64,000 nucleotides of DNA from Escherichia coli (GTDB lineage Bacteria > Pseudomonadota > Gammaproteobacteria > Enterobacterales > Enterobacteriaceae). Below the pieces are notes generated by a model. The model was not told the DNA's origin, searched no databases, and worked only from the letters and a program-made list of their open reading frames with translations. The stretch lies in NCBI RefSeq assembly GCF_044324785.1, contig NZ_CP172127.1. One strand, given 5' to 3'. Shown here piece by piece: positions 1 through 64,000 of the stretch. Each line of letters opens with the position of its first letter. The stretch's first letter is position 1. Made by a program: the position numbers and the translations under genes.

Positions 1-303
1 CTGTAGCGACTGGAGATAAGCATCGAAATAGAGCGGATCGTCGGTCAGTTGCAGGAAATTACCGAGATTAAGAGTGATGGAAAGTTGCCCGTCAGCCCAC
101 TCCATCAGTTCGGTATAAGGTGGAATGGCGCGCGCCATCTCCGCCAGGCTTATTTTAAAGACGATCAGAAATGGCAGCAGAAACAGCAGGATTAGCCAGA
201 TATAGGGCAGCGCAATCACCAGTTTGCGCCCATGCTTCATTTGCAACTGCGACAGCCACAGCTTAAAGGGTTTTGGCTGGGCAGCAGGTTCAAGTGTACT
301 CAT
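1..303 (-). CDS. potH: Putrescine ABC transporter permease PotH, N-terminal part only (gene continues past the window start)
   Basis: Reverse-complement of 241-303 translates MSTLEPAAQPKPFKLWLSQLQ, the PotH N-terminus; sits 10 bp downstream of the potG stop in the potFGHI operon arrangement. Confidence 0.9.
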   Translation of the reverse strand, partial: MSTLEPAAQPKPFKLWLSQLQMKHGRKLVIALPYIWLILLFLLPFLIVFKISLAEMARAIPPYTELMEWADGQLSITLNLGNFLQLTDDPLYFDAYLQSLQ

Positions 304-312
304 CTTTGCTCC

Positions 313-1446
313 TTAAACCGTCAGCACCACACAGCTGTCCACTTCCCAGCACAAACGCACTTCGTCGCCCCAGGTCGGTAACCCTTTACGATGACGATGG
401 GCGTTTTGTAGCTGGGCGCTAATCATCTGCCCACTTTTCAGACGAACGTGATACACCGAAAGATCGCCGAGATAGGCAATGTGTATCACCTCCCCCACCG
501 CGAAGTTACAACCATTGGCGGGCGGCTCTTCGCAAAGCATGATTTTTTCCGGACGCAGCGCTACGTGTACCGGCACGTTATCAACCACTGAAGCATCTGC
601 ATCGACTTTCAGTGGGTGCACCAGTCCCGGCGAATAAAGCACCAGACCATCTTCCTGACGCTCTTTGAGTACACCTTCAAAGACATTAACCGAACCGATA
701 AATTCAGCGCTATAGCGGGTGGTCGGATGCTCGTAGATCTCTTCCGGTTCGCCAATCTGGACAAATTTCCCACGATTCATAATGGCGATACGCCCCGCCA
801 TGGTCATCGCCTCTTCCTGATCGTGGGTGACCATCACACAAGTCACACCGACACGCTCCAGAATATCCACCACTTCAAGCTGCATCCGGTCACGCAGCTT
901 TTTATCCAGCGCGCCCATCGGCTCATCGAGCAGTAATAGTTTCGGGCGCTTGGCAAGGCTTCGGGCCAGTGCCACACGCTGTCGCTGACCACCGGAAAGC
1001 TGATGCGGTTTGCGTTTGGCGAACTCCTGCATATGCACCAGCCCGAGCATCTCATTGACCCGGCTGGCAATTTCCGCTTTCGGCAATTTGTCCTGTTTCA
1101 GGCCAAAAGCGATATTCTGTTCCACGGTCATATGCGGAAACAGCGCGTAAGACTGAAACATCATATTGATGGGGCGCAGGTAAGGCGGTACCTGTGACAA
1201 ATCGACGCCATCAAGCATTATCTGTCCGGCAGAAGGTTGTTCGAAACCTGCCAGCATACGCAGCAGCGTGGACTTGCCACAGCCGGATGCGCCCAGCAGC
1301 GCGAAGATTTCACCTTTGTAGATGGTCAGGCTGACATCATCCACCGCATGTTGACCATCGTAGGATTTGGTGAGGTTGCGGATTTCTAATAGCGGCGTCA
1401 GCGCCTTACGGGTTTTCGCCTGCGGGCGAGGGATAGCGTCATTCAC
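313..1446 (-). CDS. potG: Putrescine ABC transporter ATP-binding protein PotG (377 aa, GTG start)
   Basis: ORF 313..1527 contains Walker A GASGCGKST, LSGGQRQR signature and the PotG sequence from (V)NDAIPRPQAKTRK; start trimmed to the GTG that gives 377 aa. Confidence 0.92.
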   Translation of the reverse strand: MNDAIPRPQAKTRKALTPLLEIRNLTKSYDGQHAVDDVSLTIYKGEIFALLGASGCGKSTLLRMLAGFEQPSAGQIMLDGVDLSQVPPYLRPINMMFQSYALFPHMTVEQNIAFGLKQDKLPKAEIASRVNEMLGLVHMQEFAKRKPHQLSGGQRQRVALARSLAKRPKLLLLDEPMGALDKKLRDRMQLEVVDILERVGVTCVMVTHDQEEAMTMAGRIAIMNRGKFVQIGEPEEIYEHPTTRYSAEFIGSVNVFEGVLKERQEDGLVLYSPGLVHPLKVDADASVVDNVPVHVALRPEKIMLCEEPPANGCNFAVGEVIHIAYLGDLSVYHVRLKSGQMISAQLQNAHRHRKGLPTWGDEVRLCWEVDSCVVLTV

Positions 1447-1540
1447 GGCTGCTCTCCGGCATTGAATGTGTGCAAGCGCACCATAATGGTGCGAATTGCC
1501 GGCGGGTGTGGTGCGCCCGTCCGGCATCTACGACTGCGGA

Positions 1541-2653
1541 TTATTTTCCGCTCTTCACTTTGGTCCACGCGCGGGTGCGCACACGGTCTATTTTTGGATC
1601 CTGCACTTTCAGAGTGAACAACTTCGCACGAACGTCCGCCGGAGGATAAATCCCTGGATTATCACGCACTTCCGCACTCACCAGCGGCGTAGCTTCTTTG
1701 TTCGCGTTGGCATAGAACACATGGTCGGAAATATGCGCCACCACATCCGGGCGCAGCAGGTAATTCAGGAACTGATAGGCTTCGTCTTTATTTTTGGCAT
1801 CCGCAGGCATGGCGAAGACATCAAAGAACGCCATCGCCCCTTCTTTCGGAATCGAGAACGAGACATTAACGCCATTCTTCGCTTCCTTCGCGCGGTTTGA
1901 CGCCTGCCAGACATCGCCTGCCCAGCCGATAGCGACGCAGATATCGCCGTTTGCCAGGTCGTTAATGTATTGCGATGAATGGAAATAACGAATGTTCGGA
2001 CGCAGCTTTAACAGCAGATCGGTAGCCGGTCCGGTGTAATCATCCGCTTTAGTGCTGTTGGGATCTTTGCCGAGATAATTCAGCACGGTAGCAAAAACTT
2101 CTTCCGGTGCATCAAGGAAAGAGACGCCGCAGCTTTTCAGTTTTTCCAGATTTTCAGGCTTGAGGATCAAGTCCCAGCTATCGACGGGCGCGTTTTCGCC
2201 CAGCACCGCTTTGACTTTATCGACGTTATAGCCAATCCCGGTTGTCGCCCACATATAGGGCATAGCAAATTTATTATCCGGGTCGTGTTTGGCAACCAAC
2301 TTCAGCAGTTCCGGGTCGAGATTCTTCCACTCCGGCAATTTGCTTTTATCCAGCGGCTGGAAAACTCCCGCAGTCAACTGGCGTTCAAGAAAGCTTGCTG
2401 ACGGCACCACCAGGTCAAAGCCGGTGCTACCCGCCATTAATTTGCCTTCCAGTACTTCGTTAGAGTCGAAAACATCGTAGACGACTTTAATACCGGTTTC
2501 TTTTTCAAAATTGGCCACCGTGTCCGGAGCGATATAATCAGACCAGTTATAAATGTGGAGTGTTTTTTGTTCAGCCGCGAGCGTGCCGACAGAGACGGCC
2601 ATCAGAGCACCCGCAACCAGACCCGATAGCCATTTTTTATTTAAGGCGGTCAT
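1541..2653 (-). CDS. potF: Putrescine-binding periplasmic protein PotF (370 aa)
   Basis: ORF translation from MTALNKKWLSGLVAGALMAVSVGTLA (signal peptide) matches PotF; ATG at 2651-2653 complement. Confidence 0.93.
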   Translation of the reverse strand: MTALNKKWLSGLVAGALMAVSVGTLAAEQKTLHIYNWSDYIAPDTVANFEKETGIKVVYDVFDSNEVLEGKLMAGSTGFDLVVPSASFLERQLTAGVFQPLDKSKLPEWKNLDPELLKLVAKHDPDNKFAMPYMWATTGIGYNVDKVKAVLGENAPVDSWDLILKPENLEKLKSCGVSFLDAPEEVFATVLNYLGKDPNSTKADDYTGPATDLLLKLRPNIRYFHSSQYINDLANGDICVAIGWAGDVWQASNRAKEAKNGVNVSFSIPKEGAMAFFDVFAMPADAKNKDEAYQFLNYLLRPDVVAHISDHVFYANANKEATPLVSAEVRDNPGIYPPADVRAKLFTLKVQDPKIDRVRTRAWTKVKSGK

Positions 2654-2949
2654 ATCTCTTTCCTTCTGAAAGTTCGTTAACAAACGAACAAAAGTTGTCA
2701 CACTGAAAGATATGCAATAAACGTGCATATTTTTTATCGGCGCGGTGTAAGAAAAGAGAACTCTCTCCCGGCCAGCACTGCTCGCTATATAAAAGCATCG
2801 CAAGAATAACTTTAGCCAGGGTTTGAGACTATAGCTCGGATTAAAAAACGGTATTTAACAAATTTTTATGCGTATTTGCTCTATGTGATAAAGCCAAATC
2901 GGCACAAGAGAAGTGAAATAATCTTTAAGAAAAGGTTAAAAACAGCAGA

Positions 2950-2990
2950 TAATTTTGCAGCACGCAGTCACTGCGGCAGCGACTGCGTAC
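2950..2990 (-). terminator. Stem-loop downstream of ybjN (acgcagtcactgc / gcagcgactgcgt)
   Basis: Inverted repeat seen directly in the sequence just 3' of the ybjN stop on the minus strand. Confidence 0.4.
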
Positions 2991-3003
2991 TCGAAAGGAG
3001 TTA

Positions 3004-3480
3004 TCAGTGGAGGAAATAGTTTTCGGTAACGTTGTTTTGCCCTTCATCGTCAGTCGGTAACAGCAGTTGATGGGCATTAGCTTCAAGAATGACCATCGAA
3101 ATCTGCTCTTCGCTCTGACGCACGAACCATGCAAACTGCTCATAGGTTACGCCCTGCATAACGGATAAAGACTGGCAAACCACCAGCTTTGGCAGATTAT
3201 CATCCTGCATATCAAGAAATGCTTTCACGGTCAGCGAACTGGCATTGATGGCTGATAAATCCGCCGCCAGCGGCAATACGGCTGAAGGTCGGACTTCCGC
3301 CATGGCAGAAAACAGGATCGTGTTATCGATCAGATCGATTTTGGCATCAAAGACACCGTCGAAATTCTGCATATGGGGCAGATGCAGAGCCTGACAGTTA
3401 TCACATTCAAAAAAACTCATCCCCAGGTCATCGAGCCATTGACGCAGCGTATCCAGACCAGGAACGACCAGCGATGTCAT
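3004..3480 (-). CDS. ybjN: YbjN, putative sensory transduction regulator (158 aa)
   Basis: ORF translation from MTSLVVPGLDTLRQWLDDLGMSFFECDNCQALHLPHM matches YbjN; last gene of the ybjC-nfsA-rimK-ybjN cluster. Confidence 0.85.
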   Translation of the reverse strand: MTSLVVPGLDTLRQWLDDLGMSFFECDNCQALHLPHMQNFDGVFDAKIDLIDNTILFSAMAEVRPSAVLPLAADLSAINASSLTVKAFLDMQDDNLPKLVVCQSLSVMQGVTYEQFAWFVRQSEEQISMVILEANAHQLLLPTDDEGQNNVTENYFLH

Positions 3481-3567
3481 AATTTTGTACAACCTCTTTC
3501 GATAAAAAGACCGGCACAGCTTACGCAAAAAGCGCAGGCAAAACCATGATCAGTAATGTGATTGCGA

Positions 3568-4470
3568 CTAACCACCCGTTTTCAGGCAATATTCGGTCGT
3601 AGCGTGGCGTTCGATCCAGCGGATCATTTTACCCGCGATGTCGATACCGGTGGTTTTTTCTATTCCTTCCAGCCCCGGCGACGCATTCACCTCCATCACC
3701 AACGGCCCGCGATTAGCACGCAGAATATCCACACCAGCAACGTCCAGCGCCATCGTTCGCGCGGCTTTTATCGCGATTTCACGCTCCTGTGGTGTGATAC
3801 TGGCGACGCTTGCCGCGCCGCCACGATGCAAATTGGAACGAAAATCGCCCTCTTTCGCCCGCCGTTCAATCGCAGCGACCACTTCATCCCCAACAACCAG
3901 GCAGCGGATATCGCACCCTTGCGCCTCTTTGATATATTCCTGCACCAGAATATGCGCGTTCAGACCGCGAAAGGCGTCAATCACGCTTTCCGCCGCCTGA
4001 CGCGTCTCCGCCAGCACGACACCAATTCCCTGCGTACCTTCAACCAGCTTAACCACCAGCGGCGCACCACCGACCATGTCGATTAAATCGCTGGTATCAT
4101 CCGGCGAATGCGCAATGCCCGTGACAGGCAGGTCGATGCCCTGACGCGCCAGCAGTTGCATGGAACGCAATTTGTCACGCGCCCGGGCAATGGCGACCGA
4201 CTCATTGAGCGGATAGCTCCCCAGCATCTCGAACTGGCGCAGTGCCGCCGTCCCATAAAAGGTAATGGCGGTGCCAATACGCGGGATCACTGCGTCAAAA
4301 TGGGGTAACTTGCGGCCTTTGTAGTGAATAGAAGACGCCGCAGGATTTATGTTCATGTAGCAAGAAAGCGGATCAAGAATTTCAACCAGGTGACCGCGCT
4401 GTATAGCGGCTTCACGCAGCCGCTTACACGAATAGAGCGTTCCATCCCGGGACAATATGGCAATTTTCAC
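3568..4470 (-). CDS. rimK: Ribosomal protein S6 glutamate ligase RimK (300 aa, GTG start)
   Basis: ORF translation (M)[26 protein letters not shown]... is an ATP-grasp protein matching RimK; GTG at 4468-4470 complement. Confidence 0.93.
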
Positions 4471-4530
4471 CCTGCACCTCTCTGTCAGACCTGGTCAAAA
4501 GCCCGCGTATCATACATCGATGTGGCGGTT

Positions 4531-5253
4531 TTAGCGCGTCGCCCAACCCTGTTTGTGCAAATAATCCAGAATAAATGGGCGGCTTTCTTTAATGATTGTT
4601 CGGCGGATATGATCGCTCCAGGTATCCCGGCGATTATTGCTGCCACGGGTGAGGTAATATTCCGCCAGTTGTTCGTCATACTGCGCCAGTGCGTCTTTAT
4701 CCAACGGTTGATAGTTGTTTTCATGCACCAAAATGGAGGCCGGTAAACGCGGCTTAAGATCCGGATTATCCGCAGGCCAGCCAAGGCACAGCCCAAACAG
4801 CGGCAGAACATGCCGCGGTAATTTCAGCAGCTCCGTCACCGCTTCAATATTATTGCGCAGGCCGCCGATATATACCCCGCCCAATCCCAGCGATTCCGCT
4901 GCGGTTAACGCATTCTGCGCCATCATTGCCGTATCAACGACACCGAGCAACAGTTGTTCCGCCAGGCCGAGCTGAGCATCCGGACAGATCTGTAAATGGC
5001 GGTTAAAGTCGGCACAGAACACCCAGAACTCCGCCGCTTGCGCTACGTGTTTTTGCCCGCCGGTCAGCGTCACCAGTTCTTCACGTAACGCTTTGTCGGT
5101 AATGCGAATAATGCTACTGCACTGCAAAAAACTGGAACTGGACGTCGCACGGGCGCTGTTAATAATCGCCTCACGCTGCGCTTCGGAAATGGGTTCATCA
5201 GTGAAATGGCGAATGGAGCGATGGCCACAAATAAGTTCAATGGTTGGCGTCAT
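4531..5253 (-). CDS. nfsA: Oxygen-insensitive NADPH nitroreductase NfsA (240 aa)
   Basis: ORF translation MTPTIELICGHRSIRHFTDEPISEAQREAIINSARATSSSSFLQCSSIIRITD... matches NfsA. Confidence 0.93.
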   Translation of the reverse strand: MTPTIELICGHRSIRHFTDEPISEAQREAIINSARATSSSSFLQCSSIIRITDKALREELVTLTGGQKHVAQAAEFWVFCADFNRHLQICPDAQLGLAEQLLLGVVDTAMMAQNALTAAESLGLGGVYIGGLRNNIEAVTELLKLPRHVLPLFGLCLGWPADNPDLKPRLPASILVHENNYQPLDKDALAQYDEQLAEYYLTRGSNNRRDTWSDHIRRTIIKESRPFILDYLHKQGWATR

Positions 5254-5524
5254 TATCTTTTTCTCTTTCTGAACGTGAATATTGCGGTGGACGGTTCATC
5301 AGCTGTGGGGCAAGACGTTTTGCCACCTGAAGAATAACCACCACCGCAGCGGGAAGCATGAGCAAAACACCGAGAAAAATCATCAGAATCTGCACTTCTG
5401 GCCGAGAAAATGGCTCAGGCAGCGACAGGGAGCCGCTTACCGACAGCAGCGCCACCGCCAGCAACATCATTCCGATAAATTCCAGTATCAACACGCTTTT
5501 AGGCAATTTACCGATCGCGCGCAT
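5237..5524 (-). CDS. ybjC: YbjC, small inner-membrane protein (95 aa); overlaps the nfsA start by 17 nt
   Basis: ORF MRAIGKLPKSVLILEFIGMMLLAVALLSVSG... is hydrophobic and sits in the conserved position upstream of nfsA. Confidence 0.8.
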   Translation of the reverse strand: MRAIGKLPKSVLILEFIGMMLLAVALLSVSGSLSLPEPFSRPEVQILMIFLGVLLMLPAAVVVILQVAKRLAPQLMNRPPQYSRSEREKDNDANH

Positions 5525-5683
5525 GCGCTTCCCTCTGCAAAGTGAGCCTTCAGTCTAAAACTTTTCACTGTATTGTGTTTAACAGTTATAGCTTTTAGCA
5601 ATTAATGCAACAGGTTAAACCTACTTTCAGCGAATACATTTTAGCGTGATCATTACAGGCATAAATCTATGAGGAGAGAAATA

Positions 5684-5941
5684 ATGCAAACCGTTATTTT
5701 TGGTCGTCCGGGTTGCCCTTACTGTGTGCGTGCAAAAGATCTGGCTGAGAAATTGAGCAATGAACGCGATGATTTTCAGTATCAGTATGTTGATATTCGT
5801 GCGGAAGGGATCACTAAAGAAGATCTACAACAAAAGGCAGGTAAACCCGTAGAAACCGTGCCGCAGATTTTTGTCGATCAGCAACATATCGGCGGCTATA
5901 CCGATTTTGCTGCATGGGTGAAAGAGAATCTGGACGCCTGA
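5684..5941 (+). CDS. grxA: Glutaredoxin 1 (85 aa)
   Basis: MQTVIFGRPGCPYCVRAKDLAEKL... with the CPYC active site; strong RBS gaggaga 8 nt upstream; the longer ORF starting at 5669 is rejected. Confidence 0.93.
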   Translation: MQTVIFGRPGCPYCVRAKDLAEKLSNERDDFQYQYVDIRAEGITKEDLQQKAGKPVETVPQIFVDQQHIGGYTDFAAWVKENLDA

Positions 5942-5970
5942 TTGTCTTACAAGCCCTCGCGTTGAGGGCT

Positions 5971-6348
5971 TTATTGATTTTTTCTGTGCTGTGGTTTAAA
6001 CAAACTACTGATAAATAAGAAACACAGTGCCCCCAGCGCACACCAGAACACCGCACTTAATAACCATGCCAGCTCTTGCCAGAATGAGCGCGTCGGTGAA
6101 AAAAACAGCCGCATAATAAGCATTGAACAGGGTGCCGCCAGCATTGCGCCAAACAGAGGTTTCAGGACTTCTCTACGCTGTGAAAAGAAGCTGGCAACTG
6201 CTCCAGGAAGAATGAAAAACAGCAAGCCGATTTCAGGATGCCCGGCAGCCCGAAAAGCGCCTTTCATGTGCGTCGCCAGAAAAAGGCACACCACAATGAA
6301 GAGGACAAAACAGCAGATTGCCCCCGCCCAACGTTGTTTATGTTTCAC
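5971..6348 (-). CDS. ybjM: YbjM, inner membrane protein (125 aa)
   Basis: Hydrophobic 125-aa ORF in the conserved position between grxA and ybjL. Confidence 0.8.
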   Translation of the reverse strand: MKHKQRWAGAICCFVLFIVVCLFLATHMKGAFRAAGHPEIGLLFFILPGAVASFFSQRREVLKPLFGAMLAAPCSMLIMRLFFSPTRSFWQELAWLLSAVFWCALGALCFLFISSLFKPQHRKNQ

Positions 6349-6617
6349 TCGTTCCTCCTGACACTGCGTCTATCGAACACATTTTTCGCCAGTGTGGCGT
6401 TCAGTAAGATAAAGCCGCTTCGCATTCCATGCTAATATAGGCCAACGCAATTCATATAGCCGTTGATACCTAATGTGATTACACTAGTAAAATATATTGT
6501 TACTTTACTATCGTTTAGGTGCGCTGAATGAATCTGCGCCCTGAATTCTGGTAAAAAACATTATCGTAAATTACCATTTCTTTCAACAGCTTACTAGTAA
6601 ACAAGAAGTTAGCCTCC

Positions 6618-8303
6618 GTGAATATAAACGTCGCCGAATTGTTAAATGGGAATTACATTCTGTTATTATTTGTGGTCCTCGCGCTTGGGCTATGTCTCGG
6701 GAAATTACGACTTGGTTCGATCCAACTGGGTAATTCCATTGGCGTTTTGGTCGTATCACTGTTATTAGGCCAACAACATTTCAGCATTAACACCGACGCG
6801 CTTAATCTTGGCTTTATGCTGTTTATTTTCTGCGTCGGGGTCGAAGCCGGACCGAACTTTTTTTCCATTTTTTTTCGCGATGGGAAAAATTACCTAATGT
6901 TAGCACTGGTGATGGTTGGCAGTGCGCTGGTGATCGCCTTAGGGTTAGGTAAGCTGTTTGGCTGGGATATTGGCCTGACGGCCGGTATGTTAGCAGGCTC
7001 TATGACGTCAACACCGGTTTTGGTCGGTGCTGGCGATACACTGCGTCATTCCGGCATGGAAAGCAGGCAGCTCTCACTGGCACTGGATAATCTGAGCCTC
7101 GGGTATGCCTTAACCTATTTAATCGGTCTGGTGAGTTTAATTGTTGGTGCGCGTTACTTGCCGAAATTGCAGCATCAGGACTTACAGACCAGCGCCCAGC
7201 AAATCGCCCGCGAACGTGGCCTGGACACTGATGCCAACCGTAAGGTTTATTTACCGGTGATCCGCGCCTACCGCGTCGGCCCGGAGCTGGTAGCCTGGAC
7301 CGACGGCAAAAATCTGCGTGAACTGGGTATTTATCGACAAACTGGCTGTTACATTGAACGTATTCGGCGTAACGGGATTCTGGCAAATCCAGACGGTGAT
7401 GCCGTACTACAAATGGGCGATGAAATAGCGTTGGTAGGCTATCCTGACGCCCACGCCCGACTCGATCCCAGTTTCCGTAATGGCAAAGAAGTTTTCGATC
7501 GTGACCTTCTCGACATGCGTATCGTCACTGAAGAAGTGGTCGTTAAAAACCATAACGCTGTTGGCAAACGCCTGGCACAACTGAAGTTGACCGATCACGG
7601 TTGCTTCCTTAACCGCGTCATTCGTAGCCAGATTGAGATGCCGATTGATGACAACGTCGTGCTTAACAAAGGTGACGTTTTACAAGTCAGCGGCGATGCC
7701 CGCCGGGTAAAAACCATCGCCGATCGCATCGGCTTTATCTCGATTCACAGCCAGGTCACTGACTTGCTGGCATTCTGCGCCTTCTTTGTTATTGGGCTGA
7801 TGATCGGGATGATCACCTTCCAGTTCAGCACATTCAGTTTCGGTATGGGGAACGCTGCCGGGTTGTTATTCGCCGGAATTATGCTGGGCTTTATGCGTGC
7901 TAACCACCCGACCTTCGGTTACATTCCGCAGGGTGCATTAAGCATGGTGAAGGAGTTCGGCTTGATGGTGTTTATGGCAGGCGTTGGTCTGAGCGCTGGT
8001 AGCGGTATTAATAACGGCCTGGGCGCGATTGGCGGTCAGATGTTGATTGCCGGATTGATTGTCAGTCTGGTGCCCGTGGTTATCTGCTTCTTGTTCGGTG
8101 CTTATGTATTGCGAATGAACCGCGCACTGTTGTTCGGCGCAATGATGGGCGCACGCACCTGCGCGCCGGCAATGGAGATCATCAGTGATACAGCTCGCAG
8201 TAATATCCCGGCGCTGGGCTATGCGGGCACTTACGCAATCGCCAACGTCCTGCTGACGCTGGCAGGGACAATCATCGTCATGGTATGGCCAGGATTAGGA
8301 TAA
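6618..8303 (+). CDS. ybjL: YbjL, putative AAE-family transporter with TrkA-C domains (561 aa)
   Basis: 561-aa ORF with duplicated membrane domains flanking two cytoplasmic regulatory domains; length and context match YbjL. Confidence 0.88.
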
Positions 8304-8344
8304 AACTGAAGTTGCCCTGAAAATGAAATTTTTTTGCACAACCG

Positions 8345-8374
8345 CAGAACTTTTCCGCAGGGCATCAGTCTTAA
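8345..8374 (+). promoter_or_regulatory. Sigma-E-type promoter of rybB (-35 gaactt, -10 gtctta)
   Basis: ggaactt-like -35 and tctna-like -10 with about 16 bp spacing immediately upstream of the RybB 5' end; RybB is an established sigma-E-dependent sRNA. Confidence 0.6.
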
Positions 8375-8379
8375 TTAGT

Positions 8380-8458
8380 GCCACTGCTTTTCTTTGATGT
8401 CCCCATTTTGTGGAGCCCATCAACCCCGCCATTTTGGTTCAAGGTTGGTGGGTTTTTT
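8380..8458 (+). ncRNA. rybB: RybB small RNA (Hfq-dependent, represses OMP mRNAs)
   Basis: Sequence gccactgcttttctttgatgtccccattttgtggagcccatcaaccccgccattttggttcaaggttggtgggtttttt matches my recollection of RybB including the 3' terminator hairpin and U-run; lies in the ybjL-rcdA intergenic region as in K-12. Confidence 0.82.
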
Positions 8459-8477
8459 GTTATCTAAAATTTATCTA

Positions 8478-9014
8478 CTACCCTGCAACCCTCTCAACCA
8501 TCCTCAAAATCTCCTCGCGCGATAGCGGCTTACGGTCGGTGACAAAATGCAGCGTCATCCCCTCAATAAACGCATCAAGCGCGCGGGCGGTTCCGGGTTC
8601 AAACCATTGTTCGAGCGTTTGCTGACTGCGCTGCATCCAGTTTTGCATTACCGTTTTTAATAGCGGTTTTCGGCTAGCCAGCGCGTAGAGCTGGTACATC
8701 AGCTCCATGTTATCCGGCGTTGCAACCTGTGAGCTGTAAATCATATCGGTGATAGCCTGGCATGCGCCTTGAGCATCACTAACATCGCTAAAAAATGCCT
8801 GATATTGCCGGGACATGATCTCAGTAAAACTGCTGAACGCCTCCAGCAACAACTCATCAATTCCTGAAAAATAGTAGGTCATCGACCCCAACGGTACCCC
8901 GGCAAGGGTAGCAATTTTGCGGTGCGTAACAGCATGTATTCCATAAAGTTTCACCGCCTCCAGCGTGGCCTGGATAATTTTTTCTCGCCGTTGCGGATCG
9001 TTAGCGCGACGCAT
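8478..9014 (-). CDS. rcdA: TetR-family transcriptional regulator RcdA (YbjK), 178 aa
   Basis: ORF from [49 protein letters not shown] has a TetR-type HTH and matches RcdA. Confidence 0.85.
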
Positions 9015-9097
9015 GTCATTTCCTCTCTCTGCAATTGTGTACAAATGTACACAACCTTGCTAATGTTGTCTTCCCTCTTCTTATTTTGACGTGATCT

Positions 9098-10306
9098 ATG
9101 ACCGTAAATTCTTCACGTAATGCATTGAAACGCCGAACCTGGGCGCTGTTTATGTTCTTCTTTTTGCCGGGCCTGTTAATGGCGTCCTGGGCAACCCGTA
9201 CGCCTGCTATCCGCGATATTCTTTCTGTTTCGATCGCTGAAATGGGCGGAGTCCTCTTTGGTCTGTCGATCGGTTCAATGAGCGGTATTCTCTGCTCGGC
9301 GTGGTTAGTGAAACGCTTTGGGACGCGTAATGTCATCCTGGTCACGATGTCCTGCGCATTGATCGGGATGATGATACTAAGTCTGGCACTCTGGCTGACA
9401 TCGCCCCTGCTCTTCGCGGTTGGCCTCGGCGTCTTTGGGGCAAGTTTTGGTTCTGCGGAAGTGGCGATAAACGTTGAAGGTGCCGCCGTTGAGCGAGAAA
9501 TGAATAAAACGGTTTTGCCGATGATGCACGGTTTTTATAGCCTGGGCACGCTGGCAGGCGCTGGTGTCGGGATGGCACTGACGGCTTTTGGCGTTCCGGC
9601 AACGGTGCACATTTTATTGGCGGCGCTGGTAGGTATCGCGCCTATTTATATCGCCATTCAGGCAATCCCTGACGGTACGGGCAAAAATGCTGCCGATGGC
9701 ACCCAGCATGGCGAAAAAGGCGTTCCTTTTTATCGCGATATCCAGTTGCTGCTGATCGGTGTTGTGGTGCTGGCGATGGCCTTTGCCGAAGGTTCTGCCA
9801 ACGACTGGTTACCCTTATTAATGGTTGACGGTCACGGTTTTAGCCCTACTTCCGGCTCGCTGATTTATGCCGGTTTTACCCTGGGGATGACCGTTGGACG
9901 CTTCACTGGCGGTTGGTTCATCGACCGTTACAGTCGCGTTGCCGTGGTTCGGGCCAGTGCACTAATGGGGGCGTTGGGTATTGGGCTGATTATTTTTGTC
10001 GATAGCGCCTGGGTCGCTGGGGTGTCTGTTGTACTCTGGGGACTGGGTGCCTCGCTGGGCTTCCCGCTGACCATTTCTGCCGCCAGCGATACCGGCCCCG
10101 ATGCACCAACCCGCGTCAGTGTGGTAGCAACGACCGGTTATCTGGCTTTCCTCGTCGGGCCGCCACTGCTGGGCTATCTCGGCGAACATTATGGATTACG
10201 TAGTGCAATGCTGGTTGTACTGGCGCTGGTTATTCTCGCGGCTATTGTCGCGAAAGCCGTCGCCAAACCCGATACCAAAACGCAGACGGCGATGGAGAAT
10301 AGTTGA
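9098..10306 (+). CDS. ybjJ: YbjJ, MFS-family inner membrane transporter (402 aa)
   Basis: 402-aa ORF with 12 predicted TM segments; context and length match YbjJ. Confidence 0.85.
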
Positions 10307-11121
10307 TGAGCATTAAATTAATTGCGGTAGACATGGATGGTACTTTCTTAAGCGATCAAAAAACCTATAACCGTGAGCGGTTTATGGCTCAGTATCAGCA
10401 AATGAAAGCACAAGGCATTCGCTTTGTGGTCGCCAGCGGGAATCAATATTATCAGTTGATCTCTTTCTTCCCTGAAATTGCTAATGAAATTGCCTTTGTG
10501 GCTGAAAACGGCGGCTGGGTAGTGAGCGAAGGCAAAGATGTTTTTAATGGCGAGCTGTCGAAGGATGCGTTTGCTACTGTCGTGGAACATTTGCTGACGC
10601 GCCCGGAAGTGGAAATTATTGCCTGCGGAAAAAATAGCGCCTATACATTCAAAAAATATGACGATGCCATGAAAACGGTGGCGGAAATGTATTATCACCG
10701 TCTGGAATACGTCGATAACTTTGACAACTTAGAAGATATCTTCTTTAAGTTTGGTCTGAATCTTTCCGATGAACTGATTCCACAAGTACAAAAAGCATTA
10801 CATGAGGCCATCGGCGATATTATGGTGCCGGTCCACACCGGCAACGGCAGCATCGATCTGATTATCCCCGGCGTACATAAAGCCAATGGCCTTCGCCAAC
10901 TGCAGAAATTATGGGGAATAGACGACAGCGAAGTGGTGGTCTTTGGCGATGGCGGTAACGATATTGAGATGCTGCGTCAGGCAGGCTTTAGTTTTGCAAT
11001 GGAAAATGCCGGCAGCGCGGTCGTCGCAGCAGCAAAATACCGGGTAGGCTCCAATAACCGTGAAGGCGTACTGGATGTGATCGATAAAGTTCTTAAACAC
11101 GAAGCGCCATTTAACCAATAA
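10306..11121 (+). CDS. ybjI: YbjI, HAD-superfamily phosphatase (FMN phosphatase), 271 aa
   Basis: [17 protein letters not shown]... carries the HAD motif I (DMDGT); the ATG overlaps the ybjJ TGA by 1 nt (TTGATGA). Confidence 0.88.
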   Translation: MSIKLIAVDMDGTFLSDQKTYNRERFMAQYQQMKAQGIRFVVASGNQYYQLISFFPEIANEIAFVAENGGWVVSEGKDVFNGELSKDAFATVVEHLLTRPEVEIIACGKNSAYTFKKYDDAMKTVAEMYYHRLEYVDNFDNLEDIFFKFGLNLSDELIPQVQKALHEAIGDIMVPVHTGNGSIDLIIPGVHKANGLRQLQKLWGIDDSEVVVFGDGGNDIEMLRQAGFSFAMENAGSAVVAAAKYRVGSNNREGVLDVIDKVLKHEAPFNQ

Positions 11122-11206
11122 AAACGGCAGCACGCCCGGCAACACAATGCCTGAATGAAGGCTGCATAATTCGCGCAAATTAACCCGCTGCATTATTTCA
11201 GGCGAA

Positions 11207-11491
11207 ATGATTATGAAAAATTGTCTACTGTTGGGCGCGCTTTTAATGGGCTTTACTGGTGTGGCGATGGCGCAAAGTGTCACCGTCGATGTGCCGAGTG
11301 GATACAAAGTGGTTGTGGTTCCTGATTCAGTCAGCGTTCCACAAGCGGTCAGCGTCGCGACTGTGCCGCAAACCGTCTATGTGGCTCCTGCGCCAGCTCC
11401 GGCTTACCGCCCGCATCCTTATGTTCGCCATCTTGCCAGCGTAGGTGAAGGGATGGTTATCGAACACCAGATTGACGACCATCACCATTAA
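11207..11491 (+). CDS. ybjH: YbjH, small secreted protein of unknown function (94 aa)
   Basis: ORF with N-terminal signal peptide MKNCLLLGALLMGFTGVAMA and proline/valine-rich repeats; conserved position next to mdfA. Confidence 0.78.
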   Translation: MIMKNCLLLGALLMGFTGVAMAQSVTVDVPSGYKVVVVPDSVSVPQAVSVATVPQTVYVAPAPAPAYRPHPYVRHLASVGEGMVIEHQIDDHHH

Positions 11492-11497
11492 TTCGAG

Positions 11498-11531
11498 AAT
11501 GCCTGATCGCACAAAGCAATCAGGCATTTTT
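11498..11531. terminator. Bidirectional intrinsic terminator between ybjH and mdfA
   Basis: Hairpin aatgcctgatcgcacaaagcaatcaggcatt followed by a T-run; A-run on the other strand. Confidence 0.6.
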
Positions 11532-12764
11532 TTACCCTTCGTGCGAATTTCCCATCTGTTTATCTTTTAAAAAGATAACCATCAGCAACAGCCACAAAAT
11601 TCCGTTGACAAGGTTGAAGAGATTAAACAGTCCGTTGCCCCCGTTCAGCCAGGCATGTTTGCTGATTTCAATACCGACGGTAAAGATCAGCATTTGCAGC
11701 ATCCCCATCGCCGCAGAAACCGTACCTTTACTCATATCGCTGGCAAACAGGGTTAATCGCACCAGTCCCGCATTCGCCAGACCAATACCGAAAGCATAAA
11801 GACTTAACCCGGCGGTCATCCATAAATACGCGTGCGATGAGATAACCGTTGCCGCAGCAGCGACCAACAGACCAATCATAATCGGCCAGCCGCCCATAAT
11901 AATCAGCGAACGTACGGTGCGACGCGAGGTCAGACGCGCTAACAGCAAGTTACCCGCTATTAACGACCCGAAAATAGGCACTTGCAGCAAGCCATATTCA
12001 TAGCTGCTCAACTGCTCACCGGTAATGATGATAATTGGCGACTGGGCGATCCACGCCAGCAACGGCAGGCTAACGAATCCCAGCGCCAGCGCCCCCGCAA
12101 CAAAGCGACCGTTCTTCAGCACCAGCTTATAGTCACGACCGAGTTCTTTCAGCGACAGTTTCTCGCCTATACGCGTGGCGGTTTCAGGCATGGCTCGTTG
12201 CAGACCGAAAAAGGAGATCGCTGCCAATGCGGCAAACAAGACAAACATCCCCTCCCAGGGCAGCACATGGATCCACGCCGCGCCCACCAGCGGACCAAGT
12301 AGCGGAGCAATCAGCGCCACGTTCGCCATCAGCGCGGTGATCTTGATACAAACCGCCTCTTCGAAGGATTCCTGAATTGCGGCGTATCCCACAGCGCCAA
12401 TGAAACAGAGGCTTATGCCCTGCAAGAAGCGCAACAGGGTGAATTGTTCAATATTTTGCGCCAGTAATATTGCCAGACAGGTGACAATAAACCAAACCAC
12501 TCCCGCCAGCATCACCGGACGGCGACCAATACGATCCGACAGCGGCCCCAGGAGCCATTGTAAAAACATCCCGCCCGCCAGATATGCGGTCATCGAAGTA
12601 GGAACCCAATCAATGCCCGCCTGATATTGTTCCACCACGGCCAACATACCGGGTTGAATCATATCGTTGCCGATATAGGTTGAAAATTCGTAAAGCACCA
12701 GACAGAGAGGGAAAAGTAACGCCTGACGTCCAAGCCTGGCACCGGAAGCTAATTTATTTTGCAT
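11532..12764 (-). CDS. mdfA: Multidrug efflux MFS transporter MdfA (Cmr), 410 aa
   Basis: ORF from [40 protein letters not shown] matches MdfA. Confidence 0.92.
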
Positions 12765-13048
12765 GCAATTTCTTCGCCAATAATAATCGCGCAAAGTTTA
12801 ATAAAAGCGCAGCTAACGAGAAAGCGAATTTTGTAGCTGAAACCACGGTTAAGCACATTCTTACATTATTGCGAGTATAGCTACGCTTTCTTTAAGTTTT
12901 ATTTAACCTATGCCCGTTACAATCACCCACCGTAAACAGGCCGCTTGAGGGAAATAAGACGATGCCGCTTTACCCAGTTTAACCTGCACTTTATTCTCAA
13001 CGACTTGCCTGTATTGGCTCCCTTTTAATCACTTTGCGTCGGGAAGTT

Positions 13049-13645
13049 ATGCTGGAAAATTTGAATCTCTCTCTATTCTCTCTTATTAACGCGACGCCAG
13101 ACTCTGCGCCGTGGATGATCTCGTTGGCGATTTTTATTGCTAAAGATTTGATTACCGTGGTACCGCTGCTGGCCGCAGTACTTTGGTTGTGGGGGCTTAC
13201 AGCACAACGGCAACTGGTGATAAAAATCGCTATCGCGCTGGCGGTCAGCCTGTTTGTGTCCTGGACGATGGGGCATCTTTTTCCGCACGACCGACCCTTT
13301 GTCGAAAATATCGGCTATAACTTCCTGCATCATGCAGCGGATGACTCATTCCCGAGCGATCACGGTACAGTGATTTTCACCTTTGCACTGGCATTTTTAT
13401 GCTGGCATCGCCTGTGGTCCGGCTTACTTTTAATGGTGCTGGCCGTCGTCATTGCCTGGTCGCGCGTTTATCTTGGCGTCCACTGGCCGCTGGATATGCT
13501 CGGTGGATTGCTGGCAGGTATGATTGGCTGCCTTAGCGCTCAGATTATCTGGCAAGCGTTTGGGCATAAACTCTATCAACGTCTGCAATCGTGGTATCGC
13601 TTCTGTTTTGCATTACCGATCCGCAAAGGCTGGGTGCGTGACTGA
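13049..13645 (+). CDS. ybjG: Undecaprenyl-pyrophosphate phosphatase YbjG (PAP2 family), 198 aa
   Basis: MLENLNLSLFSLINATPDSAPWMISLAIFIAKDL... with PAP2 motifs (PSDH, SRVYLGVHWPLD); the ORF-track start at 13034 is a TTG extension and is rejected. Confidence 0.9.
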   Translation: MLENLNLSLFSLINATPDSAPWMISLAIFIAKDLITVVPLLAAVLWLWGLTAQRQLVIKIAIALAVSLFVSWTMGHLFPHDRPFVENIGYNFLHHAADDSFPSDHGTVIFTFALAFLCWHRLWSGLLLMVLAVVIAWSRVYLGVHWPLDMLGGLLAGMIGCLSAQIIWQAFGHKLYQRLQSWYRFCFALPIRKGWVRD

Positions 13646-13702
13646 TCTCTGCTAAAAAGTGTAGTATTGAGCGGCTCGCTTCAATAACTATTCAGAGGGA
13701 TT

Positions 13703-14461
13703 ATGGAAACACGTCGCGAAGAGCGTATCGGGCAGCTGCTGCAAGAATTAAAACGCAGCGATAAGTTACATCTTAAAGACGCCGCCGCCCTGCTTGGGGT
13801 TTCGGAGATGACGATTCGTCGCGATCTGAACAACCACAGTGCGCCCGTCGTTTTGCTCGGCGGCTATATTGTTCTGGAACCACGCAGCGCCAGCCATTAC
13901 CTGTTAAGCGATCAAAAATCCCGCCTGGTGGAAGAAAAACGCCGGGCGGCAAAACTGGCTGCGACGCTGGTAGAACCCGATCAGACCCTCTTTTTTGACT
14001 GTGGCACCACCACACCGTGGATTATTGAAGCGATTGATAATGAAATCCCTTTTACCGCCGTTTGTTATTCGCTAAATACCTTTCTGGCGCTGAAAGAGAA
14101 ACCCCATTGCCGCGCGTTTCTTTGCGGTGGTGAATTTCACGCCAGCAACGCCATTTTCAAACCCATCGATTTTCAGCAAACGCTGAATAATTTTTGCCCG
14201 GATATCGCTTTTTATTCCGCTGCGGGCGTGCATGTCAGTAAGGGCGCTACCTGTTTTAATCTTGAAGAGTTGCCGGTAAAACACTGGGCCATGTCGATGG
14301 CGCAAAAGCATGTGCTGGTTGTCGACCACAGTAAATTTGGCAAGGTGCGTCCGGCGCGCATGGGTGACCTGAAACGCTTTGATATTATGGTGAGCGATTG
14401 TTGCCCGGAAGATGAATATGTGAAGTACGCGCAGACGCAGCGTATTAAGTTGATGTATTAA
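13703..14461 (+). CDS. deoR: Deoxyribose operon repressor DeoR (252 aa)
   Basis: METRREERIGQLLQELKRSDKLHLKDAAALLGVSEMTIRRDL... HTH-containing DeoR-family protein matching DeoR. Confidence 0.92.
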   Translation: METRREERIGQLLQELKRSDKLHLKDAAALLGVSEMTIRRDLNNHSAPVVLLGGYIVLEPRSASHYLLSDQKSRLVEEKRRAAKLAATLVEPDQTLFFDCGTTTPWIIEAIDNEIPFTAVCYSLNTFLALKEKPHCRAFLCGGEFHASNAIFKPIDFQQTLNNFCPDIAFYSAAGVHVSKGATCFNLEELPVKHWAMSMAQKHVLVVDHSKFGKVRPARMGDLKRFDIMVSDCCPEDEYVKYAQTQRIKLMY

Positions 14462-14470
14462 TGACGTATA

Positions 14471-14500
14471 ACCGGATGACGTTTCGCGCCATCCGGTTAT
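14471..14500. terminator. Bidirectional hairpin between convergent deoR and dacC
   Basis: Inverted repeat aaccggatgacgtttcgcgccatccggtt seen in the sequence. Confidence 0.55.
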
Positions 14501-14507
14501 CACAAAA

Positions 14508-15710
14508 TTAAGAGAACCAGCTGCCGAACCACTGATGGAATTTCATCATCACGAAATCCCACATCCGACCAAAGAATCCGCCCTCTTCCACATTTTCCAT
14601 CACGATCAGCGGACGCTGCTCAATGGATTTACCGTTAAGCTGGAAATCAATGGTCCCGACAACCTGACCTTTTTTCAGCGGTGCGGTAAGCTGCGGTTCC
14701 GTTAACGTATAACTCGCTTTCAGGTTTTTCAGCTGCCCACGCGGTATGGTCACTGAGCCCGCTTCACCTGCCCCGAGATTCACTTCGCTCTTATCACCAA
14801 ACCAGACGCGCTGAGTCACAAAGGTGGCATCAGGTTTAATTGGCGTCACGGTTTCAAAGAAGCGGAAACCCCAGGTCAATAATTTCTCAGACTCATTAAA
14901 ACGGATACGGTCGGTTTTCGCCCCCAGCACTACGGAGATTAAACGCATATCGCCCTGGGTAGCCGAAGCAACCAGATTATATCCCGCGCCTGCCGTGGTT
15001 CCTGTCTTCATGCCATCAACATTCAGGTTGCTGCTCCACAGCAGACGGTTACGGTTAGGCTGACGAATTTTGTTGAAGGTGAACTCTTTCTCTTTATGAA
15101 TGGCGTACTCTTCCGGCACATCGTGGATCAATGCTTTACCCAGCAATGCCATATCGCGCGCGGTACTGAACTGCCCCGGCGCATCCAGACCGTGCACCGT
15201 CTGGAAGGTAGTGTTGGTGAGACCCAGTTTTTTGGCATAACCATTCATCAGACCAATAAATGACTCCTGACTCCCGGCAACGTAATCAGCCAGCGCAATG
15301 CAGGCGTCATTACCGGACTGGATAATCACACCTTTGTTCAGGTCTGCCACCGAAACCTGATCGCCCGGTTTGAGGAACATTACCGATGAACCACGCAGTG
15401 CCGGATTTCCCGTCGCCCAGGCATCTTTACCGACCGTCACCATATCGGTGAGTTTAATCTTATCGGCCTTAAGCGCCTGCCCAACCACATAGCTGGTCAT
15501 GATTTTAGTCAGGCTTGCGGGATCCAGTTTCTCATCCGCATTGCCTTCTGCCAGCACTTTACCGCTGGCGTAATCCATTAAAATCCATGCACGCGCATCC
15601 ACGCTCGGCGCTTCAACGGTTTGTTCCGCCGCGAATGCCGTTGGGGCAAAAAGGAATAAAAATGCAGAACCCGCTGCAAGACCACGAAGGAGAGAGGAGT
15701 ATTGCGTCAT
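14508..15710 (-). CDS. dacC: D-alanyl-D-alanine carboxypeptidase DacC (PBP6), 400 aa
   Basis: ORF from [27 protein letters not shown] (signal peptide) with SxxK and SGN motifs matches PBP6. Confidence 0.92.
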
Positions 15711-15956
15711 AAATGCCACCCGAGTATCCATTCAAAAAAAATACGTTATATCGCCGTATGATAAGTTCGGTGATTAATAACGCACACACAAACTTAAAGA
15801 AACCGTAAGTTGGTAAAGTTTTTAAAGTTTATGCAATATCCTGCCGCTTCGCTGCTTCTGGTGTCATTTTTTTGCCAGCTGTTGCTTAAAAGTTAACTTT
15901 ACTTCACCATCGGAGTCCTGTTCAGCCTGTGGCTGCCTGTCGGAAAAGGGGTGAGT

Positions 15957-16583
15957 ATGATTACGCTGTGGGGTCGGAATAATTCAACCAACGTAAAAAA
16001 AGTATTGCTGACGCTCGAAGAACTGGAACTACCTTATGAGCAAATTCTCGCGGGCCGTGAGTTTGGGATAAATCACGATGCTGATTTTCTGGCGATGAAC
16101 CCTAACGGGCTGGTGCCATTGTTGCGTGACGACGAAAGTGATCTCATTCTTTGGGAATCAAACGCCATTGTCCGCTATCTGGCGGCACAGTACGGGCAAA
16201 AACGCCTGTGGATAGACTCACCGGCACGTCGTGCGGAAGCAGAAAAATGGATGGACTGGGCAAACCAGACGCTCAGTAATGCTCATCGCGGGATCCTGAT
16301 GGGATTAGTCAGAACACCACCGGAAGAGCGCGATCAGGCCGCCATTGATGCCAGTTGCAAAGAGTGCGACGCCCTGTTTGCCCTGCTCGATGCGGAACTG
16401 GCAAAAGTAAAATGGTTCTCTGGCGACGAGTTTGGTGTGGGCGATATCGCTATCGCTCCGTTCATCTACAATTTGTTTAACGTTGGCCTGACCTGGACAC
16501 CACGTTCAAATCTGCAACGCTGGTATCAGCAACTCACTGAACGCCCCGCAGTGCGCAAAGTGGTGATGATTCCCGTTAGCTAA
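15957..16583 (+). CDS. gstB: Glutathione S-transferase GstB (YliJ), 208 aa
   Basis: [30 protein letters not shown]... GST fold; matches GstB. Confidence 0.9.
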
Positions 16584-17695
16584 TTGCGTGGGCTAACTTT
16601 AAGTAATTCCCCACTGGACTCGTCGGTGAGAACGTATAAATAACCGTCGGGTCCAGTGCGAACATCACGAATTCGCTGCCCTCTGTCCGTTAAAATACGG
16701 CCATCTTCTGTCACTTTGTCGCCGTTGACGCTCATCACAATGACATCTTTATCTTTCAGCGCGCCAATAAATAATTTTTGCTGCCACTGGGGGAATTTAT
16801 CGCTGTTATAGAAGGCCATGCCGCTCACGGCGGGCGAATCTTTCCAGTAAAAAACAGGTTGCTCGGTCCCGGCGACGATCTCCCCTTTCGCTTCCGGTAT
16901 CTTAAAGCCCGAATAGTTGATTCCCCAGGTTGCCAGCGGCCAGCCGTAGTTTTTGCCTTTTTGCGGGATATTAATTTCATCACCACCGCGCGGGCCATGT
17001 TCATTCAGCCACAGTGCATTACTCCACGGATTCATCGCCATTCCTTGCGGATTACGAATGCCATAAGACCAGATCTCGGCGCGCACACCGGATTCCTTTA
17101 CAAAAGGATTATCATCCGGGATTTCGCCCAGGTCGGTCAGACGCACCAGTTTGCCCTGTAATTTATCCAGATCCTGCGCCGTCGGGCGCTGATTGTTTTC
17201 GCCCAGAGCAATAAAAAGATAACCTTTACCGTCGAATACCAGCCGCCCGCCAAAATGGTTGCCGGTAGACAGTTTTGGCATCTGGCGAAAGACGGTGCGG
17301 AAGTCGGTCACTTTTGATAGATCATCACTTAAGCGGCCATAACCCACAGCAGTTCCGGCTTTGCCATCATCGCCAACTTCGGAATAACTTAACCAGATGC
17401 GGCGAGACTGAGCAAAATCAGGCGCTAAAACCACGTCCAGCAGGCCGCCCTGCCCGCGCGCCCAAACGTCCGGCACTCCGGAAAGCGGCGCAGATAATCC
17501 TTTTCCTGCTTGCCAGTGACGCAACTCGCCGCCGCGCAGAGTGATTAACATACCGTGATTATTGGGTAAAAAGGCCAGCGCCCAGGGATGGTCGAGTTTG
17601 TCTTGCAGTACTTCGACATTTACCGTTGCTGGAGCCGCCCAGAGAGCGGAAGAAAGACAAATAAGGGGCACAGAGAAAAAGAATTGTCGATGCAT
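16580..17695 (-). CDS. yliI: Soluble aldose sugar dehydrogenase YliI (PQQ-dependent), 371 aa
   Basis: [44 protein letters not shown]... signal peptide plus beta-propeller sequence matching YliI. Confidence 0.9.
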
Positions 17696-17805
17696 AACGC
17701 CTCCGGATTGACTCTGGCTTAAAGCGTAGTCAGTGGAGGAGATAACAAATTCATTTTTACAAAAACTTAAACATGAAGGGGGAGACGCTTTCTCCCCCTT
17801 AGTTT

Positions 17806-18189
17806 TCAGGCCTTCTCAAGCATGGCGTGCTTCTGCAGGCTCTGGATACTCAGCGTTAAGCTCATCAGACAATTTTCAAGCTTATCGGCGTTGACGGTAA
17901 TAACAGTCGGGCAATCATGGTGCCCACTCATCAAACATACTGCGGCTGTCGCTAATGCTTCTTCAGCATGATGAAGAGCACTCCACTCTTCCTGATCCAG
18001 ATGAAGATTCAACCGCAGCGATTTATCGTGCAGTTCGCGATTCAGTTTAAAAAAGTTATCTCGTAGATGATTGCTTTCGCTGACGGACATGTATCCTTTT
18101 GCCTTCCTCAGTTGCACGTATGCGGCGAGGTCAACGCGTGCGTCGATCAACCGGTTCAGCAGATCGATTCGCTGTCTGTCAACGAACAT
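17806..18189 (-). CDS. bssR: Biofilm regulator BssR (YliH), 127 aa
   Basis: ORF from MFVDRQRIDLLNRLIDARVDLAAYVQLRKAKGYMSVSESNHLRDNFFKLNREL matches BssR. Confidence 0.88.
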   Translation of the reverse strand: MFVDRQRIDLLNRLIDARVDLAAYVQLRKAKGYMSVSESNHLRDNFFKLNRELHDKSLRLNLHLDQEEWSALHHAEEALATAAVCLMSGHHDCPTVITVNADKLENCLMSLTLSIQSLQKHAMLEKA

Positions 18190-18401
18190 ACTTCGATCCT
18201 CCTCTTTCCAGCCTTGTTGCAATTAAATAGTATGGCTATTTTTTGAGCAAAATGCTGTCCAGGATCAATTCTTCACGCCGAATTAACAAAATTTACATTT
18301 CCTTCGCCTCCGCCAGTGAATGAGATTGCGATACAAATTTTATCCAGAACTCTGTAGAATCCCTGCCCTGACCTTTCCTGTAACTGAATATTTTTTAAGC
18401 T

Positions 18402-19727
18402 ATGAGCAAAGTAACTCCCCAGCCGAAAATCGGCTTTGTTTCCCTTGGCTGTCCGAAAAACCTTGTTGATTCAGAGCGTATTCTCACCGAACTACGCACT
18501 GAAGGTTATGACGTGGTACCGAGCTATGACGATGCGGACATGGTGATCGTCAACACCTGCGGCTTTATTGACAGCGCGGTACAAGAATCACTGGAAGCCA
18601 TTGGTGAAGCGTTGAATGAAAACGGCAAGGTAATTGTGACCGGTTGTCTGGGGGCAAAAGAAGATCAGATCCGCGAAGTCCACCCGAAAGTGCTGGAAAT
18701 CACCGGGCCTCATAGCTATGAGCAGGTTCTGGAGCACGTTCATCACTACGTGCCAAAACCGAAACACAACCCATTCCTGAGCCTGGTGCCAGAACAAGGC
18801 GTGAAACTGACGCCGCGTCATTATGCCTATCTGAAAATTTCTGAAGGCTGTAATCACCGCTGCACCTTCTGCATTATTCCGTCTATGCGCGGCGACCTGG
18901 TGAGCCGTCCGATTGGCGAAGTGTTAAGTGAAGCGAAACGCCTGGTAGATGCGGGCGTTAAAGAGATTCTGGTGATCTCGCAGGATACTTCCGCCTATGG
19001 CGTCGATGTTAAACATCGTACTGGCTTCCACAACGGCGAGCCGGTAAAAACCAGCATGGTCAGCCTGTGCGAACAGTTATCGAAACTGGGGATCTGGACA
19101 CGTCTGCACTACGTTTACCCTTATCCGCATGTGGACGACGTCATCCCACTGATGGCAGAAGGCAAAATCCTGCCGTATCTGGACATTCCGTTGCAGCACG
19201 CCAGCCCGCGCATTCTCAAACTGATGAAGCGTCCGGGTTCTGTAGATCGCCAACTGGCGCGCATCAAACAGTGGCGCGAAATCTGCCCGGAACTGACCCT
19301 ACGCTCAACCTTTATTGTCGGCTTCCCTGGCGAGACGGAAGAAGATTTCCAGATGCTACTCGACTTCCTGAAAGAAGCGCGTCTGGATCGCGTTGGCTGC
19401 TTTAAATACAGCCCGGTTGAAGGTGCAGACGCCAATGCCCTGCCTGACCAGGTTCCGGAAGAAGTGAAAGAAGAACGCTGGAACCGTTTCATGCAGCTGC
19501 AGCAGCAGATTTCCGCCGAGCGCCTGCAAGAGAAAGTGGGCCGTGAAATTCTGGTGATTATCGACGAAGTGGACGAAGAAGGCGCGATTGGTCGCAGCAT
19601 GGCAGATGCACCGGAAATCGACGGCGCGGTTTATCTCAATGGTGAAACCAACGTTAAGCCAGGTGATATCCTGCGTGTGAAAGTCGAGCACGCCGATGAG
19701 TACGATTTGTGGGGTAGCCGGGTTTAA
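18402..19727 (+). CDS. rimO: Ribosomal protein S12 methylthiotransferase RimO (YliG), 441 aa
   Basis: [36 protein letters not shown]... radical-SAM MTTase with [11 protein letters not shown] motif; matches RimO. Confidence 0.93.
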
Positions 19728-19732
19728 TTAAT

Positions 19733-19762
19733 TCAGGCCGGGCAAAATCATTTGTCCGGCCT
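19733..19762. terminator. Bidirectional hairpin between convergent rimO and dgcI
   Basis: Inverted repeat caggccgggcaaaatcatttgtccggcctg seen in the sequence. Confidence 0.55.
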
Positions 19763-19773
19763 GCGAATAATGA

Positions 19774-21102
19774 TTACTGCCAGCTAATCTGAGCCCTGCC
19801 GTTTTTCTTACTCTTATACAACCGCTCATCCGCCAGCATTTTCAAGCGTTCGACGGTAGGACATTCATTTGAATGCGCTACACCGATACTGGTGCTTAAA
19901 TTAATGCTTCCCACCTGGAAATGAACGATTTCTTTTAGAATCGATAGCAACTCTTCCAGCGTTCCACCCGTATAAATCACCGCAAATTCGTCACCGCCGA
20001 AGCGGTAGACTTTACCTTTATCTACCGGGATCTGTGATTTAAGGATTTTCACCACTTTCATCAACACTTCATCGCCCAGCAAATGACCGAAGGTGTCGTT
20101 GATGTTTTTGAATTTATCGACGTCAAACAGGCACAAATAACCGCCTTTTTCCGGTAGCGCTTTTAAATCTTCGTCAAAGGATTTTCTGCCCATCGCTTTG
20201 GTCAGGTCGTCCAGGAACGCCGAGTTATACATACTGTAGAGTTTTTTGACATCGGCAGCTGAAAAGAAAAGCCCGCCATCCAGTACGCGTTCAAAATGGT
20301 TATTAATAATGGCTTCTTTCTCCACAATACCACGATTAATCACTCTGCGTACCAGATAGAGGCAACTGGCACCCGATATCACAGCCACCAATGCGGCAAA
20401 GAAAATAATCAACGTACAAACCCGCAAATAAACATCTTTTTTATACGCAAATACGTACAATCCGGTCGGCAAATAGGAGAAGTGCTCCATCGCTTCCGAA
20501 ACGGTGAAGATGGCGTTTTTAGCATTATATTCATCACCGGTCACCGGTTTACCGTTCTTAAACAGAGAGAACATCAGGTTCTCGCTATCCATCGCCAGTG
20601 ATTTTGACAGTAAAGAAAAACGCTCCAGACCAAGCAAAAATATCAGACTGCGATTGTGGGTTACCGGATAGAGGTAATAGACGAAGGTTTTACCGTCAAA
20701 AGAGATAAACCCTGTATTTTTGACATGTCGATACTTCACAACCTGCATAATATCTGCACAATAATTTTTCTCGAACTCCTTTACCTGAATACATTCGTCA
20801 CTGAAAATCAGATAAGGACCGACATCGTACAAATAAGAGGGTGAAACCGAGTCGGCGTAAGCTGTGCGCAAACCAACCAACAGCTGTTCCTCCGTGGGGT
20901 TTAGCGTGTTGATGAGATCAATTGCCACGCTACGCCGATATTCAGCAATATTTGCCACCGCAAAAGCAGTATCAATAACGGACTGTTTCAGGCCATACAC
21001 CCGTTCCTTTACCATTTGAGTGTAGATCCCGCAGGCAACTGCTGAAATCATGATAAAAATCAGCAGACTGACTGTAAGTACGAACTTATTGATTCTGGAC
21101 AT
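19774..21102 (-). CDS. dgcI: Diguanylate cyclase DgcI (YliF), 442 aa, periplasmic sensor domain plus GGDEF
   Basis: [30 protein letters not shown]...; C-terminal GGDEF domain (RFGGDEF); 7 bp downstream of pdeI. Confidence 0.9.
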
Positions 21103-21109
21103 ACGTAAA

Positions 21110-23458
21110 CTACTCTTTTACTAATTTTCCACTTTTATCCCAGGCGGAGAATGGCATGGGTTTCTGGTACAGATACCCCTGAGCCTGAACACATCCTAAT
21201 TTGATTAATTCGCGCGCAACGTCTTCGCTCTCTACGCCTTCCGCAATCACCGGGATCCGGTTATAGCGTGCCAGATCGAAAATAATGCGCACAATTTTTC
21301 CCGCAGTACCGAAAATATCGCCGGTAAATTGCGAGTCCACTTTTATGCTATCTGGATTAATTTCATAAAAACGTTTCAGGTTTGACAAACCGGTGCCAAA
21401 GTCATCAATCGATATCCGTACCCCTTGTTTACGCAGTTGTTCAATATTGAGATAAAAATGTTCATTAATTCGCTCGATCACGGTTTCAGTGATCTCAACA
21501 CAGAGGCTGTTCGCCTTCAGGCCATTTTCTTTCATGATGGTGGTAAAACGCTCATGAAAGTGCGGTTCGTTTAACTGCCAGGGCGAAACATTAATATGCA
21601 GTAAGAAATCATCCTTCAGCGATGCACGCTGACTAAAATGTCTGAATTCACCCATTGCCGTTTTAATAATCTGATAACCCAGCTCATTGATAAACCCGAT
21701 ATCTTCAGCAATGGTAATGAACTTCAGCGGTGAAATGATCCCCCGCTCCGCAGACACCCAACGGCACAACGCCTCCGCGCCCAGAATGGTGCGGGTGTTA
21801 ATATCAACGATCGGCTGATAGACCAGGAATAGTTCGCCAATTTCCATTGCATGGCGAATATTACGCGCAATCCAGATATTCTCTTCTATTTCGTTGAGTT
21901 TCGCGTCATCACAGAAAATAAACTCGGAGAACATATGATCACGGATACTGGAAATCGCCAGTTTCAGTTTTTCTGCGTAACTCCAGGCGTTTTCTCCCTG
22001 CAAAGGTTCACAAATGGCAGACTTATGGATGCGCAGATTGCGGTAGCCAAAGCTGCTGTCAAAATCGTTTACCATCGCTATTTTACGGGTAAATGTCTGT
22101 ACATTTTCCCGGCACAGAAGTAAATAGAGATCGGCATTAAATGTCACGATATCGCAGCATTGCGCATATTTCTCGGCAATTCGCTGACACAATTTCCTGA
22201 CGATTTTATTGCGTTCATCAACACCAAACACCGCTTCCACGGCTTCCAGACCACACAGTTTGATGATCCCCACAGCCAGATACTGATTATTGTTGGACTC
22301 AATAATCGCCATATTTTTAATAAAACCGCTTTCCTGATCGTAAGAGATCAGTGAGAGCAATTTATTTGACCGTTCAATTTCGGCATCTTTCATTTCCGCG
22401 ATCGAATTTTTGATGCTGATAATCTCTTTCGCATCGCCTTCGCGAATTTTCAGAGCCTCGATTTGATCCGTTGAGTCAGGCAAAAACGCCAGCGTATTAA
22501 CCAGCTCTGTCATTTCAGAAAATTGCCGACGGAACACACGAGTGGTCATTAAATAAACCACCAGCAATACGATAATAATGAAAGCAAACGGCAGATAAAA
22601 AAGTTTATCTGATGCGTTCAATAAATTACCACCAGGATAATAAAAATAGATTTCGAATAATGCGTTGTTTGGCACCGCTGATGTTTTTTCGATATATTCA
22701 GTATCGACAGAATCAATAATATTATAATTACCTTCGCTATTATAAATAATTAGTTTTTCACGAGCGAGTTGATTCTTGGCAATGATCTCATGGCCTTGTT
22801 TTAAAAATAGAACTTCATCATTAGCGCTGATTTGATCAAGATACTAGTTCAGATATCGCCAGTTTAAATCGACATGAATTTTATCCACCGCTAACAAATC
22901 GTGATCTTTGCCGTTGATGTGTAGCGTAAAAGAGATACATTTTTTACCCGGACGATCAAAGCAATTGTATGCCGGATTCCAGCTGTTGTTAGAGTCATCT
23001 GAAGCCATCGACCACGGTCGTTTCGATGGGTTAAAATCGGCAAAAATAACCCGCCCTGACTCGTCGACAAGCGGTCCATTTACTTGTTCCTGATGATAAA
23101 CAACGATTTTATCATTCGCCCTCCGCGAAAAAAGATAATATTTATTATCATCAAGTACCAGTCCCACCGAGTCTAAAAATGGCATCATTTCCATTTTAAG
23201 AATCACGGCGCGTTGAATCTCCTCTGTATTTTTTAATAAATACAGTGAGTCCTTTAATGTCAGGGCCGAACGTTCAATATCTTTAAAGAAATAGCCAACG
23301 TTTTTCTGAATAAGTTCAAAGCGGCTATCGGCACGTTTTACCGCGCGCTCCGATACCAGTTGATAGTTAATGATGAAAAAAAGACCAATAAATGACAGTG
23401 CTGCCAATAAAAATAAAATTATCAGCCTTATCTTTATCTTTTCGTATAAACTCAGCAT
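21110..23458 (-). pseudogene. pdeI: c-di-GMP phosphodiesterase PdeI (YliE, 782 codons) interrupted by an in-frame TAG at codon 205 (complement of 22844-22846)
   Basis: ORFs 22844..23536 and 21110..22675 are in the same frame and separated only by one amber codon (coding strand ...CTG AAC TAG TAT CTT...); read through, the length is exactly 782 codons from MLSLYEKIKIRL, matching intact PdeI; the EAL domain lies entirely downstream of the stop. Confidence 0.75.
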
Positions 23459-23635
23459 GTTAATACATTTAACAAAATAACTATCTGAACGCTGTGCCGC
23501 TGCAAAAATTGTCCCTTGCTGCGGCTTTTTAACCAAATTACCCGATTCTACAAAATCAGCAGAAAGTTACAACACTTGCTTAGGGCAATAATTTCCTGTG
23601 AGGTGATTACCCTTTCAAGCAATATTCAAACGTAA

Positions 23636-24547
23636 CTATCCTTTAATTTTCGGATCCAGCGCATCGCGTAAACCATCGCCCAACAAATTGAACGCCAGTA
23701 CGGTCAGAAAAATAGCCAGGGTCGGAAAAACAGCGACATGCGGCGCGATAACCATATCCGCTCGTGCCTCATTGAGCATTGCTCCCCACTCTGGTGTCGG
23801 CGGCTGCGCACCGAGGCCGAGAAATGACAGGCTGGCGGCAGAGATAATCGAGGTGCCGATGCGCATGGTGAAAAACACCACGATAGAAGAGACGGTCCCA
23901 GGCAAGATATGACGCAATAAAATGGTCATATCGCTGGCACCAATACTGCGTGCTGACTCAATAAAGGTTTGCTGTTTCAACACCAGCGTGTTGCCGCGCA
24001 CCAGGCGGGCAAACGCGGGGATGGAAAAAATGGCGACAGCGATAATCACGTTAGCAATGCCGCTTCCCAACACCGCAACAACAGCGATCGCCAGTAAAAT
24101 ACCCGGGAAGGCAAACAGCACATCGCAAATGCGCATGATTAGCCGATCTGACCAGCCTTCATAATATCCAGCAAGCAAGCCCAGCAACGTCCCGATCGCC
24201 GCACCGATAAACACGGCAAACACACCCGCCGCCAGTGAGATTTGCGCACCAACCAGGACACGGCTGAAAATGTCACGCCCGAGTGAATCGACGCCAAACC
24301 AGTGCTGCAAAGAAGGTCCGTTATTCAGATTGTCATAATCGAAATAATTTTCGGCGTCATAGGGAGCGATCCAGCGTGCAAAAATGGCCACTACAATCAA
24401 TAAAATAACGAATAATGCGGCGGTCATCGCCATATGCTGACGGCGAAATCGTCGCCAGAATTCATGCCACGGTGTACGTACCTGGTCAGGTTTGACCAGT
24501 GGCATGGCGTTTAACACCGCCTGACGTCGCCAGTTAAATAGTCGCAT
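23636..24547 (-). CDS. gsiD: Glutathione ABC transporter permease GsiD (303 aa)
   Basis: ABC permease matching GsiD (YliD); operon position after gsiC. Confidence 0.9.
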
Positions 24548-24549
24548 CC

Positions 24550-25470
24550 TTACTTGTACCTGATAGCCGGGTTAATGGCGGCGTAAAGCACATCCACCAC
24601 TAAGTTGATAAGAATAAATTCCAGCGAGAAAAGCAGAATTTCCGCCTGAATCACCGGGTAATCGCGCATTTCTACGGAGTCAACGAGTAAGCGTCCAAGT
24701 CCGGGCCAGTTGAAAACTTTCTCCACCACGATGGAACCACCGAGCAAAAAGCCAAACTGTAAGCCCATCATGGTCACTACCGGGATCATCGCGTTGCGTA
24801 GCCCGTGTTTGAGGACAACCCAGGTTTCGCTCACCCCTTTCGCCCTCGCGGTACGCATATAATCTTCGCTTAAAACGTCGACAAACGACGCGCGGGTAAA
24901 GCGCGCCATCACGGCTGCCACTGCCGCGCCGAGCGTCAGGGAGGGTAAAATATAGTGCTGCCAACTGTCTGCTCCCACGGTAGGCAGCCAGCCCAGTTCA
25001 ACGGAGAATACCTGAATTAAAAGCATCCCCAGCGCAAATGCCGGAAACGAGATCCCCGACACCGCAATGGTCATACTCAATCGATCCGGCCAACGATTAC
25101 GCCAGACGGCGGCGATAATTCCCGCCGCCATACCAAATATCACCGCCCAGACCATACTGGTTATGGTCAGCCACAGCGTTGGCATAAAGCGGCTGGCAAT
25201 CTCATCGGCAACCGGACGACGCGACACCATCGACAGGCCAAAATCCCCCTGCACAGCATTGCTGATATAGTGCCAGAACTGGTGATACAGCGGCTGATCC
25301 AACCCCAGCTGCTGACGCACCAGTTCTATAACCTGCGCATCAGCTTCGGGCCCGGCAATCAATCGCGCCGGATCGCCGGGCAGCATATGGACAAATAAAA
25401 ACACCAGCACCGAGACGATAAACAGCGTCGGAATCAACCCCAGTAAGCGTTTGATAACGTAATTAAGCAT
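24550..25470 (-). CDS. gsiC: Glutathione ABC transporter permease GsiC (306 aa)
   Basis: [37 protein letters not shown]... DppB-type permease matching GsiC. Confidence 0.9.
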
Positions 25471-25487
25471 TCCACTCCCTGCGTTGC

Positions 25488-27026
25488 TTATTGCAAATCC
25501 GCGTCTTCAAAGCTGAAGCCGGTGTCTGGCATGATCCAAAAACCGGTCAGGTTTTTACTGTGTGCCGACACCAGTTTTTCTACCACCAGCGGGATCCACG
25601 GCGACTCTTGCCAGATGATATCCTGCGCCGCCTTATATAAACGGGTCTTTTCTGCCGGATCATTAGTTTTCAGTGCCTGAGCCAGGAAGTCATCCACCTG
25701 TTTATTGCTGTAAAACGCGGTATTAAACAGCGTCGGTGGCCAGTTCTGCGATGCAAACAGCGGCGATAGAGCCCAGTCAGCTTCGCCGGTTGAAGCCGAC
25801 CAGCCAGTGTAGAACATCCGCACGCCGCTCTCTTTTTGCCCTTTACCTTCAACTTCTGCCGCCCGCTGTCCGGCATCCATCGCAGTCACCTGGGCTTTAA
25901 TCCCGATCTGCGCTAACTGCTGCTGGGTAAATTGCAGCACTTTCTGCGCGGTGCTGTGGTTATGTGACGACCACAGCGTGGTACTGAAACCGTTGGGATA
26001 TCCCGCCTCTTTCAGTAATTCGCGCGCTTTCACTGGATCGTAAGGCCACGGTTTATAACTTTGCGCGTAGGCGATACTCGGCGGTACCACACCAGTAGCT
26101 GGCGTTGCATAGCCCGCGAAGGCTACTTTCACCAGCGCCGGGCGGTTAATGGCGTAATTCAGCGCCTCACGGACCTTCGGGTTATCGAACGGCTTTTGCG
26201 TCACGTTCATACTGATATAACGCTGCATAATTGACGGACTGGCCATCAACTCGATATTTTTGTTTTTCTCCAGCAGTGCGGCCTGCTCGTAGGGAATGGG
26301 GAAAGCAAACTGCGCTTCACCGGTTTGCAGCATTGCCGCGCGGGTGTTGTTATCCGCCACCGGACGCCAGGTTATGCTGTCCAGTTTGGGCAATCCTGGC
26401 TGCCAGTAACCCGCGAATTTTTTCACCTTCACAAAATCAGTCTGATTCCAGGTATCCAGTTCATACGGCCCGGTTCCCACTGGATGAAAACCAATCTCCT
26501 TGCCATATTTTTCCAGCGCTGCCGGTGAAATCATCGCGGTCGCCGGATGGGCAAGAATATTAATAAACGCTGAGAACGGCTGTTTGAGGGTAATCTTTAC
26601 CGTTGTTGGATCGATCGCTTCCGTTTTGGCAATATTCTTATACAGGTTGTAGCGTTTAAGATGATTCGCCGGATCGCTGGCCCGGTCCAGATTCGCTTTT
26701 ACCGCCGCTGCGTTGAAGTCGGTGCCATCCTGGAATTTAATTCCTTCCCGCAGTTTCACGGTGTAAGTTAGGCCGTCATCGGAAACGGTATAACTCTCCG
26801 CCAGCACGTTTTTCAGTTTCATCTCTTTATCGAGACCGAACAGCCCCTGGTAAAACGATTTCGCTACGGCCTGAGATAACGTGTCATTCGCGTCATATGG
26901 ATCGAGCGTGGTGAAGTTCGATCCTACAGCCACCACCACATCTTTGGCAGCGAATGCACAAGATGCCATCAACGCTGTCGCAATGCCCAGCGCCACTAAC
27001 CCACTACGGTGTACAGCTCTTGCCAT
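25488..27026 (-). CDS. gsiB: Glutathione-binding periplasmic protein GsiB (512 aa)
   Basis: ORF from [38 protein letters not shown] matches GsiB; the 601-aa ORF-track extension is rejected. Confidence 0.9.
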
Positions 27027-27045
27027 TTTATTCTCCGCCTGAATG

Positions 27046-28917
27046 TTATCTACGCATGAATGCGTATTCTGATTGTGGTTGTGCGACGTAATGCCCCGGC
27101 CCGACGCATTGCAACGAGACGGCTGCAACCTCTTCGCCACGCAGATGAATATTGCTGGGAAGATCGTCCGACAGCAGTACACGCTGCGGTCGTTGTCGGG
27201 ACGGTTCCGCGACCGGAACTGCCGCCAGTAATTTACGCGTATAAGGATGCTTCGGGTTTTCGAAGACCGCGCGCCGTGGACCAATTTCAACAATTTGTCC
27301 GAGATACATCACCGCCACACGATGACTAATCCGCTCTACCACGGCCATATCGTGGGAGATAAACAGATACGCAATGCCGAAATCACGCTGGAGATCGAGC
27401 AACAAGTTGATAATCTGCCCGCGAATAGAAACATCCAGCGCCGAGACGGCTTCGTCGGCAATGATCACTTTCGGATTCAATGCCAACGCGCGAGCAATGC
27501 AGATACGCTGGCGCTGACCGCCGGAAAACTCATGCGGGTAACGCCAGGCATGTTCAGGTAACAGGCCCACGCGCTCCAGCAACCACGCAACGCGGGCAGC
27601 CGCTTCTTTACCTGGCAATAAACCGTGTACGCGCAGCGGTTCGATAATCGAATCACCGATGGTCTGACGTGGGTCCAGCGAAGCGTAAGGGTCCTGAAAA
27701 ATAAACTGAATATCGCGGCGCAATGCCTGAAGTTTGCCGGGTGACAAGGTATCGATTCGCTGACCGTTAAAGATAATTTCGCCGCCCTGCGATTCGACCA
27801 GGCGCAGCAACGCCCGCCCGGTAGTGGATTTACCGCTGCCAGACTCGCCCACCAGCGATAGCGTTTCACCAGGCCAGAGATCAAAACTGACTTTCTCAAC
27901 GGCATGCACTTCCCGCGTTACGCGATTCAACAAACCGCTGCGCAAAGGGAAACGGGTGACCAGATTACGCACCCGTAAAACAGGTTCGCCATCCACCACC
28001 GTTTTCTGCTCGATGGGGGGGGCCTGTTTCGCTGGATGTTCAAGCGATATCAATGGGAAACGTCGGGGATAATCTAACCCTTTCATCGCACCAAGTTGCG
28101 GAACAGCAGCTAACAGCGCACGGGTGTAAGGATGTTGCGGTGCATGAAAAATCTGTTCGACGCTACCCGTTTCCACCGCCTCGCCCTGATACATCACCAG
28201 TACCCGATCGGCAATCTCTGCCACCACGCCCATATCGTGAGTGATAAAGATAACGCCCATCGACATCTCTTTTTGCAATACTTTGATTAATTGCAGGATC
28301 TGCGCCTGAATAGTGACATCCAGCGCGGTGGTTGGCTCATCGGCAATCAGCACAGCCGGGCGGCATGACAGCGCCATCGCAATCATCACTCGCTGGCGCA
28401 TCCCGCCAGAGAGTTGATGCGGATAACGTGAAAGAATGGTTTGTGCCTCCGGAATGCGTACCTGATCCAGCATCCGCTTCGCCTCGACCATTGCTTCTTC
28501 ACGACTGGCGTTTTGATGCAGACGAATAGATTCAGCAATCTGTTCACCCACAGTAAATACCGGGTTCAGCGATGTCATCGGCTCCTGAAATATCATCGCC
28601 ATATCCGCACCGCGCACATGGCGCATTTGTGCAGCGCTCTGCTCGCTAAGTTCAATCACTTCGCGACTGCGCCGCCGCAACAGCATTTGATCGCACTGCA
28701 CTAAACCGCCCGCCTGTTCCAACAGGCGCATCAATGCCAGCGCAGTCACTGACTTACCGGAGCCGGATTCGCCAACAATTGCCAGCGTCTCACCGCGTTG
28801 CAGGCTAAAAGAGAGATTGCGGACCGCAGCTATTTTCTGCTGGTCCTGCATAAAGGCAATATTCAGATTTTCAACCGCCAGCACATCACCGGCATCAAGT
28901 TCATCACTGTGTGGCAA
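27046..28917 (-). CDS. gsiA: Glutathione ABC transporter ATP-binding protein GsiA (623 aa, tandem ABC domains)
   Basis: ORF from [22 protein letters not shown] with two Walker A motifs (GESGSGKS) and two LSGG signatures; matches GsiA. Confidence 0.9.
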
Positions 28918-29869
28918 CGGTGTCCCCTTTTTCACGGTAGATACCGGTGGTTGGCGTATCGCCTGCGTAGCCCCAGGCGCGATACATTCCTTCGGTGTTA
29001 AACAGTAGCGCGACGTTACCTTCATGGTCGATAGCGATTAAGCCACCGCTACCGCCAAGCGCAGGGAGTTTTTCCATTACTACCCGCTCGCAGGCTTCCG
29101 CGAGACTTAATCCGCCGTAATCCATTAACGCGGCGATGTCATATGCCGCCAGCGCGCGGATGAAGACTTCGCCCGTGCCGGTACATGAAACCGCCACACT
29201 GGCGTTATTGGCGTAGCATCCGGCCCCCACTAAGGGACTATCGCCAACTCGTCCGGGTAATTTATTGGTCATTCCGCCTGTGGACGTGGCTGCCGCCAGA
29301 TTGCCGTCTAAATCCAACGCCACGGCCCCCACGGTGCCCATTTTCTGTTTTTCATCCAGTGGCGCACCGCTATGGTCGAGGACCATTTCCCCTTCCTCGC
29401 GCGCTGCCAGTAGTTGTTCATAACGCAAAGGCGTGGAGAAAATCTCCGGCGAGACGCGCTCCATGCCATGAGCAGACGCAAAATTTTCTGCCCCTTCGCC
29501 AATCATCATCACATGCGGGCTCTGCTCCATCACCAGCCGGGCGGCAAGAACCGGATTACGCAGATGACTAACGCCCGCCACCGCACCGGCTTTCAGGGTG
29601 TTACCATCCATCACACAGGCGTCCAGTTCATGGGTTTCATCACGCGTAAAGACAGCGCCAATTCCGGCGTTAAACAGTGGACACTCTTCCAGCAGACGCA
29701 CCGCTTCCGTCACCACATCCAGCGCACTTTCGCCCGCTTCCAGCATTTTCTGCCCGGTTTCAACAATGGCAGACAGCGCCTCGATGTAGCGTAATTCCTG
29801 TTGCAGACTCATCTGCGCGCGGCTAATTGCACCTGCGCCGCCATGAATTGCAATGACTGCTTTGCCCAT
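28904..29869 (-). CDS. iaaA: Isoaspartyl dipeptidase / L-asparaginase IaaA (Ntn hydrolase), 321 aa
   Basis: [32 protein letters not shown]... with the autoproteolytic GTVGAVALD site; overlaps the gsiA start by 14 nt. Confidence 0.9.
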
Positions 29870-30072
29870 AGTATTCGTCCATTAAGGGTGGCTCGCCACT
29901 TTTGCTATAAATATCAGAATTTTTATGAATTACTCATTCAATTTTTGAATATAGAAAGATGGATATGGCATGTAAAGGCAGGAGCCAGCGCTACGCCCGA
30001 GGTGGCATACAGTCTGTGGCGTTTTTCTGACATAATAGGCAAATTCGATTTTGCCTCCGCAGGAGTGTTTTC

Positions 30073-31308
30073 ATGGAATTTACCACCGGATTGATGTCGC
30101 TCGACACCGCGCTTAATGAGATGCTTTCTCGCGTTACCCCACTGACCGCCCAGGAAACGCTGCCACTGGTACAGTGTTTTGGTCGTATTCTGGCGAGCGA
30201 TGTCGTTTCGCCACTGGATGTCCCGGGGTTTGATAACTCCGCTATGGACGGCTACGCGGTGCGTTTAGCCGATATAGCCTCCGGGCAACCGCTGCCCGTT
30301 GCCGGTAAATCCTTTGCCGGTCAGCCGTACCATGGTGAATGGCCTGCGGGTACCTGCATTCGTATTATGACCGGTGCGCCGGTGCCAGAAGGCTGCGAAG
30401 CGGTGGTGATGCAGGAACAGACTGAACAAACGGACAATGGCGTGCGTTTTACTGCTGAAGTGCGTAGCGGGCAAAATATTCGCCGTCGCGGTGAAGATAT
30501 CTCTGCGGGTGCGGTTGTTTTCCCGGCGGGGACTCGCCTGACTACCGCAGAGCTGCCAGTAATTGCTTCACTGGGGATTGCCGAAGTTCCGGTGATTCGT
30601 AAAGTGCGTGTAGCGCTGTTTTCTACCGGTGATGAACTCCAGTTGCCAGGCCAGCCGCTGGGCGACGGCCAAATCTACGATACCAACCGTCTCGCCGTAC
30701 ACCTGATGTTAGAACAGCTGGGATGCGAGGTAATCAACTTAGGGATTATCCGCGACGATCCCCATGCCCTGCGCGCCGCTTTTATTGAAGCCGATAGTCA
30801 GGCGGATGTGGTGATCAGTTCCGGCGGTGTTTCAGTGGGTGAAGCGGATTACACCAAAACCATTCTTGAAGAGCTGGGGGAGATCGCCTTCTGGAAGCTG
30901 GCGATTAAACCGGGTAAACCGTTCGCGTTCGGTAAACTTTCTAATAGCTGGTTCTGCGGCCTGCCGGGCAACCCGGTTTCAGCAACGCTGACCTTCTATC
31001 AACTGGTACAGCCTTTGCTGGCAAAACTAAGCGGCAATACCGCCAGCGGCCTGCCCGCGCGCCAGCGTGTGCGCACGGCATCGCCTCTGAAGAAATCGCC
31101 AGGACGCCTTGATTTCCAGCGCGGTATGCTGCAACGCAACGCCGATGGCGAACTGGAAGTGACGACCACCGGGCATCAGGGTTCACATATATTTAGCTCC
31201 TTTAGCCTCGGCAACTGCTTTATCGTACTGGAGCGCGAGCGCGGCAATGTGGAAGTGGGCGAATGGGTGGAAGTAGAACCGTTTAACGCATTGTTCGGAG
31301 GCCTGTAA
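30073..31308 (+). CDS. moeA: Molybdopterin molybdenumtransferase MoeA (411 aa)
   Basis: [63 protein letters not shown]... matches MoeA. Confidence 0.93.
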
Positions 31309-32057
31309 TGGCGGAACTCAGCGATCAGGAGATGTTGCGCTACAACCGGCAAATCATTCTGCGCGGTTTTGATTTTGACGGTCAGGAGGCGCTAAAAGAT
31401 TCCCGCGTGCTGGTCGTCGGCCTTGGTGGACTCGGCTGCGCAGCTTCGCAGTATCTGGCAAGCGCCGGTGTCGGCAACCTGACGCTGCTCGACTTCGACA
31501 CGGTTTCGCTCTCGAATCTGCAACGCCAGACTCTGCACAGTGATGCCACGGTCGGGCAACCGAAGGTGGAATCCGCCCGTGACGCCCTGACGCGGATCAA
31601 CCCACATATCGCGATTACGCCAGTCAATGCACTGCTGGATGACGCAGAACTTGCTGCGATGATTGCAAAACACGATCTGGTGCTCGACTGTACGGATAAC
31701 GTTGCGGTACGCAATCAACTGAACGCAGGCTGTTTTGCCGCGAAGGTGCCGCTGGTTTCCGGCGCGGCAATTCGTATGGAAGGTCAAATCACGGTCTTCA
31801 CTTATCAGGACGGCGAGCCTTGCTATCGCTGCCTTAGCCGTTTGTTTGGCGAGAACGCGTTAACCTGCGTAGAAGCAGGCGTGATGGCACCGTTGATCGG
31901 CGTAATTGGTTCGTTGCAGGCAATGGAAGCGATCAAACTGCTGGCAGGTTATGGCAAACCGGCCAGCGGGAAAATCGTCATGTACGATGCGATGACCTGT
32001 CAGTTTCGCGAAATGAAACTGATGCGTAACCCGGGGTGTGAGGTGTGTGGGCAGTAA
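31308..32057 (+). CDS. moeB: Molybdopterin-synthase adenylyltransferase MoeB (249 aa)
   Basis: [44 protein letters not shown]... ThiF/MoeB fold with CxxC pairs; start overlaps the moeA stop. Confidence 0.93.
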   Translation: MAELSDQEMLRYNRQIILRGFDFDGQEALKDSRVLVVGLGGLGCAASQYLASAGVGNLTLLDFDTVSLSNLQRQTLHSDATVGQPKVESARDALTRINPHIAITPVNALLDDAELAAMIAKHDLVLDCTDNVAVRNQLNAGCFAAKVPLVSGAAIRMEGQITVFTYQDGEPCYRCLSRLFGENALTCVEAGVMAPLIGVIGSLQAMEAIKLLAGYGKPASGKIVMYDAMTCQFREMKLMRNPGCEVCGQ

Positions 32058-32143
32058 TTGCCACCTCAGGCCAGATAAGACGTAGCAGGCATCGGTGCAC
32101 TCCGCCACGTCATCAGCAATTTATGAAGATGCAGAACGTCCGG

Positions 32144-32806
32144 TTAAATCGACGTTCTGCCAAACGCTCCCAGCCAGTCCTGTTCAAACTTCGCCACAGC
32201 GGCATCAACCGCCGGATAGCTAATCATCTGTTGTGCCACATCCAGCGGCAGAGTAATTGATTCACACCCTGCCAGTAAGCAGTCCAGCGCCTGACGCGGG
32301 GTTTTGAAACTCGCGGCTAACACTTTCGCCTGCGGCGCATGCATTTTCAATAACTGGTGTAAGTCGGTCACAGTCTGAATACCGCTACCGCCCTGAGCAT
32401 CAATACGATTAACGTAAGGCGCAACATATTCCGCACCTGCCAGCGCCGACAGCAGCCCTTGTGCTGCGCCATATACCGCGGTTCCCAGCGTCGGAATCCC
32501 TTCCGCTTTTAACATCTTAATAGCTGCCAGCCCCTCGGCGGTCACCGGAACTTTCACCACGATATCCGCAATAATAGAACGCAATTTACGTGCGTCATTC
32601 ACCATCCCTTCAGCAGTGGTAGCCATTACCTGGGCAAACAGACGCCCCTGACCGCCCATCGCTTCATGAAGTTCCGGAAGCACAACCTCCAGCGGTTTTT
32701 TACCCGCGGCGATAATGCTTGGGTTAGTGGTCACACCCGCCAGCGGAAAAATACGTGACAGCGCCTTCACCGCAACAACGTCTGAAGTATCCAGATACAG
32801 TTCCAT
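32144..32806 (-). CDS. fsaA: Fructose-6-phosphate aldolase 1 FsaA (220 aa)
   Basis: ORF from [46 protein letters not shown] matches FsaA (transaldolase-like). Confidence 0.9.
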
Positions 32807-32936
32807 AACCATCCTCAAAATGTACTTTTTGTCTGAATGTAGACTATCACGGGAAAACTCTCTGAACAGTTGACGCACATCAATCTAACTTTCATTCGAA
32901 AGTATTTTAATGTTTGAACGAAACAGAGAGGCAACT

Positions 32937-33836
32937 ATGATTTTCAATATTCAGCGCTACTCGACCCATGATGGCCCCGGTATCCGCACGGTCGTATTTC
33001 TTAAAGGCTGTTCGCTGGGCTGCCGCTGGTGTCAGAACCCGGAAAGCCGCGCCCGCACGCAGGATCTGCTGTATGACGCACGTCTGTGTCTGGAAGGCTG
33101 CGAGCTGTGCGCTAAGGCCGCGCCGGAAGTGATTGAGCGCGCGCTGAATGGCTTGCTTATTCATCGGGAAAAGTTAACCCCGGAGCATCTGACAGCGTTA
33201 ACCGACTGCTGCCCGACACAGGCGTTAACCGTATGTGGTGAAGTGAAAAGCGTTGAGGAGATAATGAAGACCGTTCTGCGCGATAAACCGTTTTACGATC
33301 GCAGCGGCGGCGGCTTAACGCTTTCTGGCGGTGAACCCTTTATGCAGCCGGAAATGGCGATGGCGCTACTGCAAGCCAGCCACGAGGCCGGCATTCATAC
33401 TGCGGTAGAAACCTGTCTGCATGTGCCGTGGAAATATATCACCCCTTCTCTGCCCTATATCGATCTGTTTCTTGCCGATTTAAAACACGTTGCCGACGCA
33501 CCGTTTAAACAGTGGACCGACGGTAATGCCGCCAGGGTGCTGGATAACCTGAAAAAACTCGCCGCAGCGGGCAAAAAAATCATTATCCGCGTGCCGCTGA
33601 TTCAGGGCTTTAATGCCGACGAAACCTCTGTAAAAGCCATTACCGATTTTGCCGCCGACGAGCTGCACGTTGGCGAAATTCATTTCCTGCCCTACCACAC
33701 GCTGGGCATCAACAAATATCACTTACTTAATCTGCCCTATGACGCCCCGGAAAAACCGCTTGATGCGCCAGAACTGCTCGACTTTGCCCAGCAGTATGCC
33801 TGCCAGAAAGGGTTAACCGCGACCTTACGAGGATAA
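32937..33836 (+). CDS. pflE: Glycyl-radical enzyme activating protein PflE (YbiY), radical SAM, about 299 aa
   Basis: [36 protein letters not shown]... with CxxxCxxC radical-SAM motif and a ferredoxin-like cysteine cluster. Confidence 0.85.
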
Positions 33837-33841
33837 CAACC

Positions 33842-36274
33842 ATGACCACACTGAAACTGGATACGCTCAGCGACCGCATTAAAGCGCACAAAAATGCGCT
33901 GGTGCATATTGTGAAACCGCCGGTCTGTACCGAGCGCGCGCAGCACTATACTGAGATGTATCAACAACATCTCGATAAGCCGATCCCGGTACGTCGCGCG
34001 CTGGCGCTGGCGCATCACCTGGCGAATCGCACCATCTGGATCAAGCACGATGAGTTGATCATTGGCAACCAGGCAAGCGAAGTTCGCGCCGCGCCGATCT
34101 TCCCGGAATATACCGTCTCCTGGATCGAAAAAGAGATTGATGATCTGGCGGATCGTCCGGGTGCTGGTTTTGCGGTGAGCGAAGAGAACAAACGTGTTCT
34201 GCATGAAGTGTGCCCTTGGTGGCGCGGTCAGACGGTACAGGATCGCTGCTACGGCATGTTTACCGATGAGCAAAAAGGTCTGCTGGCGACCGGAATCATT
34301 AAAGCGGAAGGCAATATGACCTCCGGCGATGCGCACCTGGCGGTGAATTTCCCGCTACTGCTGGAAAAAGGTCTTGATGGTCTGCGCGAGAAAGTAGCGG
34401 AACGTCGCTCGCGCATCAACCTGACGGTGCTGGAAGATTTGCACGGCGAGCAGTTCCTGAAAGCGATTGATATCGTGCTGGTGGCAGTCAGTGAACACAT
34501 TGAACGTTTCGCTGCCCTGGCGCGTGAAATGGCAGCCACTGAAACCCGCGAAAGCCGTCGCGATGAACTGCTGGCGATAGCAGAAAACTGCGATCTTATC
34601 GCCCACCAGCCGCCGCAGACTTTCTGGCAGGCGCTGCAACTGTGCTACTTCATCCAGTTGATTTTGCAGATCGAATCTAACGGTCACTCGGTATCGTTTG
34701 GTCGTATGGACCAGTATCTCTACCCGTACTATCGCCGCGACGTTGAACTGAACCAGACACTGGATCGTGAACACGCCATCGAGATGCTGCATAGCTGCTG
34801 GTTAAAATTGCTGGAAGTGAACAAAATCCGCTCCGGCTCGCACTCGAAAGCCTCTGCGGGAAGTCCGCTGTATCAGAACGTCACCATTGGCGGACAAAAT
34901 CTGGTTGATGGTCAACCAATGGACGCGGTGAATCCACTCTCTTACGCGATCCTCGAATCCTGCGGTCGCCTGCGTTCTACTCAGCCTAACCTCAGCGTGC
35001 GTTACCATGCAGGAATGAGCAACGATTTCCTCGACGCCTGCGTACAGGTGATCCGCTGCGGCTTCGGGATGCCGGCGTTCAACAACGACGAAATCGTCAT
35101 CCCGGAATTTATTAAACTCGGTATTGAACCGCAGGACGCTTACGACTATGCAGCGATTGGTTGTATCGAAACCGCCGTCGGTGGCAAATGGGGCTATCGC
35201 TGTACCGGCATGAGCTTTATCAACTTCGCCCGCGTGATGCTGGCGGCGCTGGAAGGCGGGCGTGATGCCACCAGCGGCAAAGTGTTCCTGCCACAAGAAA
35301 AAGCGTTGTCAGCGGGTAACTTCAACAACTTCGATGAAGTAATGGACGCATGGGATACGCAAATCCGTTACTACACGCGTAAATCAATCGAAATCGAATA
35401 TGTCGTCGACACCATGCTGGAAGAGAACGTACACGATATTCTCTGCTCGGCGCTGGTGGATGACTGTATTGAGCGAGCGAAAAGTATCAAGCAAGGCGGC
35501 GCTAAATATGACTGGGTTTCTGGCCTGCAGGTCGGCATTGCTAACCTCGGCAACAGCCTGGCGGCAGTGAAGAAACTGGTATTTGAACAGGGCGCGATTG
35601 GTCAGCAACAGCTGGCTGCCGCACTGGCGGATGACTTCGACGGCCTGACTCACGAGCAGCTGCGTCAGCGGCTGATTAACGGTGCGCCTAAGTACGGCAA
35701 CGACGATGATACTGTCGATACGCTGCTGGCTCGCGCTTATCAGACCTATATCGACGAACTAAAACAGTACCATAACCCGCGCTATGGTCGTGGTCCGGTT
35801 GGCGGCAATTATTACGCGGGTACGTCATCTATCTCCGCTAACGTACCCTTTGGCGCGCAGACGATGGCAACGCCGGACGGGCGTAAAGCCCACACCCCGC
35901 TGGCAGAAGGCGCTAGTCCGGCCTCCGGTACTGATCATCTTGGCCCTACTGCGGTCATTGGCTCAGTGGGTAAACTGCCTACGGCCGCGATTCTCGGCGG
36001 CGTGTTGCTCAACCAGAAACTGAATCCGGCAACGCTGGAGAACGAATCTGACAAGCAGAAACTGATGATCCTGCTACGCACCTTCTTTGAAGTGCATAAA
36101 GGCTGGCATATTCAGTACAACATCGTTTCCCGCGAAACGCTGCTGGAAGCGAAAAAACATCCGGATCAGTACCGCGATCTGGTAGTGCGTGTCGCGGGTT
36201 ATTCCGCCTTCTTCACTGCGCTCTCTCCAGACGCACAGGACGATATCATCGCCCGTACTGAACATATGCTGTAA
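33842..36274 (+). CDS. pflF: Glycyl-radical enzyme PflF (YbiW), PFL-like, 810 aa
   Basis: 810-aa ORF with the C-terminal glycyl-radical motif ([10 protein letters not shown]) and PFL-like domain; matches YbiW. Confidence 0.9.
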
Positions 36275-36278
36275 CTCT

Positions 36279-36306
36279 TCCGCCCGGCGGCCACCGTCGC
36301 CGGGCC
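36279..36306 (+). terminator. Hairpin after pflF (gcccggcggccaccgtcgccgggc)
   Basis: GC-rich inverted repeat directly after the pflF stop. Confidence 0.45.
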
Positions 36307-36419
36307 AAATCATTCACATCATCAATTTCATCCTCGCTTTCATTCGAAATATAATTTGTGCTCTGCGTCACATTGTTATTACACTGTTACGGTTTCATTT
36401 TCGAGCCAGGAGCACACCT

Positions 36420-37235
36420 ATGAGCGTAAAAGTTATCGTCACAGACATGGACGGTACTTTTCTTAACGACGCCAAAACGTACAACCAACCACGTTTTATG
36501 GCGCAATATCAGGAACTGAAAAAGCGCGGCATTAAGTTCGTTGTCGCCAGCGGTAATCAGTATTACCAGCTTATTTCGTTCTTTCCTGAGCTAAAGGATG
36601 AGATCTCTTTTGTCGCGGAAAACGGCGCACTGGTTTACGAACATGGCAAGCAACTGTTCCACGGCGAACTGACCCGACATGAATCGCGGATTGTTATTGG
36701 CGAGTTGCTAAAAGATAAGCAACTCAATTTTGTCGCCTGCGGTCTGCAAAGTGCATATGTCAGCGAAAACGCCCCCGAAGCATTCGTCGCACTGATGGCA
36801 AAACACTACCATCGCCTGAAACCTGTAAAAGATTATCAGGAGATTGACGACGTACTGTTCAAGTTTTCGCTCAACCTGCCGGATGAACAAATCCCGTTAG
36901 TGATCGACAAACTGCACGTAGCGCTCGACGGCATTATGAAGCCGGTTACCAGTGGTTTTGGCTTTATCGACCTGATTATTCCTGGCCTGCATAAAGCGAA
37001 TGGTATTTCGCGGTTACTGAAACGCTGGGATCTGTCACCGCAAAATGTGGTAGCGATTGGCGACAGCGGTAACGATGCGGAGATGCTGAAAATGGCGCGT
37101 TATTCCTTTGCGATGGGCAATGCTGCGGAAAACATTAAACAAATCGCCCGTTACGCTACCGATGATAATAATCATGAAGGCGCGCTGAATGTGATTCAGG
37201 CGGTGCTGGATAACACATCCCCTTTTAACAGCTGA
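36420..37235 (+). CDS. ybiV: Sugar phosphatase YbiV (SupH), HAD/Cof family, 271 aa
   Basis: [51 protein letters not shown]...; paralogous to YbjI in this same window; the upstream ORF-track extension from 36189 is rejected. Confidence 0.9.
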
Positions 37236-37386
37236 CCTCTCTACCGGAGCTATGCGCTCCGGTTTTCCCTTCTTTTTACATCCTTTACATCACATCAAAT
37301 CATTAAACTTCCATTAACTTATTTATAACTTATATTGTCACATGCAAATCAGCATAGTTTCGAATGAAAGTTAATGCGAGGTGGTT

Positions 37387-38652
37387 ATGGCTTCTACTTT
37401 TACCAGCGACACATTGCCTGCCGATCACAAAGCAGCTATCCGTCAGATGAAGCACGCGCTGCGGGCGCAGCTTGGCGACGTCCAGCAGATCTTTAATCAG
37501 CTAAGCGATGACATTGCCACGCGAGTGGCTGAAATCAACGCACTCAAAGCACAGGGCGATGCCGTCTGGCCGGTGCTGTCTTATGCCGATATCAAAGCAG
37601 GTCATGTTACTGCAGAGCAGCGCGAACAAATTAAACGTCGCGGTTGTGCGGTGATAAAAGGCCATTTCCCCCGCGAACAAGCGCTAGGCTGGGATCAGTC
37701 GATGCTGGACTATCTGGACCGCAACCGCTTTGACGAGGTCTACAAAGGCCCCGGCGATAATTTCTTCGGGACACTCAGCGCTTCACGTCCCGAGATTTAC
37801 CCCATCTACTGGTCGCAGGCGCAAATGCAGGCCCGCCAGAGTGAAGAAATGGCGAATGTGCAGTCGTTTCTCAATCGTCTGTGGACATTTGAAAGTGATG
37901 GAAAGCAATGGTTTAACCCGGATGTGAGCGTCATCTACCCTGACCGTATCCGCCGCCGTCCGCCCGGAACGACCTCCAAAGGTCTTGGAGCGCATACCGA
38001 CTCCGGGGCGCTGGAACGCTGGCTGCTTCCAGCGTATCAGCACGTTTTCGCCAACGTCTTTAATGGCAATCTGGCGAAATACGATCCCTGGCATGCGGCA
38101 CATCGTACGGAAGTTGAAGAGTACACGGTGGACAACACCACCAAATGTTCCGTGTTTCGGACATTCCAGGGCTGGACAGCGCTCTCTGATATGCTGCCTG
38201 GTCAGGGGTTGCTGCACGTCGTGCCCATTCCTGAAGCCATGGCGTACGTACTGTTACGTCCGCTGCTTGATGATGTGCCGGAGGATGAACTGTGCGGCGT
38301 AGCGCCCGGAAGAGTGTTGCCGGTATCAGAGCAATGGCATCCACTGTTAATTGAGGCGTTAACCAGCATTCCAAAACTCGAGGCCGGAGACTCCGTCTGG
38401 TGGCACTGCGACGTCATCCATTCCGTTGCCCCCGTTGAAAATCAACAGGGTTGGGGCAACGTGATGTACATTCCTGCGGCACCGATGTGCGAGAAAAATC
38501 TTGCCTACGCGCACAAGGTGAAGGCCGCACTGGAAAAAGGCGCATCGCCGGGCGACTTCCCGCGCGAGGACTATGAAACAAACTGGGAAGGACGCTTTAC
38601 GCTTGCCGACCTCAACATTCACGGTAAGCGAGCGTTGGGAATCGACAGCTGA
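37387..38652 (+). CDS. ybiU: YbiU, DUF1479 protein (2OG-oxygenase-like), 421 aa
   Basis: ORF from MASTFTSDTLPADHKAAIRQMKHALRAQL... matches YbiU. Confidence 0.85.
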   Translation: MASTFTSDTLPADHKAAIRQMKHALRAQLGDVQQIFNQLSDDIATRVAEINALKAQGDAVWPVLSYADIKAGHVTAEQREQIKRRGCAVIKGHFPREQALGWDQSMLDYLDRNRFDEVYKGPGDNFFGTLSASRPEIYPIYWSQAQMQARQSEEMANVQSFLNRLWTFESDGKQWFNPDVSVIYPDRIRRRPPGTTSKGLGAHTDSGALERWLLPAYQHVFANVFNGNLAKYDPWHAAHRTEVEEYTVDNTTKCSVFRTFQGWTALSDMLPGQGLLHVVPIPEAMAYVLLRPLLDDVPEDELCGVAPGRVLPVSEQWHPLLIEALTSIPKLEAGDSVWWHCDVIHSVAPVENQQGWGNVMYIPAAPMCEKNLAYAHKVKAALEKGASPGDFPREDYETNWEGRFTLADLNIHGKRALGIDS

Positions 38653-39722
38653 GTGTCGTACAGCCCTTCCCGTTCCACGGCGGTGTTCCCTTTTCCTGGG
38701 CGAACCCGCCGCACTGACTCCCGCACCGCCAATCGTCCGTGCAGCAGCAGCGAGCCCACCGGAGCATCCGGGCGAATCAGCCGCTGTTGCAACATTTGCA
38801 CCGCTTCATTGCCTAGCTCATCGCGTGGCACATGCACAGCCGTCAGGGGAACATCCTCGATTGCCGCAAGGTTAAAGCCGTCGATACTCATCACCGAGAC
38901 ATCCTGTGGTACGCGCAGACCACGACGATGTAGCGCATTTACCGTTCCCGCCGCCATAAAATCCCCGCCGACCAGAAACGCCGTCGGCAACGTCTTGCCA
39001 TTGGCGGCATCCAGCCACGCTCCGACCTTTTCTTCCGCTTCTTTAGCGCTAAAACTGCTGATATTCAGCAAATGACGGTCATGGTGAAAGGCCAGATTAT
39101 GCTGACGCCATGATTCTTTAATCCCTGCAAACCGCTGCTCCATAGTGTAGCGGCGCAGGCACATCACATTCATCACCTCCCGGTGACCCATTTCAAACAG
39201 ATAGCGGGCGGCGAACGCGCCAATTAACCGATGGTCCGGCGCAATCGCCGGGAGGCGCATTCGTTCATCACGGCAGTTGATCAGCACACAAGGCTTAGCG
39301 AGATCGGCGGCCAGATCATGGATGTGCGGATCGTCAATCCCCAGCAGGATCGCCGCCTGCGTATCTGCTTCATTCATCCGCGAGAGAAATAGCGCGGGAT
39401 CGCTGTCAAACTCCTCCAGCGCGCAGTAACGCAGCCGCACTTCATGCGGCGATAACGCTTTGCTGATGCTCTGGATCACACGGTAATAAAAGATATCAGA
39501 TCGTTGGTCAAAAGCGCGTTGCGGCGCGAAAATAATCAGGTTGTTCAGCAACATACGACCTGCTGCCATGCCATCCATCACGCCCAACTCACGCGCGCAG
39601 GCCAGCACCTGTTCGCGAGCGCGTGCACTGGTATTCGCTTTGCCAGCCAGCACCCGCGAAACCGTACTCGGCGATAGCCCGGTACGTGCGGCGATATCGG
39701 CGATTTTCAGCTTCTTGTCCAT
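38619..39722 (-). CDS. LacI-family transcriptional regulator (accessory, not in K-12 at this position), about 367 aa with an unusually long C-terminal tail
   Basis: MDKKLKIADIAARTGLSPSTVSRVLAGKANTSARAREQVLACARELGV... is a LacI-type HTH followed by a periplasmic-binding-protein-like sugar domain; its 3' end overlaps the ybiU 3' end by 34 nt. Confidence 0.7.
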   Translation of the reverse strand: MDKKLKIADIAARTGLSPSTVSRVLAGKANTSARAREQVLACARELGVMDGMAAGRMLLNNLIIFAPQRAFDQRSDIFYYRVIQSISKALSPHEVRLRYCALEEFDSDPALFLSRMNEADTQAAILLGIDDPHIHDLAADLAKPCVLINCRDERMRLPAIAPDHRLIGAFAARYLFEMGHREVMNVMCLRRYTMEQRFAGIKESWRQHNLAFHHDRHLLNISSFSAKEAEEKVGAWLDAANGKTLPTAFLVGGDFMAAGTVNALHRRGLRVPQDVSVMSIDGFNLAAIEDVPLTAVHVPRDELGNEAVQMLQQRLIRPDAPVGSLLLHGRLAVRESVRRVRPGKGNTAVEREGLYDTQLSIPNARLP

Positions 39723-40016
39723 TTTGTGATCTGCCTCTAATTCGGAAATGACAGAATTTTCATGAGCAAAAAAGCCCATTCTGTCTGGCATTAAATCCAT
39801 TTCAGTAATGTATATCAGTCACTCATGGAAAAACGTGCACAAAACCCGCTTTCTTTCGCTTTTAGGGTCTCTTACTGTGAATTGGTAGAACAACTTCCAT
39901 ACAAAAATAATGGAAAAACGAACAACAAAGACTTTATTTATCAAAAAGTTAAAAGTGGTGTGACAACTCCATTCTGACGTTGCCGCACAAACCCTATACC
40001 ATTCTGTGGAGTGCAT
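39723..40016. promoter_or_regulatory. Divergent control region between the LacI-family regulator and the MFS-GH31 genes
   Basis: 294-bp AT-rich, ORF-free intergenic region between divergently oriented genes; position inferred, no operator identified. Confidence 0.4.
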
Positions 40017-41318
40017 ATGAGTCAGGGTATCAATAACGATATGACTGCCAGTAAACCGCGCCATATCGTCAAAAATCTGCGTTGGTGGATACTGGTCCTT
40101 TTTTTGCTCGGTGTTACTGTCAACTACATCACGCGTAACTCGCTGGGTATTCTCGCCCCCGAACTGAAAAGCAGCCTGGGGATTACCACCGAACAATATT
40201 CCTGGATTGTAGGTGCTTTCCAGCTCGCCTATACCCTATTCCAACCGTTGTGCGGATGGCTGATTGACGTCATTGGCCTCAAACTGGGCTTTATGATCTG
40301 CGCGGGACTGTGGGCACTGGCCTGTCTGATGCATGCGGGGGCGGGAAACTGGGTACATCTGGCGCTGTTGCGCTTCTTTATGGGCGGTGCGGAAGCCGCA
40401 GCAACCCCAGCAAACGCCAAAACCATCGGTGAATGGTTTCCAAAATCAGAACGCCCGATCGCCGCAGGCTGGGCAGGCGTCGGTTTTTCCATCGGTGCCA
40501 TGCTGGCCCCACCGATTATCTATTTTGCCCACGCTTCATTCGGCTGGCAGGGTGCATTTATGTTCACTGGCATCCTGGCGATGCTGTGGGTCGTGCTGTG
40601 GTGGGCGTTCTATCACAGCCCGGATAAGCATCCTAACCTCAGCAAAGCCGAGCTGGACTTTATTCGCCAGGATAACGAAGCGCCCCCGGTCAAGTTACCC
40701 TTTCTGACCGCACTGAAAACCGTGGGCAAAAATAAACGCTTTTACGGTATCGCTATCCCGGCCTTTATGGCAGAACCGGCGTGGGCGGTGATGAGTTTCT
40801 GGGTTCCGCTATACCTGTCCAAAACCTATGGCATGGACCTGAAGCAGATCGCATTATTCGCCTGGTTGCCGTTCCTCGCCGCTGATCTTGGCAGTATTGC
40901 CAGCGGCTATCTGACCAAACTTTACACCCGCCTGTTTGGGCTGAGTCGTGTGAACTCCGTTGTCGCATCATCGGTCAGTGGCGCATTCCTGATGGTTTCG
41001 CTGGCGGTGATGGCCTTTACCAATAACCCGTATATCGCCATCGTCCTTATCTCCATCGGCGGCTTCGGTCACCAGATCATCTCCTGCATGCTAAGCGCAC
41101 TGGTGGTGGAATCCTTCGACAAAGGTCAGATGGCCACTGTTAACGGCATGCGCGGTTCTGCCGCGTGGATCGCAAGTTTCCTGTTCTCCCTGATAATCGG
41201 GGTTACCGCAGACAAAATCGGCTTTAACCCCCTGTTTATCGCCATGGGCTTCTTTGACCTGATTGGCGCTTTCTTCCTGGTCACCTTTATTGCTGAACGT
41301 CGCGCAAAACGCGCCTGA
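40017..41318 (+). CDS. MFS transporter resembling the anion:cation symporter family (ExuT/GudP/DgoT-like), about 433 aa
   Basis: 12-TM ORF with N-terminal sequence ...NYITRNSLGILAPELKSSLGITTEQYSWIVGAFQLAYTLFQP typical of ACS-family transporters; RBS ggag 6 nt before the ATG at 40017. Confidence 0.7.
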   Translation: MSQGINNDMTASKPRHIVKNLRWWILVLFLLGVTVNYITRNSLGILAPELKSSLGITTEQYSWIVGAFQLAYTLFQPLCGWLIDVIGLKLGFMICAGLWALACLMHAGAGNWVHLALLRFFMGGAEAAATPANAKTIGEWFPKSERPIAAGWAGVGFSIGAMLAPPIIYFAHASFGWQGAFMFTGILAMLWVVLWWAFYHSPDKHPNLSKAELDFIRQDNEAPPVKLPFLTALKTVGKNKRFYGIAIPAFMAEPAWAVMSFWVPLYLSKTYGMDLKQIALFAWLPFLAADLGSIASGYLTKLYTRLFGLSRVNSVVASSVSGAFLMVSLAVMAFTNNPYIAIVLISIGGFGHQIISCMLSALVVESFDKGQMATVNGMRGSAAWIASFLFSLIIGVTADKIGFNPLFIAMGFFDLIGAFFLVTFIAERRAKRA

Positions 41319-41332
41319 GAGTGGATGTAAAC

Positions 41333-43696
41333 ATGAAAACGCTGAAAAACTGGACCCTGCACAAACAGTCTGCCCACCACGTTGAACTGCTGGTCGATGG
41401 CCAGCATATCCTGTGCCTGTACGTGCTGGAAGAAAATCTGTTCCGCGTGCTGTTAAAACGCAAAGGCGAGCTGGCGCTGGATCGCACCTGGAGCATTGCT
41501 CCGGCGCAGGATGTGCCATGGGAAGGGCGCAGCCGCGAAGATCTCAGCGGCTTTAGCCTGCCCGCGTGGACATTGATCCAGCACGACGACACCGTGGTTA
41601 TCGCCACCGAGTCACTGCGTGTCACCGTTCACCAGCCGCTGTGGCTGGAGTGGCACTATCGTAACAACGAAGGCGAATGGCTGCCGTTGGTGAATGACCG
41701 CCCGACCAGCGCTTATCTGCTGAATGCCCACGGCGATGGCGTGGCACACTATCAGAGCCGTCGTAAAGATGAACGCTTTTATGGCCTCGGAGATAAAGCC
41801 GGCGACCTGCAACGCAACGGTAAACGTTACGAGATGCGTAACCTCGACGCGATGGGCTACAACGCCGTTAGTACTGACCCGCTGTACAAACACATTCCAT
41901 TCACCATCACCCGCCGCGATGACATTAGCTTCGGCCTGTTTTATGACAACCTCAGCAGCTGCTGGCTGGATCTGGGCAACGAGATCGACAACTACCACAC
42001 CGCCTATCGCCGCTGGCAGGCGGAAGCGGGTGATATCGACTACTACCTGTTTACCGGCGAACGCGTACTTGATATCACCAAAGCCTTCGTACGCCTGACC
42101 GGAAAAACCCTGTTCGGACCGAAATGGAGCCTGGGCTACAGCGGTTCAACTATGCACTACACCGATGCGCCGGACGCACAAAATCAGTTGATGAACTTTA
42201 TCCGCCTGTGTGAAGAACATGCAATTCCCTGCGATTCGTTCCAGCTCTCTTCCGGTTATACCTCAATTAACGGCAAACGCTATGTGTTCAACTGGAACTA
42301 CGACAAAGTGCCGCAGCCGAAAGTGATGAGCCAGGCATTTCACAATGCTGGTTTGCACCTGGCCGCCAATATCAAGCCGTGCCTGTTGCAGGATCACCCA
42401 CGCTATAACGAAGTGGCAGAAAGAGGACTGTTCATCCGTGATTCAGAAACAGATGAACCAGAACGTTCCAGCTTCTGGGATGACGAAGGTTCTAACCTCG
42501 ACTTTACTAATCCGCAGACCATCCAGTGGTGGCAGGAAGGCGTGACCACACAGCTTCTGGAGATGGGTATCGACTCCACCTGGAACGACAACAACGAATT
42601 CGAAGTATGGGACGGTGAAGCACGCTGTCACGGCTTTGGTCAGACGATCGCGATCAAACATATTCGCCCAGTGATGCCACTGCTGATGATGCGAGCCTCG
42701 ATGGAAGCCCAGCAGCGTTTCGCTCCGGAAAAACGTCCGTACTTGATCTCCCGCTCCGGCTGCGCGGGAATGCAGCGCTACGTGCAGACCTGGAGTGGCG
42801 ATAACCGCACTAGCTGGGACACTCTGCGCTACAACACCCGCATGGGTCTGGGGATGAGCCTCTCCGGGTTGTATAACCTCGGTCACGACGTCGGCGGTTT
42901 CTCCGGTGATAAACCGGACCCGGAACTGTTTGTACGCTGGGTACAAAACGGCGTGATGCATCCGCGCTTTACGATTCACTCATGGAACGATGACCATACC
43001 GTAAACGAACCGTGGATGTATCCGGGCGTCACTCCGGCGATCCGCAGCGCTATTGAGTTGCGCTATCGCCTGCTGCCCTACTTTTATACCCTGATGTGGC
43101 AGGCATACGCCGATGATGAACCAATGCTACGTCCGACTTTCCTTGACCACGAGCACGACGTTCAGACTTTTGAAGAGTGTGATGACTTCCTGCTTGGTCG
43201 CGATATTTTGGTTGCCAGCGTCGTAGAGCAAGGCGAGCGCCAGCGCCGTGTATGGCTGCCAGATAACGAAACTGGCTGGTACGATTTCTACAACGGCGAA
43301 TGGTTCAGTGGCGGTCAGTGGATCACCCTCGACGCACCGCTGGAGAAACTGCCGCTGATGGTGCGTGCCGGGGCTGGTCTACCGCTCAGCAAACGCATCA
43401 CCTATGTGAGCGCAGAACAAGACGATACCCGCGAACTGAAACTGTTCCCGCTGAAAGGTGTGGGCACAACGTCCGGCCTGCTGTTTGAAGACGATGGCGA
43501 AAGCTGGGGCTACCAAACTGGTAATGCGCTTTGGGTGGAATGGGAAATGGTTTGCGATGGGGCGACCATCAACCTGAAAGTCAACGCGCGCGGGGATTAT
43601 CGTCCTGCATGGAGTGCACTGAAAGTGTCATTACCATTGGAAGAAAAACGCACGCTGCTGGTCAATGGTGTTGAAGGGAGTGAATGGATGCGTTAA
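41333..43696 (+). CDS. Glycoside hydrolase family 31 alpha-glycosidase (about 787 aa)
   Basis: Carries GH31 hallmark motifs: TWNDNNEF (catalytic nucleophile region), RSGCAGMQRY...WSGDN (acid/base region), GHDVGGF; tightly linked (2-14 bp) downstream of the transporter. Confidence 0.75.
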   Translation: MKTLKNWTLHKQSAHHVELLVDGQHILCLYVLEENLFRVLLKRKGELALDRTWSIAPAQDVPWEGRSREDLSGFSLPAWTLIQHDDTVVIATESLRVTVHQPLWLEWHYRNNEGEWLPLVNDRPTSAYLLNAHGDGVAHYQSRRKDERFYGLGDKAGDLQRNGKRYEMRNLDAMGYNAVSTDPLYKHIPFTITRRDDISFGLFYDNLSSCWLDLGNEIDNYHTAYRRWQAEAGDIDYYLFTGERVLDITKAFVRLTGKTLFGPKWSLGYSGSTMHYTDAPDAQNQLMNFIRLCEEHAIPCDSFQLSSGYTSINGKRYVFNWNYDKVPQPKVMSQAFHNAGLHLAANIKPCLLQDHPRYNEVAERGLFIRDSETDEPERSSFWDDEGSNLDFTNPQTIQWWQEGVTTQLLEMGIDSTWNDNNEFEVWDGEARCHGFGQTIAIKHIRPVMPLLMMRASMEAQQRFAPEKRPYLISRSGCAGMQRYVQTWSGDNRTSWDTLRYNTRMGLGMSLSGLYNLGHDVGGFSGDKPDPELFVRWVQNGVMHPRFTIHSWNDDHTVNEPWMYPGVTPAIRSAIELRYRLLPYFYTLMWQAYADDEPMLRPTFLDHEHDVQTFEECDDFLLGRDILVASVVEQGERQRRVWLPDNETGWYDFYNGEWFSGGQWITLDAPLEKLPLMVRAGAGLPLSKRITYVSAEQDDTRELKLFPLKGVGTTSGLLFEDDGESWGYQTGNALWVEWEMVCDGATINLKVNARGDYRPAWSALKVSLPLEEKRTLLVNGVEGSEWMR

Positions 43697-43875
43697 ATCA
43701 TTACCGGGGCCGGGAGGCGACTGCACCTTACCCGGTCCAGCCATCGAATCCTTTACCTCAGTATTTCACGCTGCAGGAAGGCAGCAAACCTGTAAACCCC
43801 GGGAGCTTAAATAAGTAAGTGACCGGGGTGAACAGGTGAAGCCAATGCATCTGCCGCATGAAAGACGGCGGGGAA

Positions 43876-45471
43876 TTAACCGTCGATCCCTTTACTACGC
43901 AGGTAATCTTCGTAATTACCGCTAAAGTCAATAACGCGTTCCGGGGTGATTTCCAGAATGCGGGTCGCCAGGGAGCTTACGAACTCACGGTCGTGTGAAA
44001 CAAAGATCAGCGTGCCCTGATACAGTTCCAGCGCCATGTTCAGCGACTCGATGGATTCCATATCCAGGTGGTTGGTCGGTTCGTCCATGATCAGAATGTT
44101 CGGCTTCTGCATCATTAACTTACCAAACAGCATCCGCCCTTTTTCCCCACCGGAAAGCACTTTCGCTGGTTTTTTGATGTCGTCCTGGCTGAACAGCAAA
44201 CGACCGAGAATGCTGCGTACCGCCTGCTCGTCATCGCCTTCCTGCTTCCACTGGCTCATCCATTCGAACACGGTCAGATCATTTTCAAACTCATATTCGT
44301 GGTCCTGAGCATAGTAACCAATGCGCGCGTTTTCAGACCATTTTACGGTGCCGCTGTCCGGTTGCAGATCGCCCACCAGCGTTTTCAGCAGCGTTGATTT
44401 ACCGACGCCGTTGGTACCCAGTACCGCAAGTTTTTCACCGACCTCCAGCAGCAGGTTGAGATTTTTAAACAGTGGACCGTTATCAAACCCTTTGGTCAGA
44501 CCTTCCACTTCCAGCGCGTTACGGAACAGTTTCTTATCCTGTTCAAAACGGATGAACGGGTTCTGACGGCTGGAGGCTTTCACCTCTTCCAGTTTGATTT
44601 TATCAATCTGGCGCGCGCGCGAAGTTGCCTGGCGAGATTTCGAGGCGTTGGCGCTAAAGCGGCTAACGAAAGATTGCAGCTCAGCAATCTGCGCTTTCTT
44701 CTTGGCGTTATCAGCCAGCAGACGTTCACGCGCCTGGGTCGCCGCCGTCATGTACTCATCGTAGTTGCCCGGATAAACGCGCAGCTCGCCGTAATCCAGA
44801 TCCGCCATATGGGTACAAACCATGTTAAGGAAGTGACGGTCGTGCGAGATGATGATCATGGTGCTGTCACGCTCGTTCAGCACCTGTTCCAGCCAACGAA
44901 TGGTGTCGATGTCGAGGTTGTTGGTCGGTTCGTCGAGCAGGAGAATGTCTGGATCAGCAAAAAGCGCCTGTGCCAGCAGCACACGCAGCTTCCAGCCAGG
45001 AGCAACTTCACTCATCGGGCCGTAGTGCTGTTCCACTGGAATTCCCACGCCAAGCAACAATTCACCGGCGCGAGCTTCCGCAGAGTAACCGTCCATTTCG
45101 CCGTATTTCACTTCCAGATCGGCCACTTTATAGCCGTCTTCTTCACTCATTTCCGGCAAAGCATAGATGCGGTCACGCTCCTGCTTCACTTCCCACAACT
45201 CTTTATGCCCCATGATCACCGTATCCAGCACAGTGAACTCTTCAAAGGCAAACTGATCCTGACGCAGCTTACCAATGCGCTCGTTGGGATCGAGGGAAAC
45301 GTTACCCAACGTCGGCTCTAAGTCGCCGCCGAGGATCTTCATAAAGGTGGATTTACCACTACCGTTCGCGCCAATCAGGCCGTAACGGTTGCCGCCGCCA
45401 AATTTGACGGAAATGTTTTCAAACAACGGCTTACTGCCGAACTGCATGGTGACGTTACTGGAAACTAACAC
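43876..45471 (-). CDS. ybiT: ABC-F family ATPase YbiT (tandem ABC domains), about 530 aa, GTG start
   Basis: (M)[41 protein letters not shown]... two ABC cassettes without a TM domain; matches YbiT. Confidence 0.9.
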
Positions 45472-45689
45472 AGGCGTATCCTGAAAAGAGATATGACAAA
45501 CCGCGCATTATGCCATAAGTCTGAAAGAAGATCCTGCTCCTCGCTTAAGGTCTACACTCAAGCCAAAGGCAAAAAATGTGATTTCGTACACATCTGATTT
45601 CACTGTGAGCTGGAATGAACTTATAATGCGCTTCCAATACTCTAATATTCTCAACCCAATGGCCTGCCAGGCACAAAATCTCGCTTAAC

Positions 45690-46610
45690 ATGAATATGAA
45701 ATTGAAAACATTATTCGCAGCGGCCTTCGCTGTTGTCGGCTTTTGCAGTACCGCCTCTGCGGTAACTTATCCTCTGCCAACCGACGGGAGTCGCCTGGTT
45801 GGTCAGAATCAGGTGATCACCATTCCTGAAGGTAACACTCAGCCGCTGGAGTATTTTGCCGCCGAGTACCAGATGGGGCTTTCCAATATGATGGAAGCGA
45901 ACCCCGGTGTGGATACCTTCCTGCCGAAAGGCGGTACTGTACTGAACATTCCGCAGCAGCTGATCCTGCCGGATACCGTTCATGAAGGCATCGTCATTAA
46001 CAGTGCAGAGATGCGTCTGTATTACTATCCGAAAGGAACCAACACTGTTATCGTGCTGCCGATCGGCATTGGTCAGTTAGGCAAAGACACGCCTATCAAC
46101 TGGACCACCAAAGTTGAGCGTAAAAAAGCAGGCCCGACCTGGACGCCGACCGCCAAAATGCACGCAGAGTACCGCGCTGCGGGCGAACCGCTTCCGGCTG
46201 TCGTTCCGGCAGGTCCGGATAACCCGATGGGTCTGTATGCACTCTACATCGGTCGCCTGTACGCTATCCATGGCACCAACGCCAACTTCGGTATCGGCCT
46301 GCGTGTAAGTCATGGCTGTGTGCGTCTGCGTAACGAAGACATTAAATTCCTGTTCGAGAAAGTGCCTGTCGGTACTCGCGTGCAGTTTATTGATGAGCCG
46401 GTGAAAGCGACTACCGAACCAGACGGCAGCCGTTACATTGAAGTCCATAACCCGCTGTCTACCACCGAAGCCCAGTTTGAAGGTCAGGAAATTGTGCCAA
46501 TTACCCTGACGAAGAGCGTGCAGACAGTGACCGGTCAGCCAGATGTTGATCAGGTTGTTCTGGATGAAGCGATCAAAAATCGTTCCGGGATGCCGGTTCG
46601 TCTGAATTAA
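45690..46610 (+). CDS. ldtB: L,D-transpeptidase LdtB (YbiS), 306 aa
   Basis: [24 protein letters not shown] signal peptide, LysM-like region and YkuD domain with the catalytic HGCVRL motif region ([12 protein letters not shown]). Confidence 0.9.
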
Positions 46611-46629
46611 TCGTCAAAACGTAAAACAG

Positions 46630-46658
46630 AGGCGGACTCATCATCCGCCTTTTTTATT
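46630..46658 (+). terminator. Intrinsic terminator after ldtB
   Basis: Hairpin aggcggactcatcatccgcct followed by tttttt. Confidence 0.65.
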
Positions 46659-46667
46659 TGCCAGACC

Positions 46668-47786
46668 CTACCAGGCCGGGATCATAACCAACAAAACGTA
46701 TCCCACCAGCGCCGCCCACAACAGCATCGGTATTGAATAGAGATGGAAACGCCACCAGATACGGCGATCGTTCGCCATCCGTAACGCAATCAAATTTGCC
46801 AGCGATCCGGGTAATAAACCAAAGCCACCTACGTTAACCGCCCATGCCAGCAGCAACGACGGCGGCACATAATTGAGCAGCAAAATGGTACTCGGCACGT
46901 TACTGATCACCTGCGATAAACCGATTGCCGTTAACCATAACCCGGGTTCAGATAAATGACTCACGTTACCCAACACACCTTGCAACGCTGGAAGCTGGGT
47001 CAGTAAATGGACGTCGATAAACATCGCCATAAACACCAGCAGCAGCGTCCAGTCCACACTCAACACCACGCGACGTGCCAGCAGCGCAAAGCCCGCCGCC
47101 ACAATCACCAGTCCCCACAGCTCTTGTTTTAACTCCAGCGCCGTCAGAAAGACGATATACAGCCCCAGACAACTCCACACCAGCCGCGGTTTCCACTCCG
47201 GAGTTTGCACCCCCGTATGGTATTGGAGTGCCTTTCCAGGGAAACAACACCAGCACAGGAGCAGGAGCGTCAGCATCATTGCGCCAGCCAGTGGTGCCAT
47301 TTGGGCAATAAATCCGGCAAACGAAAGACCAGAACGTCCCCAGATAAGAATATTTTGCGGGTTGCCAATTGGCGTCAGTAGCGAACCAGCGTTGACTGCC
47401 AGCGCCTCAAAAATAATCAGCCGATTAACCGGGATCTCACACAGTCTTTTGAGCGTGATAGTCAGCGGAACAACTATAAACAGCGCGACATCGTTGGTCA
47501 GAAAGGTAGAAAGCAGCGCCGCCGCCAGCACCATAAACATCGCCAGCCGACGCTCCGTAGCAAAGCGGCGCACCATTTTGCGCCCCAGCACATCAAAATA
47601 ACCGCTTAGCTCCACACCTTTAGTCAGCAGCATCAGGCCGCTTAAGGTGATGATGGTGTGCCAGTCGATAGCAGCAGGCCAGGATTTCGGTGCAAAGGGA
47701 ACAAAAAAACTTAATCCGATGCCAACAAGAATTAATAACTGAAAAAAACGATCGCCTTGCAGCGTGCGTAAAAAAGGCAGGCTCAT
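46668..47786 (-). CDS. ybiR: YbiR, putative inner-membrane anion transporter (ArsB/NhaD-type), 372 aa
   Basis: Hydrophobic 372-aa ORF; start overlaps the mntR stop (operon mntR-ybiR). Confidence 0.85.
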
Positions 47787-48250
47787 TTGGCACCGTGTTT
47801 CTGGGTAAACAAACGAAAGGCATCCAGCGTCTCTTCACTAACATGGTGCTCCATGCCTTCCGCGTCGCGACGGGCGATTTCCGGACTGACGCCCAACACC
47901 AACAAGAAATTTTCGACTATCTGATGTCGCTCGCGGCTTTCCTGCGCCAGTTTCTCTCCTTCTGCCGTTAAAAACACGCCACGCCAGGGGATCATTTCAA
48001 TCAGCCCCATGGTTGCCAGCCGCTTAAGCATTTTCGCCACCGTCGGTTGCGAAACCCCCAGACGAGCAGCCATGTCCACCTGACGAGCTTCCCCCACTTC
48101 CCTGATCAAGTCAGAAATCAGCTCAACGTAATCATCAATAAGCTCGCGCCGATGCGCCTCTCTGACCTGGCGGAACCCTTCAACGTGCTCTTCCACGTTC
48201 ACTAACTGCGTCACTTTTTTTGCTGTTGGCGTACCTGCGCGACGACTCAT
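47783..48250 (-). CDS. mntR: Manganese-responsive transcriptional regulator MntR (DtxR family), 155 aa
   Basis: [71 protein letters not shown]... matches MntR. Confidence 0.9.
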
Positions 48251-48338
48251 TGTGCTTCCTCATTATGGTGACGCATACCTAGCGTTCTCATTTCGTGCGC
48301 ACATTGTAAACCAGAGTTGCGAAGGTACAAAAAATTAA

Positions 48339-48382
48339 CGTTTTAGCAATAGCTATATAATATAGCCTGTGCTATATCTGTA
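48339..48382. promoter_or_regulatory. Putative MntR operator(s) in the mntS promoter (tagcaatagctata / atatagcctgtgctatat)
   Basis: AT-rich imperfect palindromes with GC(A/T)...AGC cores upstream of mntS; mntS is an established MntR-repressed gene. Confidence 0.5.
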
Positions 48383-48435
48383 TGTAATGCAATCATCCCT
48401 CAAGGATCGACGGGATTAGCAAGTCAGGAGGTCTT

Positions 48436-48564
48436 ATGAATGAGTTCAAGAGGTGTATGCGCGTGTTTAGTCATTCTCCCTTTAAAGTACGGTTAATGCT
48501 GCTCTCTATGTTGTGCGATATGGTCAACAACAAACCGCAGCAAGATAAACCTTCCGATAAATAG
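48436..48564 (+). CDS. mntS: Small protein MntS (42 aa), encoded within the RybA sRNA locus
   Basis: Translation MNEFKRCMRVFSHSPFKVRLMLLSMLCDMVNNKPQQDKPSDK; RBS aggagg at 48425-48430; divergent from mntR as in K-12. Confidence 0.85.
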   Translation: MNEFKRCMRVFSHSPFKVRLMLLSMLCDMVNNKPQQDKPSDK

Positions 48565-48835
48565 CGGCGTCGCGGTACGCCGCTTCACTCCTGCTTTTAT
48601 GCAGGCACAACGCGTTTTGGTCTGAAAAACCCCACTTTTTGTCGGATTTGCAATCCCCTTCGCAAAAGATTTGTTCGTCAGTAGTTGACCTGAACGGCGG
48701 CTCGCTCTATCTTCTTGCAGCCCTGCGTATATTGCGGCTCGCGGATGCGGACCCCTTTCCCCTCTTCACGCACTCTTGCAGGTATTGACCCTTGACGCCA
48801 GGGTAAGCACATGGCGTTTGTTACGATAGTGGCAT

Positions 48836-50419
48836 ATGAATTTAACCCTCAAAGAATCGCTTGTTACCCGTAGCCGGGTATTTAGCCCGTGGACTGCGTT
48901 CTACTTTTTACAGTCGCTATTAATTAACCTCGGCTTAGGTTATCCCTTCAGTTTGCTCTACACCGCTGCGTTTACGGCTATTTTGCTTTTGCTATGGCGA
49001 ACATTGCCTCGCGTACAAAAAGTTCTGGTCGGTGTCAGTTCGCTGGTGGCGGCTTGTTATTTCCCTTTTGCTCAGGCCTACGGCGCGCCTAATTTCAATA
49101 CATTGCTGGCATTGCACTCCACCAATATGGAAGAGTCGACCGAAATCCTGACGATTTTTCCGTGGTACAGCTACCTGGTCGGCTTATTTATTTTTGCGCT
49201 CGGCGTAATAGCAATCAGGCGAAAAAAAGAGAATGAAAAAGCGCGCTGGAATACCTTCGACAGCCTGTGTCTGGTATTCAGTGTGGCGACATTTTTTGTT
49301 GCTCCCGTGCAAAACCTGGCCTGGGGCGGCGTATTTAAACTGAAAGATACTGGCTATCCGGTATTTCGTTTTGCTAAGGATGTCATCGTCAATAATAACG
49401 AGGTGATTGAAGAGCAAGAACGGATGGCAAAACTGTCCGGAATGAAAGATACCTGGACGGTCACTGCCGTTAAGCCGAAATATCAGACTTATGTGGTGGT
49501 GATCGGTGAAAGCGCGCGTCGCGATGCCCTCGGTGCCTTTGGCGGTCACTGGGACAATACCCCGTTTGCCAGCAGCGTTAACGGTTTGATATTTGCTGAC
49601 TACATTGCCGCCAGTGGCTCCACGCAGAAATCGCTTGGCTTAACGCTCAATCGCGTAGTCGATGGCAAACCACAGTTTCAGGATAACTTTGTCACCCTGG
49701 CAAATCGCGCGGGCTTCCAGACCTGGTGGTTTTCCAACCAGGGCCAAATCGGCGAATACGATACCGCCATCGCCAGCATCGCCAAACGTGCAGATGAAGT
49801 GTACTTCCTGAAAGAAGGTAATTTTGAAGCAGATAAAAACACGAAAGACGAAGCGTTACTGGATATGACCGCTCAAGTGCTGGCACAAGAGCACTCGCAA
49901 CCGCGGCTGATTGTTCTACATCTGATGGGCTCACATCCGCAGGCCTGCGACCGGACACAAGGCAAATACGAAACCTTTGTGCAATCGAAAGAAACGTCGT
50001 GCTATCTCTATACCATGACGCAAACGGACGATTTACTGCGCAAGCTGTACGATCAGTTACGCAACAGCGGCAGCAGCTTCTCGCTGGTTTACTTTTCTGA
50101 CCACGGTCTGGCTTTTAAAGAGCGCGGCAAAGACGTGCAATACCTTGCCCATGATGATAAGTATCAGCAAAATTTCCAGGTGCCTTTTATGGTCATTTCG
50201 AGCGACGATAAAGCGCATCGGGTGATTAAAGCCCGCCGCTCAGCCAATGACTTCTTAGGTTTTTTCTCCCAGTGGACGGGAATTAAAGCGAAGGAAATTA
50301 ACATCAAATACCCGTTTATATCTGAGAAGAAAGCCGGGCCGATATACATCACCAACTTCCAGTTACAGAAGGTAGATTACAACCATCTCGGAACCGATAT
50401 TTTCGACCCGAAACCTTAA
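48836..50419 (+). CDS. opgE: Phosphoethanolamine transferase OpgE (YbiP), 527 aa
   Basis: N-terminal TM segments plus C-terminal sulfatase-like domain; length and position match OpgE. Confidence 0.85.
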   Translation: MNLTLKESLVTRSRVFSPWTAFYFLQSLLINLGLGYPFSLLYTAAFTAILLLLWRTLPRVQKVLVGVSSLVAACYFPFAQAYGAPNFNTLLALHSTNMEESTEILTIFPWYSYLVGLFIFALGVIAIRRKKENEKARWNTFDSLCLVFSVATFFVAPVQNLAWGGVFKLKDTGYPVFRFAKDVIVNNNEVIEEQERMAKLSGMKDTWTVTAVKPKYQTYVVVIGESARRDALGAFGGHWDNTPFASSVNGLIFADYIAASGSTQKSLGLTLNRVVDGKPQFQDNFVTLANRAGFQTWWFSNQGQIGEYDTAIASIAKRADEVYFLKEGNFEADKNTKDEALLDMTAQVLAQEHSQPRLIVLHLMGSHPQACDRTQGKYETFVQSKETSCYLYTMTQTDDLLRKLYDQLRNSGSSFSLVYFSDHGLAFKERGKDVQYLAHDDKYQQNFQVPFMVISSDDKAHRVIKARRSANDFLGFFSQWTGIKAKEINIKYPFISEKKAGPIYITNFQLQKVDYNHLGTDIFDPKP

Positions 50420-50424
50420 AAACA

Positions 50425-50452
50425 AAAATCCGCCCCGAGAGGCGGATTTTTT
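50425..50452. terminator. Bidirectional intrinsic terminator shared by convergent opgE and ompX
   Basis: Hairpin aaatccgccccgagaggcggattt flanked by A-run and T-run. Confidence 0.7.
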
Positions 50453-50467
50453 ATATCACCGAAGTGA

Positions 50468-50983
50468 TTAGAAGCGGTAACCAACACCGGCAATCCAGGT
50501 GCCTACGTCAACGCTACGAATACGGCTCTGCTCGTAAGAGAAGTCCAGAGCAACGTTTTCCATCGGGTTGAACTGCAGACCAGCACCGTAGGAGAAACCG
50601 TAGTCGCTGGTGTCGTGTTTGTAGGTCGGGTATTCAGTGGTCTGGAATTTACCATAACCCACACCCACTACACCGTAGATGCTTGCCCAGTCGTTAATGC
50701 GGTAAGCCGGACCAGCAGTGATGCCGTAGTACTGGTTTTTGTTGTAGTCACCAGAGCTTGCAGTACGGCTTTTCTCGGTGTAAGTGAAAGAACCGATCAC
50801 ACCCAGCGGGCTGTTGTCTTCTTCATAGCGGTATTTCAGGTTGAAACCGCCCATTTTGTTCATTTGGCCCTGAGCGTCGCTCTGTGCGTAACCGCCAGTT
50901 ACGGTAGAAGTCGCAGCTACGGAAGTACCTGCGGTGAAAGCCAGAACTGCGGCCAGTGCTGAAAGACATGCAATTTTTTTCAT
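50468..50983 (-). CDS. ompX: Outer membrane protein X (171 aa)
   Basis: MKKIACLSALAAVLAFTAGTSVAATSTVTGGYAQSDAQGQMNKMGGFNLKYRYEEDNSPLGVIGSFTYTEK...IAGVGYRF matches OmpX including the C-terminal Phe. Confidence 0.95.
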   Translation of the reverse strand: MKKIACLSALAAVLAFTAGTSVAATSTVTGGYAQSDAQGQMNKMGGFNLKYRYEEDNSPLGVIGSFTYTEKSRTASSGDYNKNQYYGITAGPAYRINDWASIYGVVGVGYGKFQTTEYPTYKHDTSDYGFSYGAGLQFNPMENVALDFSYEQSRIRSVDVGTWIAGVGYRF

Positions 50984-51335
50984 AACCACCTCAAATGTGA
51001 TTCAAATAAGTCCTAAGTTTTAAATATATCAAAAATTAATGGGAAACTCTTCGCGATTTGTGATGTCTAACGGGCCATTTCATGTAACAGAACGTTTCCA
51101 TACACCGCTATCCATCTAAATTTAAATCACTTTTTCAGAGAACTGCGTAAGTATTACGCATGTTTTCCCTGTCATTCATCCAGATTATTCCTAATCACCA
51201 GACTAATGATTCCATCAATCCTGGCGCATTTTAGTCAAAACGGGGGAAAATTTTTTCAACAAATGCTCAACCAGCATTGGGTATATCCAGTACACTCCAC
51301 GCTTTACTTAAGTCTAGATATTTGTGGGAGAAAGG

Positions 51336-52223
51336 ATGCCTGGTTCATTACGTAAAATGCCGGTCTGGTTACCAATAGTCATATTGCTCGTTGCCATGGC
51401 GTCTATTCAGGGTGGAGCCTCGTTAGCTAAGTCACTTTTTCCTCTGGTGGGCGCACCGGGTGTCACTGCGCTACGTCTGGCATTAGGAACGCTGATCCTC
51501 ATCGCGTTCTTTAAGCCATGGCGACTGCGCTTTGCCAAAGAGCAGCGGTTACCGCTGTTGTTTTACGGCGTTTCGCTGGGTGGGATGAATTATCTTTTTT
51601 ATCTTTCTATTCAGACAGTACCGCTGGGTATTGCGGTGGCGCTGGAGTTCACCGGACCACTGGCGGTGGCGCTGTTCTCTTCTCGTCGCCCGGTAGATTT
51701 CGTCTGGGTTGTTCTGGCGGTTCTTGGTCTGTGGTTCCTGCTACCGCTGGGGCAAGACGTTTCCCATGTCGATTTAACCGGCTGTGCGCTGGCTCTGGGG
51801 GCCGGGGCTTGTTGGGCTATTTACATTTTAAGTGGGCAACGCGCAGGAGCGGAACATGGCCCTGCGACGGTGGCAATTGGTTCGTTGATTGCAGCGTTAA
51901 TTTTCGTGCCAATTGGAGCGCTTCAGGCTGGTGAAGCACTCTGGCACTGGTCGGTTATTCCATTGGGTCTGGCGGTCGCTATTCTCTCGACCGCTCTGCC
52001 TTATTCGCTGGAAATGATTGCCCTCACCCGTTTGCCAACACGGACATTTGGTACGCTGATGAGCATGGAACCGGCGCTGGCTGCCGTTTCCGGGATGATT
52101 TTCCTCGGAGAAACACTGACACCCATACAGCTGCTGGCGCTCGGCGCTATCATCGCCGCTTCAATGGGGTCTACGCTGACAGTACGCAAAGAGAGCAAAA
52201 TAAAAGAATTAGACATTAATTAA
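51336..52223 (+). CDS. rhtA: Threonine/homoserine exporter RhtA (DMT family), 295 aa
   Basis: ORF from MPGSLRKMPVWLPIVILLVAMASIQGGASLAKSLFPLVG matches RhtA. Confidence 0.88.
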   Translation: MPGSLRKMPVWLPIVILLVAMASIQGGASLAKSLFPLVGAPGVTALRLALGTLILIAFFKPWRLRFAKEQRLPLLFYGVSLGGMNYLFYLSIQTVPLGIAVALEFTGPLAVALFSSRRPVDFVWVVLAVLGLWFLLPLGQDVSHVDLTGCALALGAGACWAIYILSGQRAGAEHGPATVAIGSLIAALIFVPIGALQAGEALWHWSVIPLGLAVAILSTALPYSLEMIALTRLPTRTFGTLMSMEPALAAVSGMIFLGETLTPIQLLALGAIIAASMGSTLTVRKESKIKELDIN

Positions 52224-52232
52224 ATTTACATT

Positions 52233-52260
52233 TCTGCATGGTTATGCATAACCATGCAGA
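52233..52260. terminator. Perfect 28-bp palindrome immediately after rhtA (tctgcatggttatgcataaccatgcaga)
   Basis: Perfect inverted repeat seen directly; likely the rhtA terminator, possibly also a protein-binding site upstream of dps. Confidence 0.5.
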
Positions 52261-52377
52261 ATTTCTCGCTACTTTTCCTCTACACCGTCTTTATATATCG
52301 AATTATGCAAAAGCATATTTATTCCGAAAATTCCTGGCGAGCCAATAAATAAGAATTGTTCTTATCAATATAACTAA

Positions 52378-53025
<648 letters not shown>

Positions 53026-53253
53026 ATCCATCGCTGATGGTGCAGAACTTTAGTACACGATAAAAGCGGCTTCCTGACAGGAGGCCGTTTTGTTTTGTAG
53101 CCCGCCTCAACGCACTTATTTAGTGCATCCATCTGCTATCCCCAGCTGGTTAAGTAAATTTTTTGTATCCACATCATCACACAATCGTTACATAACGATT
53201 GTTTTTTCATCAGGTTTTACGCTAAATAATCACTGTGTTGAGTGCACAATTTT

Positions 53254-53300
53254 AGCGCACCAGTTTGGTGCCCCAGAATGGTGCATCTTCAGGGTATTGC
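53254..53300 (+). promoter_or_regulatory. NtrC (NRI) enhancer sites upstream of glnH (gcaccagtttggtgc and atggtgcatc...)
   Basis: Matches the TGCACCA-N3-TGGTGCA NtrC consensus; established architecture of glnHp2. Confidence 0.7.
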
Positions 53301-53358
53301 CCTATAAATCGTGCATCACGTTTTTACCGCATCTCGATAAATCAATGAGTTGCAAAAC

Positions 53359-53375
53359 TGGCACGATTTTTTCAT
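53359..53375 (+). promoter_or_regulatory. Sigma-54 promoter glnHp2 (TGGCAC-N5-TTTCA)
   Basis: ctggcacgattttttcat matches the -24 GG / -12 GC-type sigma-54 consensus, about 55 bp upstream of the glnH ATG. Confidence 0.75.
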
Positions 53376-53413
53376 ATATGTGAATGTCACGCAGGGGATC
53401 GTCCCGTGGATAG

Positions 53414-54175
<762 letters not shown>

Positions 54176-54204
54176 TAACGCTACGCCTGTAAAGCGCACT
54201 GGCA

Positions 54205-54262
54205 GTTCCCTCTCCCCTCTGGGGAGAGGATTAGGGTGAGGGGCGCAAACCCGCTCCGGGGC
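54205..54262 (+). repeat. GC-rich hairpin-forming element in the glnH-glnP intergenic region (intra-operon attenuator or REP-like element)
   Basis: cctctcccc / ggggagagg inverted repeat followed by gggtgaggggcgcaaacccgctccgggg, seen directly; family assignment uncertain. Confidence 0.4.
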
Positions 54263-54313
54263 CATTAATTACCCTGAATTTGATTATTTACACCACGGTA
54301 ACAGGAACAACAT

Positions 54314-54973
54314 ATGCAGTTTGACTGGAGTGCCATCTGGCCTGCCATTCCGCTTCTGATTGAAGGTGCCAAAATGACCCTGTGGATTTCGGTCCTCGGT
54401 CTGGCTGGCGGCCTGGTGATCGGATTGCTGGCAGGTTTTGCACGCACCTTCGGTGGTTGGATAGCCAACCACGTCGCGCTGGTCTTTATTGAAGTGATCC
54501 GCGGCACACCTATCGTCGTCCAGGTGATGTTTATCTACTTTGCCCTGCCGATGGCGTTTAACGACTTACGCATCGACCCGTTTACTGCGGCGGTGGTCAC
54601 CATCATGATCAACTCCGGCGCGTACATTGCAGAAATCACGCGTGGTGCGGTGCTGTCTATTCACAAAGGTTTTCGTGAAGCAGGACTGGCGCTCGGTCTT
54701 TCACGTTGGGAAACCATTCGCTACGTCATTTTACCGCTGGCATTGCGTCGTATGCTGCCGCCGCTGGGTAACCAGTGGATCATCAGCATTAAAGACACCT
54801 CGCTGTTTATTGTTATCGGCGTGGCGGAACTGACCCGTCAGGGGCAAGAAATTATTGCCGGTAACTTCCGCGCCCTTGAGATCTGGAGCGCCGTGGCGGT
54901 GTTCTATCTGATTATTACCCTGGTGCTGAGCTTTATTCTGCGTCGTCTGGAAAGAAGGATGAAAATCCTGTGA
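54314..54973 (+). CDS. glnP: Glutamine ABC transporter permease GlnP (219 aa)
   Basis: [48 protein letters not shown]... matches GlnP. Confidence 0.93.
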
Positions 54974-55692
54974 TTGAATTTAAAAACGTCTCCAAGCATT
55001 TTGGTCCAACCCAGGTGCTGCACAATATCGATTTGAACATTGCTCAGGGCGAAGTCGTGGTGATTATCGGGCCGTCCGGTTCCGGTAAATCGACCCTGCT
55101 GCGCTGCATCAACAAACTGGAAGAAATCACCTCCGGCGATCTGATTGTCGATGGCCTGAAGGTTAACGATCCGAAAGTTGACGAGCGCCTGATTCGCCAG
55201 GAAGCAGGTATGGTGTTCCAGCAGTTTTACCTCTTCCCGCATCTGACGGCGCTGGAAAACGTCATGTTTGGTCCGCTACGCGTGCGTGGCGCGAACAAAG
55301 AAGAGGCGGAAAAACTGGCGCGTGAGCTGCTGGCGAAAGTCGGCCTGGCAGAACGCGCTCACCACTACCCTTCCGAGCTTTCTGGTGGTCAACAGCAGCG
55401 TGTGGCGATCGCACGCGCGCTGGCGGTGAAGCCGAAAATGATGCTGTTTGATGAACCGACTTCCGCTCTTGACCCGGAACTGCGCCATGAAGTGCTGAAG
55501 GTTATGCAGGATCTGGCTGAAGAAGGGATGACGATGGTGATCGTGACACACGAAATCGGTTTTGCCGAGAAAGTAGCTTCGCGCCTGATCTTTATCGACA
55601 AAGGCCGGATTGCGGAAGATGGCGATCCGCAGGTGTTGATCAAGAACCCACCGAGCCAGCGCTTGCAGGAATTTTTGCAGCACGTCTCTTAA
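54970..55692 (+). CDS. glnQ: Glutamine ABC transporter ATP-binding protein GlnQ (240 aa)
   Basis: [48 protein letters not shown]... Walker A and [15 protein letters not shown]; start overlaps the glnP stop. Confidence 0.93.
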
Positions 55693-55699
55693 CTTCTCA

Positions 55700-55728
55700 G
55701 CCTCCCTTTCCCCCGAAAGGGAGGCACA
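55700..55728 (+). terminator. Terminator hairpin after glnQ (cctcccttt cccccg aaagggagg)
   Basis: Inverted repeat seen directly after the glnQ stop. Confidence 0.55.
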
Positions 55729-55808
55729 CCAGATTCCTCTCATTTAAAATCGCCCCTCCCCCAGCATCTATACTTATCTTTTTGCTCTGTTTTCTCACTG
55801 GAGGAGTC

Positions 55809-58034
55809 ATGCGGTGGATCCTGTTCATCCTCTTCTGCCTGCTGGGCGCACCTGCCCACGCGGTATCCATACCCGGCGTTACAACCACAACGACAACGGA
55901 CTCAACGACTGAACCGGCCCCGGAACCGGATATCGAACAAAAAAAAGCGGCCTATGGCGCACTGGCGGATGTGCTGGATAATGACACCTCGCGTAAAGAG
56001 TTGATCGACCAGTTGCGCACCGTCGCCGCGACGCCCCCTGCGGAACCCGTACCGAAGATCGTGCCGCCGACGCTGGTTGAAGAGCAAACCGTGCTGCAAA
56101 AAGTCACCGAAGTCAGCCGCCATTATGGTGAAGCCCTTTCCGCCCGCTTCGGACAACTTTATCGCAATATCACCGGCTCCCCGCATAAGCCGTTTAATCC
56201 ACAAACCTTCAGCAATGCGTTGACCCATTTTTCAATGTTAGCGGTATTAGTGTTTGGTTTTTACTGGCTGATTCGCCTGTGCGCACTTCCGCTGTATCGC
56301 AAAATGGGTCAGTGGGCGCGGCAAAAAAATCGTGAGCGCAGTAACTGGTTGCAGCTTCCGGCGATGATTATCGGGGCGTTTATTATCGACCTGCTGTTAC
56401 TGGCGCTGACATTGTTTGTCGGCCAGGTATTAAGCGACAACCTGAATGCGGGCAGTCGCACCATCGCTTTCCAACAAAGTTTGTTTCTCAACGCCTTTGC
56501 CCTGATTGAATTTTTCAAAGCTGTACTACGCCTGATTTTTTGCCCAAATGTGGCGGAGCTGCGCCCGTTCACGATTCAGGACGAGAGCGCCCGTTACTGG
56601 AGTCGTCGCCTGAGCTGGTTAAGCAGCCTGATTGGCTATGGCCTGATTGTGGCCGTGCCGATTATCTCTAATCAGGTGAATGTACAGATAGGTGCGCTGG
56701 CGAACGTCATCATTATGCTGTGCATGACGGTCTGGGCGTTGTACCTGATCTTTCGTAATAAAAAAGAGATTACCCAGCATTTGCTCAACTTCGCGGAGCA
56801 TTCGCTGGCCTTTTTCAGCCTGTTTATCCGCGCCTTTGCGCTGGTGTGGCACTGGCTGGCAAGCGCCTATTTTATCGTGCTGTTTTTCTTTTCGTTGTTC
56901 GATCCGGGCAACAGCCTGAAATTTATGATGGGTGCAACGGTGCGCAGCCTGGCGATTATTGGTATCGCAGCGTTTGTTTCCGGTATGTTTTCCCGCTGGC
57001 TGGCGAAAACCATCACCCTCTCGCCACATACTCAGCGTAACTATCCAGAGCTGCAAAAACGGCTGAATGGCTGGCTTTCGGCGGCGCTGAAAACAGCGCG
57101 TATTCTGACAGTCTGCGTGGCGGTAATGCTGCTGTTGAGCGCATGGGGATTGTTCGATTTCTGGAACTGGCTGCAAAACGGTGCGGGGCAGAAAACCGTA
57201 GATATCCTGATCCGTATCGCACTCATTCTTTTCTTCTCGGCGGTTGGCTGGACGGTGCTCGCCAGTTTGATCGAAAACCGGCTGGCTTCGGATATTCATG
57301 GCCGCCCGCTACCCAGCGCCCGCACGCGTACCCTGCTGACGCTGTTTCGTAACGCGCTGGCGGTGATTATCAGTACCATCACCATCATGATTGTGTTGTC
57401 GGAAATCGGCGTCAATATCGCGCCATTGCTGGCAGGTGCCGGGGCATTAGGTCTGGCTATCTCGTTTGGTTCGCAAACGCTGGTGAAAGATATTATCACC
57501 GGGGTATTTATTCAGTTTGAAAACGGCATGAACACTGGAGATTTGGTTACTATCGGGCCGTTGACCGGTACTGTGGAACGGATGTCGATTCGCTCCGTGG
57601 GCGTGCGTCAGGATACCGGGGCGTATCACATCATTCCGTGGTCTTCGATAACCACCTTTGCTAACTTCGTCCGCGGCATTGGTTCGGTGGTGGCAAATTA
57701 CGATGTTGATCGCCATGAAGATGCTGATAAAGCCAATCAGGCACTGAAAGATGCGGTAGCTGAATTGATGGAAAACGAAGAAATTCGCGGGTTGATTATC
57801 GGTGAACCGAACTTTGCCGGGATTGTCGGCTTAAGCAATACCGCGTTTACACTGCGTGTTTCGTTCACCACGCTGCCACTCAAACAGTGGACGGTCCGCT
57901 TTGCCCTCGACAGCCAGGTGAAAAAACATTTCGACCTGGCGGGTGTTCGCGCGCCGGTACAGACTTATCAGGTGCTGCCTGCTCCGGGCGCGGCCCCGGC
58001 TGAACCGTTGCCGCCGGGGGAACCAACGCTTTAA
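55809..58034 (+). CDS. ybiO: Mechanosensitive channel YbiO (MscS family), about 741 aa
   Basis: [18 protein letters not shown] signal peptide, multiple TM segments and a C-terminal MscS domain; the upstream ORF-track extension is rejected. Confidence 0.85.
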
Positions 58035-58960
58035 CGCTGGCGATTGACAAAACGGCGGCGCTGCTCGTCGTTCATAAAGGTCCAGGCAATAAAGCGACTC
58101 TGCTTTTGCCCCTGGGCCATCTCTTTTTTAACCACCTTCACCGCGCCCACGTCCGTCAGGGCACGATACAACGGCGGTAAGTTTTCACCACGAGATACCA
58201 GTGAGGTAAACCACATCACCTGCTTCGCGAAGCCTTTGCTCTCTTCAATCATCTTTTTGATAAAGGTGACTTCACCGCCTTCACACCACAACTCCTGTTG
58301 CTGGCCGCCAAAGTTCAGTGCATCGTCTTTGTTTAGCCCCAGGTTACGGCGTTTACGTTCACTACCTGCCCGTGCCGCAGCGGCGGAATCGTGGAATGGC
58401 GGGTTACACAAGGTCGCGTCGTATTGCTCGTTTTTATGGATGATGCCGTTAAAAATCGCCCCACTCTCTTTTTGCCGACGCAGACGAATGGCGCGGTTAA
58501 GCCCCGGATTAGCACTGATGATCGCCTGCGCACTGCTTAACGCCTGGCTGCTGGTTTCACTACCAGTAAAACGCCAGCCATATTCATGTACGCCAATCAG
58601 CGGGTAAATACAGTTCGCACCAACGCCGATATCCAGAATGCTGGCATTAGCTGGAATTGTTCCGCTTGCTTCTGCCAGTAAATCGGCAAGGTGATGAATA
58701 TAATCCGCCCGGCCCGGTACTGGTGGGCAGAGAAAACCGTCGGGGATATCCCAGTTCGCTACGGCGTAAAAATGGGCCAGCAACGCCTTATTGAGCGCCT
58801 TCACCGCCAGCGGATTGGCAAAGTCTACGCTTTGCTCCCCGGCGGGTGTAAGCGTGAGGAATTGCCTGAGTTCAGGATTGACCTGACAAAGCGTGGCGAG
58901 ATCGTAGCGGCTGTGATGACGGTTGCGCGGATGCAACCCCGGTTTCTGGGCGGACATAGC
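58031..58960 (-). CDS. rlmF: 23S rRNA m6A1618 methyltransferase RlmF (YbiN), 308 aa
   Basis: ORF from [34 protein letters not shown] with the SAM-binding NPPF motif (LCNPPFHDS). Confidence 0.88.
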
Positions 58961-59232
58961 ATTCTCCTTTAAGCAGCGGCGTAAGATACCCGCATAACGC
59001 GACAGGGTAAATATCTGGCTGCGTTTATCATTCCCCAAAACCTTAACATGGCTATGGTTTATGGCAATTCATCATAAAAATCAGCATCATGCATTTCATT
59101 GATTTGTCTTATTTTGTAAAAATATATCGTTCAAAAAATAAGCACATCTCTGTCAATTTTTTGCGTCATTTTCATCGCCCAGGCGACCTACACTTATCAG
59201 GCACTACCCGTTGTATTTATGAGGATGTCATT

Positions 59233-59493
59233 ATGAAAAAGTGCCTCACACTACTGATTGCCACCGTCCTGAGCGGAATCTCTCTCACGGCTTATGCCGC
59301 GCAACCGATGAGTAACCTGGACAGCGGTCAGCTACGGCCCGCCGGTACCGTTTCGGCAACTGGCGCATCAAACCTAAGCGATCTGGAGGATAAACTGGCA
59401 GAAAAAGCGCGCGAGCAAGGCGCGAAAGGTTATGTCATTAATTCCGCAGGCGGAAATGACCAGATGTTCGGTACTGCAACCATCTACAAATAA
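59233..59493 (+). CDS. mcbA: McbA (YbiM), small periplasmic DUF1471 protein, 86 aa
   Basis: MKKCLTLLIATVLSGISLTAYAAQPMSNLDSGQLRPAGTVSATGASNLSDLEDKLAEKAREQGAKGYVINSAGGNDQMFGTATIYK; paralogous to YbiJ in the same window. Confidence 0.82.
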   Translation: MKKCLTLLIATVLSGISLTAYAAQPMSNLDSGQLRPAGTVSATGASNLSDLEDKLAEKAREQGAKGYVINSAGGNDQMFGTATIYK

Positions 59494-59626
59494 CCCCACC
59501 AACGTAACTGCATTCGCCTCTGGATGCAGTTTTCGCCTGTTTTGTAATCAAAAAACATCAAATATGAACGCAATGTAAATAAATGTATTTCTTTTTCGCG
59601 CAATGGGTGATAGAAAATCGCGCCAA

Positions 59627-59657
59627 GTGATAATGCTTATCAAAATTATTATCACTT
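59627..59657 (+). promoter_or_regulatory. Fur box in the fiu promoter (gtgataatgcttatcaaaattattatcac)
   Basis: Matches the GATAATGATAATCATTATC Fur consensus in overlapping hexamers; fiu is an established Fur-regulated gene. Confidence 0.7.
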
Positions 59658-59757
59658 GCACGAACACTATCACGAGATTAACAGTGGCATCGCATCCGCA
59701 GAGAGGCTTTCTCGTGGCAGTGAAAATTTCAACATATAAGAAAAAGTCACCTGCAAA

Positions 59758-62040
59758 ATGGAAAACAATCGCAATTTCCCTGCCAGACAATTTCATTCGC
59801 TCACGTTCTTTGCCGGTCTTTGTATTGGCATCACGCCTGTGGCTCAGGCACTCGCCGCCGAAGGGCAAGCAAACGCGGATGACACGCTGGTTGTCGAAGC
59901 ATCAACGCCTTCGCTTTATGCGCCACAACAATCTGCTGATCCGAAATTCTCGCGTCCGGTAGCGGATACTACCCGCACGATGACGGTGATTTCTGAACAA
60001 GTGATTAAAGATCAGGGCGCAACCAACCTTACCGACGCGCTCAAAAACGTCCCCGGCGTGGGTGCGTTTTTTGCGGGTGAGAACGGTAACTCCACCACTG
60101 GCGACGCCATTTATATGCGTGGTGCCGATACCTCTAACAGTATTTATATTGATGGCATTCGCGATATCGGCAGCGTCTCGCGCGACACCTTCAATACCGA
60201 GCAGGTCGAAGTGATTAAAGGGCCGTCCGGCACCGACTACGGGCGCAGCGCACCGACGGGCTCGATCAATATGATCAGCAAGCAGCCGCGCAATGACTCA
60301 GGCATTGACGCCTCCGCGAGTATTGGCAGCGCCTGGTTCCGCCGCGGCACGCTGGACGTCAATCAGGTCATTGGTGATACCACTGCGGTGCGCCTGAATG
60401 TGATGGGTGAAAAAACGCACGATGCCGGACGCGACAAAGTCAAAAATGAGCGTTACGGCGTCGCCCCTTCTGTCGCTTTTGGCCTTGGCACAGCGAATCG
60501 TTTGTATCTTAATTATCTACATGTCACCCAGCACAACACGCCAGACGGCGGCATTCCGACCATCGGTTTGCCGGGCTATTCTGCCCCATCTGCGGGAGCG
60601 GCGGCCCTGAATCATTCCGGAAAAGTAGATACGCATAACTTTTATGGCACGGATTCCGATTACGACGATTCGACCACCGATACCGCTACCATGCGTTTTG
60701 AGCACGATATCAACGATAACACCACCATTCGCAATACTACCCGTTGGTCGCGCGTGAAGCAGGATTACCTGATGACGGCGATTATGGGCGGGGCGTCGAA
60801 TATTACCCAGCCCACCAGCGATGTGAATAGCTGGACCTGGTCACGCACGGCGAATACTAAAGATGTGAGTAATAAAATTCTCACCAACCAGACCAACCTG
60901 ACCTCGACGTTCTATACCGGTTCTATCGGTCATGATGTCAGTACCGGCGTGGAATTTACCCGTGAAACGCAGACTAACTACGGCGTTAATCCGGTGACGT
61001 TACCTGCGGTAAATATTTATCATCCTGACAGCAGCATTCATCCCGGCGGCCTGACGCGCAACGGCGCAAACGCCAATGGTCAGACGGATACCTTCGCAAT
61101 TTACGCTTTCGATACGCTGCAAATCACCCGTGATTTTGAGCTGAACGGCGGGATCCGTCTGGATAATTATCATACTGAATATGACAGTGCCACCGCCTGC
61201 GGCGGCAGCGGACGCGGTGCCATCACCTGCCCTGCTGGCGTGGCAAAAGGTTCTCCGGTCACCACCGTCGATACCGCCAAGTCGGGCAATCTGGTGAACT
61301 GGAAAGCCGGGGCGCTGTATCACCTGACGGAAAACGGCAATGTCTATATTAACTATGCTGTTTCCCAGCAGCCTCCGGGCGGCAACAACTTCGCCCTTGC
61401 GCAGTCTGGCAGCGGTAACAGTGCCAACCGCACCGATTTTAAACCGCAAAAAGCCAACACCAGCGAGATTGGCACCAAATGGCAGGTTCTGGATAAACGC
61501 CTGTTGCTCACCGCCGCGCTGTTCCGTACTGATATCGAAAATGAAGTTGAGCAAAATGATGACGGAACTTACTCGCAATACGGTAAGAAACGCGTCGAAG
61601 GCTATGAGATATCCGTGGCCGGGAATATCACTCCCGCGTGGCAGGTGATTGGCGGCTATACCCAGCAAAAAGCAACCATCAAAAACGGCAAAGATGTTGC
61701 CCAGGATGGTTCCTCATCGCTGCCGTATACCCCGGAGCACGCCTTTACCTTATGGAGCCAGTATCAGGCAACCGATGATATTTCCGTTGGTGCGGGCGCA
61801 CGCTATATCGGCAGTATGCATAAAGGTTCTGACGGCGCGGTGGGAACGCCAGCGTTTACCGAAGGTTATTGGGTCGCCGACGCTAAACTGGGGTATCGGG
61901 TTAATCGCAATCTCGACTTCCAGCTAAACGTCTACAACCTGTTTGATACCGATTACGTCGCCTCAATCAACAAGAGCGGCTACCGTTATCACCCGGGCGA
62001 GCCAAGAACCTTCCTGCTCACGGCCAATATGCATTTCTGA
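59758..62040 (+). CDS. fiu: TonB-dependent catecholate siderophore receptor Fiu (760 aa)
   Basis: Signal peptide, plug domain and beta-barrel ending ...[11 protein letters not shown] (C-terminal aromatic residue) match Fiu. Confidence 0.9.
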
Positions 62041-62047
62041 TTCAGAT

Positions 62048-62070
62048 GTGGGGCGCAGGCCCCACTTTTT
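62048..62070 (+). terminator. Hairpin between fiu and ybiX (gtggggcgcaggccccac + ttttt)
   Basis: Seen directly; probably a partial terminator inside the fiu-ybiX operon. Confidence 0.5.
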
Positions 62071-62081
62071 GGAGAACTTGT

Positions 62082-62759
62082 ATGATGTACCACATTCCCG
62101 GCGTGCTATCGCCAAAGGACGTCGCCCGTTTTCGCGAACAACTGGAACAAGCCGAATGGGTGGATGGACGCGTCACCACTGGCGCACAAGGTGCGCAAGT
62201 TAAGAACAATCAACAGGTAGACACCCGCAGCACGTTATACGCCGCCCTGCAAAATGAGGTGCTGAACGCGGTTAACCAACATGCTTTGTTCTTTGCCGCG
62301 GCCTTACCGCGTACCCTTTCCACGCCGCTGTTTAATCGCTATCAGAACAATGAAACCTATGGTTTTCATGTGGATGGCGCAGTACGCAGTCACCCACAAA
62401 ACGGCTGGATGCGCACTGACCTTTCTGCCACACTGTTTTTAAGCGATCCACAAAGCTACGACGGCGGCGAACTGGTCGTTAATGACACCTTCGGACAACA
62501 TCGGGTAAAACTCCCGGCAGGCGATCTGGTGTTGTATCCCTCCAGCAGCTTGCATTGCGTGACACCCGTAACCCGCGGCGTACGAGTGGCATCATTTATG
62601 TGGATCCAGTCGATGATCCGTGATGATAAAAAGCGCGCCATGCTGTTTGAACTGGACAACAATATTCAGTCGCTGAAAAGCCGCTACGGCGAAAGTGAAG
62701 AGATCCTGTCGCTGCTCAATCTTTATCATAATCTGCTGCGGGAATGGTCGGAGATCTGA
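62082..62759 (+). CDS. ybiX: YbiX, PKHD-type Fe(II)/2-oxoglutarate-dependent hydroxylase, 225 aa
   Basis: [34 protein letters not shown]... with an HxD...H iron-binding pattern; co-oriented with fiu. Confidence 0.85.
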
Positions 62760-62832
62760 CGCTTGAACTGCCCGAGTTCGTCCCTATATTAGCTACACTT
62801 AACTGTACAAGTATTGATATGGGGAGGACGAT

Positions 62833-63099
62833 ATGGCATCCGGTTGGGCTAACGATGACGCCGTCAACGAACAGATCAACAGTACAATTGAAGATGCGAT
62901 TGCCCGCGCTCGGGGTGAAATTCCGCGTGGTGAAAGCCTGTATGAATGTGAAGAGTGCGGCGCACCTATCCCACAGGCCCGTCGGGAAGCCATTCCTGGC
63001 GTGCGCTTATGCATTCATTGTCAGCAGGAGAAAGATTTACAAAAACCAGCTTATACAGGATATAATCGCAGAGGTTCGAAAGACAGCCAGTTACGTTAA
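62833..63099 (+). CDS. ybiI: YbiI, DksA/TraR-family C4 zinc-finger protein, 88 aa
   Basis: MASGWANDDAVNEQINSTIEDAIARARGEIPRGESLYECEECGAPIPQARREAIPGVRLCIHCQQEKDLQK with a CxxC...CxxC finger. Confidence 0.85.
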   Translation: MASGWANDDAVNEQINSTIEDAIARARGEIPRGESLYECEECGAPIPQARREAIPGVRLCIHCQQEKDLQKPAYTGYNRRGSKDSQLR

Positions 63100-63363
63100 C
63101 TACAACTGGCGGGATGTATAGCGAGTATAATTTGTATTTTGCGTGGCATTCCGTGCCTTTAACGCTGTCGTGACTGCCACGCTGCATAAAACAAGTCCAT
63201 AAGTTCAACAAATAAATGGATTATCAGTATGTTAGATATCAATCAATTTATTTGAACAAGGCGGTCAATTCTCTTCGATTTTATCTCTCGAAAAAAAACG
63301 TGATACTCATCACATCGACGAAACAACGTCACTTATACAAAAATCACCTGCGAGAGATTAATT

Positions 63364-63624
63364 ATGAAAACTATCAATACTGTTGTTGCTGCTATGGCTC
63401 TTTCAACTCTGTCATTTGGCGTGTTTGCCGCGGAACCGGTAACGGCATCCCAGGCACAGAACATGAATAAAATCGGCGTGGTTTCTGCCGATGGCGCATC
63501 CACCCTCGATGCCCTGGAAGCGAAACTGGCTGAGAAAGCTGCGGCAGCTGGGGCGAGTGGATACAGCATCACTTCTGCCACCAACAACAATAAATTAAGC
63601 GGTACTGCGGTAATTTATAAGTAA
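63364..63624 (+). CDS. ybiJ: YbiJ, periplasmic DUF1471 protein, 86 aa
   Basis: MKTINTVVAAMALSTLSFGVFAAEPVTASQAQNMNKIGVVSADGASTLDALEAKLAEKAAAAGASGYSITSATNNNKLSGTAVIYK. Confidence 0.85.
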   Translation: MKTINTVVAAMALSTLSFGVFAAEPVTASQAQNMNKIGVVSADGASTLDALEAKLAEKAAAAGASGYSITSATNNNKLSGTAVIYK

Positions 63625-63734
63625 TTCGTAAGCCGGATCAGTCGTTTACGCTACGTCCAGCACAAGTATTTCCCTGTCTGTTTGCCGACAGACGCATATG
63701 CTCTAACCCTCATTGATCCTATATTACCCTTGTT

Positions 63735-63762
63735 TGCCCGTCCGTTACTGGACGGGCTTTTT
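63735..63762 (+). terminator. ybiJ intrinsic terminator (gcccgtccgttactggacgggc + tttttt)
   Basis: Perfect hairpin plus T-run seen directly. Confidence 0.75.
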
Positions 63763-63765
63763 TGT

Positions 63766-64000
63766 GCACAGAAAACCCCCAGCTAGGCTGGGGGTTCCGG
63801 AAAGCTTTCAGCTTTGAGCCAGTTATTAAAACCCCTTTTGATTTGTTAAAACACCTTGCGGTCTGGCAACTGCAAGTGTCAAACAAGAAATCAAAAGGGG
63901 GTCCCAATGGGGGACGAAAAGAGCTTAGCGCACACCCGCTGGAACTGTAAATATCACATAGTTTTTGCGCCGAAATACCGAAGACTGGCGTTTTACGGAG
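63766..64000 (+). mobile_element. Left end of an IS200 insertion sequence (IS200/IS605 family), truncated by the window end
   Basis: Two hairpins characteristic of the IS200 left end (cccccagctaggctggggg, then a stem sequestering the RBS: ccccttttgatttgtt...aacaagaaatcaaaaggggg) followed by the tnpA start; IS200 is absent from K-12 as far as I recall. Confidence 0.75.
63907..64000 (+). CDS. tnpA: IS200 transposase TnpA (HUH Y1 transposase), N-terminal 31 codons only
   Basis: Translation MGDEKSLAHTRWNCKYHIVFAPKYRRLAFYG matches the conserved IS200 TnpA N-terminus. Confidence 0.8.
   Translation, partial: MGDEKSLAHTRWNCKYHIVFAPKYRRLAFYG

Follow-up and report, generated by a model that had tools for sequence, protein, structure and literature searches.

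A complete IS200 in the T tract of the ybiJ/ZbiJ terminator of Escherichia coli, and the association of IS200-type left ends with hairpins followed by T runs

The window analysed here, one strand of a 64,000-nucleotide stretch of an Escherichia coli genome, ends inside the left end of an IS200 element. We are confident that the best overall explanation is a complete and apparently intact IS200 lodged in the T tract of a terminator shared by ybiJ and the small RNA ZbiJ, with arrival and silencing as proposed below. The element itself is already known: IS200 was described long ago, identical copies are annotated in RefSeq, and the anatomy is that of the Salmonella type element. What this analysis adds is the exact junction at the 3' end of ZbiJ, an independent double insertion at that site, and a quantified rule for the targeting of terminators.

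The left 237 of the element's 711 bp occupy the end of the window on the plus strand (Table 1). A full-length match to the Rfam family RF01405 (STnc490, the IS200 left end) covers positions 63774-63897 with 146.4 bits, against a gathering score of 56, and an E value of 1.5e-31. When filled and empty sites are compared, the first base of the element falls at 63764, the G of GTGCACAG, or at most two bases earlier, owing to a TT ambiguity at the junction. The sequence-only reading had begun the element at 63766; it had recognised the right element but missed its exact start, and the hairpin, the Shine-Dalgarno stem-loop and the 31 tnpA codons that it described all lie where it placed them, as judged by Rfam, the folds and the translation. 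Between the T6 tract and the left-end hairpin lies GTGCACAGAA. The hairpin folds at -18 kcal/mol, which none of 200 shuffles could equal, and its 21-base core occurs once in the 64,000-nt window. Further downstream, the long stem-loop in the tnpA 5'UTR (-34.8 kcal/mol, z -5.2) pairs the Shine-Dalgarno sequence AAGGGGG (63895-63901) with an upstream U-rich arm and thereby buries it. The tnpA gene starts at the ATG at 63907, and its translation within the window reads MGDEKSLAHTRWNCKYHIVFAPKYRRLAFYG. A minus-strand feature across this start is placed by homology with Salmonella IS200, and a simple promoter scan called no promoter for it. In Salmonella, the left-end hairpin (nt 12-34) is a bidirectional terminator that stops read-through into tnpA (PMC4513863, PMC5435999), and it reportedly ends about 85% of incoming transcripts (PMC5435999). 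The corresponding hairpin in the window is probably also the one that the transposase binds. A weak Rfam match to anti-hemB (E 0.1) was dismissed as a generic resemblance to a terminator or right end.

Table 1. Features at the IS200 insertion in the window (positions in window coordinates).
Feature	Position	Strand	Basis
ybiJ CDS, 86 aa, DUF1471 / YdgH-BhsA-like	63364..63624	+	ORF list; Pfam PF07338, 7e-18; RefSeq annotation of identical DNA
ybiE, 19-aa small ORF, antisense to the 5' part of ZbiJ	63638..63697	-	RefSeq annotation
Homologue of K-12 sRNA ZbiJ (b4814, also asYbiE)	63669..63763	+	K-12 annotation; alignment
Terminator hairpin of ybiJ and ZbiJ, GCCCGTCCGTTACTGGACGGGC, 9-bp stem, 7 G-C pairs	63736..63757	+	Terminator scan; fold
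T6 tract, the insertion target	63758..63763	+	Filled versus empty site comparison
IS200, first 237 of 711 bp	63764..64000	+	Junction comparison; Rfam; RefSeq annotation of identical DNA
IS200 left-end perfect hairpin AACCCCCAGCTAGGCTGGGGGTT, 10-bp stem	63774..63796	+	Fold; Rfam alignment
Minus-strand feature across the tnpA start	63826..63915	-	Homology only, from Salmonella IS200 numbering (PMC4513863)
Long stem-loop in the tnpA 5'UTR	63832..63900	+	Fold; Rfam structure; function by homology
tnpA codons 1-31 of 152 (plus 1 base), Y1 HUH transposase	63907..64000	+	Translation; annotated CDS; Pfam

The rest of the element was read from overlapping public contigs, found by exact-sequence look-up with the window's 760-aa Fiu protein. 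Two of them, GCA_044102835.1 (L131) and an ENA metagenome scaffold (L132), match window positions 54758-64000 (9,243 bp) without a single mismatch. Beyond 64000 both continue with the remainder of the 152-aa tnpA, a right-end hairpin and a tip ending ...GGATATTTATT, so that the missing parts anticipated from the window alone are in place. To the right of the IS200, both contigs carry TAGCTGG, followed by hcxB (formerly ybiC), ybiB and dinG. The full element is 711 bp long and would end at window-equivalent 64474, before TAGCTGG and the hcxB stop codon. The element in both contigs is identical to the copy in E. coli strain N3, and the same 711-bp copy, unnamed in each case, is found at 100% identity in N3, FDAARGOS_1276 and AST85.

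This 711-bp insert contains a single ORF, the 152-aa tnpA, and no tnpB, as in the IS200 group of the IS200/IS605 family, to which we assign it. Past codon 31, TnpA was read from the two contigs and from strain N3, which are identical to the window over their overlap. The protein matches Pfam Y1_Tnp (PF01797) at 7.9e-37 over profile positions 2-121 of 121, and is homologous to the solved Y1 transposases 2EC2, 2F4F, the IS608 TnpA 2A6M (E 3e-19) and 2XM3 (E 5e-16). Its catalytic motifs are intact: HIH stands at residues 61-63, and Tyr125 is the catalytic tyrosine that was mutated (Y125F) in work on Salmonella IS200 (PMC4513863). An identical tnpA is annotated in RefSeq as a CDS (L001, 3608-4066), its product WP_000502112.1 being labelled only "IS200/IS605 family". 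The tips of the element, GTGCACAG... and ...ATATTTATT, form no terminal inverted repeats; there is a subterminal hairpin near each end, the right one (CCTCCGGCTATGCCGGAGG) lying 9 nt from the right tip. In a terminator scan the right end scored as terminator-like on both strands, the top-strand signal being the hairpin plus ATATTTATT. On the minus strand, the same right end (L131 9685-9718, window-equivalent 64442-64475) gives a partial match to the 3' end of Rfam Ysr202, at 28.5 bits against a gathering score of 315. We dismissed this match as a generic terminator or right-end resemblance; the Ysr202 model, which describes a Yersinia sRNA, probably includes the right end of IS1541.

We turn to the site that the element occupies. 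Directly upstream of the junction stands the rho-independent terminator of ybiJ, as the sequence-only reading had described; its hairpin folds at -17.6 kcal/mol (z -5.6) and is followed by the T6 tract. The K-12 annotation of ZbiJ ends exactly at the final T of this tract, and the ybiJ terminator is therefore the terminator of ZbiJ as well. In K-12, the sRNA ZbiJ derives from the 3'UTR of ybiJ, associates with Hfq and has been verified by northern blot (PMC8175672). With a G+C-rich hairpin and a T tract at a mapped RNA 3' end, the site is an intrinsic terminator. The ZbiJ region of the window aligns with that of K-12 without gaps at 93 of 97 identical positions, the final two of the mismatches falling at the IS junction itself. 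The small protein YbiE, encoded on the opposite strand, reads MRLSANRQGNTCAGRSVND in the window and ...SVNA in K-12, the final residue being D rather than A.

Empty versions of the ybiJ-hcxB site were found in strains 18KM2445, K-12 and EC556, and these permit the insertion to be reconstructed to the base. The empty T tract is T7 in 18KM2445 and T8 in K-12 and EC556. Strain 18KM2445 has the same haplotype as the window, and its GGGC-TTTTTTT-AGCTGG corresponds at the filled site to GGGC-TTTTTT, the 711-bp element, and T-AGCTGG. Comparison of filled and empty sites reveals no target-site duplication, the only shared bases being the TT ambiguity (0-2 bases) within the T run. The TTA on the right of the element is the hcxB stop codon read on the opposite strand. 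The element, oriented like ybiJ, is therefore flanked by the terminator hairpin on one side and by the end of the convergent hcxB on the other.

The consequences for the neighbouring genes appear to be slight. After the insertion, ybiJ and ZbiJ retain their hairpin and six U, and only the final U of the ZbiJ tail is replaced by the element. On the other side, hcxB retains its stop codon and meets CCTCCGGCATAGCCGGAGG-TTTTT 9 bases downstream, thereby gaining the right-end hairpin and its TTTTT as a putative terminator. Because both sides keep or gain these signals, the insertion is probably neutral for ybiJ, ZbiJ and hcxB, to judge from the sequence. Strains that carry it are natural variants of the 3' end of an Hfq-associated sRNA. 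The terminator is itself polymorphic among strains: the upper stem and loop read GTTACT with T7 or GCCACT with T8, and IS200 is found in both forms.

How general is this kind of junction? The 21-base core of the IS200 left-end hairpin was used to scan one genome per species, which gave at least 120 loci. These come from Yersinia pestis, Vibrio, Brenneria, Edwardsiella, Pluralibacter, Budvicia and Dickeya, and from metagenome-assembled genomes labelled Oxalobacter, Mailhella/Desulfovibrio, Bacillota, Peptococcaceae, Elusimicrobiaceae and Saccharibacteria. By eye, nearly all of the listed left flanks consist of a G+C-rich hairpin and a T run that adjoins the element. For a quantitative assessment, the 40 nt upstream of each of the 119 unique, non-tandem left flanks among the matches listed were folded with DNA parameters, and a fold of -8 kcal/mol or below was scored as stable. 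Such a fold was present in 108 of these 119 flanks among the matches listed (91%), a proportion drawn from junctions that are not independent, since a single Y. pestis genome contributed about 45 of them and the same 21-base hairpin served to select them all. The same cut-off was reached by 3.0% of random 40-mers and by 4.8% of 40-mers ending in TTTTT plus G. T runs of five or more located outside long ORFs in the same loci follow a stable hairpin in 11.5% of cases (Fisher p ~1e-66 versus the IS junctions). The last six bases of the flank include at least three T in all 119 cases among the matches listed, and five or six T in 92 of them. A strict detector of perfect-stem hairpins, which allows no mismatches, found a hairpin in 77 of 120 flanks among the matches listed; it misses others in which A tracts pair with the T run. 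The left ends of IS200-type elements are thus strongly and generally associated with a hairpin followed by a T run. The sequence-only reading had drawn on a preference for hairpin targets, which is borne out by this proportion and also by the independent second insertion at the ybiJ/ZbiJ terminator described below.

Some of the surveyed elements share the exact 21-base core and differ at their left tips (GTGAAACG, GGTTAAAAG, GTATAGAG and GTCAAACG). These differing-tip elements are found in assemblies labelled Bacillota, Mailhella/Desulfovibrio, Vibrio, Oxalobacter, Saccharibacteria and Elusimicrobiaceae, among which errors in the binning of metagenome-assembled genomes are possible. One Saccharibacteria copy with the hairpin core is just 64% identical overall. 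The shared core points to either a strong constraint on the hairpin or a wide horizontal spread. Many of these copies lie about 100 bases from contig ends, i.e. the assemblies break in the repeat.

Tandem copies provide another view of the same preference. In Y. pestis, head-to-tail IS1541/IS200 copies (L079, L080, L082 and L096) are arranged such that the right end of one, its hairpin plus ATATTTATT, adjoins the left end of the next. A tandem in E. coli FDAARGOS_1276 (L126, 1-1311) has one extra T between the copies, which encode two different TnpA variants.

There are two ways in which such an association could arise. First, IS200 could recognise its target structurally. We think it rather probable that there is real structural targeting of a hairpin plus T tract by IS200. 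The more specific proposition, that the IS200 group are true terminator-seeking transposons whose transposase (or end complex) recognises a single-stranded hairpin and T tract and inserts within the tract, we favour by a small margin over its negation. Second, IS200 could enter any T-rich sequence and persist only where the insertion does no harm, as in terminator tails. The surveyed junctions are all fixed genomic copies that have already been through selection, which leaves room for this second reading. So does the variable distance from the foot of the hairpin to the junction (0-10 bases, mode 5-6, among the matches listed), which follows no fixed geometric rule, and so does the discovery of IS200 as a polar insertion inside hisD, since it shows that genic insertions occur (PMC4513863). 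Yet if selection merely retained copies in T-rich sequence outside genes, a stable hairpin would not be expected before 91% of the IS junctions among the matches listed when it precedes only 11.5% of non-ORF T runs. It is also against this reading that two IS200 subtypes entered the same terminator T tract, both before its last T, and that copies also insert directly after the right-end hairpin and T-rich tail of another copy. We therefore regard selection from among indiscriminate T-rich insertions as unlikely, while giving it appreciable weight.

If terminator-seeking is real, it would extend from the Enterobacteria to Vibrio, Desulfovibrionaceae, Oxalobacter, Bacillota and Saccharibacteria, and it would account for the dormancy, the harmlessness and the tandem arrays of IS200. 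Biochemical work is not known to have defined the target choice of IS200, and the hairpin plus T-run rule, nearly universal for the IS200-type elements surveyed, offers a clear hypothesis for in vitro work. Terminator-like sequences have also been reported, in a 2025 preprint, to be most over-represented upstream of IS200/IS605 elements, where they were read as a means of transposase regulation and not as a mechanism of target recognition.

The manner of arrival can be sketched from better-understood relatives. By analogy with IS608 and ISDra2, this IS200 would transpose through a single-stranded circular intermediate ("peel and paste"): the transposase would excise one strand as a circle and join it 3' of a short target beside the left end. 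In the case of IS200, a T-rich tail behind a stable hairpin would serve as this target. The GAAAA and GAAAAA that stand immediately 5' of the left-end and right-end hairpins, respectively, may read this tail, as in the guide rule of IS608, and on this analogy pairing with TTTT or TTATT is plausible. The right end, with its hairpin and ATATTTATT, resembles such a target, which would explain the tandem copies. As for the hairpin, it might present the T tract in single-stranded DNA, the transposase might have an affinity for hairpins, or selection might contribute.

Once inserted, the copy would be nearly silent. The host terminator and the left-end hairpin would act in series to block read-through into tnpA, the stem-loop in the 5'UTR would hide the ribosome-binding site, and the antisense RNA art200 would oppose expression further, if these parts function as they do in Salmonella. 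The same parts can be given another interpretation, in which the copy is kept as a source of regulatory RNA (5'tnpA sRNA and art200) and is in effect a domesticated sRNA locus, as has been proposed for Salmonella. Its left end does match the Hfq-binding STnc490 family over the full length, the 5'tnpA RNA of Salmonella regulates invF and more than 200 genes, and IS200 has been described as nearly immobile. A domesticated locus would not, however, be expected to preserve an intact tnpA with its catalytic motifs. Identical copies at different loci across strains, and up to 35 places per genome, testify to past mobility and indeed to recent transposition in E. coli, and there is no known E. coli target of such an RNA. 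We consider domestication improbable, and retain the view that this is a transposon held nearly silent by its own hairpins and by the host terminator.

The orientation of this copy is fixed by the polarity of the terminator and not by replication. An orientation bias has been described for the IS200/IS605 family (PMC3971601). The plus strand of the window is C-rich throughout (cumulative skew -0.56), which places the IS200 top strand on the leading-strand template. The IS top strand is on the G-rich strand in 84 of 101 loci among the matches listed, a GC-skew comparison that is confounded by the upstream co-oriented gene, which itself biases the skew; the window copy belongs to the minority orientation.

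A second IS200 has entered the same terminator. Among 5,426 complete E. coli genomes, an IS200 junction between ybiJ and hcxB is present in only two, those of N3 and 98210. We asked if these represent one insertion or two. If a single ancestral event had been inherited or moved by recombination, both the elements and their flanks should be closely related. The two copies, however, differ at 27 of 711 positions, and exact matches to each, of the same subtype, lie at unrelated loci in other strains: the 98210 copy shows no differences from an IS200C copy that strain 405 carries between gyrB and yidB, while the N3/window copy shows none from the copies at yddM in FDAARGOS_1276 and near potE in AST85. 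The flanks likewise belong to different haplotypes, with a GTTACT loop and T7 in the N3/window type and GCCACT and T8 in 98210, as in K-12 and EC556. At the 98210 site, T7, the element and one T stand where K-12 and EC556 carry T8, so that both insertions leave exactly one T on the right. Strain EC556, whose T8 site is empty, is not close to 98210, with flanks of 99.1% and 97.7% identity; the two carry IS200 at 34 and 35 places, respectively. Because the copies and the flank haplotypes both differ, two IS200 subtypes entered the same T tract separately, an outcome that is hard to explain by selection alone.

There are observations that would suit a single event. The two insertions have the same orientation and the same position relative to hcxB, and the window and N3 share theirs on an identical 1.4-kb tract (62622-64000) amid DNA that is otherwise about 1-2% divergent, which means that transfer of a segment, or shared descent, does happen. 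Given the distinct subtypes, the distinct flanks and the rarity of the insertion (2 of 5,426 complete genomes), we nevertheless hold common origin of the window/N3 and 98210 insertions to be very improbable, and keep to two separate insertions. Finally, that the element is a truncated remnant or a chance resemblance has next to no probability: just 237 bp lie inside the window, but the Rfam E value is 1.5e-31, the contigs without mismatches hold the full 711 bp including the right end, and the hairpin core appears in none of 100 shuffles.

Comparison with known systems places the element firmly. [quoted passage not shown] IS200C and related IS200 variants of E. coli have the same length and ends as the window copy, which differs from the copy labelled IS200C in RefSeq at 27 of 711 positions (96.2% identity). 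IS1541 of Y. pestis is about 86.7% identical over its full length and has the same left-end hairpin core; like IS200, it sits after a hairpin and T run and forms tandem copies. It differs in its host species, in a much higher copy number, and in its left tip, GTGCCCAG as opposed to GTGCACAG. A similar remark on terminators was reportedly made for IS1541 by Odaert et al. in 1998.

The more distant IS608 and ISDra2 share with IS200 a homologous Y1 HUH transposase and subterminal hairpins, and they too insert, without a duplication, on the 3' side of a short specific sequence that adjoins the left end. In contrast to IS200, they carry tnpB and use a fixed target of 4-5 nt (TTAC, TTGAT) without an adjacent hairpin. 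The left cleavage point of IS200 lies about 10-12 nt from its hairpin, whereas this distance is 19 nt in IS608. An analogy in target choice is offered by bacterial group IIC introns, whose insertions lie immediately 3' of intrinsic terminators and which are believed to recognise, in single-stranded DNA, the terminator stem-loop together with the bases that follow it. Unlike IS200, they are retroelements with a ribozyme and a reverse transcriptase, with no homology to it, and the analogy is limited to the choice of target.

IS200 is too common in E. coli for its presence alone to identify a strain. Matches occur in 2,641 of the 5,426 complete genomes, near full length in 2,063, at a median of two and a maximum of 35 places per genome, and IS200 is also found on 770 plasmids, most of them conjugative. 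It is therefore only the insertion site that marks lineage. The sequence-only reading had called IS200 a strain marker; this holds for the insertion site (2 of 5,426 complete genomes) and fails for the element as such. Its statement that K-12 lacks IS200 is confirmed at the ybiJ-hcxB site, which is empty there; over the rest of that genome the absence is taken as background. The window's exact Fiu protein occurs in 401 blocks of the collection, and all 24 of the 24 contigs that were read either carry the element here or break at its left end, which makes the insertion a marker of the lineage with this Fiu. A Logan contig identical to the window, SRR6212334_43 (L133), stops at about 63799, after the first 36 bases of the IS200 left end, which suggests several IS200 copies in that sample; N3 has a single copy.

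The relationship between the window and N3 is itself uneven. They are identical only over 62622-64000, a tract containing ybiI, ybiJ, ZbiJ and the IS200, and differ at 43 positions in the 2.6 kb before 62622, with about 99.06% identity overall. This pattern resembles a recombination mosaic, in which an IS-carrying segment would be common to the two genomes. In N3, an IS4 splits fiu, which is intact in the window (59758-62040). We considered whether the window could be strain N3 itself, given that its last 701 bases are 100% identical, and ruled this out on the basis of the IS4 in fiu, an IS621 in N3 and the overall identity of about 99.06%.

Two further stretches of the window deserve mention. 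A locus encoding a GH31 glycoside hydrolase, an MFS transporter and a LacI regulator occupies 38640-43882, with ybiU and ybiT on either side. Of the 5,426 complete E. coli genomes, 575 have it (99.5% identity at best), and N3 has a copy of IS621 (IS110 family) in its place. The limited distribution of this locus, together with the empty K-12 insertion site, confirms the conclusion of the sequence-only reading that the window does not come from a K-12 genome. Lastly, positions 20001-24000 are the lowest-GC stretch of the window (42.6% versus about 51%) and have a strongly negative GC skew; according to the N3 annotation, this stretch covers bssR, rimO and dgcI.
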